Shown here one piece after another: positions 1 to 64,000 of a stretch of DNA of 64,000 nt. Positions within the stretch are counted from its first letter, which is position 1. Each line of letters begins with the position of its first letter. Source of the DNA: Bugula neritina (lineage: Eukaryota; Animalia; Bryozoa); contig OZ037766.1 in assembly GCA_964035545.1 (NCBI GenBank), positions 9,972,722 through 10,036,721 of the forward strand. The letters run 5' to 3'. Under the pieces are notes generated by a model. It saw only the letters and a list, made by a program, of their open reading frames with translations, did not search any database and was not told the origin of the DNA. The position numbers and the translations under genes were made by a program.

Positions 1-2
1 TG

Positions 3-782
3 GTCAATTACCGTAGGCGCCGCGGACAGGCTGATAAGCTGAAGCCTAAGTTCGTAGGCCCCTACGTGGTCGTCGAGGCTATGCCCAATCATACGTACAA
101 GATTGAGCGCTCAGGACAGGTGTCTATCCAGAATGAGTCTCGCTTGAAACCGTATTGGGCTAGCCCCGGCGGAGTGGGAGAAGCCCCCCCGTTGTTAGAG
201 CCCAGGAGGCAGACAACAACGCGCGGGCGACGGCGGCATGGACCTGAATACGAAGTGGTCATACCGCGGGAAGAAAACTTGGTGAGAGAGGAGCGGCAGC
301 TTTTGTCAACAGAAGCGTGTCCGCCACCGCCAAGTCTAATTCCATCACTTCCAGAAACCGAGCCGGTTCCGGAAGTGCAAACCCCCACGGAGGGAGGGGC
401 TCCATCCGGAGAACAAGAAGAGGTGACTGCTGACGGTGAAGTAGAGACGCCATTAGAGGCCCCTACTAACGAACCGGCAAGCGTGTCACCCCCCCTAGAA
501 AGGGGACAGCGTACGAGGCAACCCCCCGCATACTTGAAGGACTTCGTATGTGACTGCGTTAAAAGCGGCACACATGAAAGTCTAGGGGAAAACCGTACGA
601 GAAAAGAATCGAGCAAATGTGGGAGTTGTCAACACCACGGAAATATCAACTTTTGTATCGGCGGAAGTAGAAACAAAATTCATCCGCCGGGTGCACAAAG
701 TCTTAATCACGCACCCCAACCACGTTGCTCGATCTTTTCATACGCTGATGCAGTCAAGAGTAGACGTGTTTCTAAGCAGTAG
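3..782 (+). CDS. pol: Pol polyprotein C-terminus (integrase tail, Pro/Glu-rich linker, Cys-rich tail), partial
   Basis: KLKPKFVGPYVV integrase C-terminal (GPY/F) motif. Near-identical to element 2 Pol until about RQPPAYLKDFVCDC. Stop TAG at 780-782. Confidence 0.93.
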   Translation, partial: VNYRRRRGQADKLKPKFVGPYVVVEAMPNHTYKIERSGQVSIQNESRLKPYWASPGGVGEAPPLLEPRRQTTTRGRRRHGPEYEVVIPREENLVREERQLLSTEACPPPPSLIPSLPETEPVPEVQTPTEGGAPSGEQEEVTADGEVETPLEAPTNEPASVSPPLERGQRTRQPPAYLKDFVCDCVKSGTHESLGENRTRKESSKCGSCQHHGNINFCIGGSRNKIHPPGAQSLNHAPQPRCSIFSYADAVKSRRVSKQ

Positions 783-806
783 TTCAAACCATTTCACATA
801 TTCAGT

Positions 807-1883
807 ATGTCTTACGACAACAGATCGTGGGGTGAGTTAACTATATCTTAATACGAAACTAGATTGCATCGCTCAGCTCTGACTCACTGAGTCAATCGAG
901 CTGGAGATAGGTTAGTGAAATACCGTAGTAAGAACTCAGTTTGACTTAGAGATTTTTATAATCTCATTGCAATACGGTTCTATCTGACTATTCACTATCA
1001 TTAATCTCTACGAGGTAACTGAATTAGGAGTTGCCAAGCTGTTCAAGCTGACAACACAGCAGTGTACTGTACTAACACTGTTGAAACTTTTTCAGATTAC
1101 ACTCGACCCTCTACCACCAGGGTACGGGATAGAACACTTCCCGCTCCGTATCCGGAGGACTATGCTAGTGGTGACCGGCCTGAGCCACTACGCCGCCGTT
1201 GGCGGTGGGTGTCTCCACAAACCGAAGAAGAAATAGAAACAGCCTGGGGGTCCAGAGGACGGACGAGATGCCAGATCTGTGGTGAAGATTGCGCCTCTCA
1301 CCGTTCCCTTAAACTACACGTCAATGCTCATCTCCTACTAACATTCTGCCCCTGCGGGTACAATGATGTGTATCCCTACCCCGTCACCAGACACAGAGCG
1401 GCGGGCTGTTTCCCTGGAGAAAACTATGTGGTCGACGCTAAGCTGTACCCGGAGTTCCTCACACTTATACGACCTCTGGTGAAGAAGGCCATGCTATTAG
1501 CCGTTCTGTCCTCGGGGTTCCAACGTGTGTTAGACAACGCCCGCCAACAATCCCCGTTGGTGTCTGACCGCCCTCAAATTACATACACCCCCGAGGAAAT
1601 TACATATCCAGAAGAAGGAGAGATCTCCCCTACACCGGCGAAGAGACGAACCAGGTCCCCCAGTCCACCCTTGCGCCGCAGACGGACACCGTCCCCAGAC
1701 CCAGTACGCCTGGCTACAGTAGAAGAACGCCTCCTACGATTACAAGAAGAGTTCACCCAGCTGGCACCAGATCTACTTAACACTACCACAGGACTCTTCC
1801 AGCTAAAGGGATCCGTATGCCGTATGAAACGGAAACTGCGTACATGCCAAGCCAAGCACCGGCGTGCCCAACAAGGACTCTAG
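807..1883 (+). CDS. Element 1 accessory ORF3, spliced (exon 807-831 + exon 1096-1883; 270 aa): C2H2 plus CxC..H..C zinc fingers, basic/SP-rich patch, C-terminal coiled coil
   Basis: ATG807 + 8 codons + G | GTGAGT (832); TACTAAC at 1070-1076; TTTTTCAG ending at 1095. The join G|AT gives Asp in frame with the 1062-1883 ORF, which has no ATG of its own near its start. Motifs: CQIC-x12-H-x3-H, FCPCG-x11-H-x4-C, KRRTRSPSPPLRRRR, and heptads in LATVEERLLRLQEEFTQL. Confidence 0.85.
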
Positions 1884-2160
1884 TTAGACTACTCGGAGTA
1901 CTCCAACTCCGCCTCTTGGGAGAAGCCCAGATGTCATGTAAATGTTTGACTGCTTAACAGGTTATCCCCTGTCTAACACCACAGCTAGCTAGTATTCCTC
2001 GTCTATCTACAGCTGGCCAATTGTATGCAACGGATCGTTATAATGACTCTGTCTATTATTATGTCTCTTCCTGTATATTATGTATTATTTTGTCCACTGA
2101 TGTATGCAATTACTATTGAATGTTTTTTTTATATATATATCAGAAAGATGGCTTTCTGCT

Positions 2161-2171
2161 GGTGGGGGCGG
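2161..2171 (+). other. Polypurine tract of element 1
   Basis: GGTGGGGGCGG immediately 5' of the LTR TG; equivalent to GGAGGGGGCAG in element 2. Confidence 0.85.
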
Positions 2172-2476
2172 TGTGGTGGTTCGTGGAACTACCAGCAGCA
2201 CAACATGTAGGGTCGCGTAATTGACCCGGAACAATGGATAGCCAATTAGCGTAGTTGATAGTTAGCAGCAATTGTAGTTTCCCGCTGCTAACTCAGTCGA
2301 AGCTAGAGTGTGAAATAGATTAGATGTGTAACTTGTTAGAAATAATGTATCGTGTTTTTATGATGTATAGTTGTGAATAAAATATACTCGTTCACTCGAC
2401 TTAGCCTGGTGCAGTTCTATACTAGATAAATAGACTCTCTGGATAGCATATCAACCCTAATCTGAAAATTATAACA
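2172..2476 (+). repeat. 3' LTR of element 1 (305 bp)
   Basis: Begins TGTGGTGG and ends TCTGAAAATTATAACA, like the element 2 LTR. Contains AGCCAATTAGC, TCAGT (2293-2297) and AATAAA (2376-2381). Confidence 0.93.
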
Positions 2477-2874
2477 ATACATCGATTATTGATTGATGCA
2501 AAACAGCCTTATATCACGTCCCAAAAGCTACATTTAGCTGGCTCAGATATCTGCATGCCTCGCTGTAAAGATTACATAATTTTTGAAGGATAATTTAGCA
2601 TTAATTATTAAATTAGCTCCAAGATCATAGTTTGTGAGTTTTTCAACATTGAAGCATTTTTTCTTGTGAAATGTCACACCAGTATAATATTTTAAATGCT
2701 ATTTAGCAAGACCTAGCCTTCATATTTAAATATAAAAAAGCATTTTAATGCCAATTTATTTAACAGAACCAATTGGCAGGCAATTGGTGATGAAATATAT
2801 TTTTCTGGAAATTAGAACTTCATACAATGAATATATAGTTATTATCAACCAAATATAATAATATAAGTTCTTAC

Positions 2875-3085
2875 TTCTCCAACGGCCTGTAGCTGGTTGT
2901 ATTGCAGAAATAACTTCTGTCAACCTACGTTCAAACGCTTTTAAATCTACAACAAAGTTCAATAATGAATTAACCAACTAAAATACATATGAATGCTATG
3001 ATGATGCAATATAGAAATATCTGAAGAAAAAAACATATGGAACGTTAATAAAAATATTTTCACCTTCTGTTTGTTCATGAGACAT
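2875..3085 (-). CDS. CNEP1R1: Nuclear envelope phosphatase-regulatory subunit 1 (TMEM188), first two coding exons (3085-3064, 2946-2875); remaining exons presumably left of element 1
   Basis: The spliced translation [31 protein letters not shown] matches the conserved N-terminus (..[21 protein letters not shown]). GT-AG boundaries are in phase. Confidence 0.9.
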
Positions 3086-4172
3086 GATATAAAATTAGCT
3101 ACATGAATTTGTCCAAGTATAAACTCTTATTGCCTGACCAATGTGAGTAGATGGGTAAAATTCTTAGTGCCTTGATTACCATGCAGTATCCCTGTTCTAT
3201 AAATAGAAAGGATAAACTTGAGTATTGATATATCATAAAGAATATGAAGAGTTACAAAGGCTAATCCCATATGACTTCATTAGTCTGCCTAGACCTGAAA
3301 ACATCTCAGCAAAATCTAAGCAAAAATTTTGTGGGAAAATTAAAAATGTGAACAAATTTGTTATAACACTTTAGTAAAAATGAAGAGAGACAAGTATATT
3401 CGCTAAGCATGTTATATAGAGTATGTTGATATTTTTTATGTAAATGTAGTCAACTATGTGTGCTGCCTATTTGTAGTTTAACTAGCTTTTTACCTCAACC
3501 TACAATGGATAAAGGGGGCACTGATAGGTCAAAAAGTTTTGAATAGGTTTGAAGAGTAAAGTGTTAAATTCCGTTATATCAGCATTATCATCAAACATGA
3601 TGAGTTTTTTTAGAATATGACTTCACTTCACAGCTTTATTATGGACATGCATGTTGTGTTGTTATTTCCAGGGATAAAATTTGCTAAAAAATTTAGAGAT
3701 AAAATTTAGCTAAAATTGTAGATTTGACTAAATTGAAAATTTTTAATTGACTTGCTGCAAGTTGTTTAAATATAAGAAACTTTAAAGCCAAAAATTTATC
3801 AACAGAATATTTAGCTTCCACAGTCGGTGCTAAAAAAATAAATTGGTTAACATATACATAGCTCTTTAATAAAAATGTAAAGTAATTCGAGCGATTCACA
3901 ATCATTTCAATGCTGTTGGACAAAATCAAAAGTCGTAATGAGATGACATTTAACTCTTATGGTTATGGTTACTTTCAATATTATTTCTTGAAAGTGAATG
4001 CTAGCAAATTATAAAATCTTTTAAGTAACTCACAAATTTATTTGTATTTATTGTAATGGATTTTGGGGTTACCTCTTAAAGCTGTCTTTTCTTGTAATAA
4101 TATTTTATACGCTTATTTTGCACTCGATAGAATTGCCTTCCCTTACAATAATATTTTATACGTTTTAATTGT

Positions 4173-4432
4173 TGTCATGTAAACCCAATTTCGGCTGGAG
4201 TCCAGGGCTACGAAGTTCAGGGTGCCGATTCGGGCCGAGATCAGATAGAATATTTTAGAAGTCGCGGCGCCCGATTTCTAGAGTATATAAGGGGGCGGGC
4301 CTGCCATTATAGAACAGCCTACCATTGGAGCCAAAAGAGGACACACCACTGATAGACTTTTACACTTTTCTTCTGCTGCAATCAAGTATTATCTACACCT
4401 AGATATCGTCTTCTCTCTCTTTCATTACGACA
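4173..4432 (+). mobile_element. Possible solo/decayed LTR or promoter-like island with heat-shock-element-like motifs and a TATA box
   Basis: GC-richer island, TGTCA...TTACGACA ends, GAATATTTTAGAA, TTCTAGAG and TATATAAGGGGGCGGG. No matching TSD seen. Confidence 0.35.
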
Positions 4433-5319
4433 AGGAGTCATGTTCTCCAGTTAGCTTTTCCAACCCACAAAACTATCACAATATTACTAGGTAGCAACTA
4501 TCCACTGATTTCAGAACTTTTTTAACTAAATGCGTATTTAATTTCCTATTCATAACATTGCATTTACTTAAAGTTGATCATATTTTTGCAAGTCAACAGA
4601 AATTGACTCCAGTACATTCATGTTATTAAATATTATTATAATTGAAATATTTTTAAACATTATTTGATTTAATTTGTTTAGCCATTATCGTTGATTTGAG
4701 GTGACTATGACCTAACCCTACATGTTAAACATGCGTTGTACTTAGTCAATGTTATTACTTATTACCCATGATAAAAACGCACAAGGGTTTATAGTCATCA
4801 TCTATGTGAGTACCCTTGGAAAGGGTTTTTTAAGCAGGCTGCGAAATTTTTCATGGTAAATGAGAAATTATGACTGAATACCCCTCCTAATATCACCAAT
4901 GGCCTTTATTTTCTTCAGGCCACTGACCTCATGTGTACTAAGCCAGTGCTCCAAGCCTTAGACTACAACTGCTCTGAATATAAATGTTTAAATATATTAT
5001 ATACTTGAAAATTGAAATGTAAAATCAAAAGAATCAGTATGATTATTGTTACAATCGATATCATTTAAATGTGATCCTTATAATTATAATGACTGTTTTT
5101 AGCATTTGCCTTAAACTAGCACTTCATCTACTCAGTCTAAAAACAGAGAGAGCCAACAGATTTACTATTGACCTTAGAGTCTAGCCACAAATTTTACTTT
5201 AGAACTAGTCTTACTTTTAGTCGCTACTAAACTTTTCCTTTAACTTTTAAGTTTAGCTGTATACAATTAGTATTACAGTAAATTTTAGTTGGATACTAAC
5301 CAAAATCATAATCATTAAT

Positions 5320-6030
5320 TAATGAAATTAGTATTACTATTAGCCTAATACTAACCCTAATATTGATAGTAATAATAGTACTAAGACTTATACGAATACT
5401 AATAGTAATACTATTACTATAACTATTACTTTACTAGGTCTAATAGTAATAGTAATACTAATAGTAAATAATTTACTATTTGAGTATTACTATTAGTATT
5501 ACTATTACTATTAGTATTAACTTCAAACATTAACTACTACTATTAGTATAACTATAAGTATACTTAGTTACTACGTTTACTCTTAGTCTTAGTAATACTT
5601 ATAGCTATACTAATACTAATAGTAATACTAGTAAATGTAATACTCAGTCTCATACCAATACTTATACTGTAATACTAATACTAATAGTAATACAGTATAA
5701 CTATTACTAGTAATACTAATAGTAATACAGTATAACTATTACTAGTAATACTAATAGTAATACTAATAGTAATACTAATAGTATTACTATAACTACTACT
5801 ATTAGACTTAGTATTACTATTACTATTAGTATTACTATAAGTATAACTATTACGATAACTATTAGTATTAGTAATACTAATGCTAATAGTAATACTAATA
5901 GTAAATGTAAATGTAATACTAATACTAATAGTAATAGTAATACTAATAGTTCTAATAGTAATACTAATACTAATAGTAATACTAATACTAATAGAAATAG
6001 TAATACTAATAGTAATTACTAATTAGTAAT
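5320..6030. repeat. Degenerate AT-rich satellite of TAGTAA/TACTAA units in both orientations
   Basis: Runs of taatagtaatac and its complement gtattactatta are interleaved, with a local duplication of a ~35-nt block near 5680-5750. Confidence 0.85.
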
Positions 6031-7770
6031 TTTAGAAGATGATGAACTCTTTAAGTTTATTTAATAAAATAATACACGAAAAAAAAAGCTGAAATTAAAC
6101 TTTGCAATCTGATTCAGTATTTCATTTATTTGATTTTATTAATATCATAATTTATAACTATATCAGTATGAGTATAACTGTAGGTATAAGTACAAGTAAT
6201 TTACTATTGAATTTGATTAAAGATTAACGCAACTTTACATAGTGATGGGGACTAAGTTTATTATTATTTATATTGTATAAATTATTGCAATAATATTTTG
6301 TTCGTTGTATGTGGTGGATATTTGGACTAGCAAGGATAAACATCCAGACAATTTTCGATGTGCATTTTTAGAAGATAACTCCAAATAATTCATTAACGCT
6401 TTATCCATTCTGCATTGTGCCCTAACAGTAATTTATTATCAGGTTATCAATGAGATGTTAAATCACGAATTTTAAAATAATTATAGCTTTTTTAATTATG
6501 CAAACCTTTTTGCTTGAAAAGCTTTTGTCAAAGTTTATTAAATTTTTCTATAGCAAAAATGGTACATGAAGATTGTTTTCAAGAATATAAAATGACAGCA
6601 ACATCTATGCTGACAATCTGTCGCTGCAACAGAAAAACACTCACATTACCTCACTAGTTTTTACCAAGTACATTAACTAACAACTGAAGTGAATATAAAT
6701 TTCAACTACTGCTGCTTCTGATTCTTTTCTCTTAGATATATAATATATTATACATATTATACAGATTGCCTCGTAACCAACATAAAATTCACCTTGAAAA
6801 ATGCCCCAAATTTATTGAATGCACAGTAATTCTTCAACTACAGCTGACCCTTATATAATTAGAAGCTAATTGGCCACAGTAATCCTGTTTTGTTTTTGTT
6901 TTCAGAGACGTTCTCTGTGATCATATACTGCATATTAAAAATATATTTTTATAAAATATGTCTTACTTGATGGCAATAAATATTGCAGATTGATATGCTG
7001 AAATCTTATGCGATCTTTATGCACAATTGAGATATTATTGGTCATGTATGCATTTTCCAAGAAAATCTAGTGCATAAATTGCTCAGAACTGTGCGAAAAA
7101 TATTTTACCTCAGTAATTTATAGCTAAATGCACTCTATTCAGCAAGTCGATAGAAGGAAATGCAAAAAACCTCATCTCCAGACCTACACAATTTCCGATT
7201 GCAATGGCCAACCCCAACTCAAAAGTGCATCCATAAATGAGGCTGCAGAGAATTCAACCTCATGACGTTTCTGTTGCACACTTGGTTATATTACTGCCCC
7301 AACATAGTAGTGAAAGCAAAAGAAGTTCCGGGTCCTTCTTTGAGCAATGATATTTAAATATGAACTATTCAAGGGCACTATCTCTAATAAATGGGAAATA
7401 AATTACCTTTTGAACTTTTAGTGCATTTAAAAAATTTTGATTGCATAAGCATTGAGCAGGTTTTACTATTGAAATTTGATCAGCATCTTTCTTTTAATTT
7501 CATGAACACAACAAACTGCTTGGGTTGATAGTTTTCATATTTTATTTGAACATGTTGCGACCTATAAATGTGAACAGTAAACATCAGATATTACACATGA
7601 GCATTTTATACATGTATTACTATCTACTGCCATAGACCAGTCAGAAGTTGTAGATATTCTTCCTTTATCTGCTTTCTTAATTTATTTGTAACAGGGTAGA
7701 TGACAAGGTACAAGCTAGAGTTCTCAATATTAATGCAGTTCCAACAACCACAAAAAGATGATTGCACATA

Positions 7771-9597
<1,827 letters not shown>

Positions 9598-9670
9598 TTA
9601 CACCGAGAGCAAAGCAACTAAACGAACAACTTCCAAAAGACTGGACTGTCCTTGATGTGAACGGTTTACG

Positions 9671-9714
9671 TTTATATACCGCGGTAGCTTTGCCTTGGCT
9701 TTTACCATATAAGG
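9671..9714 (-). promoter_or_regulatory. Actin core promoter: TATA box and CArG (SRF) box
   Basis: TATATAAA on the minus strand at 9678-9671. CCATATAAGG at 9705-9714 fits CC(A/T)6GG, typical of actin promoters. Confidence 0.75.
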
Positions 9715-12700
9715 TAAGTAATGCTATCCAATAGTGTTCAGTTAGATCCTTCGCCGCGCGGCTCATATTTTAAATACGAATCAAACAATCGCCATACTTA
9801 GCTGCGAGCCTACTTAAAGTTCCGTGTTCCTGTTTCCGCTTGGTGGGTGTGTTCAAATTCGATGTTATTACGATAACAATTTACTATTTAGTCTAGTGAT
9901 CATATTGATTTTGAGATTTTACTTTTCAGTTTTCACAGCTTGTATGTTTATAACAATATTAAATAAATGGCAAACAAGCGTGTTTACTGGTTGCAACATT
10001 TAACCCTAAATTATAGCCCCATTCGCAATCTTTATAACAATTACAACGGGAAAATTATTATTAAAATATTATTATTATAAATTCAAACTAAAACTCAAGC
10101 CTCGAAGTCAAACTAAAATTGATAGAACATTTCTAACTTAAACTTAGAATCAAGTTGAGCCTCAAAATGAAAAATAACAGTTATTTTTATTTGCAGTTCT
10201 ATGTTAACAATAATTGATCTGATGGACATTATCAGTATAAGTATTACTATTAGTATTACTTATTAATATTGTTATTAGACCTACACTTTTAGTTCTATTT
10301 AATATTGTAATTTTAACTTCTGTTTCATACTTGTGTCTTGTCCTTGAACTTAAAGTTAACGTTTTTTTTTTATTTGTTAGAAATACTGTTAAACTCGCTT
10401 TTCCATCGTCATTTATGAGTTTGATGTATTCAATTTCATTCTCACTTTAAAGTTTATATTTCAAGATTAAGTTGATGTTATACTTATAGTATTAATTATA
10501 TTTTATTTGTGGGCATCTTAATAATAATTGCTTTTAAAAGGCACATGAATAAACTAGCAGTATACTTTATAACATAACAAATGCTTGGGAATAAGTATTG
10601 GAATAGCAACTACTTATTGTATAATAGTACAAGTCTTTTAATATTAATGTTTTGCTCAATTTTACTATTACTACTATTATTAGTATTAGATTTAGTTTTA
10701 CCTAAATAGAAATAGTGCTTGTAGTTGTAGTTAGTACCATACAATTTTTATTATAGTCATTCTGGACTAAAAAGTGGTTGAAACTACATTCTACAAATTT
10801 TAATTTAAAATATTTATAGGCACTGCGGTGTAGGATGCTAATAGTAATAGACCTAAGCTTGCTGTGTTACTTTGTGTGCCACTGGGTGATCTGTTTCTTC
10901 TGTTAAATTGAAAATAATGAAGCATGGATTGATATAAAGTTACATTATATAAATTGTTTGAAAGTTTTGTTCTTTGGTGGATTAGTGAATAGACTGAGAT
11001 TTTTATTGCAGTTTATCTGATGCCATTTGCAGGTAATTTGGTGGAAATCGATGAAGTGATTCGTTCTACAAATAAATCATCACAAATATGAGACAGCTTA
11101 TTTATTCTTTATTATGCGGAGAGAGTAGTCAAAGTTATTTGCTATACTGTTTGATCACTCTCTTAATATGCTCCCTCAGTTTAAAAACACAGCAATGTAT
11201 ATTTTATTAAGGGCTTGTAATTCAAAATAAAAGCATATCATTGGTGTAGTTGTAATTTATTCATAAAAGTATATTTCTTATATAAAAAGACCTATACTGA
11301 CCAGCTTGGCTTCTATATTCAGTATCTGACTTTGCACATCATTTTGCCAGTTCTACAATATAGCTTATAGATGCTATTATTTAAATAAAGCATTAGCAGA
11401 TACTACTACATTGCTATCTTAACAAGGTTCTGTTATAATAGCCTTAAAATGTAGCAGTGCATGCAAATAATTAGAGGGCAAAGATTCAGTAGGCTAGGCA
11501 TAATGATGAATATATTAGGTATAATAAATGTGAGCTGATGGGCAACGCTGCAATCTCTTTCCTTATTAGGAGGTGAACAATAAAGAGTCTACAAACCATT
11601 TTGAGTAGTCAATGATGCCTATTCTAAGCTAACTAAGCCTCTCTGAACACTAGCCATATTTACTTATATTTAGTAATTTATGAACAGACTGCCATAGTCA
11701 GCCTTTTTCTCGGTGTGTAATAATATTTATTTCATTATATTTCTGAGTCTTAATTAATTTCAAATAGTGTTTTTATACTTGTATCACTAGCCAACTTTAA
11801 CCAAATACTAAACAAATGTGTATTATGTTGAAACAGGCACCACCCAATTGTACACGTCCAAGCTTTTTCACATACTTTAGATTTTTTATGGAGTGTTAAA
11901 TAAAGCTGTGCTTGATTGGTGTTGATCTGCTGAACAAATATATGAATGCAGCAGCATAAAGCTTGTATATCAGAAACATATCATAAATAATATATGCTAA
12001 AATAATTTACTGGGGTTCTAAAATACAGTTACTACAAAATTTAAAAAACTATCTTCATTAAAGTTCTTAGTTACTGGGGTCATCTATTATAGGTAAACAG
12101 GCTATATTTTGAAATACTTGGAGATGTAGTCATTATTCTTTACCTTAACTTGTTGAGATGGAAAAGTGAAAAAGTCTTAGTATTTTAGTTCTAGCCTCTA
12201 TTGCCTCTTTAGCAGTTGGAAAATTGCTCAGGCAGCTTGATTTTCTTTGAAATGGGCATTATTTTAAAATTCTTTATCAAAGCTGCCCAATGTTTTTTAG
12301 CCTAGCATACATCATTGCACCATGATTCCCTAAAGTGGTTTACATCAAAGCCGTTCAATCTGAGCTCTTCAATTTCAGTGCAATTAGCAGATGTATTGCA
12401 TGAACACGCTACTTTATATGGATGCAAACGTGCTACAAATTAATTGTTTCCCACATAGTTATATCTACGCTGCCCTTCAGGCAGACTGCCATCCATTTGT
12501 TATAAAGCTAGCAAGCCCATAAAGGGAAGAATTTGGACTACATCATTTAATCCTTTGTTATGTGTTAATTATGTGTACATTTGCTGTCAGTGTGTGTTGG
12601 GTGAATGTCCTAAATTCTAAGCATTTTTACTGACAGTTCCTCTCCTACTGCTAATTTGACAATAAAGTTTTAAAATTTAATAGTGTGAGATTCCTTGTCA

Positions 12701-13182
12701 ACCCAAACACTAAGCTTTTTCATTCCAATAGCTGTTATGAGCTTAAAGCAAAATATAATGTACTTGCGCATGGCATAAGTAATTTTCACTGGGTAAAAAG
12801 CCTAACTTACGTAGTAAACTTCTCGTTTTTCCATTTTATGTTCATGAGGTAACCTCCACTCTTGCGGGTGTGGGTCCTTAGGTTCTGGCAATTTGAGATC
12901 AGCCAAGCCATATGAGCTTGAAGATGATGAGGCCAAGGGGCTTGCAGCCCTTCCATTAACCAAGGCATTTGCCATGTACGCAGTTTTTTAACTACAACAA
13001 AATCAGAACTTCTGTACTTTTAGCTTTTTTAATACCAACTGAAATTGTAAATATTTATAAGCGATTTCTGTTTATTCTGTTGTAGTTCTCAAAATTTAAT
13101 AACTTGTTTTTTAGTAGTTGCAGGATCACCAGTAAAGTAAAATTGTCATCATTATTTTATGCAGCTCACACCTATGTAATTA

Positions 13183-13318
<136 letters not shown>

Positions 13319-14723
13319 AATTTATATTATCAGTTGTAATAATAATTCAGAATGCACATTATAATGGGGTAGTGAGTAAATGGTTAGGAAATGATTGGAT
13401 TCTGCGGTTAGTAAGCTGAAGGATAAATGATGTCCTCATCAAAACTTCTTTGTTGCTCACTGCATATCCAATTGACCTTATTGTTGCATTTGCGGAGGAA
13501 GAGGATGTGTGACTGGTTATAAAGTTGTTATTATAATAATTAGATGGGCAATACTGTGATGATCTACTACTTTGGTTTGGTGAGGAATTCCTCTGCAGTG
13601 GAATAAACTTGATATGCTTTGTTTGAAATTGATAAACATTTTGATTTAGGGCAATTTGTATCCTTAAAAATGGCCTGCTATCCAACACTACACTAGTTTA
13701 ATAATAACTTAATGAGTTCGAAGAGCCATAAACGGCACTTTGCTACTTTTTACTACTGAATTATACAATTATTTCATCTATAAGACATAAGTATTTATTA
13801 GCAGTAAAAGGATTTCTAAGTCTCCTTGTTTTCTCTTAATTGTAAATTACGAGAACATGTTCAGTTTTAGCTGAACTTTACTATTTTCAGAAAAGTTTTC
13901 AAAGGTAGTTATAGCGTTTAGCAAAGCATAATACTCATTTCAGAATAATTTGGATTTCTTTCACCAACATTACAATATATTTGTAGTCTGCAGTTTACTA
14001 TAACCCTAAACTTTAACCTAATATTTCAGATGATAAAGAATCCAACATTACTTCTTGAATCCATTGGTTATGTAATGGACAGCGCATCTTTAAAATGCTT
14101 CATCTAGTATATTATATCATTTATTACTATCTCAACTTTTCTTCTCCAACTACAAGTAATAAGAGTTTATAATACTACCTTCCTGTGACTGCAACTGTCT
14201 CTTTTGTATTTTAGCTGGTTACTAGGAAGCAGAGGCCTTGCTTGCAAACTAGAATTATCTCCTTTTCTAGAGAGAATCTCTGAAGCCGGTAAGTTGTGGA
14301 TTTTGTGAATTATCCTATTATGTATTTCTAATCAAACATTTTGAGAGGTGAAACTTATAAGTTAAACATGTAGTACACAGATAGCAACTTTTACCTTATT
14401 GATGATCTTCTGTCTTTGGTAGCCTGTTTCCACACAGTGTGCTACTTACTATATTACTACTTGCTACTGCACACAAGCTGTTGGCAGATACTTAATACAC
14501 CATAGAAATGTATAGTGATAAGTCACAATATCAACATACTGGCATATGCATTATGTGAATAATACTTTCATTATTACAAATTTTAATATTGTTATTGCTG
14601 CCTAATATCTTAATTGTTATCAGCTCGTTTATGCAAATAATATAGCAATATATTCAAATAAACTCTTTGTATTATGCTCTCCAATGAATATTGCCAATCT
14701 ATTTAAAACACTATAGGCTAAAC

Positions 14724-17700
14724 ATGGGTGAACAAATGATCAAGTTAACAGACTTGGAGTTTGCTGGTAAAAATATGCAAGACAGCCCTCTGATCCGAAC
14801 CCCTTTAATTGCCCTGAACATGAACACCCCTGGTAAAAAGGTAACACACCACACAGACACACACAGACAACACACATACGCATAATATTATGTTATATGA
14901 CCTCGTTCCGTGCTTGCATTCTACATATTGTGTGCAGGCATACTTTTATTACAGGTCTTCTTGCTATAGATTTACCTGAAGTGTGAAAATTTACAAAAGT
15001 TTGGGTCATTCAAAGGAAGAGGAGCGTACCATGCCATAACTCAACTTACAAAAGAGCAGAGAGCAGGGGGCATATGTGGTGCCAGTGCTGGCAACTTTGC
15101 TCAAGGTCTAGGATTCATGGCTAATCAGGTGCTGAGTGGGTAAATGTTTGTCTTGATAATAAAAGAAATAGTTTATTTAAATTTTAACTATTACATTGGA
15201 TAGATTGATTACAAGTATATGTTCAAGTTAGGTCTTTGGTGCTGGTTAACTGATTTTTTTAAAAATTTTATTGGGAATAAAACTTTGAGCACCATTGCTT
15301 GAATCAATTTTGCTACCAAATAAAAAAACTGGATTTTTATCTACCTTACATTATATTATATAACGTTTTATTTATTAGTGCTTCTTGTGAGTGTATTATA
15401 TACCATCAAGCTGTTAGCTCGTATAAAAACATTTAAAATTTTAGGTTTTATTAGAAATGAAAGCAATATAGCAATAAATGGCATTTTATTGGATAGTAAA
15501 GTGAAGGAACTGTGCATAACATCCATTTATTTTTTTAAATCATCACCTTTTGTATTCAGAGTTGGAATTGTCTTCTTTATTTTGCCAAATTTCAATTACT
15601 GCAATACACCTTCAATCAAACTAGTAGAATTACAATATGAGTATATATTTAGCATTGGGCAAAGTATGATAGATTACTATTATTGTGCTTATATCTGTTC
15701 GCAGCTCAATGTCTCTTGTCAAATGGTAGTTCCCGACTACATTCCACAAACTAAGCTGTCAAGAATATTAGAACTTGATGTTAAAATTAAGAAGGTTCCA
15801 TTTACTCAATGGTGGGATGCTATACTGTCAAGGACTTATGATGGCATAGGCCAGTCAACATTTATACACCCTTGTGACTACAATGTAATGGCAGGTAAAT
15901 GTGTACACCTGCTATTTTAGATAGTTTTTTTAAACAGGTAGCAAGCAATTTGATGGTGGTTCTACACCAAATTTCTTACTACCTGGTTTCAAACAAAATA
16001 AAACAATTGCCATCTACATACGTATCTTCAACATAAATTAATTAATGTAAATGTTGAAGTAATTAACAGGTGTTTAAAGTTTCCAGATAGGTGACAAAAC
16101 AAATTCTATTTAGCAGCCCATAATTTAAGCTGAGTTGCTAGCTCTGGAAGTTATTAAGATGTGTCAAGATATTTACAATCATTACAAAATGCAACATTTA
16201 ATTAGAAATTTTCAATCCGTATTTTATTTATATTGCTTGTGGCGTAAAATAGCGTTAAATTAGTAGTGAACTGGAACGATGATATTTCCTTTTAACCTTA
16301 TGAGTTTTTGAAACTGGCAAAATTTTGAAAAACAATCTGAGTCCTGTGAATTATTACATAATGACTTAATGCTGTGAGTAAATTTTCAAGCATATCCTAT
16401 AGTGACTAAACACTCTAGTTAGTGTATTAGCTATGTACCACCAAAAAGACAGCGATGTACTGTAGTTGATACTGTAGAGATTGTATTATAGGATGCACCA
16501 TAATATGATGCATCATATGGTACAATATTATGGTACATATTATGTTTTGTTGCCACCAGATTACAATTACCCAGTTATCAGATTTATACAATGAGAAGAT
16601 ATGAATTTTATTACAAAACGACTGACAAGATTGTTGGTAGATATCTCTATTTCACTTCCTTTTTTGGTACAATAGCACACAATACCTGTATAAAATGGTG
16701 ATGCCTTGTCCAATTAATTGTGTTACTGATACAACACTGTAATAACAATAACAATGATAGTAACAGCAGTTAAATAATGTATTTAAAAATAATAAAGCTT
16801 GTATTCAGTATTGACTATCATCAAACTGGCAATGCTTAATGCCAGTAATTGCTAATTATCCTAAGTCTATTTTTGTTAAGGTCATGGAACAATAGGCCTA
16901 GAGATACTTGAAGACCTTCCTGATGTAGACACTGTTATTTGTCCATATGGCAGTGGAGGCCTTATAACCGGTGTTTCCTCAGCACTCAAACATCATAATA
17001 AGGGCATCAAGGTGCTAGCCTGTGAACCTGAAACTGCCACTCCGCTACATATCTCTCTGAAAGCAGGTCGGTATATAGCAATGCGTTGTAGTGGCGTAAA
17101 ATTATTGCATTGCAGTAGTTTATTGTGAATACAGTTTATAGCATGGAATTTATAGCTGATTTTAATTTATTTTGTAACAGTTTTATTTCCTGTAATAAAA
17201 TCTAGTTGGTTTTATACTGCTATTAGGTGTATTAGTGTAACTTTATGAAATATTTGTACCTGTATTGAGTTTTAGCTTTTTCAGGTTCGCATTTTAAACT
17301 GTCTGAATATTTTTTCAATCAGTTTGTTGTTAGAGTTTGCCTAACTTTTATATTATTTACTAAAATTAGTTTCACTATCCTTTACATAACAGTTGTATCC
17401 TTGATGTAGTCAGTTATGACATTTTTTATGCAGAACAAATTGAATAACAATTGGATTTTTAAAAAATTTGGTCAACCATAGCTATGGATTGAGTTGTATT
17501 GGTAAATTTATTTATTTTTAGGCAAACCGTTGGCTTTTGAAAATCACAGATCAAGTTTTGTTGATGGTATGGGAGGGAAAAATGTTCTAGAAGAAATGTG
17601 GCCATATGTATCTCATTTAGTAGATAGTTCAATTGTTTTGTCTTTAGAGGAAATTACAGAAGCTATTAGAATCCTTATTAATAGAAATAGTTTGGTAACT

Positions 17701-17838
17701 GAGGGTGCGGGTGCAGCACCCCTTGCTGCCGCTTTGTCTAACAAAGTCCCAAACGGAACCATTGTTTGCGTTTTGTCTGGTGGCAACATTGATAGCAACA
17801 AGCTAGTTACTATTCTGAATGGACAGGTTCCAACTTAG
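14724..17838 (+). CDS. PLP-dependent (fold type II) serine/threonine dehydratase / serine racemase family enzyme; exons 14724-14840, 14970-15128, 15705-15894, 16881-17066, 17522-17838
   Basis: IRTPL..IYLKCENLQKFGSFKGRGA (PLP lysine), ASAGNFAQG, GHGTIGLEILEDLPDVDTVICPYGSGGL, EGAGAAPLAA, VCVLSGGNID. All joins are GT-AG and in phase. Confidence 0.92.
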
Positions 17839-19552
17839 ATTGCTTGGCTATAAACTGCTTGCTGGTGATTGAACATTTTTTAATGAAAAAATTGTACGGT
17901 TGTATGATAGTAATTTTTTGTATTTGAGCAAAGAATTTTTGGTTTTTGTAATTATTTTACTCAGTTATCATACCTAAAATATTTAACAATTAAATTGTAG
18001 AAATTTCAATCATTGCTCTGATTATATCCTGATTTAAACTGAAAATTTGACTAAATCTGAAGCTTTACATTCCGTAAGTCAGCTTTTCTATTAATTTATA
18101 CATAAAGATGGTGCTAGTTTTCTTAAGCTTGTGTAATGCTTGTATCAAATTAAAAGTTGTCACATTTTAAGCACTCCTAAGATACTTTTGTTTTGTGCAA
18201 TTGATTTACTTTACTTTTTGAAGCTATCAAAGACATAAATAAAATATAATAAATATTTTTATTAGCCTTTCGAGCTTTATGCTAATATAATATAGTAATA
18301 TTGCTTATATGGGTATGTACTATGTACATGCAGTAGGTGGAAATATTGGTATTTCTCATAACGTTTGGGAGTTATGTACCAATGTTTTGTTATGAAAAAT
18401 AATGTATTATTCTATTACTACAGGTATTCAAAATATTCCAACTACCCATATTTCAATTTTGGATGAAAATTATTTTTCTATACTTTTTTGTGCTATAACG
18501 CAAACCATCGAGTTAAGATAATTCTAAACTATAATAATTATTGTAAACTTAGCTATATAGAGAATAGTTGCTACTTGCAGTGGCGAATCCATTTTAAACG
18601 TTCGCGTATCTAATGTAAACATAAGTACTAAATATCCGGGTGAGCTCATTGATTCAAGTCTCCATCGAGTAGCTGTCGTGATACTGCTAAAAAGACTAAT
18701 TTTAGGTAACTAAACAAAGCTTCTAACCATTTTTGTGCTTTCTTGAATATTTTGTATTTTATGCTAACGTTATAGTGTGTCCTCATATTTAAAAGATTAT
18801 TTTGCGTTATCATAGATGTGCATGGATTTAAGTGAGTTTCTTCAACTAAATTTTATCATGATGGTGATGATTAATTTTCAAATTAAATACTAAATAGACT
18901 AGATTGAATTATGATTTTATAGTACTTATTGAAAAAATGCTTTGCAAGTTAAACAATCTAGTACAAAGTATAATAATTTAATATAACCTGACGCCTATAT
19001 AAAAACAATTATTAACAATAAATGATTATTACAAGTACAACTCTGAAAGTGAAATAAACTGTCTTAATAAAATTGTTGCTATTAATAATTGAAGTAATTT
19101 TGATTTTTTAAAGTAATATAAAAATAATTTAAATTATTTTTTATATTAGCCCTAAAAATCTGCCAATAGATCAAGATTTATCAGTGACTTGACAACGCTG
19201 TATATAGTTATGTTGACAAATTGTAATTCTTAATTCAAGATGCAATGCTAATTTGTGTATTTTTGCAACAGAGAACTTTTCGCTGAATTTAAAAACATAG
19301 TTATGTTTTTTAAAACTTATTTTGTAATAATTTAAAGGTCTTTTAAATCTATTATGTTTTTTTTCTATATTTTTGAGGAGCCTTACTATGATTTTAAAAA
19401 TTCATTAACCTCTGGTGTAGGCTAAAATGGTTCATACAGATGAGCTAGTAAAATATGTATCATCGATTTATTCTACCATTATCTAGGATGCATTTTTGCG
19501 CACTTTTACAGCTTCTTGTCCTTCAGTCGACTTTTATAATAAAACTTCTACC

Positions 19553-22500
19553 ATGTCCAAAGCCATGGCCAGAAAACCCTCATCAAGAAAAGATGAAAAG
19601 AATAGAATAGTGATGCCTACTGCTGCTATTGGCTCTAAAGGAAAATATATTCCTTTGACTATTAAAATCATTGACACTGGAGAGGTTTTTGCATTGAGAA
19701 ATGTTACATCAATGATGACTGTGAAGGAACTCAAAAGTTATTTAGAATTTGCAACAGGAATTCCAGTAAATCTTCAAAGGATACATTATTTAGATGAAGG
19801 TTTGGAAACTATAAAAGCTCTTAATTTGTATATGTTTTGATAGTCAATGCAAACTACAAAGCATAGAATAATAATATAATTTACAGTTATAGCTACAATG
19901 ATAAGTGGAAATCCCCGCCACTCCTATTATCACATATTCACAATTAATAAATTATACATTAATATAATCATTTTAGGAGAGCTTCAAGAACACACTGATA
20001 TAAAATCTAATGACATCGTTGCTGGTGGCCAACTCCACATGACAATATGGCATACTTGGGTGAAGCTTATCAATGCAGTTGTAACAAATAACATCAGTGA
20101 GGTTAGTTTGTATTACTTTTAACAATTATATAATTATTATATAAACGTGAGGTACACAAAACAAACCTAGATTACTAATCGTTATTAGCCATGTTGGCAC
20201 AATGCTTTTTCCACTTAATACTCTGTTTTGGCAAATTTCTTTTTATTTAATCATTACCGCAGGAAGTTGTTGATACCTGCTGGGTATAAAAACAATTGAA
20301 GATACTAGACATGTGCTTATATTGGTCATCAAGGGGGTCAACAAACGTCAGACTGATCATCAGTTTTTTCTGTGACTGCTGATAACTTCGTTCATTTGCA
20401 TTTTTGATATGATCCTATTCTCACAATCTTCTGTTTGCCTAGAATCTGGATATATTGATTATTATTGTTTTCTAAAATTTTGCTCAAATAGTTCAGGTTT
20501 TTTTCTTCATGTTTTTGCATCTACTCTCAGTCAGGATCTTTTTAACAATGAAGCTTATGTATTGCTTCTAATGATACTATCTCTATCGTGTTATTAAAAC
20601 TACAACAACATGAAACGATCAAAAAAATATTTTTAAAAGCAAATACAAATGAACAAAAGTTATTATTTCTACAGCTTTACAGTGTTTTCAAAATATCAGA
20701 TGTAATTATTTTATTTCAACTGAATGGCTTATTTTGTAACAATCATTCTACTGCAATTTGCATATTTTGGCTCAAGCTGTTCATGACATCCACATTGAAG
20801 GTAAGAAATACTTTGAAATAAGTATAACTTGTTTTAACCTCACACATTGTAGGTGCTGAAACTTGGCGTGACACAAGATTCAAAGTATAGAACACCTAAC
20901 GCAAATTATATGAATGCAAAAGGAGTGCAAGCATGGCTGGCCGAAAGAGCCTTCATTGCATTATACGTTGCTTGCCACCGTGGCCATGCTAAGCTTGTGC
21001 AGACACTTGTTGAGTCAGGTATTTTTCAGAACTAATTCTGGTACTGTTGTTCTACTAAATAGATACTTTTACAACTTTTTTTATATGAAAGTAAGCATGG
21101 TATACTTTGTTAAGCATTTTCTTTATTAAAATCAGCGATAATTTCTATTACTTGAATATTGAAAAATATATCTGTGTATACTGTATAATATACATCAATA
21201 TTGTATACTTTGAACCAGTTACATGTCAAGAACCATTTACATGTATATTGTGGTGGCTCGTGGAGCTACCAGCAACACAATACGCAAGGTTGCGTATTGA
21301 CCCGGAACAATGTATTAGCCAATTAGCTAGGCTGTTTTATAAGTAATAGTAGCCGCTTCGCGCTACTAGTTCAGTTGAGGATAGTGCTGTAAATTAAATA
21401 GACGTGCGTATCATTACTGTTGTACATTAGATTTTATTATGTATTCTTGTATTAAAATATAACGATATCTACTCGACTTAACTCGGTGAGGTTTCTCTAG
21501 TGATAAATAGACTCTCTTGGTGACACATCAACCCTAAATCTGAAAATTATAACAGTGGTGGCAGCGGTGGGATAGTGTATATCAAAGATGGAGACTGAAA
21601 ATGCTAGAATGCAACCACCCCCAGTAGAAGGTGAGCGTAGAAATGCTGTTAATCCTGTGAATCGTGAAGGAGAAGAAGCTTATAGACATTGCTTGAAAGC
21701 TCCTACCTTTACTGGGTCGGAAGATGTCGAACAATTTATACAAGAATTTAGAGAGGTAATGGAAGTTGCTCAATGGCCGCCTAGAGTGGCCCTTATTCAA
21801 TTGCGGAGAGCGGTGACGGAGCAAGCCAAGCCGTACGGAGTGGGAACGGACGTAGACGGGATACTGGCTGCGCTGCGGGCCCGTTTTGGCACCTCCGTAA
21901 TAGACGCGAGGACCAAGCTAGAGAGATTGTGCCGCACCCCGCGGACCTCGCTGCAAGAACATGCCGCGACGGTGAAGAAGCTGGCGCAGATTGCATATAG
22001 CGATCTGCCAGCACAACACCAAGAGCGTTACACCTATGACGCCTTTGTCCAGTCACTAAACGACCTGGGCCTAGACCATCACCTACGAGCTAAAGGGATA
22101 ACCAGAATAGAGGATGCCCTGAAGGCTGGAGAAGCTTACCTGTTGGCTACCCAAATGCATCGAGCACAAAGGAACCCACCAGTAGTTGGAGTCAGCGCTG
22201 CCAGGGCTACGACAGGCTCCGAAGCCCTCCCGCTGGAAGCCGAAGTGGACCGTATGGTAGAGATGCTGGGACAACTGGTAACCATTCTGGCCGGTGCTGG
22301 CCCCGGTCGGGCCCTGCGGGTGCCCCCAACACCTGTGGGGCAGGGCTGGAGTAGCGCTGATCAGGACCAGGGACAGAAAGGACGACCCCAATACCAGGGG
22401 GCGTTAAACTGTCACGGCCCGCGGACACTCTCCCTCCCCGCGGGCCGCAACTAAAGGAGTATGGTGGAACACGCCGTCGTCTGTCCGTACGGACACGGCG

Positions 22501-25500
22501 GAACATTCCACCCGAGTGGCAGGTACCACGCAGGACTAGTAGGCCCGCACAACGGCCCAGTACCTTCTCCCTGCCACTCGCTAACCGGTTTCACCGGTTA
22601 CCTCGGGAAGAGGAGCCCGCCACTGAAATGGAGCCAGAAGGCCCAGTGGAGAGCCCCAAACCCCGCCGGCACCAACCTCGCCGCCGGAAGCCCCGTAAAC
22701 CACGGGTGAAACCCCCGCCGTCCTGTCAATTCAGGACAGCACATGCGGGGGGGGGTGAAAGTACAACCACATGGGGAGAGCTATTTTCTACCCGGAAAGG
22801 TGGCTGGCAACGCCGTCACTTTCCTGCTCGACTCCGGTTGTACTACCAACCTTCTCAGTCGTAGAGTCTTTGAGGCACTGCCCCGCCGGGACAGGGATAG
22901 AGTACGACCGTATACTGGAGAACATGGCACCCTGGCAGACGGGTCATGTATCCCCTTTTATGGTATTATCGAGCTCCCTGGGCGTGTCCGAGATCAGGCT
23001 GTACAGGAGACCTTTATCATAGGTCAACTGGAGGAAGATGCTATCCTCGGAATGCCCTTCTTGAAGCAACACCAGTGCCGAATAGATTTTAGTAAGTCGG
23101 TGGTGCTGATGGGCGGGCGAGAACTCGCCTGTGTGGATAAGTTTGGGCGTCCTCTGGTGGGCGGTGTTCAGGTAGTTCGAAACTGCACCGTACCCGGACG
23201 CTCCAGAGCTACTATCCACTGCCGAGTGAACAGCAACCGGATAGCCAGGCTCGGGGTCGTTGAAAGCGCGCACGAAAAGATCCAACTCGCCAGTAGTTTA
23301 AACCGACTAACTGAGCGAGGGGAGGTCTTAGTGCAGTGCGTCAACCCCTTTACCGAGCCCATTGAGCTCCCAGCTGGGTCAATGCTGGGCCGGTTCCATT
23401 CCGTCCAGGAAGAGGACGTGGGCCCGTCGCTGGGTGACGCGACGGAGGCACCCCCTCGACACTCTATTCAGGGACGAGGGGCAGTCCCAACACATCTCCG
23501 GGAGTTATACGAAACAGCCAGTGGCGGCTGCGCGAGTAACAGAGAACGCCAAGCTATGGCCAAGTTACTACGCGACTACGGTGATGTGTTCAGCAGCGGA
23601 GAGCATGACGTGGGACTGACTGGAATTGTCAGACACGAAATACCGCTGACTGCAGGGACAGTCCCTGTCCGGCAGCCCACGCGCAGGCTGGGGCCGGAGA
23701 AAGAGAAGGAGGTTAGCCGACAAGTACGGGATCTTCTGGACCGGGGACTGATAGAGCCCGCTCATAGTGCGTGGAGCTCGCCAGTCGTACTGGTCCGGAA
23801 GAAAGACGGCAGTTGGCGGTTCTGTGTGGACTACCGCAAACTCAATAGCGTAACCATACAGGACGCCTACCCTCTACCTCGTATTGACGAGTCATTGGAC
23901 GCCCTAGCCGGCAGCAAGTACTTCAGTACGTTAGACTTGCTAAGCGGCTATTGGCAGGTTCCTCTGAGTCCTGACGCCCAAGAAAAAGCGGCGTTTATCA
24001 CACGGGACGGTTTGTGGAAGTGGAAGGTGCTGCCCTTCGGGTTAACCTCCGCCCCAGCCACCTTCCAGAGGCTGATGGAACAAGTCCTTAGCGGACTCCA
24101 TTGGAAGACACTGCTGGTCTACCTCGATGATGTCATCGTAATCTCTCCAGACTTCGAGACACATGTCAGTCGTCTGCAGGAGGTTTTCGAGAGACTCCGA
24201 GGTGCCGGTCTTAAGCTCAAACCTTCCAAGTGCGCTCTGTTGCAGCCGGAGGTCAAGTACCTGGGGCACGTTGTCGGTCGAAACGGCGTGGCAACGGATC
24301 CCGAAAAGGTACGGGCAGTAGAAGACTGGGTCACCCCCCAAGACTTGACCGGACTCCGGGCTTTCTTGGGGCTGGTAGGGTATTACAGGCAATACATACC
24401 AGACTTTGCGGGCATAGCCCAGCCGTTAAACCGGCTCACCGCAAAGGGAGTGACGTGGCAGTGGACTCCAGTCGAACAAGGAGCGTTCGACCGCCTCAAG
24501 GGCTGCCTCCTAACGGCGCCCATCTTGGCCTACCCAGACCCCACTCTGGAGTACATCCTAGACACGGACGCCAGTGACCAGAATGTTGGCGCTGTGCTGT
24601 CACAAGTGCAGGAAGGCCGAGAGGTAGTAGTAGCCTACTACAGCAAGTCTCTCTCTCCCGCTGAACGAAATTACTGCACTACCCGCAAGGAGCTGCTGGC
24701 AGTAATCAAGTCAGTGAAGCACTTCAGACCATACCTATATGGCAGGAAGTTCCGGCTGCGTACGGATCATGCCTCGCTGATCTGGTTGTGCAGGAGAGCA
24801 GAGCCCTCTAGTCAGGTCGCCCGGTGGCTCGAAATCCTAGCTGAATTCTCATACCGGATCGAACATCGACCGGGCAAGAGACACAGCAATGCGGATGGGC
24901 TGAGTCGCCGACCGGACGGAGGTTGCAAACAGTGTCTCAACATCGAGAGGAGGGATGGAGGTCCCCCACGATGCGAGTTGGAGACGCTGGCTCATCACGG
25001 AGCACCGTTTGACTGGGATCAAGGTCAACTCAGGCAAAGAGTTGATGAGTCCCCGGAGGATGTACAAAACCTCCGCGCCAACCCTGTACTGGCCGGTAAT
25101 GTTCGAGAGCTGAAGAAGCTCCAAGAAGAGCTGCCTGGAGTCGTGGCAGACATATACCGGGCCAAAAGGGAAGGGCGACGACCCAGCGAGGAACGCATAC
25201 GACAGGGATGCGCCGAGTTCCGGCTATACTGTCAGCGTTGGGACTCACTGCGGATCGGGCAGGATGGGTTGCTAACCATCTCTCTAGCTGCCAGCGGCAG
25301 ACACCCGGAAAGGAAGAGGGTAGTCTGCCCCACAGCCATCCGCCGTGAGTTGATTTGGGATACTCACAAGCAGGCCCACGCAGGGGTCAAGCGAGTGATA
25401 TCCAAACTACGACTCCGGTGGTATTGGCCGCAGATGGAGCGTGACGTCCGGCTCAGAGTCAAACAGTGTGAGATCTGCCAGGCCAGTAAGCATAGCCGCC

Positions 25501-28500
25501 CCCCTGGTGAAGCAGGACGGCGGAGGCTATATGCTGGTAGGCCCTGGCAAGTAGTCGCTGTAGACCTGGTCGGACCCATGCCCCTGACCCCCAGAGGCAA
25601 TAATTGGATCCTAGTACTAACCGACCACTTTACTAGGTGGGCGGATGCTCTGGCTATCCCAGATGCATCAGCCCCAACAGTGGCCAGGGCGCTAGACCAA
25701 CATGTATTCTGTTATTTTGGGCTTCCCGAACAGATACACTCTGATCAAGGCGCTCAATTCCAGTCTCAACTGATGAGCGACCTTTGCCACCTCTGGGGAG
25801 TAAATCAGAGCAGGACCACCCCCTACCACCCTCAAGGTAACGGGGTGGTGGAGCGCAACAACCGGATGCTAGGTGATGCGCTCCGGAGTCTCCTCCTTGG
25901 ACGAGGTCAAGAGGAATGGGATACGGTGTTGCCGCAAGTCATGCGTGCATACCGTAGCACCCCACACACCAGTACTGGTGAGACCCCAAACCTCTTGATG
26001 CTCGGGAGAGAGACTCGTGTCCCTGACCATCTCACCTATCACGTTCCAGAGCAAGACAACTCGGTTCACGAGTATGCCAGTGAACTAGTGGAACGGATGA
26101 AGGCCGCACACGATATACTGCGTCAACAGCAGTGGAAGGTGCGGCACGAAGATTCCGATGAACCACCTCTCTATCAAACGGGAGATAAGGTGTGGATGGT
26201 CAATTACCGTAGGCGTCGCGGACAGGCTGATAAACTGAAGCCTAAGTTCGTAGGCCCCTACGTGGTCGTCGAGGCTATGCCCAATCATACGTACAAGATT
26301 GAGCGCTCAGGACAGGTGTCTATCCAGAATGAGTCTCGCTTGAAACCGTATTGGGCTAGCCCTGACGGAGTGGGAGAAGCCCCCCCGTTGTTAGAGCCCA
26401 GGAGGCAGACAACGACGCGCGGGCGACGGCGGCATGGACCTGAATACGAAGTGGTCATACCGCGGGAGGAAAACTTGGTGAGAGAGGAGCGGCAGCTTTT
26501 GTCAACAGAAGCGTGTCCGCCACCGCCAAGTCTAATTCCATCACTTCCAGAAACCGAGCCGGTTCCGGAAGTGCAAACCCCCACGGAGGGAGGGGCTCCA
26601 TCCGGAGAACAAGAAGAGGTGACCGCTAACGGTGAAGTAGAGACGCCATTAGAGGCCCCTACTAACGAACCGGCAAGCGTGTCACCCCCCCTAGGAAGGG
26701 GACAGCGTACGAGGAAACCCCCACCGTATTTGAAAGACTTCGTATGTGACTGCATTAGAAGCGGCGCACATGAAAGTCTAGGGGAAAACCGTACGATAAA
26801 ATGTTGGAGTTGTGAACCCCACGCAAATATCAACTTTTGCGAGGGCGGAATAGTGGGAGGAATTAATGCGCGTAAAGCAAATAGTTCCGACCTCGTGCCT
26901 CAGAAACGATGCTCAGCCTTTTCCTATGCTGACATCGCCAAAGGCAGACGTATCTCACAACCAGCTCCAACCTTACCAAGAACGTTGAGTATGGACATTA
27001 ATACCGAGTTCCCAGGTAAGCCAGTATAAGTCTTGTATTCCTATTCATGGAAACGGGCTCGATGCCAGTAAATTCTGAACTAATTCAGCAGATTGAATCA
27101 GAATTACTGGGAACCACGTTTCATGTGAATGACGATGAAGACACTGTAATGGCCGACGGTCTGTTAGACCTGGAGCTAGACACTGTTCTTGGTCAGTCCA
27201 CACATGATTCATCAGTTCCTCGAGTGCATTCCAAAAGCTGTGACTCTCAGGCTAGCAACGGTCGACAGTCACTAGAATTATGTTGTAAAGATCCACCGCG
27301 ATCTAACAATAATTCTACTTTTGTAGACACACTCGCGCCCGTCTCTCCGGGCATGCCTTCCCTAGAGATGGCGTGGGACCCAGAGCCGGCCCCAACAACC
27401 TCTACAACCAGGCAACTGCCACCCCAGTTGGAAGCAACCTCCAACTGGATTACCCCTGCCACAGAGAGAGAAATCAGGACCCATCAAGGAGGTGAGAGTA
27501 ATCGTGAATGCAACCTCTGCCAGCAGCGATTCACAACCCACCGCAGACTAAAAGTACACTTGCCGCAGCACTACATCACCACTTTCTGCCCTTGCGGAGA
27601 ATATAGCTACAATCGTGATTACCTATTGCGGCACCAACGTACTATGCAGTGTTATCAAGGGCATGTCTATGAAGTAGACGAATCATCCTATCCTGCCTTT
27701 CTCAACGCCATCAAACCACTCATCACTGACTCAGCTCGGCTATCTCGCCTGGAGCAAGGCTTCCCTTCCCCGCGACCCATCATCTCTGGAGCCGCAGATA
27801 AACCTACACAGTCTACTAACTCTCCACCTCACAGTCCTCTACGCATGCCTCATACCTTTCCTCGTGTCGTACTACAGAGGGTAGACACAAATGCGTATAC
27901 ACTCCCTCCTCCCCTTCCATCCTCAGAGCGGAAAAGACATAGACAGCCGACTTCCTCTCGCTCGTCCCCCTGGGCCCGCAACCTACGTGAAGTAGAAGCT
28001 AGGGCACACGACTTGGAGCAAGAAGTGTACAGACTGGCCCCACGGGTGCAGGCTGCATCCAGTGAACTCAAATATTTACAGGAGTCTATTAAACGCATGA
28101 AGCGTGCGGCCCGCAGTTAACTTGAGTCTACCTACAATTCCATACTACTCTTCCCCTACCTCTCTGTGGCATTCCCTACCGTAATGGTGGCACGTACTCT
28201 ACATGTAGATAGGACCTTCTTTTGCTTATTACTTAGTGTGCACGTTATATATACCTGTATATTTTTATCAGTTGTTGTTTTTTTGTATATACTTTTATAC
28301 TGTTCTCTTACCCCCCCCCCCAACGAAGTATACGTTTTTTTATGTGAATTTTATTTTATCAGAAAGTGGGCTTTCTGCTGGAGGGGGCAGTGTGGTGGCT
28401 CGTGGAGCTACCAGCAACACAATACGCAAGGTTGCGTATTGACCCGGAACAATGTATTAGCCAATTAGCTAGGCTGTTTTATAAGTAATAGTAGCCGCTT

Positions 28501-31500
28501 CGCGCTACTAGTTCAGTTGAGGATAGTGCTGTAAATTAAATAGACGTGCGTATCATTACTGTTGTACATTAGATTTTATTATGTATTCTTGTATTAAAAT
28601 ATAACGATATCTACTCGACTTAACTCGGTGAGGTTTCTCTAGTGATAAATAGACTCTCTTGGTGACACATCAACCCTAAATCTGAAAATTATAACAATAT
28701 GTTAATAGCTTTTGTTTTGCTCAGACTCTGAAAGTGATATTAATCTATATTTATGTTATAGGTGCTAATGTGAATATGAAAACGGTTTTAGGAAGAACTC
28801 CTTTGCATGTTTCAGCTGCCCAAAACAGAGGTTCAATAGTTGACATTCTTCTGAACAACGGTACACAGTATATTTCAGAATCAATTTTTATCTTTAGCTA
28901 CAATACATGTAATAATGTAGCTAAACACTGTCTACAGCACACTCTCGCTTTCAGAATTTGATGATTAATAATAAACCCCTATGCTTTGCATTATGGGTAG
29001 AGATATCAAGGATGATTATGGTGTATAAAATATGTTATTAAAGGTGCTGATGTGAATGAGGTGGATAAAATGGGAGATACCGCTTTGGCTATAGCTGAGC
29101 GTTTTGAACACAAAGATGGGGCAAGGCATCTCTTTTTATTCCGCTGGCAAGTACGAGCAGCGCAGGCTGAGAAGGTTCCGGAAGTACCATTGTACTACCA
29201 CCAGCAGTGCGACACAGCTAATCCGGTTTGGCTGGCCGGCACTCAGGTAAGACAGTAGTACAGATGCTACATGTGAGCTGATTGGCTAACAATGCACCAA
29301 TTATAGCTTGTGTCTTGGTGTAAAGTTGGTAATGAAAATTAAACAAAATGTAACACAAATATTTCAACAGAGTTTGTATTATATGGTGTCAAATTTAACT
29401 GCAGTATGCTATTCCTAAATCCAAGAGAGTTTGTGCAACATTATATAATGGAAAAAAAATTCTATATGGTGCTGCTCCTGAATCTTAACAATTAAATGTT
29501 CTATGCACAAGTTTTAAAGTTTTTTCAGCACTTTTGAAAATGTTCTTTTTAAGTTTCTCTACCATTTGTGATGAGCTGCCACACACAATCAACCCATTAT
29601 CTAATATTTTATCAGGGTCAGCTTTATTATGCTGCCAAAGATAAATTCACCGGTGAATATGGTGGCACTGGAATCGGGGCAGTACCCGCTCTTACCAAGC
29701 CTAATGATGTTCCAATAGGCAAGTAATTTTTACTAAGCATGGTATAGGTTTTATACAATTCTCATTAAGTGAGAGAAGGGCATTGTAAGGTGCACTTTCG
29801 AGGTTGTTAGCTGGCAAGTAGTTTAGTACATAACATGTTTTTATCAGAACAACCTTCTGGTACTTTTAAAATATTACAAGTTGTTCATATTAGCCAAAAG
29901 TGTGTTATCTCAATGTTCATATTAAAATAGTATTTCATCTTTAACTCTACATAACTTAATGCAATGCTTAATACCCCTTCGCCTAGTGGCTATTAGCCTT
30001 TATGTAACTGGAAATAAGTTGGAAAAAGCATTTCAATAGATTTTTAGTGAGCATTTATGGTGGTATAAATTAACTACCAGTACATAGATAATGGTTTTGT
30101 TACTATGAAGGGCTCTGTGTAAATTTATTAGAATATTATAGTATATACAACTTCTCCATCATTTACATAATGTGCTACATGAACTTTTCTACTGTACCTG
30201 CTCTACTTTTAAGAGATAAATAACATCTGTTTGATTTTAAAAAGAGGAAAGAACGAAGTCGAAAATAGATTACGACATGTGGCTATCTCAGAAGGAAAAA
30301 GAAGATGAGATGAAAAATATGGCAGTGAAAAGAGAGAAAGCAGCCAAGAAGCTGGAAGAAGAAAAAAAGTAAGATTAGTACATTGCATGCCTGCTGAGTG
30401 GGTGGGTGCTGTGTATACAGTATTGTTGTTATAGTTATTCAAATTGAACAAATTGTGATGGCTAATTCCCTTTTGTCACTGCAAAAGCAGTTAGCGCAAT
30501 TAACACACAAATATAATAATGGAGTCACATTTCCAAATTGGGATGACAACTTCACAGATGCAATAATTGATGTGAAATATATCAGCTGATACGATGCTTA
30601 GATTTTAATTTGCATCTGCCTTTTATTAGCTGATGCGCTTTTATTTGCAAGACCTGAGAATCTAGTTTATTTATACTTACTATATAAATGTTAGACACAC
30701 TAAAATCTATCTGAGCAATAATGGCATTTAGCATGTAGTTAATAATAAAAAAAGGTTGCTATAGCATGTCACTGTTTTTCAAAACTTCCATATGCTCTAA
30801 TTATTAAGTTTAGAAAATATCAAAACAGATCGAAGCTATATTCTGGTTTGATATATTTCATGCGAGAAATAATGAATTGAGTTGAAATTAATATAAAATA
30901 CTCGGTTGCCATCTTTTAGTCAAAGCCATGACTACCTTTTTTGCTCTAAAGATGGTAATAAAGGATTTGTAATGCATTTCTAATCTGTTGTACTTTAGGA
31001 TAAACAAGTGGTTGGCTAGAAAATATATTCTGTTGTCTAAATCCAGACATTCAAAATGAATATATTCAGTACATTGATTGTATACTATAAAATATCTGCA
31101 AGGTATATTACGCTCTTACTAAAACCTGCTTGTTACTAACTTGGCTTTTTGCTGTTTGACATTATACAAGAAATCATAATTTATGTTCGCATAGCCTTTA
31201 AATATATTTAAGTGTTCTTTGTTTTACTATACGCTTATTTATTTTACATGCTATGTTTTAATTAGCTTGTTTTGACTTATTTAAAATGACTACTATATTA
31301 CAGTTGAATGCCTTTAATTATTTATATTAGAACCACTATTATTTATTATCAAGCATTTGGATATCATCAAGTATTAAAAATTGTAGCATAAGTTTAAAGT
31401 TTTTTTCCAAAACCTATGCTTATAATGCTATCTTGAAGTTTAGATGTTTGGCTTATGTTTTATTTCCAGAGCTTTAATGTTGCTGACATATAAGGTTCAT

Positions 31501-32348
31501 AGCTATTGCTATAATATGTTGTAGAAAGGAACAGAATCTGATTGACAGAGAGTCATATGAGACTTGGGTGAAGAAGCAGCAGGAACTGAAGGAGAGACAA
31601 GCTGAAATAAAAAGAAAACAATTAGAATCCAAGCAGAAACAGACCCATTTTACAAGTAAAGATACAGTATCTAAAGGTAGATTGTACATGTACAAAAAAT
31701 TTCTGTTTTTAGGACAAACGCTTGTACTACAACTATTTTTTTAGAATAATCATTAGCTTGTTGGCAAATTTTTACATATCGATCAGTTAAAAGGTCGGTT
31801 TCTTGAAGAAAATGCAATCGGATGTTGTAATATGAAGCTAGTCTTATCAATGTGCTTTCTACATTCAAATTACTTCAAGTTTAAAAAACTATAGTCAAGT
31901 TTTAGAAGCTAAAGTAGGCCTATCTATATTTGATAAAAGCCTTCAAAGATATTATAGACACAACTAGTCATGTATCTTGTATGTAACCATAATGCTTTAA
32001 GAACAGCATATAATATTATAATTTCGTTTAAGTTCTTTGACTGATAATTATCAAATGAAAGCTTTTCCAATGACAAAAAATCAACAGTTTTTCTGTTTCT
32101 ACTTATGTGACATTATTCTAGGAGCTGCAAGCCCTTCTATTCGAACTAGTGATAACTATGACAGTGATAGGGAAATGGATTCCAACCTGACAGAACTACT
32201 CAACCATATCAAAACCTCAAACATTCACAGCAGCACGTATGACGATTTAATATTTCAAAATGACCATGAGGTTATTGACAAAGTGAGAAGTATAACGTAC
32301 AGAAGGGCCGCAGATCGAAAGAACCAGGCTATTGTACCGTTGTTATAA
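19553..32348 (+). CDS. ANKRD60: Ankyrin repeat domain-containing protein 60-like (ubiquitin-like domain + ankyrin repeats + charged C-terminus); exons 19553-19799, 19977-20101, 20853-21018, 28762-28860, 29044-29246, 29616-29718, 30245-30368, 31525-31676, 32122-32348
   Basis: DTGEVFALRNVTSMMTVKELKSYLEFATGIPVNLQRIHYLDEG, ERAFIALYVACHRGH, LGRTPLHVSAA and GDTALAIA follow the ANKRD60 pattern as I recall it. Exon phases join correctly across the retrotransposon-containing intron. Confidence 0.88.
21249..21554 (+). repeat. 5' LTR of element 2
   Basis: TG...CA ends. AGCCAAT box, TTTTATAAG (~21335-21343), TCAGT initiator-like motif (21371-21375), ATTAAA (21451-21456). Confidence 0.97.
21556..21573 (+). 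other. Primer-binding site complementary to the 3' end of tRNA-Leu (AAG/TAG type)
   Basis: TGGTGGCAGCGGTGGGAT is the reverse complement of ATCCCACCGCTGCCA-CCA, the 3' end of metazoan tRNA-Leu. It starts one base after the LTR. Confidence 0.9.
21588..22454 (+). CDS. gag: Gag (288 aa), capsid-like; no intact CCHC knuckle
   Basis: First ORF after the primer-binding site. PTFTGSEDVEQFIQEF..W, LRARFG and SLQEHA..VKKLAQIAY..DAFVQSL are typical Ty3/Gypsy capsid motifs. Confidence 0.9.
   Translation: METENARMQPPPVEGERRNAVNPVNREGEEAYRHCLKAPTFTGSEDVEQFIQEFREVMEVAQWPPRVALIQLRRAVTEQAKPYGVGTDVDGILAALRARFGTSVIDARTKLERLCRTPRTSLQEHAATVKKLAQIAYSDLPAQHQERYTYDAFVQSLNDLGLDHHLRAKGITRIEDALKAGEAYLLATQMHRAQRNPPVVGVSAARATTGSEALPLEAEVDRMVEMLGQLVTILAGAGPGRALRVPPTPVGQGWSSADQDQGQKGRPQYQGALNCHGPRTLSLPAGRN
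22403..22460 (+). other. Programmed -1 ribosomal frameshift signal (gag-pol)
   Basis: G TTA AAC heptamer in the gag frame (22403-22409), 5-nt spacer, perfect 10-bp GC stem (22415-22424 with 22438-22447). The loop ACTCT can pair with GGAGT (22456-22460). The -1 frame is open from 22409 to 22864. Confidence 0.8.
22743..27029 (+). CDS. pol: Pol polyprotein: aspartic protease, reverse transcriptase, RNase H, integrase
   Basis: FLLDSGC (protease); LPFGL and YLDD (RT); LDTDAS and TDHASL (RNase H); H-x3-H..CEIC, VDLVGP, SDQG and GVVER (integrase); GPY motif. Confidence 0.98.
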   Translation: MRGGVKVQPHGESYFLPGKVAGNAVTFLLDSGCTTNLLSRRVFEALPRRDRDRVRPYTGEHGTLADGSCIPFYGIIELPGRVRDQAVQETFIIGQLEEDAILGMPFLKQHQCRIDFSKSVVLMGGRELACVDKFGRPLVGGVQVVRNCTVPGRSRATIHCRVNSNRIARLGVVESAHEKIQLASSLNRLTERGEVLVQCVNPFTEPIELPAGSMLGRFHSVQEEDVGPSLGDATEAPPRHSIQGRGAVPTHLRELYETASGGCASNRERQAMAKLLRDYGDVFSSGEHDVGLTGIVRHEIPLTAGTVPVRQPTRRLGPEKEKEVSRQVRDLLDRGLIEPAHSAWSSPVVLVRKKDGSWRFCVDYRKLNSVTIQDAYPLPRIDESLDALAGSKYFSTLDLLSGYWQVPLSPDAQEKAAFITRDGLWKWKVLPFGLTSAPATFQRLMEQVLSGLHWKTLLVYLDDVIVISPDFETHVSRLQEVFERLRGAGLKLKPSKCALLQPEVKYLGHVVGRNGVATDPEKVRAVEDWVTPQDLTGLRAFLGLVGYYRQYIPDFAGIAQPLNRLTAKGVTWQWTPVEQGAFDRLKGCLLTAPILAYPDPTLEYILDTDASDQNVGAVLSQVQEGREVVVAYYSKSLSPAERNYCTTRKELLAVIKSVKHFRPYLYGRKFRLRTDHASLIWLCRRAEPSSQVARWLEILAEFSYRIEHRPGKRHSNADGLSRRPDGGCKQCLNIERRDGGPPRCELETLAHHGAPFDWDQGQLRQRVDESPEDVQNLRANPVLAGNVRELKKLQEELPGVVADIYRAKREGRRPSEERIRQGCAEFRLYCQRWDSLRIGQDGLLTISLAASGRHPERKRVVCPTAIRRELIWDTHKQAHAGVKRVISKLRLRWYWPQMERDVRLRVKQCEICQASKHSRPPGEAGRRRLYAGRPWQVVAVDLVGPMPLTPRGNNWILVLTDHFTRWADALAIPDASAPTVARALDQHVFCYFGLPEQIHSDQGAQFQSQLMSDLCHLWGVNQSRTTPYHPQGNGVVERNNRMLGDALRSLLLGRGQEEWDTVLPQVMRAYRSTPHTSTGETPNLLMLGRETRVPDHLTYHVPEQDNSVHEYASELVERMKAAHDILRQQQWKVRHEDSDEPPLYQTGDKVWMVNYRRRRGQADKLKPKFVGPYVVVEAMPNHTYKIERSGQVSIQNESRLKPYWASPDGVGEAPPLLEPRRQTTTRGRRRHGPEYEVVIPREENLVREERQLLSTEACPPPPSLIPSLPETEPVPEVQTPTEGGAPSGEQEEVTANGEVETPLEAPTNEPASVSPPLGRGQRTRKPPPYLKDFVCDCIRSGAHESLGENRTIKCWSCEPHANINFCEGGIVGGINARKANSSDLVPQKRCSAFSYADIAKGRRISQPAPTLPRTLSMDINTEFPGKPV
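26991..28120 (+). CDS. Element 2 accessory ORF3, spliced model (exon 26991-27015 + exon 27327-28120; 272 aa); an unspliced 357-aa ORF (27047-28120) is also open
   Basis: ATG26991 + 8 codons + G | GTAAGC; CTAAC at 27303-27307; TTCTACTTTTGTAG ending at 27326. The join G|AC gives Asp in frame. Motifs: CNLC-x12-H-x3-H, FCPCG-x11-H-x5-C, RKRHR, and coiled coil LREVEARAHDLEQEVYRL..LKYLQESIKRMKR. Confidence 0.85.
28380..28390 (+). other. Polypurine tract of element 2
   Basis: GGAGGGGGCAG directly before the 3' LTR. Confidence 0.9.
28391..28696 (+). repeat. 3' LTR of element 2
   Basis: Reads identically to 21249-21554 and is followed by the ATAT TSD. Confidence 0.97.
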
Positions 32349-33180
32349 TATGAAACTATTTTTATAATTCTGGAGGATAACATTTTTAGGTAAACTTTAT
32401 CTCTATTAGGTTCTAATATTTTCACGTAGGTTTATAATTTGTACTCCTGGTTATAAATTTTTTTACCAATTGGTTAGACTAAAATAAAGTTTACAATGTT
32501 ATCTACATTATTCATACAATAATTTCTATAATCTGAGTATATAATATAAAATATATAATATAAATAAATGTGCACCTGTTCATGTTAACCAACTTGTTAG
32601 ACTGTAATGAAGTAAATAAGTATATATTATTATAGAAAAGCATAATATACAATGTATATGCATACACATTTCTATCAAAGTATATTGACGGAAGATATTG
32701 GCTCAAGCCAGATATTGTTGGAGCCATTCTGAGAGTTGTAAGCCTTGAACAATGCAAATGGCCTGAGTCCCAATAGCTATATCGTGAGGGAGCTACTCAT
32801 GCCCATTGTTGAGCATAATTATATAAAGTTAGAAGACTATAATCAATTGTATTGTGAAATGTGTACTTCACATGATATAAATTAGTAGCTCGGGCATGAT
32901 TAACTAATAATAGCAGTGGGCTAATAACTTTAAAATATAAATTTTTTTACATTTCTGCTAATGATATAAGCTTTTCTAAAGTTAAGGCTTTCTTTTTCAG
33001 GCCAATATGCCATATTATGTTGAGAACTATTACTGTTCACATTCCTGCTAACAATAGTTATAAACCAGAATAATGTTATGCATTGTTGGCTGAAAGCTAA
33101 AGTGGTCAGTCCATTATTGCTGCAGATCATTTTAATTGTTGGTCACTATGTGCATCAATCAGCTGCCAGAAGCATGCAAA

Positions 33181-36100
33181 ATGGATTTTCTACTAACTTT
33201 TACAACCCTAATGGTAATTAGCAACTCTGTAAGAGGTAGGTTGATATTACTCAGTTGCAATCTGTATTTCTAAACTACCGGTATAGCAACAATAGTTTGA
33301 AGCTCATAATCTCCAATTTCCGAATTTGTCATTAAATAATTGGTATAGTCGGCTACTTATGCATTGATACGATGCTGATGTTTATTTATAATTTAAGCAT
33401 TTTATTTTATTTAAGAGTTTAAAAAAAATAGCTAAGGTTATATGCATTACGGTATTCGTAATTTCTTTCTATCAATTTAACAGTCAAGTAATTCATAGTC
33501 TTTGACTTTAATTGTTTACTATCAATTTTTCCTCTTCAACAGTTTCAAATACACGTAACCTCTTGCATTGGCTCTGTTCAGGTGGCTTTGAACTACCTCT
33601 ATTTAAAAACTAAACATGTTTATAATTGCTGCAGGCTTTTTAAAAAGGCCTGTTTTAAAATTGTTGCACCAGCAGTTTAAACCACCATGTGTAATGTGCG
33701 GACATATACAAATAGATAATATTAACGTCAAATCACTACTTTTTCTATACACTTTATATGATTTAGTATTTTATAAGTTTATTTCTGTATGTTTGGGAAC
33801 ATACCAGGTTCAGTAACAATGCTCTCAGATACAAATATAAATGTCTATGAGGATACTTCAGTCACTCTTTATTGCCACATTCAACCCTTCAACCCCAACA
33901 AATGCCATACATGGTTTAAAGAAAGCTCAGATGGAACACCTGACAAGGTAAAATATATAAACTTTAGTTATTTCAAGGTTTCCATCAGTTTAAGCTTCGA
34001 AAAAAATATCAACTGGATGTTAATGAGTGATGTATTTGTCACTGAATAACACCGGATAGCTTTTTGACCAATATTTTCTTAAAATGAGACTTTTTATCTT
34101 GAGAAAGCATCTATATATACGTTTCTAGCACTTTTGTGATGGAATGTGAAGTAAGTACAAAAGTCATTAATATAATTTATACCCATATCCTAATACATAG
34201 TATGTACACAGAAACTGCAGCATCAAAATGAAGGTAGCATTGAGGGTGTTTGAACAAAATAAAAATGAGAAGGGTACGGGAAGTGATAACAATAGTCATA
34301 AGAGAGGTAGTAATGATAGAGCGAATAATAATGATATGACAATATAAACGATGAGACTGAATATTGAGCATAGCAGAAGCAAAAAGCCAAAAGAAGTTAA
34401 TAATAACAGCATAAGACCAAATAACATCTAAAATAATGAATAATGAAGAATGAGAGCAAAAATCTTTTTATGAGCATATGAGGAATAAGGATGATTCGAT
34501 AGGTTATTGTAAACAAATGAGATTAATTACTGACTGAACTTTTGATGATGTTGTACAAGTGTGCAAGTATAGTAAATTTGATTCTACTTAGACTAAAAAT
34601 AATGCAAAATAGTATATAATTTGCTTACGTAATTTATTCCTACAGAAAATAAAAATTTTAAAGTGCTAAGAGTTTATGTTGAATTACAAGAAACAAGGTA
34701 CAGATTTGGTATATAAAGTTGTTATGTCTCGCAGATTTTAATGCGAGGTTCCCAAGAGTACCTGTCCAGTTTAGAAATAGAAATTGGGGATATTCTACTA
34801 CCTGAAGACTTGACGGCCCCACCAATAGACAATATGTTTTGTGATAACGAACAGCAGGATAATAAGAGCATGTCACTAATATATGTAGCAAAACCAATGA
34901 ATAATATGAATAAGTCTCAAAGTGAAGCAGCCACTATGGAGAAATATTATTCATTCAGACATGAAAACTTCTACACGCTCACCATTAACAATATAGAGCC
35001 AGCTGATGAAGGAAAGTACTTCTGCAAGTATTACTGTGAGGAGTGTGATTCCTTGAGAGCAGAACTTATTTTCACTGGTTGGTTTTAGCTCTATAATAAT
35101 GAAGTTGAGGATATATTCTGTTATAGTCCTAATTAGTTATTTTGATGTTCAAATATAAAGATCATTGCACTGCACCACCTTACCATTCAAAAAGTAAAGT
35201 TAAACCAATTAACCTCATTGATATTTTGACTCTTTGAAAGATGATTTAAGTATGCATGCTTTTAATTTTATTATTTTTGTTTGTATGGTATATACCACTT
35301 TTGATAATTTTATATGTTGAGTTTTATAGTTTCTACAACTGATGCTATGAAAAGGACTTTAATGTTGATGAAATTGCAGTTATATTTTACAGTACCAGCA
35401 ACTCTTGAGAGTCTATCATTGATTTCGATGCCAGAAACAAAATTTGTTGAAATTAACCAGTTGATAAAACTTACCTGCACAGCAACATCTCGGCCTGCGG
35501 CAGTTATTCGTTGGATTCTATTATTAGTATGTGCTTATGTGATGTAATGCTACTTTCTATTCCCCAGTTTTACCTATAACAGTAATTGTGCACTCAATAT
35601 ATGTCAAAAAAGCCGAGCTTCAACATGAGGGGACGCTTTGGAAAATTTTATCTGTTCCAATATTAATATAGAATTCATTCATGTTGATTTTAATTGTCCC
35701 TATGATTGTAATGTGATGAGTAAGTAAGCCTTGTACTTGATGTAGAATGATGAGAAAGATATACACATTGAAGATTCAGCTCTATTCAATGTGTTTTACA
35801 ACAACGCCACTGACTTGTACACTGTCACATCGGTATTTCATTTCACGGGAGGAAATGTCTTGAGGAACCCCATGACGCTTTATTGCCAGGTGAGCAATAA
35901 TTTTCTACATTTGAGATTCAATATTTTACTGGAACCATTTTTAACTAACATGTGGCCTATTATGATGACATAGACATAGATACATATTTACTGCGGTTCC
36001 ATTCCTTCGAATTATGCGAATGGATTAACTTCTGGTTATGGTTTCATTCATGCATGCGAAGCTTTGAAACGTAGTGATTATTATGTACATGAACAAGTGT

Positions 36101-37806
36101 AGTCATGGATTTCACTAATTGATGTTGCTACTGCATAGGTAATTTCTCCTGTAAGAAAAAGCTCTATGACAGAACAAAAAGTAGAACCAGATATATTGGA
36201 TGTTGATGCACTTAGTAATCATAATGATGATGCTGAAAGTGATCACAGTCATAAGAAAAGGAAAAAAAGAGCAACAAATGATACAGTATTTCCGCCAGAA
36301 TTTGAGCATGAAGATTTGATGGTAGGTATCGATACTGCTATAGGTATATCTCTCAAACTGCTTGCTTTTAGTCTATTTACCCTGCATCTTATTGTAACTT
36401 TGTGTTCAATTTACTGCATAACCATTTTATGCTTTGCTTTATGAAGATTTTATTGTGCTACAAATTGTATAGATTGAGGTAATACATTGACTTGGATTGT
36501 TTTACAGGCAACCTATTGAATTGATTATATTAATAATGTAGTTTGCTAAATACATTGTAAGTATTGAATATTATTTATAAATATGATTATTTTTATATGT
36601 AGGACATAGCATACATGTAATACTAGTAGTAATTTTGTTACAGGGTTCAATGCAAAATCTAAGGTGACTCAGTAGCTAGCATAAAACACACACGCACGCA
36701 CACACGCATGCACGCACACATTATATTATATACATATACATATTGGGCCTCAAAATTTAAAAAATTCAGCATCATTTACTCGTATTAAAACATTAAGAAG
36801 TGTTACTGGAAGGAAATAGTCTATAACTAAAGTACAACTGTTCATAACAATTAACGCTCCACTTCTTCATAATATAAAAAGGCTGGTAATAATTATTTAG
36901 GATGAACCAGAGAATGTAGCCTTTGCTGAGCACTTTGATTATGATTTGGATTTTGGAAAACAGAAAAAGCAAAAGACAATAATAGAGCAAGTGGGACACC
37001 TGAAGTACCTCACCACAAACATCTATAAGAGACGAGTGTATACCTTGCCAACTGCAGGTCAATCAAATTTGTTAAGCTTAGCTAGTAGTAGCAGTTATTT
37101 TACAGAAGCATCAACGGTTTCATCATATATTTATATTTATTGTAATGTGACCTACACCATGCTTCTTAAGAAAAAAAGCTTATTTATAATAGTATTTTTC
37201 TTGGGAGATTTTAAAAATGTGTTATAAGCCCTTTTTATTATCTTTAAAGTAGCAAAACACAATTGCTTGAAGAACTGTGAATATGTTCAGACTCCTAGTC
37301 ATTCGCATTAGCAGTGCAGAAGTTGGTAGTCGGCAGTGCATGCATACAATTATTTAGGCTTATCATAGAGCACTTTCTTTATCAGTAGTAAGTTACATAA
37401 CCTAGCTTTCACACTAATCATGGATCAAAAGAAAGGTTATTAGTTTTCACTATTTATCATCTAATGATGAGGCTAGACTAATTTGAAATATGAAGTAAAA
37501 TTAATTAATAAATAACTTGTCTCACTGTTATAGAAACCAACAATCTGTATAAAAGTGTTACTGTTTTCTTTTATAGCTTTTGAACGAAAATGGCGCATCA
37601 CATTAATTGTTATCAGTTCTACAGTTTTAATTCTACCAATAATTATTGGATTTATACAAATATTTGTAAAGAAGACTGGAGATTTTCACATCTCATCAAA
37701 TCAATCAGGGATACAGGAAATATACAAGCTCGTCAATTCAAATCAAGATACTCGACCAAATATGGAAGAAAGTAATGACTTTGATACGGCAGCTGAGAAA
37801 GCATGA
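33181..37806 (+). CDS. Type-I membrane immunoglobulin-superfamily protein (signal peptide, 2 Ig-like domains, TM, short tail); exons 33181-33235, 33808-33947, 34735-35077, 35393-35526, 35746-35889, 36139-36321, 36901-37057, 37577-37806
   Basis: Signal-like MDFLLTFTTLMVISNSVRG; SVTLYC..WFK..YTLTINNIEPADEGKYFC; IKLTCTATSRPAAVIRW..YTVTSVFHF..LYCQV; TM ITLIVISSTVLILPIIIGFIQIFV followed by KK. Exon phases are consistent. Confidence 0.78.
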
Positions 37807-39198
37807 CAATTCCAAATTATAATAAAAAACTTTATATTACAAAGAACTTCATCTAAGTTTTTGAAGCAATAATGAAATTTTGATACATAATTTGTAAATT
37901 TGGAATGATGGATACGGGAAAATAAATACATGAAATATTATTTTGATTAATAGAATGCTTCTTATATTTTGATGCTATCATAGATAATTATATCCTCCCA
38001 CAAAAGAATATGAGTTACTAAACTTTATTACTTGCTCTCTAATAATGTCCATTGATAGCGTCTGTCAGGTTTAAAAATTTTGGGTAAGCTGATGAAGCAC
38101 TGAAGTTCCACAAAATACTTGAAACTGGGTGATACTAAGTGATTGCTAACTCTTATGAAATTTCTCTATTACAGGTAAATAACACATTTTTAAGATGAGA
38201 ACTGTAACGAAACTAATACAGCCAATTGTGTTATTAATTATTATGACTATTATTATGCTATGAAGTTTCATTAGTTAGCTAATTGAGCTGAAATTAACTG
38301 TTTGAATAGAGAAGAAACTAAAATACTATTAATTAAATCTTTCAGAGTTATGCACTTTTTAAGATTTAGTTTATGTTTAGGAAGTTTTAACTTTCATGTG
38401 TTATTTTAAAGTCCAAAAACTTGTTTAACGTGGCTGCCAAACTGAGACTAACTAATGCAACATTGTTAATAAGAAATCATGTACAAGCCACAATCGAAAC
38501 TTATTCATAGGTAGAGGGGCCAGCTCTGGATATAACAGGAAAAAATTCTAGCCATGCTTGTGTTGTCATCTATAATTACTTCACAGTGCTCACATTATTA
38601 TATTATATAACTATAAGTGTTTGTATTATGTATTATAATTATGTAGTGTTTGTTTTATTTAACTACGTATGTTTTATTTGCTTGCATAAATAAATGGTCA
38701 CTTCTGAGTTCTGACCCCAATCTTTGACCTTAAAGACTTCTGGCCTTACTAGCAAAGAACTACTGATTATTCATAGGGTTGCTTATGCTGTAGCTTTTTG
38801 AAGTTCTGCTATTGTATTCCAAACTGTTGATGTACTGGTATTGTATTTTTTGTAAGTGATAAATGAGATATCTTTACGTGTTGACTACATTTAGAATACA
38901 ATAAAATTGTTGGAGTTGTGTTCTTAACTAGTGGGTTAGGATACAATAGGATAGAAAACCTAACATATAATGCAAACTCATTGAACTGAAACTATAGTTC
39001 AATGTATAACTACATAAAGTTATATCCGAACTATTCCACAGCAGCCAGACTGCAGCACTGTCTTAGGTGAGATAACTTCGTGATCGACAATAATATGTAT
39101 GTAAACCTTATTATAATAACCTTTATTAGAATTTTCTAACGGAATAAATCGCGATTGTTACAGTGCGGAATATTTATAAATTAGTAACTTCCGTTACA

Positions 39199-42100
39199 AT
39201 GGCGAATACAAATGGTAGTGGAGACCTTCCTACTGGTACTAGAACTGTAGATTTTGATGATACTATAGACGATGATGAAGATTCAAATCCATGGTATCAT
39301 TTTCCTGTTTTTATTTGTTTAAAATGCTTTAATTTTTGTTGTAACGAGATGATACACAAGGGCTATTTCCTTCTACTTTCACTTAAAGTTTCACAGTTTG
39401 AGTTTGGTTTGACGTTGAAATTGAACGCTTCCTGGCTTCCTTCCACTATGACTAACATAGCATACTGCATAATTGTCAGTGTTCATCATTTTTATAATTA
39501 ATTTTTTTAGTGCTGTTGGGCGTCAATTTTTGTTAATAATAGATTTTAAATTTAGAATGTAACTCTATTTCATTTAATTTCATTTCACTTGCACGTTGAG
39601 TTTGTTTTTCTGATTTTTATTTTCGTTTTGTATGGTAATGTTTACTAACCGAAATTCAAATTTACATTAGATACTGATACTAATAGTAATATTCATTGAT
39701 TATTTGTTGTACTTATAACTTATAAAGTTATATTGTCATTCTAATAGCTTATGATTGAGCACCAATGTGGGAGTAAGACTAAGAGTAAGAGTAAATACTT
39801 AATAACTAGGCAATGCAATGACAATACTAATACTTTAGTATTATTATTGCGTAGCTCTAGGATCGCTGTGCATACAATCACAGTGTTGGTATAATTGAGT
39901 ATATTTATAGTGCCCGCGAGTGGCCTTAAACTTTATGAATTCTTTAGACTTCAGTAGTTATATAACACTGAGCAAGTTAAACTTAAAAAATTGTAAATAC
40001 AAGTCACTGTTAGTGTTACTAATCCTACTAAGCTCAATTTTGTATCACTAAGAGTAGGTCTAACAGATTTAGTTAATACACTGACAAGTGATCTCATTTT
40101 ATGATGCTGTAATACTTACAGTCAGTGTCACAGTGTCAGCCTACCTGTTTTGGTGATTGCACACTACATTGTAATTTAATTTTACAGTCGTACTCATATT
40201 CTTACTCCTAAGTCAGTTTTTATAATTATTTTTACATGTTACCCTCAGCAATAATTTATTCTAATGACTCGTACTCATAGTAATAATCAAGCTTTTACAA
40301 CTATTAGTAGCAGTAATGGTCGTAATACAGTGTTAGTTTATTAGCTGCATCAAACAAAGCATCTGCAAAAACTGTCATTTGATTTCATCGGTATGAGCTA
40401 TCTAAGTATGGCAATCCTTTCAATAAATACCACATGAATTCCGCTCTCTAAAATTACTACTACCTTCCTAAACATTAGCCATTTTATTATATCGTTTTGA
40501 TTAAATTACATGCCATTTATTCATAGTTAATGTATTTGGACAACAACCACTCATGGTATTGTGCATTTTAATGAAATTTGAGACTTATGAAAAGAAAGTG
40601 AATGTACAAGCTCATTTCTACTCATCGCCTCTGTTTTATAATGTAATATTCTACTTTCTCAGGGAGGATCTCTTGAACGAAGCCAAGCCATCATCATCAA
40701 AGCTGCAAGAGCACAAAAATTTAATTCTGTTCGGTAAGTGTCAATGATTTTTTGAAATAAAGCCAAAATTTAGTGTGTCCTGTACCTTAGTTTGTGTACT
40801 ATCATCAGAATTGTACAAAAGATTCATTGAAAATATATGTGAATGAGCAACTTGCAAGCTGAAAGTCAAGAGGGGTAACTTTAAAGTTTTAGGTAGTCAA
40901 ATGCTGTGAAACTGGTATACTAAAATAGCCTAAACCGAAATCTGGTGCACTATTTTTCAGACATAATACTCATCGTTTGTTAATGATGTTTTATTGAACA
41001 TTTTAAATCCGCTTTTAAGTTTCTATATTGTGTGGCTGGATGTTTAATTCAATTCAAGCAATTCAGACCATGTATGGTTGAGTGTATTAAATTGCAGGTG
41101 ACTTGTCTTCTGGCAAAACTACTTTGATAGCCAAGTTGAGGGGAGATGAAGAGCCTCACAAGGGTTCAGGACTTGAATTCACACACCTACCTATCAGTGA
41201 TGAGTATAGAGAAGGTAATTACAGAATCACTGGCACACCTTATTTGTATAGTATTAAAATCTTCATATATATTGTGACTATCATTCGCAGTCTGTTTAAG
41301 GCTTGTATGCTCAAACAATTGTGTTCTATAATAAATTTTGTGTTAACACATCTTGAATTAATATAAGATTCCTGATAATTGCTGATGATGTTACCAATTG
41401 CTGATGGTGTTGCCAATTGCTGATGGTGTTGCCAATTGCTGATGGTGTTGCCAATTTTAATGCATGCTACTCTTTGCTGCTGCAACACACACAGTTTAAT
41501 CACTAAACTTACTTTAAAGTAGGAGGATAAAAATTCATAAAAAGACATTTTTCCCTTGGTTTATCTTAGTAGACGAACTAAAAAGTTAAAGTTTCATGTT
41601 TGTAAAGTACAGCTGATATGCTTCCACTGTAGGTTATATGTATATATCTTACATTATAGATTCTACCAACTTGGGAGTTTGGATCCTGGATGGCGACGCT
41701 ACCCACACTGGACTTCTAAAATATGCATTGACTCCAGATAACTTTCAAGATTCGGTTATAGTAATAGCTGCAACCTTGTCACAGCCCTGGTCGCTGCTCA
41801 AATCTCTTAAAAACTGGTTGAATATAATAACAGATCATATTGATAGGATTGGTATACCACAAGATGTGATGCAACAGTGCAAACAGAAGTGTAAGTTCTC
41901 ACATATTCTTGCTTTTTATTGTAAAGTTTTATGTTATAGGCATAGAAATTGGGTAACCCCTAATTGGTTGAGTCATTGTTTTATATCATGAATAAAATAC
42001 TATTTAGTAACACTCTAAGTCACCATTACTGTTTTATATTACTGTTAAATCGGCGCTATTTACTAGAAACAGTTTGAGTTCACTGGTCATAAAAATTCAT

Positions 42101-45100
42101 TTGTTCACACATGTTCTATCCGTTATTTATGCTGCTAAATATCTTGTAGTAATAAAACAGTATCAAGAGTATGTGGAGCCTGATAGCTCTTCGTCTGCTC
42201 GACTCACAGCTCCTTCTGCTGGGGATGAAGCTGATCAAGTCATACTTCCTCTGGGAGAAAATGTTCTCACTCATAACTTAGGAATACCACTCATAATAGT
42301 TATCACAAAGGTACATCACCTCATAATAGTTATCACAAAGGTACATTATTTATTGAGGTTATACTAGGAACTGTCACTTTGAAACCACTTTTGTATGCTT
42401 CTAAAAGCAGCACAAGCTGTCAATATTACATTGAATTTATTTACTGACAGTTCGTGCTGTTAACAATGTATTAGCAGAAAAGTCTACTTGCAGACCTCTT
42501 TGAATTTACCCACTGCTTTAGTTCTAAAGTATTTAAAGGTGGCGAAATTTATAAATATTAATTTTGTTAGAGAGTACCTTCAACGTCATGTACGCTCATT
42601 TCTGTTTTATTTTCTACAAATATTACTGCTTTTAACTTTCTCAATTTTATTGGCTGTATGTGGACTCCATAGTTTTAACTAATGCCTTTCAGACTATAAC
42701 CTATAGATAATAAAAGTGCAGTGCAGCAGAAATGCATCATGCAAACCAATAATTAGATTTTACTGTAAATGTATTGGTACATTGTAGAAATAATGTTTCC
42801 AGAATGTTTATGGTATATCGTTTTATAGAGTGATGCAATCTCAACATTAGAAAAAGAGATGGAATATAAAGAAGAAAGATTTGATTTCATTCAACAACAC
42901 ATCAGGCAGTTGTGTTTGAATTGTATCCTTTTCAAGCTTCCTTTAGAAGTTTAATTATACTATTTAACGTTATATTAATTTCTGTAAACACACCAGTTTT
43001 TATTTACCATTTCTTCAATATAGTTGGTGAGTACGCAATATACTTCATAGGATGTTTCCTTAGTAGAATATATATAGATGGTGCTTCATTACTTTACGTA
43101 TCTGTGAGAGAGGAGAAAAACTGTGAACTACTAAGTAAGTACATCGCCCACAGAGTTTATGGACTAGAGTTTACAAGCTCTCCCTCGGTGGTGGATAAAG
43201 ATGCTGTGTTTGTGTAAGCTATATACATAATTCAGTTGCAATACTTTCTGATGCTTTATTTGTCATGAAATTCACAGTTAGAAGCATGTATATGAAAGAA
43301 AATCTTCCAAGGGCCAAGTTATATTTAGCAACAACCGAGCAATTATTAGAGTAAATTTAATTCGCTATTGTGTGTCAGATACAATGGCTCTACACTTAGA
43401 AAACTGGACCTTTTCTTGTTTTCATGCATTGAGTTATAGTTGTTTATTTTTCCTTTTTCTATATTCTTGAAGATCCTGCAAACTTTTTTTGGGAAGCCGT
43501 AAGAGATAGACAGTAGTTTATTGCATTGAAAACTCATGCTTGCTTATGACAAATGCTCTCATTAAAGTATTGGGCTAATTTTGAATATTTTGGATGTTAT
43601 TTCATGCCCTTACCTCAAAAAGACAGTGCCTAGTAACTATTGCAAAAATTCATATCTTGTAATTTTTCCCATGTAATTAGGAAAAGATATTTTTTTCAGC
43701 CCATCAGGATGGGATTCTGAAAAGAAGATTGGAATTTTATCTGAAAACTTGATGACCATCAAACCTGAAGAAGAGTTTGAGGCAGTAATCAAGCGTCCCC
43801 CGGGCATCAGACGACCAGCTAACCGAGACGGAGAAGTAGCAGCTGAGGATCATCAGGACTTCCTATCTAGATGTCATAATTTACTGGCTAAAGGCAAGCA
43901 ATAGACTCTGATATCATAGCTTGCTTGTTACCCTTTTTATTATGTAGTACTTTGTGGAATCTGCGGTTAGATGTAATGGCTTTATTTCCTCTTGAAATAT
44001 TTTACTAGATCAGCCACATTATTAAAACTTGGTACTTTGGTTTAGAGACACACATATATTTGAATTCATGTCTCTCTTCAGCCGAATGGAGGGCTGCCTT
44101 GAGTTTACTCTCTCATGTCTGTTTGTTTGTTTGTTTTTATTTTGTCATAGTCGGGGAAAAAATTAATTGAGAAAAAAATAAACAAAATGACAGGGCCTAT
44201 GGCGCAATAGCACTGTAGCTAGTCGAGGCACCGAGCCATGAATGGTTGACAGTTATATAAGATTTTTGTTTAGGTTTTTGGAAGTTTTAGCAACTTAAAA
44301 AGTATTATTTTTTTATCTGGAAATTTGCCATTAGATGGTCTCTCAGGGCAAGTTCTAAACAACATTACTGTATTATTTATTCAGAAGCTTCAGCCTCGCC
44401 TGCTGTCCCTAGGATTGATGCCAACAGCTCCCCTGCTGCTTCAAAGCCTCCGAATAAAGTCAGAGTTGGTGCTCCTAGTGGCTCATCAACACCTTCTCCT
44501 AAAAAGGTTGAGTATTTTAATGTTGCTTTACTGTATGATATAATAATTGTTATTATAGTAATATACTAATTGTTTTTATTATAGTAATATGCTAATTGTT
44601 TTTATTATAGTAATATATTAATTGTTTTTATTTTATTATTACAAAGTTTTTTTAAAGTATTTTTTGATGCTACTATCTTTAAATTTAATGTTAATGGTAG
44701 TCTCTTGCATCAAGTGTTCTGATTATGTAACAGAGCTACTATACAAATGTATATTTATATCTAAAGGGGTATCGTGTTTGTGTGAATGTAAGCAGTCACC
44801 CCTATCGTTGATAGTATCTGATGCTGTCGATTGTAGGCGTCTGACTCGACCAAAGGAGTCAGCAGTCAACAGGGAGAAACTGTTCTGGCCAACTTCTTCA
44901 ACAGTCTGTTGACAAAGAAGACGGGTAGTCCAGCTAAAGCCTCGCCAGGTAGGGGTGAAGGTCGCTGCTGTATACTACTGCTAACTTTGTACTGCTGTGT
45001 ACTACTGCTAACTGTGTACTACTGCTAACTGTGTACTACTTCTAACTATGTACTATTGCTAACTGTGTACTACTACTAAGCGTAGAGCCACACGGCGGCA

Positions 45101-46068
45101 AGCGGGAAAACCCGTCCAGGCTAAAAATGGGGCGTGGTGTGCGGATTTTCATGCGGGTAGCATGCTGAGCTGCAAGTGCAGAAAGCTCATGCGGGTTTAA
45201 TTAAATTTGCTGATTACCATTTAGCGAGCACACTATTTTTATTTCAATTCACGTTTTAGCCTTAAGCGGACTGAATTGAAACAGTTTCATATAGTTTGCA
45301 TTGCCGCTTTTAAAATAGCCTAAGTCACTTTGCTGATGACGTAGATTTAAAAACAAACATCTGTAGACGAGCAGTAAAGTTAAACTCCAAGATTATTAAC
45401 TAATAAATTTCTGCACTCAACACACACATTGTGTGGAAGGTCGTTCCCGAAATTTGGACTCGCACGGGGAATCCAGCGTCGTGTGGCCCTACGCTAACTG
45501 TGTACTACTGCTAACTGTATACTACTGCTAACTGTATACTACTGCTAACTGTGTACTACTGCTAACTGTGTACTACTGCTAACTGTGTACTAATGCTAAC
45601 TGTATACTACTGCTAACTGTGTACTACTGCTAACTGTGTACTACTGAAAGGGTTCTGCCAATGCATTAAACCTCACAACATTACGAGTTTTCACTCCTTT
45701 ACATTATATGCTCTCTTCTTATCATTTGTTTGACTATGTTGGGTAGTCAACACTTCTTTCCTTATTTGTATACTGTTCGAGTGTTCTTATATTGTTAGCT
45801 TTAACAATTTATTTCTTATTGCATTTGTCCTATAGTCAATTTTTTAACATACACGAAATACTTGATATTGATAACATAACATTTTCATTCTGCCAGCTCT
45901 TTAAAAACTTTTGATGAGGGTAAGTTTGCTTGTGGACCTAATATTGCTCATAAAAGATGTTATGTTTTATGTTGTTGTTGAGTTTTGTTTTTTTTTTGTG
46001 TTGCAGATTCAAATGCCGCCAGAGCGGAGTTAGATAGGATGACAAGAAATAAATCTGCAAACAGTTAG
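39199..46068 (+). CDS. DYNC1LI: Cytoplasmic dynein 1 light intermediate chain; exons 39199-39293, 40663-40733, 41098-41214, 41660-41890, 42150-42310, 42829-42922, 43078-43213, 43700-43893, 44385-44506, 44837-44948, 46007-46068
   Basis: P-loop [73 protein letters not shown] (adaptor-binding helix), AELDRMTR. Confidence 0.96.
41387..41456. repeat. 19-bp tandem repeat (TTGCTGATGGTGTTGCCAA), about 3.5-4 copies, intronic
   Basis: Directly visible. Confidence 0.85.
42923..43077 (+). other. U12-type (minor spliceosome) GT-AG intron in DYNC1LI
   Basis: 5' site GTATCCTTT; branch-like TTTCCTTAG at 43055-43063 close to the 3' AG with no pyrimidine tract. Splicing restores CLN-Y-GAS. Confidence 0.85.
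44968..45647. repeat. 17-bp minisatellite (ACTGTGTACTACTGCTA)n interrupted by a MITE
   Basis: The array is visible on both sides of 45080-45494. Confidence 0.9.
45080..45494. mobile_element. Non-autonomous TIR element (MITE, PIF/Harbinger-like), 415 bp
   Basis: Termini GCGTAGAGCCACACGGCG and CGTCGTGTGGCCCTACGC (18-bp terminal inverted repeat, 2 mismatches). TAA is duplicated at 45077-45079 and 45495-45497. Confidence 0.85.
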
Positions 46069-47432
46069 ATTGCTCTTTGAGTTAGTTTTTATACCTTTTT
46101 GCTCTTCAAGTACTTCTCACTCACTATTAGTCTTGGAATCTTCAGGCAGTAGCGATTCTGGAGAGTGGCTAGCTGGTAAACATGGTAAATCCAACCACCA
46201 CGTTGACACATTAATTGGTGTGCTTTGGTCTCAGTAATCAAAAGAGCGGAGTTATCTTTCCAGTACAGGGTGCTTACTAGTTTGCTGTTTACCTGACTGT
46301 CTAACTTTAAGACCATTTTGGTGTGCAGGAATACTGGCTTCTTGTATTCATAGGTTTAGTTGTTTTATAGTATTTTAATAGATGTCTCGGCTATAGAGCT
46401 GCTTTTCATATTTTTATTTATAACACTGTTTTGTTTCGAGAAAGAGAATTTCGAGTGCCGCTGCCCGTTTTTGCAGAGAGCTAATCACAATAACTAGTCT
46501 AACACTTCCCATTATATTTCGTATGATATGACAGCCTTGTTTGATGACATCACACGACTCTTTCTATTACTGTTGTATAACATTTTCAGCATTTTATTGT
46601 GTTATGTCATGATAGTCAATTCCAACACGTTTGAATACAGATGCTCTTGGTATAGTTTTATTATTATGTGTTTACCAAGAAACACTAGTTTCAGTAATTA
46701 ATGCATATGCTGCTATTTATTTTCCTGTATGTTATTGTCTTTTACTACTTCAGAAATAAAATCCTTCATCTAAACATGCACTCATATGACACTATTTTAA
46801 TTTTGTAGCTTCATAAAACGTAAAAAAAAACGATTCCATATATCTTAATTTGGTATAAGCGTCATTACATGTAATATTCATGCAAGCTTTTCTGTCAGTC
46901 ATCATTTGTTTGAAATCATTATATTTAATAAACCTTGTTTTACCCTGTACCATTTAAATTTGTGAAGAAAATATACCCACATTTCTGTGCATATGACTTC
47001 TGTAGGCACTAGCATCTCTTCAGCAATTATATAATATTATATATTATCACAACATATGTATATCTAGCAGCAACAATAGGGCAAAATTTACTACCTAGGC
47101 AGGACACAACATTCACTAAAATTAAGTAAAGTCTGCACAGACAAAATTTCAGAAAAAAAATGATGCACTGCATTTCCATTGCAGGCTGAGCAACTTCTAA
47201 CTGAATTTAGAAAAAATAGTTTCTTTCATCCTGACACTCCTTTAAGGTGTGTTTACATCTCCAAAATTTCGAAGGTATAAATGCTTCTCTATAGCAAATC
47301 AAACAAGACAATCCCAAGAAAACAACCTAAACTAATTTTTCCTCTAAGCTTACACAAACTGACACTAACAATTACCCAGAAGCTCATCCTTGTTTATACA
47401 GTATAAAATTGGCTAGCAAATCATAAGCTAGG

Positions 47433-50400
47433 TTAGCTCTTTTCAGGGATAGTTTTTTCTGAAGAAAGTTTTTTCTTGGTTTTGTCTTTTTGAGTAAGTT
47501 TATATAAAACTAGTATTTTCTGCTCCATTTCACTTAAAGCCTTGTCAATCATCTGAACTGACTGTGTGGTAGCTGTAGTCTTGCTCAACACATATTCCGC
47601 TCTGACTGTTAACTTCTTCATCTGCTCCTTCATATCATATAGAGGCACCTGGTAATCATATTATTTCTCATTACATAAACATAGTAGATTTTGATGTTGT
47701 TTCAAATCATGAATATTATTATAGAACTTAAGATTTAGATTATAATTAATGCGATGAGTTATTTATGAATTTTCGGTAGTTGTAATTTGTAAGAAGTTCA
47801 AACAAATGTAACATGTGTATTAGAGTCGTTAATCGGTGTTTTCTAATTAATTGGTTTAAAATACTCTTTTCCTTTAAGTCCATAACAAAAAATAAAAGAT
47901 CTTGTTTTTTACTATAACTCACAATTATGTTATACAAATTGGAAGACTGAGCTTCAAGTAATTTTGATTCTATGTAATAATTGGAATTATTTCATAGAAT
48001 AGTACAAGTTGATGTCTGTGACATATTATATATTGAATTACATAGAGATGGGTTTAAAGCAAATAAATAAGAAAATTTGAAAGATAGCTCAAGAAATCAA
48101 ATTTTTGGAAATGTTGAAAAAATACTACCTCAAACAGAATTGTAATATGCAATTATTGTATGATCACAATGCAGCATAATATATTTTTATAACACATAAT
48201 ACGTAATAATATAATCTTCTGAAAGAAATTGAAGGATAATATAATATATAAATGTATGCAAGTGTTGTACTATTGGTAGTTGTTTGCTCTATGATTGTAA
48301 CAAACAAATTTGATCATATAACAGCAGCAAGAATCTCCATATTCATCCCATAAACATGATCTCATAAATAAGTCACACTTTCATAGATAGTTAATGATGT
48401 AATGGCCTTTCAAAACAAATACAATCACAAACTCTGCAGCTGTCAGACTTAGACTAACTACCCCAGAGCAATGATAATCATTTATGTGAAAAATCTAAAC
48501 TAAGAAACTCTTGATGGCTGACTTGTGGTTAATCTGATCTTAGGTCATAGTTACCTGTGAACACCCTTAAAAAACTTATCTATCAGCAAAGACCTGGGGT
48601 TAAAATTATGATTTGCAAATAACGGTTATGATTTTATCTAGAAGTTAAAGTCCGTTATAGAAGTTTAACTCCAAAAATATATGTCTCTTTCAATTAAAGT
48701 TATCTAAAAAAAAATTTGCGTCTTCTAATTACAAACTTTTAATTCTTTGAATTCTATAGCTAAAAACTGATTGAGAATCAGCCATCAAGTGCAAAATTTA
48801 GTCAGGTGAAAGTAATTAGCTTGTGCAGAGGAGACAACACCTAATTTCACAGTAACAAGTTAATGGAACAGAGTTAAATAAGAACATATCTACATTATGC
48901 AACATCGACTACTTGAAAGTTTGTATTTCATACTTACTTCGTTGCTTACACAAAACAAGATAGTTAGTTGATCAGCAGTTTTAACCTGTGCAAGTGAGAG
49001 TTGAAATGATATTGTGATCGAAATAAAGTAAAATACTATAACATATATGATATCCCAACAGTAAATAGTCATTAGTGGCATGGCAATAACTAAGCATGTA
49101 CATGTATTTTGATAATAGGCTAAGAGCTAATAAAATAATGAAAAAGCTAATATTATGACACATGAACAAAATTATATCCGTCTTTTAATTCATTTATCAA
49201 GATTTAAAAAATTCTAATCTTTACACTAACCCCTCCTACTTTACAATGTCAATTTGTACCATAACGGTTTGCTTTGTTGTGTATCATTACTTCATGTAGG
49301 TTCTCTTATATGCTATGCTATTAAAGCATGTAAGTCTGAGATGCTGCTAATCGTAAGAGTCTTATTGTTTCTACTACTGACTCATATAACAGCAAGTGCA
49401 AAGTTAGTGCAGTGAATAGTCAATATTTTAACGGTTTGTCACTTTAGTTCAATGGCACTATCTTATAAAGCCAGAATTGATTTTAGTATTTATATGAAAT
49501 AGTGTTGATGATGGCCATCTTCAGTATAGATTCTGGTCAAGTGACAATGAAGAATAGACAGGCTGCAGAGATAGGTGCAGTAATGGAGAAACTGAGAAAA
49601 GCCTGTGTTCTAAATGAAAAATGTAGCAAAGGAAAATATGTTCTCGCAAAAATTTCAACAAATGAAAAGGCTTGGCTATTAAAGATTCTCCAGTACGGCC
49701 TCTAAATAGGGTTGCATGACATTGATTATAAGTATCAACTGCAATATATCCCACAAAGCTAGACTTATAATAGCCCTATTAGTATTATTACACACTTATC
49801 AAATATTATGTTTACACATTTAAGCTATGCACATCTATTAGTAGTATAAGTTATAATTTAAAACACAGCCGAATCCTGGAAAAGATCCAAATAGATGTCT
49901 GTGTTTGCTGAATAGCAACTTTATATAATTTTATTTATGTATTTGTAATAAAAGTATCTATAATCAGTATTTTTACTTTTTACAAGTAATCAACTTTTTG
50001 AAAATAGCTAAATATCTCTTCTACAAGTGTAGTTATGCTGCAACCAAGCAACTAAAAGTTGAAACATGTTTTTCCATTAAAATATTTTTCGCAATGACAC
50101 AATCAAACATTCTTATTAGAATATTATGTGGGAAGAAACCTATTTTTTCAATAGCTCAACTAGAACAAAACTTCTTTTTAGTTTAAAGCTAACTCATCAA
50201 GTACAAACCTGTTTTTCACGTCTTTCTTTGCTTGAGATCCTTTGAAATTCTAAAGACTTTTTGTAATGAAGGGCTTTTATCAGCTCTCGCTGTGTTTTTC
50301 TGCTTGCTTGAGAATTAAAAATTTTACTTTCTTTGTATTGTTTCCATGCCTTCTGAATAATAATAGCTGAACTTTCTCGCAACTTTTTCTGTAAGTCAGC

Positions 50401-53318
50401 TTCGATAAAGAATGAAAGCATGCAATACTCGTCATAGGTGAGCTGAAGGTACCTGGAGAGGACTGTTACAGAGATGCCCATAAAGAACATACCACAGAAT
50501 CCAATTAGTACAGCGACTATTTGACTGCACACATTCACTGGAGACAGATCTCCATACCCTGTAATACAAACTTACCGTTAGAGACTTATAGAGCATGAAA
50601 TAAGCCAGTATACTGTATACTCATTAATAGCAGCATAACCAGATAATACAAGATATAATGGTTAATGATCTAGCAATGGAGAAATTTCAAAACCATTACA
50701 ATTCTTCTTATAATTTTACCAAAATAGTTGTAAGTTTATCGGACTAGACCTACTTTTTTAATTGAAATAAACTAAATGTTTGAAAAACTTGAATTGATGA
50801 AGCTTTGAATGGTCACAGATTTGATAAAATTTAGTATAATAAAACATAGACTGGCATAGGACTGACACCACAATTATATTGATGTGTCTGACCAGTTTTA
50901 AGTAAGGCTAATAGCTAATCATTGACATTTTAGCTTGACATTTGAAGATATTTCATATTTACCCAGAGATAAATCAAAAGCAGTATAAATGATACAAAAA
51001 CCAGCGTAATATCATTAATTCACTAACTAATGTTGATGCTTGTATCTTATTTAATATAAGAAGATATCATATATTCATATTTTATATGCAAGTTTCGACA
51101 AACATCATTAGTCATCACTAAAGAGCTTTTCTGATTCCCCAAGACACATTAATGAAAAAAGAAGACATAAAACAATTTAATCAAAAGATGTAGGATATAG
51201 GATTGTAATTTCTCTGAGTTTTGATATAAATGAGTTGCATTTCAAGTTTATTCCCATTAGACTTGTATAAGACATAGGAGTTAAGTTAATATGTATTGAT
51301 AGCTACTATCCATTCATCCTACACATCCAATAGATATTGTATATTATATATAAGTGCCTTTTTCCTACGACATAGCGTACGACAAATTACAAGAGTGTTA
51401 ATGTTAGGCTCTTTATTTCAGGCTGTTTTTTACTTTACTTTGCACATCACTAAAACTGTAATAATAATGATATCCAAAAACTGTTATCTGTTATTATCTA
51501 CAATTTCTGAAACTTGTGACAGATTTTTAAAGTTGCTTGGTGAAAATTTCAAATAGAATAATCTTAAGAACTATTAGAATTATGCATTGGCAGCTAAGAT
51601 GTTTATTATTACAGAATTAAACTCAACTGTTTATTATATCTGCAGTATGAAAATTTGTGTAAAAGGAGTTGCTCTGTCTTGTTTTTAAAATGTTTTTAAT
51701 CCTTAATCTATATATCTATGGGACACCATTGACACTATATTTTTATTAGGTCAGAGAAAAATTAGAATATTACTATCAAAGTTGATTTGCAGAATTAGTT
51801 CTCAACTGACCAATAAGCTTTCTTAGGTAAACATAAGTTGATTAGCGTTAGTTGACTTTGCTTATGAGTCAGTAACAATTTAATAGTTTTATCTGCAGTT
51901 ACTGCTGTTGTTTTTCAAGTTATAACAAGTAAGTAAATTAGTTTTAGTTTAATTGATGCAATAATTGTGCTGTGTTATTAGTGTTCAAGATATATTATAT
52001 AATCTCATGATTATATTATGATGCAATATATTACATAAATGCCCTAATGGGAGTTCATGAAATAACTGCCACAAGTGTTGGACCTAGTGATTCAATCACA
52101 TGCTTTAGATTAGTTGTGCAAATGAAACGCTTTGACTAGAACTTCATTAATTTTCTTCAATGTAACTAGCAATTCTGTACACTCACTTTTAAGGGAATGT
52201 TGAAAATAGGGTTGTGAGTTTTGCATAATCTATGACTCCTAATCTGCATCCAAATCAATAGGCATCATAGGAGAGGTGTTGATTTGGTAAATCAATGTAA
52301 TAATTCTTACATTACTGTTGAAGCTATAAAACATTATAATAATAAGCTCATCCTTTCGAAAATATTGTCATAGAAAAAAGGCAGCTAACTTACCTACAGT
52401 GAAGAATGTGATATAGACCACCCACAGAGAGTTATTAAACTGTGATATTTTCTTGTCAGATATATAGATGCACCATGCCGCAGTTGTAGTGCACATCAAA
52501 GCTACTAGACCCAAGAAGTAGCCTTTATAGATGGCCATATAAGATTTGAAGATAAATGTGAAGTTATATTTGGTCTGTGTTAAAGCTCCTAAACTGTAAC
52601 TTAGCATAGTTCTAAAAAGTCGGCTGTGCAGTACAACAAACCTAGCCACCTGGTAAACTCTAACAAGCATAACGATAGACAGCACCGCATCTATTTGACT
52701 AATTTTAATGTCCTTGCCAAAAGAAGTCTTTTCCACGAGATCTTCATCTCCGTTCTTTGTAAAACCAATTGTTGTTACATTAGATGCCATTGTTGAGCTC
52801 AGCATTTCATCTATTGTCATATGTTCTGAAACTAGAGTCTGCTTCCATGGGGTCTTGTATCCAACGCAAACAGGAAATGTATGTGGAATAGTTGCAAGAG
52901 TTTCGAGAAAAGTAAAGACTATTCGATGGGGGTTTACCAGCAAGACATTATAAAAGCTACTGATATTTCGTAAATTTCCAAATATCTCCAGTTGCACATA
53001 ATTGTAGATCCATAGAAACAAAATAAGCAGACCAGTGAAACTAGTAATAGCAGTTTTCATTGCGAGAGACGGTTTTGAGCATGCAGTGTACATATCTGAT
53101 ATCACCAACTGGTTATTAACCACCATTATTAGGATACTACCCAATGAAAATATGAACAGGCATTTTGAAATTGCCAATCGTAGTCTAAGTAACCTTTCTC
53201 TTCTGTATCTTCGGATTCTAAGCTTGCTTTCATCTTGCGACTCTTTAACCTCGTATCGGCGCATGGTTGCCGAGACCTGGTCTGCGATGTGATCCATTGT
53301 TGCTGAATCAGTACTCAT
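47433..53318 (-). CDS. Divergent small-conductance Ca2+-activated K+ channel (SK/KCNN-like); exons 53318-52394, 50558-50209, 47648-47433
   Basis: Six hydrophobic segments and an S4-like MLVRVYQVARFVVLHSRLF. The pore LWVVYITFFTVG|YGDLSP is rebuilt across the splice. S6 is followed by a calmodulin-binding-like LQKKLRESSAIIIQKAWKQYK and a C-terminal coiled coil. Confidence 0.88.
49567..49659 (-). repeat. Interspersed repeat fragment; inverted homolog at 61508-61599
   Basis: The reverse complement GTTGAAATTTTTGCGAGAACATA...TAGAACACAGGCTTTTCTCAGTTTCTCCATTACTGCACCTATCTCT aligns with 61508-61599. Confidence 0.85.
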
Positions 53319-54656
53319 TTTGAGGGATGTGTTGACTTGGTGCTATTGGCTACCAGTCCTGCACTTCATCTGTCTGTGTGTATAATAGCTGTGGGCACTT
53401 GTAGTGACAGCAGGTGTATGGAAGTAGCTATCACTGTTTAGCACATTTGCAGCCAGTAATTAAAGATGCATCTTCCACACTAGTTGTTCTGAAACACCAC
53501 AAGTTACTGCCTTTTAGAAAACTAACTGTAATATTAACAAGTGATCAGCTTAGAAATGATTGTTACCAGGTAGAGATTAAAAGTTTTCACCTTTAATTGT
53601 TCAAAATTGTAAGCCACATTCCAATGTAGAAAAAGCTTCTCACTAAACACGTGTCATGCATATGATATATAATGGCTAGCAATTGTTAGAAAAAATATTG
53701 AGTTACAAGAGTTATAGTTTTAGCACTAAGATTATTAAGCCAAACCAGATCAATATTTGTTCTTGAATGAATGTAAAGAATTATATTGACAAGTTTATAG
53801 GGTAATAGGCTATTAGTTATCCACCTTATGTTGAGTTTATGGATTATAATGCTGTAAGACTGAAAGATAAAAACAGTTTTTTGTTTACATACATGTTTGA
53901 GCAATTGGTGTCAAAATAAACATCAGATGATGCTGGGATTTATATAATAGTTTGCACTGCAAAATCCTAATGCAGTATTTTAATGATATGCAAACAGTCT
54001 ACCACTATTAGTAGGCTACTTGTAAAAGAATATAATCCTAAAATATCCTTGAATATAATATATATAAGTATTTTCAAAGATAAAAACTTAGTTTATTGTT
54101 TTCTCTTTCTAGCTATAAACTGCATTTTACTCATATGTGCCATGATGAAGTAAGTTTACTCTATACTTTTTTCTATATACAGAAAAAATGTGAATATACT
54201 TACAATGTTAGCTAATTGTTATCCATATCTAGGATTATCATTAATAGTCCTATCTTTTGCCCATACCTTGGCATTCAAAAATTGTAGTAACTGTGTAAAT
54301 GTAGTTTACATCGTGTATAATCTATACACTCCTGTTAATATTGATTTTAACTCCAACATCAACTCCTAACGATTGAAGCAACTATATAGATAATAGACTT
54401 GCTTCTGTGCTTTCGCTTCATTACTTTACTGTTTTCTTACTATAGAATGCATTTTTATATTTATTTGTCATGATAATGTGCACAAGTATTCCACTTTAAC
54501 ATTTAATCACGATAAAACTTAGATCAATACGAATCTGTATGACTATTAAAAGTTGTATTGCCCTTCTTAAAAAGAGAGCACAACACCTGATAAACCTGCT
54601 GTTGTATCCTAAGAAACTAACAGCTCAAAATGAGGACAACATTCAGATGCATAGTA

Positions 54657-55964
54657 GGGGTAACGGGGGCACAACGGTCATAGGGGTACAAAAAGCCGGC
54701 CAAATTGTGAGAGAACTTATTGACTTAGAGTGGTGATTTTTTTTTCATAAAAAGATATTGACATAATCATTCAGCCTTTGTAGTTTCAACACTTGCGGAA
54801 CATACGTGTTGAAAAGGCGAGTAAAAAACTGTTTTTACCTACTTTTTGTAATTTTTTTAGGATGTCGTTAAGGCCTTATAACTTTTTACACTCAAAGGCA
54901 AAAACCCTAGATTTTACTGAGATTGTTGCCATTGCTTGTCTCTACATTGCTTAACTAGTATAACAGCAGACACTGAAATAAATTTTCCTTGAGGCACATT
55001 TATTTTCAATTTGGCCACACGGGGCACAATGGGCCACGCTGACCGGGGCACAATGGGCCACCTGATTATTGCACCCTGATCACTGTTATTAGTTTGTTTG
55101 CCCAAAAAGTTGGTTGAACTGTTACTAAAATCTATAAATATAGCCATTTCTGACCTTTTTGTAAAATATCAAAGACATCATGGTAAGACTACAAAACTAC
55201 AAGTTGAAGCTCCCGTAATACATACATCTGGTGAGGTTAAAGCTTTGCCATTTTATACATAATACAAAACACTCTGCTGTTGCTACTAGTACATAGTCAT
55301 GATAATCATTATATATTACACCATTGAGGGAATATACATGCATTTGACTGAAATAAATTGTGATTTGCTCATTTGCTCCCCCCTCTCCCTTCCGTACTCC
55401 AGTCACAAACCTCAGCCATGCATGCACTTTAGCTACAGTTCATTGAAAAAAGTTCACTCAGAATTTTGTAGTACATGTTAGTAAAGTTCTTTTTTAATAA
55501 ACGTTGCTCTGAAGTGAAAATAACAAAACATTTTTAGTTTTAAACAGTAATGGTAATGGCACTGCAGAACCGAGTGACGTGCATTTGATTTTGCCTTCCT
55601 CTGCTAACCGTAGTAACACAAACTGTACAGCTAAAACATGAATTTTGCTGTAGATCTGAAAGAGAATCTTTATTTATTTGTAATATTAAATAAATAAAGA
55701 TCAGATGTAACAAAATATACGCAAAATTTCAATATATTTGTTGTGTCCCATTGTACCCCGGTACCGGGGCACAATGGGCCAATTTTTTTGTCGTGAACAT
55801 TTCATTATTCTGAAAGTTGTGAGAGAGATAGAAACAACAAACTGATACCTGTAATAGACAACATATGCAGCATTAAGACTAGAGATTATTGAACTAGTAA
55901 CTTGAAAAACAGACAAATGAGAGCAGCAAATGCAAAATTCGGCCCGTTGTGCCCCCGTTACCCC
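54657..55964. mobile_element. Non-autonomous DNA transposon (1308 bp), TA-flanked, probably Tc1/mariner-pogo type
   Basis: Perfect 21-bp terminal inverted repeats GGGGTAACGGGGGCACAACGG (54657-54677) and CCGTTGTGCCCCCGTTACCCC (55944-55964). TA on both sides, internal GGGGCACAATGGGCCA copies, no transposase ORF. Confidence 0.9.
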
Positions 55965-56991
55965 TATATAAGTAAATAAAACACAAAGTATGCTTATATA
56001 GCTTATAGGTTGCTGTCTTCTTTTTAAACTATAAAACCGGAATTGCATGAAATGCTATCATATTACATCTTGCATTGGTATGAATTTATCAAAAATTTGT
56101 CACTTGCAATACCTATGGAGTGCAATGTAATTTCAGAAAATCTATGTAGCCAAGATGTATAATATCAATAATTGTCTTTGCTGTTAAAATACTAGCTGTG
56201 ATTGGTTAAACGCCAAAAGTGAAAATATTATGCCTACTGTGAAAATTTATAAATATAGATAAAGAAAAACAAAAATATCATAAATTTGTCATGGAGTGAT
56301 GCATTGCCTCTTATATATATATTATATTATATTTGTGCAGCGGTTCAATAATTACGAAAAGTGTTAATTTGGATTGTAGATTTGTGGAGGAGAAAACTAC
56401 AATAATGTGTGATCTCTTCACTTCCCTTACCTATATGCACACCTTTACTTATGTGACAGTTTACTGACTTGAAGATAGAAAATTTCGAAAAAGGGGAATA
56501 TATTGGGGATGGAATTGGGTATCACGTATGACTTGATAATGATTTGTTTAATGTAAAACTAGCCTGCTTGATGAAACAACATTAAACTATATAGAATATA
56601 GTTTAATATAGTTTAGTGCTATAATACACAAAAAGTCAAAATAGGTTATGGTGCATACTCCTTACATTTGAAGGTAACTCAAAGAACTTTTCTAGTGATT
56701 ATATAAAAAATGATATCAATAAGTTGGAATAAACTAAACTACTACAGTGAATGCGTGTGGCACACCTGGATCTTTTGCCTATCATTAGTCAAGGATCAAC
56801 GTGATAACAGAAAGCAGACTATATTTACTTCACATGACATCCAGATAAAGTTAGGAGTGGTGAGCTCTAAGAAATATAAGGCCAGATAAGAAATCCACTT
56901 GTTGAGAACGAGACAAACTTTACTGATATTTTTCTGAGTTCTTTGTAATGAGCTCATTAACCTGTTATATAAGCTTATAACATCTTATAAC

Positions 56992-59900
56992 ATGGGTAAG
57001 TTTAGTTATATTGTATTCATCAATGTAGGTGATATTATATTATTTAGAACTGAGTATATTGAAAGATTTCTGAATTCTTTTAAGTTAATAATGTGCAATG
57101 AGTATTGACCTGTTCTACGTATATAAGTCAGTCCTATATAATATACTTCTATTCTATATATACTTCTATTCTATATATACTTCTATTCTATATATACTTC
57201 TATTCTATATATACTTCTATTCTATATATACTTCTATTCTATATATACTTCTATTCTATATATACTTCTATTCTATATATACTTCTATTCTATATATACT
57301 TCTATTCTATATATACTTCTATTCTATATATACTTCTATTCTATATATACTTCTATTCTATATATACTTCTATTCTATATATACTTCTATTCTATATATA
57401 CTTCTATTCTATATATACTTCTATTCTATATATACTTCTATTCTATATATACTTCTATTCTATATGTACTTCTATTCTATATGTACTTCTATTCTATATG
57501 TACTTCTATTCTATATGTACTTCTATTCTATATGTACTTCTATTCTATATGTACTTCTATTCTATATATACTTCTATTCTATATATACTTCTATTCTATA
57601 TATACTTCTATTCTATATATACTTCTATTCTATATATACTTCTATTCTATATATACTTCTATTCTATATATACTTCTATTCTATATGTACTTCTATTCTA
57701 TATGTACTTCTATTCTATATGTACTTCTATTCTATATGTACTTCTATTCTATATGTACTTCTATTCTATATGTACTTCTATTCTATATGTACTTCTATTC
57801 TATATGTACTTCTATTCTATATGTACTTCTATTCTATATGTACTTCTATTCTATATGTACTTCTATTCTATATATACTTCTATTCTATATGTACTTCTAT
57901 TCTATATGTACTTCTATTCTATATATACTTCTATTCTATATATACTTCTATTCTATATATACTTCTATTCTATATATACTTCTATTCTATATATACTTCT
58001 ATTCTATATGTACTTCTATTCTATATATACTTCTATTCTATATATGTGTGCATGCGTGCGTGCGTGCGTGCTTGCGTGTGTGTTCTATATATAGGGATCT
58101 GTTGTATATAGGTCTTTCCTATATGTTGACCTGTCCTATGTATTTTTCCTCTACAAAAAGTTCTAACTGTTATGACTATTGCTTAGATATCAACAATATT
58201 ATGATAGTTAACTATAATTACAAATCTATTATAAATAAAAAAATAGAAGTAAATATGTAAAAGTTTAAAGGTGTACAGTTTGTACATTAAACACCTCGCA
58301 ACTGCCTACAAGTTACATACATGTCTTGGTGATTTCTGCACTTTAGGTAACTTAACCATTTCAACTAAAGTTAGTTATCATGACTAATATTTGTTTGGCT
58401 TGAAAGTTTTAGAAAAGTATGTTTTAGGATAGCAACAACATTTTGATTAGATGTTTTTATGACCAATTTAATTATCAAAAGCAAAAAACTAGTAGTTATT
58501 TTTAGTATTAAGGATTTATTGAAAACTGGCATTTACTATAAAGTCTATTGAGGACAATTATTTAGAGCACAGTGCTAAAACTTAGATACTGCAATATTTT
58601 CAGTGTTCTCAACGCAAGCTTCAGAGACCAGCGGATCTGGTAGTCTTGATGAAATAGGAAATACAAAGAATCTCAGCACAGATGATCAGGAGGAAAAGCA
58701 GCATAACAGATGTGTAGATGTGAAAGTATTCCTGGTGCTCATGTGCTTATTTTCTGTGACTCAGGGTGAAAAATAGATTATATCTAGTTTGGATATGCAG
58801 TGATAAGCAATGCTTTACGAAATTACACAACTTTATCAAAAGAACTTGATGAGCTGAAATTCCTAAAGCGATTCCATCATAAAAAATGAACAAATATATC
58901 CTGTATGCATAAACATACTTTATATAATATTTATCAAAAATGTGAATTGAAAAATGTTGCATTTTCAGTTGCAAATTGACATTTCTTATTAAGCTTTCAT
59001 ACAGTTTCGTAGAGAAATAAGTAAGAATAATATTTCAAAGCACCCATGATCTTTTCTATATCTAATCAGTAGGTAGCTACAATATTATAAATGTAAGGAA
59101 GTCACAAAAATAAAGCAGTGCAATATGATATATAATTAAACTTGTTCAAGCATATCCATGTATAAATTGTGCCATATTGCAGGGTTTGCAATAAATGGTA
59201 TAAACAATGTAAATATTCCAATGTATGAAAGAAGATTTGGTTTGAGCAGCAAGCAAACAGGTTTAGAGGCCAGCTTTTATGACATCATAGCTGGTTGTAC
59301 TGTGAGTATTGTAATACATACCAATATGGGATTTCTTTTACTAAGTATAGCCAGCTGCTGATTCTGAAATCCTAAAACCTCATACTCGTATAGATATGAT
59401 AGAGAGAAATTTTAGCTTACGATCTGTAGATATTAATGCAACATTATTTTTTATTTAAGTTAGGTGTCTATACTCAAAACAAAGTATAATGATAACCTTC
59501 AACATTTGAACTTAATGTCTCAACTTGAGTTTATTTACAATTTTTACTATTCAAGGTTTTAATGGCAGGATACTTTGGTACGCAGTTTCATCAGCCCCGC
59601 CTATTGGGACTCGCATCATTATGTTTAGCCTTTGGATCTTTAGCGCTGGCTTCACCCCACTTTATGACGGGAGAGTATCAGCCAGTGACAACGGAGTCTC
59701 ATTTATGTAGCCCTGATCTGCGTGAGTATAAATATACCAAACAGAACAGATGCTCTGGGGCTATAATCATACTACTTCAATATATCATCCTACATTTGGC
59801 ACTTGCAAGTGCTCTGGCTGATTTATTTAAAAACAAAAATTTGCTTTGTATTATTAAGACTCAAGATGTTGTAGATGATACAGACAATTCCACAATATGT

Positions 59901-62900
59901 GAGAATGGAGGGCGGGACTTAAGCCGATATCTAGGAATGTTGCTGTTTGGACAGGGCCTACATGGACTCGCTGGCACTGTTCTATACTCCATAGCGCCGG
60001 CATTTATTGATGGAAGCGTATCAGCCAAGAGCTCTCCAGCCTACCTTGGTGAACCCCTCTATTCACTTTAACTAGCATAGTAGATCAAGGCTGAATGCTA
60101 AACTACAGTAAAACAAATAAACGTGTTTTTATTAAATATTGCTTGGTTAAACTAGAAAAATAAGTTTTGTAATTCGGGCTGTGGCAACATCTTTCAGTAC
60201 TTTATAGTCTGATCAACCGAGTAGTTTGTAACCCATTTTTGCACAGAATGAAGCCCTAAACTATCGCAATGTACAATGCTTGCAGATAGTTGTGGTGAAA
60301 AAAGAAAATGACTACTCATCAATAAAGCCTGTCCTCTGTGTTGAGGGAAAATCACTAATTTTATCTTTGTAATAAAATGCAATTTAAACTTGTTTATTTT
60401 ACCACGTGGTGTGCCCTAGCTTGTTGCAATACTACCAGATATTTTGTTGATGTTCTTAGTTCAAGCATTCAGCACATTTCATAAGTTTGTTTTAAGTTAT
60501 ATCCTCTCACGTATCTCTTGTATTCAGACACATAAATGTTATGTTATACACAATCAGATATGCTATGTGATATATTTACACATTATTTTGCCATATTGGT
60601 ACATTCTTGGGCTAAAGGTGTTTGTCTAATTAAAAATTACTTCAACTAAGCTGTTTTTTCTTCGCTCAAACCAATTGAATGGCAATCGATTTGTTTTTAT
60701 AATGCAAGATAACTTAGAGACTTGTTCATTCAGAGAAATTGAATGTTTTGCTAAAATTGTGAAGGTATAATTGCACCTTGATCAGAGAGTGAAGTGAATA
60801 TTATATCACATTATGGAGCAATGGCTACAACCATATCCCCTCCTTCCTTATCCTACTCACAAACATCTTATCATACACACAATCACCAGTTACTAGAGAT
60901 GCTTTCATCTGAAGAGTTGAAACTGAAACCATACAATATACTATCTTATCTTGTAGGTATTTTCTATGGGTCATCAGCTCTTGGACCAGCTATAGGCTAT
61001 GTATTAGGTGGCACATTACTAAACCAGTATGTGGATACTCCTAAAAGCCCTCCCAAGTATGTATACACAATTAAAATAACCTCATATAAAAAAATATACA
61101 AAAATATCTTTTGTACTTAATCTTTAAATCATTTTAGTAAGTAATTTCAATTTTAATCTTTTTACAGTGGTCTAACACCTGACAGCCCAGCATGGGTTGG
61201 AGCTTGGTGGATTGGATTTTTAGCCAGCTTTACGTCTTGTTTTCTATTATCACTTCCAATTTTCTTTTTTCCAAGAGTTCTTCCTGGTAAGTGATCATCA
61301 GTTTCTAATAATTCTTTTCTAACACCTTATACTAATCGAGACCCTATATCTTTACAGAGGCTTAGTCCTACAGTTTATCTCTGCTGGTAAAAAAAGTCAT
61401 GTTTGCAGCAGAAACTTGCTGGTTTTGCACTTATAGGAGCAGTAGTAGAGAAATTGAGGTAGCCTAAGCTCTTTAATTTTATTATTAAATTTTGGATCAA
61501 GGGGAAAGTTGAAATTCTTGCGAGAACATAACTTTTTTGCTGCATTTTTAATCTAGAACACAGGCTTTTCTCAATTTCTCCATTACTGCACCTACCTCTT
61601 GTTTTGATAGATTCTTCTTAATGACTTAACTTGTAGTAAAACTGCTAGTGTTTGGTTGGTCAGGTACTGAGGAGAGAAGGAAAAACAATGTTAGCCAGGC
61701 ACATGACCATTCAGATCAGCAGAAAGCAGATGAACCTGATTTTGGTGTTAGCATACGAGACATGCCAACGTCAATGATGATTCTGCTGAAGAACCCTGCT
61801 TTTGTCTGCCAATGCCTGATCAGCTCTGTCGAAGGTTTCTTGTTGAGTGGCTTGTCAACTTTTCTCCCAAAATTTATTGCCAATCAATACAACCAGACAA
61901 ACAGTTGGGCTGCAATGTTAACCGGTAAGCAAATGGGGAGCAGGAAAATGGAATGATAGGCTTTATCCCTAGTCAAAATAATAATAAAAAAAGTGATATA
62001 AAAATAATTAGCACAATAATTAATTGTAGTCTATAATATATGTGTGAGTTGCCCATTCAGCTGCTACACATATTTCATTTTATTATAGCTTCCTAATGAA
62101 TTAATTTGGTACAATATTGAACAAAAACCTTGGACCACCATTTTCATCATAACAGAAAGGTTTATTCTTCTCACCTGAATTCTTGCTTACGTTGAATGCT
62201 TATATTGATTGGATCGGAATTTTTGACACGCTTTTTATTTAGGATTTATCGCTGTACCCGGAGCTGCTTTCGGTCAATTTACTGGAGGAGTCATTGTGAG
62301 AAAGTTTAAACTAAAAGTCCGGGGCATTATAAGATTCAACATGGCGTGTACTGCGGCAGTTATTCTGCTTGTAGCAGTATTTTGGGCCAAGTGTGAACAA
62401 GGAGATGTTGCTGGAGTAACTGTTGCTTATACAAATAAGTACGCAAGTCATTTACTGCACATACGAATACATATTATAAGACATACAATTAGAGTTTCCA
62501 TGGCTAATAATGTGGAATGGTTAATGGTTAAAATTATTATTGTTATATAAAATTGTAGGCTACTTAAATTTTAAAAAAATTTGCTTGTTTTTTAACAACT
62601 ATACTAGTTTAAAATTAAAAAAGCTTCTATAATTACAATGTATATGGTTATTAATTACAACACAGAGCTGTCTTATTTTATAGTGAGCCAGTATCTTCAG
62701 TAAACTTAGCAGACAGTTGCAACAACAATTGTGGGTGTGACAAGTCAACTTACTCTCCAGTGTGTCTAGACGGTATAGAGTACTTCACACCTTGTCACGC
62801 TGGATGTTTAGAACACAGCAGCACAGACACTAAGGCAATTTCTCACTTATTAGTAATTAGCATTATCTTCACTCTATAGCATGCATAGACAAAACTAAAA

Positions 62901-64000
62901 GATCACTTCCAGTAGATGTATAAATGTACCACACTAGAGTGTAAATTGTACAATACAAATTTGTTCGAAGTTTTAAGTGTTGACATATTATATATTTATT
63001 TCAGAAGTATGTGAACTGTAGCTGTGCCATGAGTCAAGCTTCAAATATAAGCAGCATATTTTCATCATCGAATGGAACTATTAACGAAGCAGTTTTAGGA
63101 AAATGCAAATCCAATTGCAAGCTACTTTACGTATTTATTCCGGTGGTGTTTCTGGCCTTACTTGGTACTTTTATGATGGCTGTCCCTGGAACTACTATTA
63201 TTCTTAGGTATTGTAATATATTACTTCTAACAATAAACAGTTTTATCTTGTGCTCAACTAACATCTATAGTAGGCTAACACATACTATTCATTACTACAT
63301 AGTGTGCTCCTATCAAATTCACTGCAAATATTATGGGGTATTTATATAATTTTATCTAGGAGTGTCAATGATAAGCAGAGGACATTTGCTATCAGTATGC
63401 AACAGATGTGTATGAGATTTATAGGTAAGTGAAAAATTAGCTAATCTAAACTTGTTGGGTTTGTAAAGCTAGATGCACTGAAGCTCTCCTTGTCTTTCTC
63501 TTGGTTACAATAATATTTGAACTGCTCGTGAAGAAGGCGAAAGGAAAAGTGAAAAACTATAGCTGACTATATAATTTTGATGCAGTCAGAAGCCAAAATA
63601 TGATTTGTAGAAGACACATTTGCACACAGTAATTTTGATAGGCTGTCTCTGCGCTATGTGATAGTGGCTTTGCATTTACAGCAACGGTCTAAAAGTATTG
63701 GATAATAAGTTTGGAATAATACTAGTTAAATAATTTAACAGCATTGACCAACATTTTTATATACTCAAATCCTATGAACTATTTCAGTGATGACTACAAT
63801 ACTGCTGGTTAATCATTATATTAGTGTAATATGAAACAATTGAAATTCTTTTTCAGGAACAATTCCAGGTCCTTTGGTATTCGGTTACATCCTTGATCAG
63901 GTGTGCATAGTGTGGCAGGAGAAGTGCGGCAGTACTGGTTCGTGTTGGGTGTACAACAGCGAGCTCATGGGACAACACTTTTTCATAATGGGAGTTTGCG
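56992..64000 (+). CDS. Organic anion transporting polypeptide (SLCO/OATP family), 3'-truncated by the window; exons 56992-56995 (tentative), 58604-58765, 59183-59301, 59556-59721, ~59866/59875-60048, 60957-61056, 61168-61286, 61664-61924, 62243-62438, 62684-62834, 63005-63207, 63360-63424, 63857-64000+
   Basis: [27 protein letters not shown] signature [14 protein letters not shown], Kazal-like [51 protein letters not shown]. Confidence 0.95.
57141..58045. repeat. 17-bp satellite (TATATACTTCTATTCTA; variant TATGTAC...), about 53 copies, in SLCO intron 1
   Basis: Directly visible; about 905 bp / 17. A and G variants occur in blocks. Confidence 0.97.
61508..61599 (+). repeat. Interspersed repeat fragment, homolog of 49567-49659
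   Basis: See the paired feature. Confidence 0.85.

Follow-up and report, generated by a model that had tools for sequence, protein, structure and literature searches.

How two retrotransposon copies can be nearly identical over the end of pol and so different in everything that follows is the question raised by a window of 64,000 nucleotides from the bryozoan Bugula neritina (contig OZ037766.1). The original prediction was that recombination near the end of pol had joined one enzymatic core to two old 3' cassettes, in which the third open reading frame (ORF3) and the long terminal repeat (LTR) travel as a unit. Our overall account, to which we assign a probability of about 0.8, is that two old cassettes have been recombined repeatedly onto pol/LTR backbones, by what would be template switching.

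Both copies, named E1 and E2, belong to one Ty3/gypsy (Metaviridae) LTR retrotransposon family, and all the features described below lie on the forward strand. E1 (1-2476) is cut at the window edge and lacks its 5' part, and E2 (21249-28696) is a full-length element; the two lie 26 kb apart in the same orientation. All the terminal features of Ty3/gypsy elements are present in E2: direct LTRs of the TG...CA type (21249..21554 and 28391..28696) that are identical at 306/306 positions, a 4-bp target-site duplication, ATAT (21245-21248 and 28697-28700), a primer-binding site read from the sequence at 21556..21573, and a G-rich polypurine tract (PPT). The primer-binding site begins with TGG, one base past the LTR, and may correspond to the complement of the 3' end of a tRNA-Leu; over the window, ARAGORN detected no tRNA gene and Rfam gave no match.

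Inside E2, an ORF of 288 aa in the gag position (21588..22454) has neither a Pfam match nor a CCHC knuckle. It is followed by the pol ORF (22743..27029), in which the Pfam matches Asp_protease_2 (17-106), RVT_1 (351-510), RT_RNaseH (599-702), Integrase_H2C2 (863-917), rve (933-1030) and SH3_Tf2-1 (1147-1187) reproduce the order protease, reverse transcriptase, RNase H and integrase expected for Ty3/gypsy, before a C-terminal tail. The E1 pol segment (1..782, stop codon at 780-782), recognized as an ORF with a match to SH3_Tf2-1, contains the end of the integrase SH3-like domain, after which comes a long post-integrase tail. A CCHC-like knuckle (C-x2-C-x2-H-x5-C) is found in the translations at the C terminus of pol, at 618..656 in E1 and at the equivalent 26802-26840 in E2, and is absent from the gag-like ORF of the latter. 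Directly on the 5' side of the 3' LTR (2172..2476 in E1, 305 nt, TG...CA), both elements carry a conserved hairpin, with a 7-bp stem in E1, and the PPT (2141..2171 in E1, 28360..28390 in E2). The hairpin is conserved, yet its folding energy is unexceptional (z about -1.6).

When positions 1-2476 were globally aligned with 26197-28697, a stepwise loss of identity was observed. The first stretch, 1..498 in E1 and 26197..26694 in E2, starts at or before the window edge and differs at only 8 sites (98.4% identity), all of them transitions and 6 of them synonymous. The next stretch (499..600) has 10 differing sites and 90% identity to E2, against 84-86% to other loci of the family, and this change of density is significant (8/498 vs. 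10/102, Fisher's exact test, p = 1.8e-4). Identity then falls to 59-65% over 600-790, where the knuckle region forms an island (82% identical, family D12), and beyond 790 both elements are unalignable, with values of about 40-55% that correspond to the level of a forced alignment. Identity between the LTRs is 79% in the initial 95 nt, 59% in the central part and 73% in the terminal part, and the PPT, the hairpin and the initial ~75 nt of the LTR show equal conservation across the two cassette types defined below. The encoded ORF3 proteins align over 275 aa with 29% identity (E = 6e-29). This profile bears out what had been described at the outset, namely about 8 differences up to ~495, a drop around 500-600 and a subsequent collapse, distantly similar ORF3 proteins, and LTRs with diverged interiors and conserved ends. 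The accompanying description of a near-identical integrase refers to the last ~45 codons of the SH3-like domain and to ~120 codons of the tail, not to the catalytic core; "one enzymatic core" is thus an extrapolation, because the rest of E1's pol lies outside the window.

To place both elements among their relatives, 12 related contigs were retrieved by exact-protein look-up; they come from metagenomes that are probably of B. neritina. A metagenome contig collection scanned with the integrase/tail protein and with an ORF3 alignment yielded no relatives, nor did a viral contig collection in a single scan, and the scanned contig collection evidently lacks samples holding this family. One distant ORF3 relative from another sample lies on a 2-kb contig that provides no context. 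Among the 12 related contigs, ORF3 falls into two lineages, A, which includes E1, and B, which includes E2, separated in the ORF3 tree with 100/100 support by a branch whose length is ~2.7 substitutions per site, in agreement with the prediction that the two 3' cassettes are old.

The deep A/B divergence is limited to ~600-2135 in E1 coordinates. From the identity steps and the trees, the A-type cassette of E1 (601..2135) comprises the C-terminal end of pol, a mini-exon, an intron, exon 2 of ORF3 and the 3' UTR, and is unalignable with the B type apart from short islands; the B-type cassette of E2 (26797..28355) contains the pol end, mini-exon, an intron with an N-terminal extension, the ORF3 body and the 3' UTR. 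The pol part of the cassette corresponds to the last ~60 codons, and in E1 the hairpin/PPT is the 3' limit of the variable region. Within the types the ORF3 body was the oldest segment in the three pairs tested (3/3). Between E2 and the B-type locus L001, dS was 0.35 for integrase, 0.39 for the tail, 0.31 for the N-terminal extension and 1.12 for the ORF3 body, and between E1 and L003 the ORF3 dS was 1.23, with a dN/dS of 0.11.

ORF3 appears to be expressed through a conserved ATG-containing mini-exon of 25 nt and a predicted intron. In E1 the ORF3 frame itself has no ATG upstream of the zinc fingers, and the mini-exon (807..831, ATG plus 22 nt) is followed by a GTGAGT donor and a predicted intron of 264 nt (832..1095), in which a CTAAC branch site and a pyrimidine tract precede a CAG acceptor. 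In E2 the mini-exon (26991..27015) lies inside the end of the pol ORF and is followed by a GTAAGC donor and a predicted intron of 311 nt (27016..27326), within which a conserved, in-frame extension of 85 aa starts at 27047; in the B type the dN/dS of this extension is 0.27-0.31. Mini-exon length and donor are kept in five A-type and two B-type elements, and the frame-preserving arrangement of 25-nt mini-exon, GTRAGY donor and CTAAC...YAG acceptor recurs in as many as 11 elements, both types included.

The product of exon 2 (1096..1883 in E1, from the ORF, alignment and predicted fold; 27327..28120 in E2, from the ORF and alignment) is a protein not described before, which combines two C2H2-like fingers with a coiled coil. 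Its family comprises 341 clusters at 50% identity, without a Pfam family or a structural relative, and its host elements are a lophotrochozoan lineage of Ty3/gypsy. In E1 the fingers are followed by a helical domain, a linker and the C-terminal coiled coil. The ligand set is C-x2-C...H-x3-H in finger 1 and a C-x-C...H-x4-C variant in finger 2; among 68 sequences, conservation of the ligands C59, C62, H75 and H79 is at least 90%. The predicted fold has a core with pLDDT >90, two finger-like units and a terminal helix of 59 residues. Matches to C2H2 and coiled-coil profiles are weak only: the local fold of the fingers is compatible with C2H2, with a Pfam score of 15.7 bits against a cut-off of 25.2, and a PDB profile search gave a weak match to a SALL3 finger (E = 0.004). 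Tandem fingers of SALL4 (ZFC1), ZBTB10 (ZF1-2) and BCL11A (ZF4-6) superpose locally on ORF3 at 2.6-2.9 Å over ~50 residues, but the Foldseek E values exceed 0.6 and the helical domain and coiled coil have no counterpart in those proteins; the fold search against PDB and BFVD returned no significant match. The dN/dS values of exon 2 (E1, 0.11 vs. L003 and 0.11 vs. L004; E2, 0.14 vs. L001) indicate that ORF3 evolves under purifying selection. An envelope function was rejected, as ORF3 has no envelope Pfam match, its predicted fold is of the finger/helical/coiled-coil kind and no transmembrane segment was detected (maximum 19-residue hydropathy of 1.51 and 0.58). Judging from these predictions, ORF3 is most plausibly a soluble, dimeric, nucleic-acid-binding accessory factor translated from a spliced subgenomic RNA.

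The histories of adjacent segments were then compared by tree building and AU tests, with 6-7 pol sequences, all from metagenome contigs of uncertain completeness, and with tested clades that were partly picked after the distance tables had been seen. The integrase tree contained the groups (L007_B,L012_A) and (L011_A,(L003_A,(E2_B,L001_B))), where the suffix gives the ORF3 type, with every branch starred. Monophyly of the A type was rejected on the integrase data (delta lnL 76.6), and the pol clades were rejected on the ORF3 data (p = 3e-42 and p = 1e-9), so that each data set rejects the clades of the other. Likewise, E1 grouped with E2 in the tail tree (100/100), whereas in the tree of the pol end, ~100 nt downstream, E1 grouped with A-type loci and an E1+E2 clade was rejected (AU p = 1e-7), as expected from a recombinant mosaic pair. 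Because the integrase, tail, pol-end and ORF3 trees disagree so strongly, and because identity changes in sharp steps, recombination between these elements is established. It is also pervasive and nested in the E1/E2 family, with similar mosaics in the unlinked contigs L003 and L007 vs. L012.

A merely faster evolution of the 3' module compared with pol, without recombination, would draw on the weak constraint of the pol tail (dN/dS 0.53), 3' UTR and LTR interior, but a neutral divergence of 1.6% cannot adjoin saturated divergence, dS differs at least three-fold between adjacent coding segments and the trees of these segments reject one another; rate heterogeneity was rejected on these grounds and retains practically no probability. 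An assembly chimera, in which reads of an E2-like copy were wrongly assembled into the 5' part of E1, is very improbable too. E1 does sit at the window edge, and its junction is reproduced by none of the related metagenome contigs, where the tail closest to that of E1 has 69% identity. Nevertheless, the E1 tract differs from E2 at 8 sites and is not an identical copy, the join falls within a region of 90% identity instead of at a repeat edge, and such a pol tail is joined to an A-type cassette at the same boundary in the independent assemblies L003, L011 and L012. Local ectopic gene conversion, by which DNA repair would have copied a pol-tail patch between the resident E1 and E2 copies, would profit from their closeness and common orientation and from the position of the tract end, ~100 bp short of the collapse of homology, which is typical of conversion tracts. 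However, the tract has accumulated 8 differences in 498 bp compared with none in the 306 bp of the E2 LTRs, which date the insertion, and the probability of zero LTR differences is 0.007 if the 1.6% divergence postdates the insertion of E2. A tract divergence older than this insertion counts against local conversion after insertion, not against an exchange of DNA among older copies; as mosaics of the same kind are also found in unlinked contigs, conversion between the resident copies is unlikely.

The last element of the original prediction, that ORF3 and LTR travel as a unit, perhaps because each ORF3 type recognizes its own LTR and both are exchanged as co-adapted partners, draws its support from the recent E1/E2 event, where everything 3' of ~500 differs, including the LTR. 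Within the four LTRs available for the shared family, the quartet sites also favour (E1,L002)|(E2,L001) by 15:3:1, with 10 of the 15 at LTR positions 81-160, so that by this count LTR subtype goes with ORF3 type. Simple linkage after one crossover predicts the same, however, and four taxa agree by chance one time in three. On a wider scale, the LTRs of E1 and L002 (A) and of E2 and L001 (B) form a single family with 74-82% identity, despite ORF3 proteins that have only 29% of their residues in common, whereas those of L009/L011 (A), L012 (A) and L007 (B) are unrelated to it. Therefore, it is the pol clade that LTR family tracks, one such family is used with either ORF3 type, and the LTR lies outside the old cassette. 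Of the congruence that had been anticipated, the conflict of ORF3 with pol was found and the agreement of ORF3 with LTR was not; at the family level ORF3 and LTR assort independently, an outcome named beforehand as speaking against cognate pairs. Furthermore, the start of the LTR, PPT and hairpin are conserved equally across types, and in the B-type L001 the last ~115 nt before the LTR are closer to A-type copies than to E2. Cognate pairs of ORF3 and LTR are thus improbable, and nothing in the data singles out the LTR as the target of ORF3.

In our preferred account, A and B cassettes were repeatedly placed by recombination on pol/LTR backbones that are far more similar to each other, and three layers can be told apart. 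The first is the deep A/B split, restricted to ~601-2135 of E1; the second consists, for A as for B, of an ORF3 body and a 3' UTR that predate their flanks; and the third is a recent exchange leaving the E1/E2 tract of at least 498 bp and 98.4% identity. This tract stops ~100 bp short of the deep boundary, at a point of still good homology, and the 499..600 stretch separates the recent breakpoint from that boundary. The most likely mechanism would be that reverse transcriptase switched templates between co-packaged RNAs from different subfamilies. As such switching would need well-conserved stretches, pol and the PPT/LTR start would become homogenized, and the fast-diverging ORF3 island would retain old lineages. 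Taken by itself, the sequence fits this mechanism and DNA-level gene conversion among dispersed copies alike.

Recombination of this kind is already known, and the novelty here lies in the ORF3 family and in how deeply it is split into two types. Reverse transcriptase-mediated recombination among variants of LTR elements has been documented, including double events that exchange internal segments, and in rover, an endogenous retrovirus (ERV) of Drosophila, and other insect ERVs, variants with different ORF3 and LTR occur side by side and recombine, probably by strand switching in pseudodiploid particles (PMC12992720). First-generation rover recombinants have mismatched LTRs, and the ORF3 of insect ERVs is an F-type envelope gene whose tree mirrors those of Pol and Gag, against exchange between lineages (PMC12992720). 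The bryozoan elements resemble them as Ty3/gypsy-type elements with a third ORF and recombining variants, but their ORF3 encodes a zinc-finger/coiled-coil protein with a tree in conflict with that of integrase; the identical LTRs mark E2 as a copy made later from a recombinant.

Mosaic LTR retrotransposons are known between related families with enough homology for template switching, and PMC5668417 is among the papers cited for them in PMC12992720, but E1 and E2 differ from these in having a third gene and a deep two-type cassette between homogenized flanks. Complex retroviruses carry 3' accessory genes such as tax/rex of HTLV/BLV and tas/bet of foamy viruses, which, like ORF3, lie between the structural genes and the 3' LTR, have their start codon on a tiny upstream exon spliced to the main exon, as predicted here, and encode small, soluble, non-envelope products, as ORF3 is also predicted to do. 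In contrast, ORF3 has no sequence or fold similarity to them and its host is an invertebrate, metavirus-type retrotransposon. Additional ORFs of plant Ty3/gypsy elements and the env-like ORF3 of other invertebrate gypsy elements are also located downstream of pol, but encode unrelated proteins, and we know of no report of a conserved mini-exon plus intron or an old two-lineage cassette for them.

As recombination of LTR elements is established biology, the swap itself is unsurprising, and its lesson is that one pair of copies provides no basis for assuming an "ORF3 plus LTR" unit. Of wider significance is an undescribed family of accessory genes whose mini-exon and intron recall the expression of 3' regulatory genes in complex retroviruses, and also a clean natural example of island-like divergence, with an old ORF3 body between a homogenized pol and LTR start. 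A doubtful but conceivable extension is that A and B are functionally distinct specificity modules, each pairing an ORF3 factor with a cis-acting target that lies in the pol end, intron or 3' UTR of the cassette itself, kept over a very long time by frequency-dependent selection and repeatedly re-assorted onto whichever pol/LTR backbones are successful at the time. If so, selection could act, for example, via self-recognition of the element RNA or escape from host silencing, and the system, although concerned with an intracellular accessory protein, would be comparable to envelope subgroups or immunity cassettes. The E1/E2 family can be used to ask if such a two-type pattern arises from homology-limited template switching alone or from selection.

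The G+C content is about 30% across the window but rises in two islands (1-2000 and 22000-28000), both of which are copies of a single LTR retrotransposon family. This family is an animal endogenous retroelement, and no part of the window resembles human DNA. The copy named E2 (21249-28696) is a full-length element with a 4 bp target duplication (ATAT), two identical LTRs of 306 nt each (306/306), a PBS, a gag-like ORF, a 1428 aa pol encoding protease, RT, RNase H and integrase in the Ty3/gypsy order, and a third ORF (ORF3). Of the second copy, E1 (1-2476), the window edge leaves only the 3' end, with the closing part of pol, ORF3 and an LTR of 305 nt.

At the gag-pol junction of E2 the frame is interrupted by two in-frame stops (22452-22454; 22707-22709). 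A poly-G run at ~22747-22754 has two bases more than its counterpart in L001, a related metagenome contig, and another frame is open throughout 22452-22760 and encodes a basic Arg/Pro-rich segment. Given the identity of the E2 LTRs, this interruption may mark a site of recoding, reflect an error in the homopolymer or be a genuine defect. An ankyrin-repeat gene on the + strand, oriented like E2, has exons on both sides of the element, one of them at 28761-28859 (+; Pfam Ank, 24.0 bits vs. a cut-off of 21.1), with the gene region also at 29043-29249 (+) and an upstream ankyrin-like exon at 20840-21020 (+) recognised by eye, with no Pfam match. Elsewhere in the window, 17-bp tandem repeats form long arrays at 56971-57900 and at 44961-45101 and 45464-45689, these last two sharing a related 17-mer with ~360 bp of unique sequence between them, and AT-rich minisatellite (9-12-nt units) and (AT)n/(AC)n microsatellite occupy 5334-6040 and 13175-13340.

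When both copies were aligned, E1 1-498 differed from E2 26197-26694 at 8 positions, all 8 transitions and 6 of them synonymous, and the next stretch of E1 (499-600) had 10 differences, a change in density with p = 1.8e-4 (Fisher's exact test). Identity was ~60% over 600-790, and further 3' no alignment was obtained. The ORF3 proteins were 29% identical, and the LTRs 79% identical at the start, 59% in the middle and 73% at the end. Therefore, near-identity followed by a drop and a collapse, distantly similar ORF3 proteins and LTRs with diverged interiors and better kept ends were found as in the original prediction. Its 'near-identical integrase' goes further than the visible sequence, as the window shows only ~45 codons of the E1 integrase C-terminal domain plus the post-integrase tail.

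This family was present in twelve of the loci fetched. Two JGI samples supplied every related contig except one, and their scaffold names carry AY690838, under which GenBank lists the mitochondrial genome of Bugula neritina; from this prefix we infer that both samples are B. neritina-associated metagenomes and that the window is from this bryozoan or a close one. According to ORF3, E1, L002, L003, L004, L005/L006, L009, L011 and L012 belong to type A, and E2, L001, L007/L008 and L010 to type B. The comparison rests on few loci, several of them degenerate, with stops in L005, L009, L011 and L012, a rearranged L001 and a deletion in L007. In L001, part of its own RT/RNase H/integrase region is present as an inverted duplicate (1567-2663 vs. 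2660-4498), and the forward copy lacks some of the RNase H region; this points either to rearrangement of the copy or to an artefact of assembly.

Upstream of ~E1 590, the copies E1, E2, L001 and L003 are mostly 84-95% alike irrespective of type, and downstream of it two classes appear, 35-40% alike between them and mostly 70-93% within. In the integrase tree, with all branches strongly supported, L007 (B) paired with L012 (A) and L003 (A) was nested beside E2 and L001 (B), and these data reject A-type monophyly (delta lnL 76.6). In the ORF3 tree, types A and B were split (100/100) by a branch of ~2.7 substitutions per site, as expected for the old 3' cassettes proposed. ORF3 data reject both pol clades (p = 3e-42 and p = 1e-9), and the tree of the tail (26197-26694) grouped E1 with E2 (100/100), whereas that of the pol end (26797-27029, ~100 nt further 3') grouped E1 with the A types and rejected E1 plus E2 (p = 1e-7), part of the AU hypotheses having been framed once distances were seen. 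The predicted discordance between pol and ORF3 and the recombination near the end of pol were thus corroborated; recombination is established, and it involves more than one event. The conflicting segment trees and the identity steps therefore separate two boundaries: the recent E1/E2 tract ends at ~499 and the deep cassette begins at ~600, E1 and E2 showing ordinary family-level divergence in between.

The mosaic is also nested according to synonymous divergence. Between E2 and L001 this was 0.35 in the integrase, 0.39 in the tail, 0.31 in the N-terminal extension of ORF3 and 1.12 in the ORF3 body, with identity stepping down near 27397, and the same pattern was detected for E1 vs. L003 and E1 vs. 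L002. By this higher divergence, the ORF3 body is the most anciently diverged segment in all three within-type pairs, and even among copies of one type the flanking sequence is younger than the ORF3 body and 3' UTR.

The original prediction also placed the LTR in the cassette, with congruent ORF3 and LTR trees and cognate ORF3-LTR pairs, and this part was not supported. The LTRs of E1 and L002 (A) and of E2 and L001 (B) align from end to end at 74-82%, L009 and L011 (both A) have a common LTR distinct from this family, and L007 (B) and L012 (A) each have another one; common to all are only a hairpin, the polypurine tract (PPT) and the first few LTR bases. Both ORF3 types are therefore found with one and the same LTR family, and in the copies aligned the family of the LTR goes with the pol clade. 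The LTR lies outside the old cassette, whose 3' limit is just 5' of the hairpin; in L001, A-like sequence begins ~115 nt ahead of the LTR. Among the four LTRs of the shared family, informative sites do favour grouping according to ORF3 type (15:3:1, with most sites at LTR 81-160), but this is what physical linkage since the last exchange predicts, so it does not count as evidence of functional pairing.

Regarding the 3' module itself, pol runs on for ~230 codons past the integrase SH3-like domain in a weakly constrained tail (dN/dS 0.53), at the end of which a CCHC-like knuckle (E1 618-656; E2 26802-26840) is conserved with a short conserved motif. This knuckle has unusual spacing and is an 82%-identical island within the otherwise diverged cassette; the gag-like ORF contains none. 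In E1 as in E2, splicing of ORF3 is predicted, with a 25-nt mini-exon opened by ATG (E1 807-831; E2 26991-27015), a consensus donor next to it and, 264 nt (E1) or 311 nt (E2) past the donor, a CTAAC branch site, a pyrimidine tract and a YAG acceptor that puts ORF3 back in frame. The E1 ORF3 has no ATG upstream of the zinc fingers and therefore requires the mini-exon. Up to 11 elements, A and B types among them, have the same mini-exon length, donor and acceptor, even though A and B cannot be aligned in the sequence around them. The B-type predicted intron holds an in-frame 85-aa N-terminal extension of ORF3 (E2 27047-27326), conserved in B-type homologues (dN/dS ~0.3), which may be a retained-intron isoform beside the spliced one; A-type elements have no counterpart of this frame. 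In the B-type L007 (5454-5640; also in L008) the entire post-integrase tail, pol end and mini-exon are missing (E2 element positions about 5045-5971), and ORF3 almost adjoins the integrase.

ORF3 is followed by a fast-evolving 3' UTR, the conserved hairpin and PPT (E1 2141-2171; E2 28360-28390) and the LTR. The hairpin adjoins the PPT on its 5' side, with a 7-bp stem and a variable 4-5 nt loop, and is kept in all family members with the region present (L001 7956, L002 1167, L005 10443, L007 6862, L009 5409, L011 ~7860, L012 ~6600), unrelated LTRs notwithstanding; its folding energy does not stand out (z about -1.6). The shared-family LTR has a second hairpin at about positions 3-21.

The ORF3 protein is under purifying selection (dN/dS 0.11-0.14). 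An envelope role was ruled out because no transmembrane segment was found in it. Its AlphaFold model, built from 68 homologues and confident in the core (pLDDT above 90), has two finger-like units (ligands C-x2-C...H-x3-H in the first and C-x-C...H-x4-C in the second), a small helical domain, a disordered linker and a 59-residue terminal helix. All Pfam C2H2 matches were sub-threshold, Foldseek against the PDB and viral models gave no significant match, the weak ones being tandem C2H2 fingers, and the profile retrieved from PDB sequences only a SALL3 finger (E = 0.004) and coiled coils. Against 1.84 billion representatives, the profile matched 341 clusters with E no higher than 0.001, 55 of them with E no higher than 1e-30, and two single-sequence homologue searches returned only unnamed matches. 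A 546-aa protein on a 2-kb contig that offers no context (L013, 340-1980; JGI sample 3300039093) covers nearly the whole profile (E about 2e-13) and, coming from a different sample, suggests that the ORF3 family probably reaches beyond this host.

With respect to timing, the absence of differences between the E2 LTRs (0/306) would have a probability of about 0.007 if the tract (8/498) had been homogenised after E2 insertion; therefore, the shared tract is older than that insertion. This age argues against local conversion between the neighbouring E1 and E2 copies and for exchange within a lineage of active elements. Template switching from one co-packaged RNA to another during reverse transcription, the standard route and one documented in related systems (PMC12992720), would be the putative route here, and exchange among older DNA copies would be expected to have the same appearance. 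As template switching needs homology, conserved stretches (pol, PPT, LTR start) would be homogenised again and again, and the fast-diverging ORF3 island, without internal recombination, would retain old lineages. Such homology-limited switching fits all three layers of the mosaic, and selection keeping two ORF3 types, although possible, would not be required.

Follow-up and report, generated by a model that had tools for sequence, protein, structure and literature searches.

A zinc-finger third gene under selection in a clade of Ty3/Gypsy elements and its possible regulatory role

Two Ty3/Gypsy elements and their third gene

The stretch of Bugula neritina DNA analysed here (the window; 64,000 nucleotides of contig OZ037766.1) contains a complete Ty3/Gypsy element, element 2, and the 3' end of a related one, element 1. 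Each has a third open frame, ORF3, between pol and the polypurine tract (1023-1883 in element 1 and, at the same place, 366 codons at 27020-28120 in element 2), as the initial annotation had reported. Their parts are:

1-2476: element 1, 3' end of a related Ty3/Gypsy element, its 5' part lying beyond the window
3..782, + strand: element 1 pol end; identity to element 2 is 91-100% per 100 nt as far as about 600 and declines beyond
807..831, + strand: element 1 predicted small first exon, with ATG; a possible acceptor lies just before it, at 805
832..1095, + strand: element 1 predicted intron, structured, with stops in all three frames
1096..1883, + strand: element 1 ORF3 main exon (family B)
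1206-1520 and 1701-1877: element 1 finger domain and long helix
2172..2476, + strand: element 1 3' LTR, 74% identical to the element 2 LTR
21249-28696, + strand: element 2, complete Ty3/Gypsy element, defined by its LTR pair and target-site duplication
21249..21554, + strand: element 2 5' LTR, 306 nt, identical to 28391-28696 and preceded by an ATAT target-site duplication
21556..21573, + strand: element 2 primer-binding site, the same motif as in related loci L001, L003, L006, L010 and L015
21588..22454, + strand: element 2 gag ORF, assigned by position and by-eye likeness to the L001 and L003 gags
22361..22864, + strand: element 2 ORF overlapping the gag end, its frame not continuous with protease in this copy
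22710..27029, + strand: element 2 pol ORF (protease, RT, RNase H, integrase and a long acidic/Pro tail)
26991..27015, + strand: element 2 predicted small first exon of ORF3 (ATG, 8 codons plus 1 nt, in the pol frame), a prediction from donor rank
27016..27326, + strand: element 2 predicted intron (supported by an acceptor-compatible residue pair), structured (from its fold z)
27327..28120, + strand: element 2 ORF3 main exon (family A)
27446..27763, + strand: element 2 ORF3 conserved domain (W-x4-T-x3-I helix, C2H2 finger, C-x-C...H...C/H finger, VD strand, helices)
27929..27970, + strand: element 2 ORF3 basic NLS-like cluster with Ser-Pro sites
27983..28105, + strand: element 2 ORF3 heptad helix, a predicted coiled coil homologous to the helix of the structure model
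28380..28390, + strand: element 2 polypurine tract
28391..28696, + strand: element 2 3' LTR, 306 nt, identical to the 5' LTR

Element 2 has the hallmarks of the Ty3/Gypsy group (Metaviridae), namely LTRs, primer-binding site, polypurine tract and target-site duplication, and its pol domains follow the Ty3/Gypsy order of protease, RT, RNase H and integrase. Given that its two LTRs are identical and both bordered by ATAT, it is a recent insertion. The primer-binding site is one that we take to be of the tRNA-Leu type. The gag ORF has no Pfam match, and no frame of the gag region (21588-22900) contains a CCHC knuckle, unlike the gags of L001 and L003 with at least one each. The Pol end of both elements contains a Cys/His cluster, C-x-C ... 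C-x2-C-x2-H-x5-C (26745-26840 and 549-656), perhaps one more zinc site. A host gene (20300-21248, 28697-29300), presumably of the ankyrin-repeat type to judge from its repeat motif, has element 2 in one of its introns, in the same orientation. Elsewhere the window holds an actin exon (7771-8775, - strand), an SK potassium-channel exon (52368-53342, - strand), two 17-nt minisatellite arrays (44961-45689 and 56971-58260) and an AT-rich 12-nt repeat region (5323-6040).

The two ORF3 proteins are 29% identical over 275 columns (E 9e-29) whereas the DNA of their genes matches in just about 40-57 of every 100 columns. The alignment across low DNA similarity, and the motifs quoted for it earlier (WVSPQTEEEI vs WITPATEREI, the C2H2 finger, TFCPCG..RH..C and others), are thus borne out. 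Each protein has a pair of zinc fingers and a long helix with a basic/Ser-Pro linker between them; likewise, a structure model shows a two-finger domain followed by a linker that is disordered and by a single long C-terminal helix, in line with the architecture first proposed. The zinc ligands are C164/C167/H180/H184/C190/C192/H205/C211 in element 2 and C83/C86/H99/H103/C109/C111/H124/C129 in element 1. The first finger of both has the C-x2-C-x12-H-x3-H spacing of the classical C2H2 finger (PF00096), with scores of 15.6 and 13.3 bits for the two proteins that miss the gathering cut-off of 25.2 bits; the second finger is atypical, and the structural overlay of the pair on tandem fingers is weak. 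The suggestion that ORF3 is not an Env also holds: with a highest 19-residue hydropathy of 0.99 and 1.51, neither window protein has the membrane segment of an Env by this measure. ORF3 has no match to a Pfam env family and no fold match at E<=0.001, and its domain corresponds to no Pfam family; a hydropathy above 1.6 is seen in 7 of the 112 proteins of families A and B.

Flanking the fingers, the relatives of the two proteins show recurrent charged features. A basic cluster precedes the coil in 23/24 family-A and 6/50 family-B proteins, one lies at the coil end in 37/50 of the latter, and Ser/Thr-Pro sites are found ahead of the coil in 23/24 and 47/50 proteins, respectively. Acidic-hydrophobic tiles of 39 residues, counted as in 10.1101/2023.02.10.528081 but with cut-offs that are approximations, lie upstream of the domain in 22/38 family-A proteins (7.2 in shuffled sequences) and in 13/45 distant proteins (3.3 in shuffled ones), the distant set being free of near-duplicates and family-A-like rows; none is found downstream of the domain at the same cut-off. 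According to that source, this tile rule is correct for only 12/47 and 25/133 predictions in human proteins. Family B, to which element 1 belongs, is without the patch (0/4 testable relatives and none in P0002).

Distribution and selection of the ORF3 domain

Profile searches recovered 303 relatives of ORF3. Across 60 diverged representatives seven of the zinc ligands are nearly invariant and the eighth is C in 37, H in 19 and neither in 4, so that the retention of all eight noted for the window proteins holds for these two and is relaxed at one position family-wide.

An integrase scan yielded 22 related metagenome loci, of which 11, standing for about six families, have at least 1300 nt of DNA 3' of the integrase core. 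All 11 encode a two-finger module after the integrase, in support of the gene being element-borne. In six it is the same domain (E 1e-18 to 1e-22): L001 and L002 have it as an in-frame fusion to Pol, and L007, L008, L012 and L016 as a separate ORF. The module of the other five (L003, L010, L011, L013 and L017) is divergent and was recognized by eye except in L010 (E 0.001); an alignment of four divergent loci matches the domain profile with 88% probability and E 3e-6, to which a generic likeness among fingers could contribute. In L003 (1125-7631) and L010 (1067-7384) a dUTPase is further encoded, placed between RNase H and integrase; the divergent pair of fingers, with an acidic tail, closes their Pol ORFs, which exceed 2100 codons. 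In-frame fusion to Pol is seen in L001, L002, L003, L010 and P0272, as against the separate ORFs of the window elements; P0272 and P0286 have integrase and domain within one ORF, and in P0237 the domain is joined to an integrase-tail motif. In L001 a leader of about 560 nt (284-845) with several splice-like signals separates the primer-binding site from gag.

Over the finger and coil regions dN/dS is 0.08, 0.09, 0.11, 0.27 and 0.37 in five close pairs, values that support the selection surmised from the conserved ligands and argue against neutral decay. The pair L011/L017 gives 0.59, on eight changes, and synonymous sites are saturated between the finger domains of the two window proteins. ORF3 is thus a real gene, borne by the elements, selected, clade-wide and unnamed.

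Predicted splicing and exchange of ORF3 with the LTR

Both elements have, after pol, a small predicted exon with an ATG and a strong donor. By a simple home-made score, the donor at 832 ranks 1st of 128 GT sites and that at 27016 joint 1st of 405; among AG sites the acceptor at 1095 ranks 4th of 151 and that at 27326 joint 1st of 533. All four are in phase 1. The main frame of element 1 is without a Met ahead of the fingers (none before residue 157) and every frame of its intron contains stops, so its ORF3 needs an upstream start. A residue pair compatible with YAG is present at the acceptor in 42/43 family-A and 21/22 family-B relatives against a background of 10-14%, counts that relatedness inflates, while the first residue of the pair varies (L, S, V, I). 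From these signals splicing of ORF3 is well predicted. Of the earlier proposal that the gene is spliced, the conserved splice signals stand; no junction was found among the contig joints listed from one RNA run with sparse contigs. Another phase-1 donor, as strong as that at 27016, lies 14 codons into gag (21631), and by analogy with CERV, the ORF3 product of the C. elegans element Cer1, a form of ORF3 with a Gag leader is possible.

Two features conserved in family A lie within the element 2 intron, namely an ATG in frame (27047) and a patch of acidic and hydrophobic residues (about 27056-27220); in about 26/43 family-A relatives the intron is open from the conserved Met. Its conservation in this family equals that of the fingers, with substitutions that look neutral in kind (-0.42 vs -0.5 +/- 0.3 simulated), as opposed to those in the fingers (-0.11 vs -0.6) and the coil (0.13 vs -0.4). 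The family-A intron may thus be under dual constraint, with long and spliced forms both possible. Both introns fold better than every shuffle (z of -3.76 for 27016-27321 in element 2 and -2.83 in element 1), and each ends in a hairpin beside the branch point. Per-codon conservation shows no relation to the predicted pairing (rho 0.06, n=93), and the introns have no Rfam match and no evident sequence in common. The inner stem of a hairpin in the element 1 intron (872-906) is formed by two inverted AP-1-like words (TGACTCA/TGAGTCA); it could act as a DNA enhancer or as an RNA stem.

Comparison of the two elements reveals a sharp switch: 1-600 aligns with 26197-26796 at 91-100 matches per 100 columns, and 600-2476 with 26797-28696 at 40-62 through ORF3, as low as for unrelated DNA, and 74% in the LTR. 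The switch near position 600 of element 1 points to a recombination point between subfamilies. With a near-identical pol tail joined to a diverged ORF3 and LTR, these two parts appear, on the sequence comparison, to have been exchanged as one cassette between lineages on a common pol. Loose contig ends on element 2 that resemble the element 1 continuation, as matched by eye, are present in both sequencing runs. In run X2 the summed contig depth of pol is several times that of gag and ORF3, a weak hint that pol is common to more subfamilies than gag and ORF3 are, and one X2 contig jumps over 26778-28356, as would a copy devoid of ORF3.

Possible roles of the ORF3 protein

Self-encoded nuclear regulators define the complex retroviruses. 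The view that the arrangement seen here was undescribed is not supported, as CERV (PMC10309623) and the rotifer non-env ORF3s (PMC5408684) precede it: a non-env regulatory ORF3 is known in Ty3/Gypsy elements, and what looks new is a two-finger/coil protein apparently unrelated to CERV. CERV, the one characterised self-encoded regulator of a Ty3/Gypsy element that we found in the literature searched, occupies the same place, with pol on one side and the 3' LTR on the other; according to PMC10309623 it has 517 aa with H, M (a C4-type loop) and GTPase-like G domains, an architecture that the window proteins do not share, and it is described there as having no obvious homologues outside nematodes. 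By description ORF3 is set apart by its 260-360 aa, its C2H2 plus C-x-C finger pair and its fusion to Pol in related families, and it looks like a different protein. The spliced CERV mRNA includes the Gag N-terminus (PMC10309623), for which the in-phase donor at 21631 is a candidate counterpart in element 2. Tas/Bel-1 of foamy viruses (PMC3185757) is likewise encoded 3' of the structural genes and exerts positive feedback on its own promoters, as we propose for ORF3; it differs in belonging to Retroviridae that keep env, and its DNA binding and internal promoter are demonstrated whereas those of ORF3 are putative. sORF1 of the Drosophila MDG1-group is a nuclear accessory protein of env-less Gypsy elements with its function described as open, but is about 110 aa, upstream of gag, unspliced and predicted to be a helix-turn-helix (PMC11952523). 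Bdelloid rotifer LTR elements have a non-env third ORF in the env position like ORF3, coding for DEDDy exonucleases or GDSL esterases rather than fingers (PMC5408684), and in Oikopleura Tor the ORF3 mRNA arises via a gag-start donor and an internal promoter but encodes a membrane glycoprotein unlike the window ORF3 (PMC4402516). Neither the domain nor a zinc-finger ORF3 of elements of this kind is described in the literature searched; prior annotation is possible in Repbase, Dfam, GyDB, subscription journals and supplements outside that search.

From its parts list, the best inference is that ORF3 is a nuclear, oligomeric, nucleic-acid-binding regulator. Tas has an acidic activation region, and the acidic tiles of ORF3, together with the apparent exchange of ORF3 and LTR as a cassette, lead us to prefer, tentatively and at somewhat less than even confidence, a Tas-like DNA-binding self-activator or anti-silencer. 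Starting from an existing gene that is under selection and carried by the elements of several families, a short first exon from just after pol or from the gag start would be spliced to the main exon; the basic/Ser-Pro linker would allow nuclear entry under phosphorylation control and the helix would dimerise the protein; the finger pair would bind the element's own DNA, at a site in its LTR or internal region; and the acidic-hydrophobic patch of family A and many distant members would recruit co-activators or counter silencing as Tas does. Because the predicted intron of family A contains the patch, it would, more speculatively, distinguish the unspliced from the spliced form. Against this reading are the lack of the patch in family B, the low success rate of the tile rule, the dN/dS of L011/L017, the precedent of CERV as an RNA exporter and the weak structural overlay. 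Common 8-mers of the LTR and internal regions (9 and 6) show no excess over shuffled sequences (about 6), and there is no clear TATA box or core-promoter motif ahead of the internal ATGs. C2H2 fingers bind RNA and proteins too.

An RNA-directed role would make ORF3 a CERV- or Rev-like export or splicing regulator that oligomerises on the structured intron upstream of the acceptor and frees unspliced gag-pol RNA. We consider this rather unlikely, if still a serious contender: CERV, which exports RNA and is dispensable for transcription, has the same position as ORF3, together with Gag-start splicing, a Cys finger, a zipper, an NLS and proline-directed phosphorylation (PMC10309623), and the top-scoring phase-1 donor in gag, the folding of both introns with a hairpin beside the branch point, the family-A intron conserved like the fingers without conservative-substitution bias and the Ser/Thr-Pro sites before the coil all agree with it. 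It is opposed by conservation that does not track pairing, by introns with neither an Rfam match nor evident common sequence and by the absence of an identified export signal, and it leaves the acidic patches unexplained. The fusions to Pol in several families are easier to explain by a role in integration, which the integrase-tail motif of P0237 also favours: ORF3 would extend integrase at its C-terminus and tether the intasome to DNA or to chromatin, and would have turned into a separate spliced gene in some lineages. The integrase C-terminus of chromoviruses bears a chromatin-directed chromodomain, whose position matches the fused forms, though it is a different domain and ORF3 is often separate. 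We regard such a module as improbable, given the stop-delimited ORFs of both window elements and of L007, L008, L012 and L016, the 29%-identical ORF3 versions on a 95%-identical Pol tail, and acidic patches and splice signals that would be superfluous.

Least of all do we favor a captured host zinc-finger gene with no replication role, or a decoy directed at host proteins in counter-defence, although the domain also turns up in annotated, uncharacterised genes of Watersipora subatra and B. neritina, in some cases in tandem and with isoforms. The purifying selection on element copies and the presence of the module in every testable family run counter to this. When 30 relatives were looked up by name, five clusters had NCBI names, uncharacterised or generic C2H2 except for one 'hypothetical' (carriers: W. 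subatra XP_067940963/4 and XP_067944745; B. neritina EB796_000763 and EB796_000764), and four more had a 'hypothetical protein' label from JGI only. In an unrooted 53-row domain tree the six host-annotated domains lie among element-borne ones and need at least two changes (three on the best tree), and a two-domain W. subatra protein is sister to the clade with both window proteins (SH-aLRT 97). Our reading of this topology is repeated domestication by the host; capture by elements would fit as well.

If ORF3 is a regulator, a second family apparently unrelated to CERV would mean that regulatory complexity arose repeatedly outside Retroviridae; were it a true transactivator, it would be the first DNA-binding one of a Ty3/Gypsy element in the literature searched, and a small protein-target pair for studying transposon escape from silencing. 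A wider and doubtful extension is that this Gypsy clade, widespread among invertebrates, is an independent 'complex' retroelement, with its own sequence-specific zinc-finger transcription factor, LTR-cassette exchange, a toggle between Pol-fused and spliced forms, a splicing-switched patch and several bryozoan domestications. The domain may also be a source of lineage-specific zinc-finger genes in bryozoans. One or two copies of the domain are found in P0134/P0277, P0205, P0269, P0278 and P0171, which are annotated bryozoan genes apart from one unnamed protein; by eye P0205, P0269 and P0278 have a common N-terminal motif, which suggests a host gene family across two genera.
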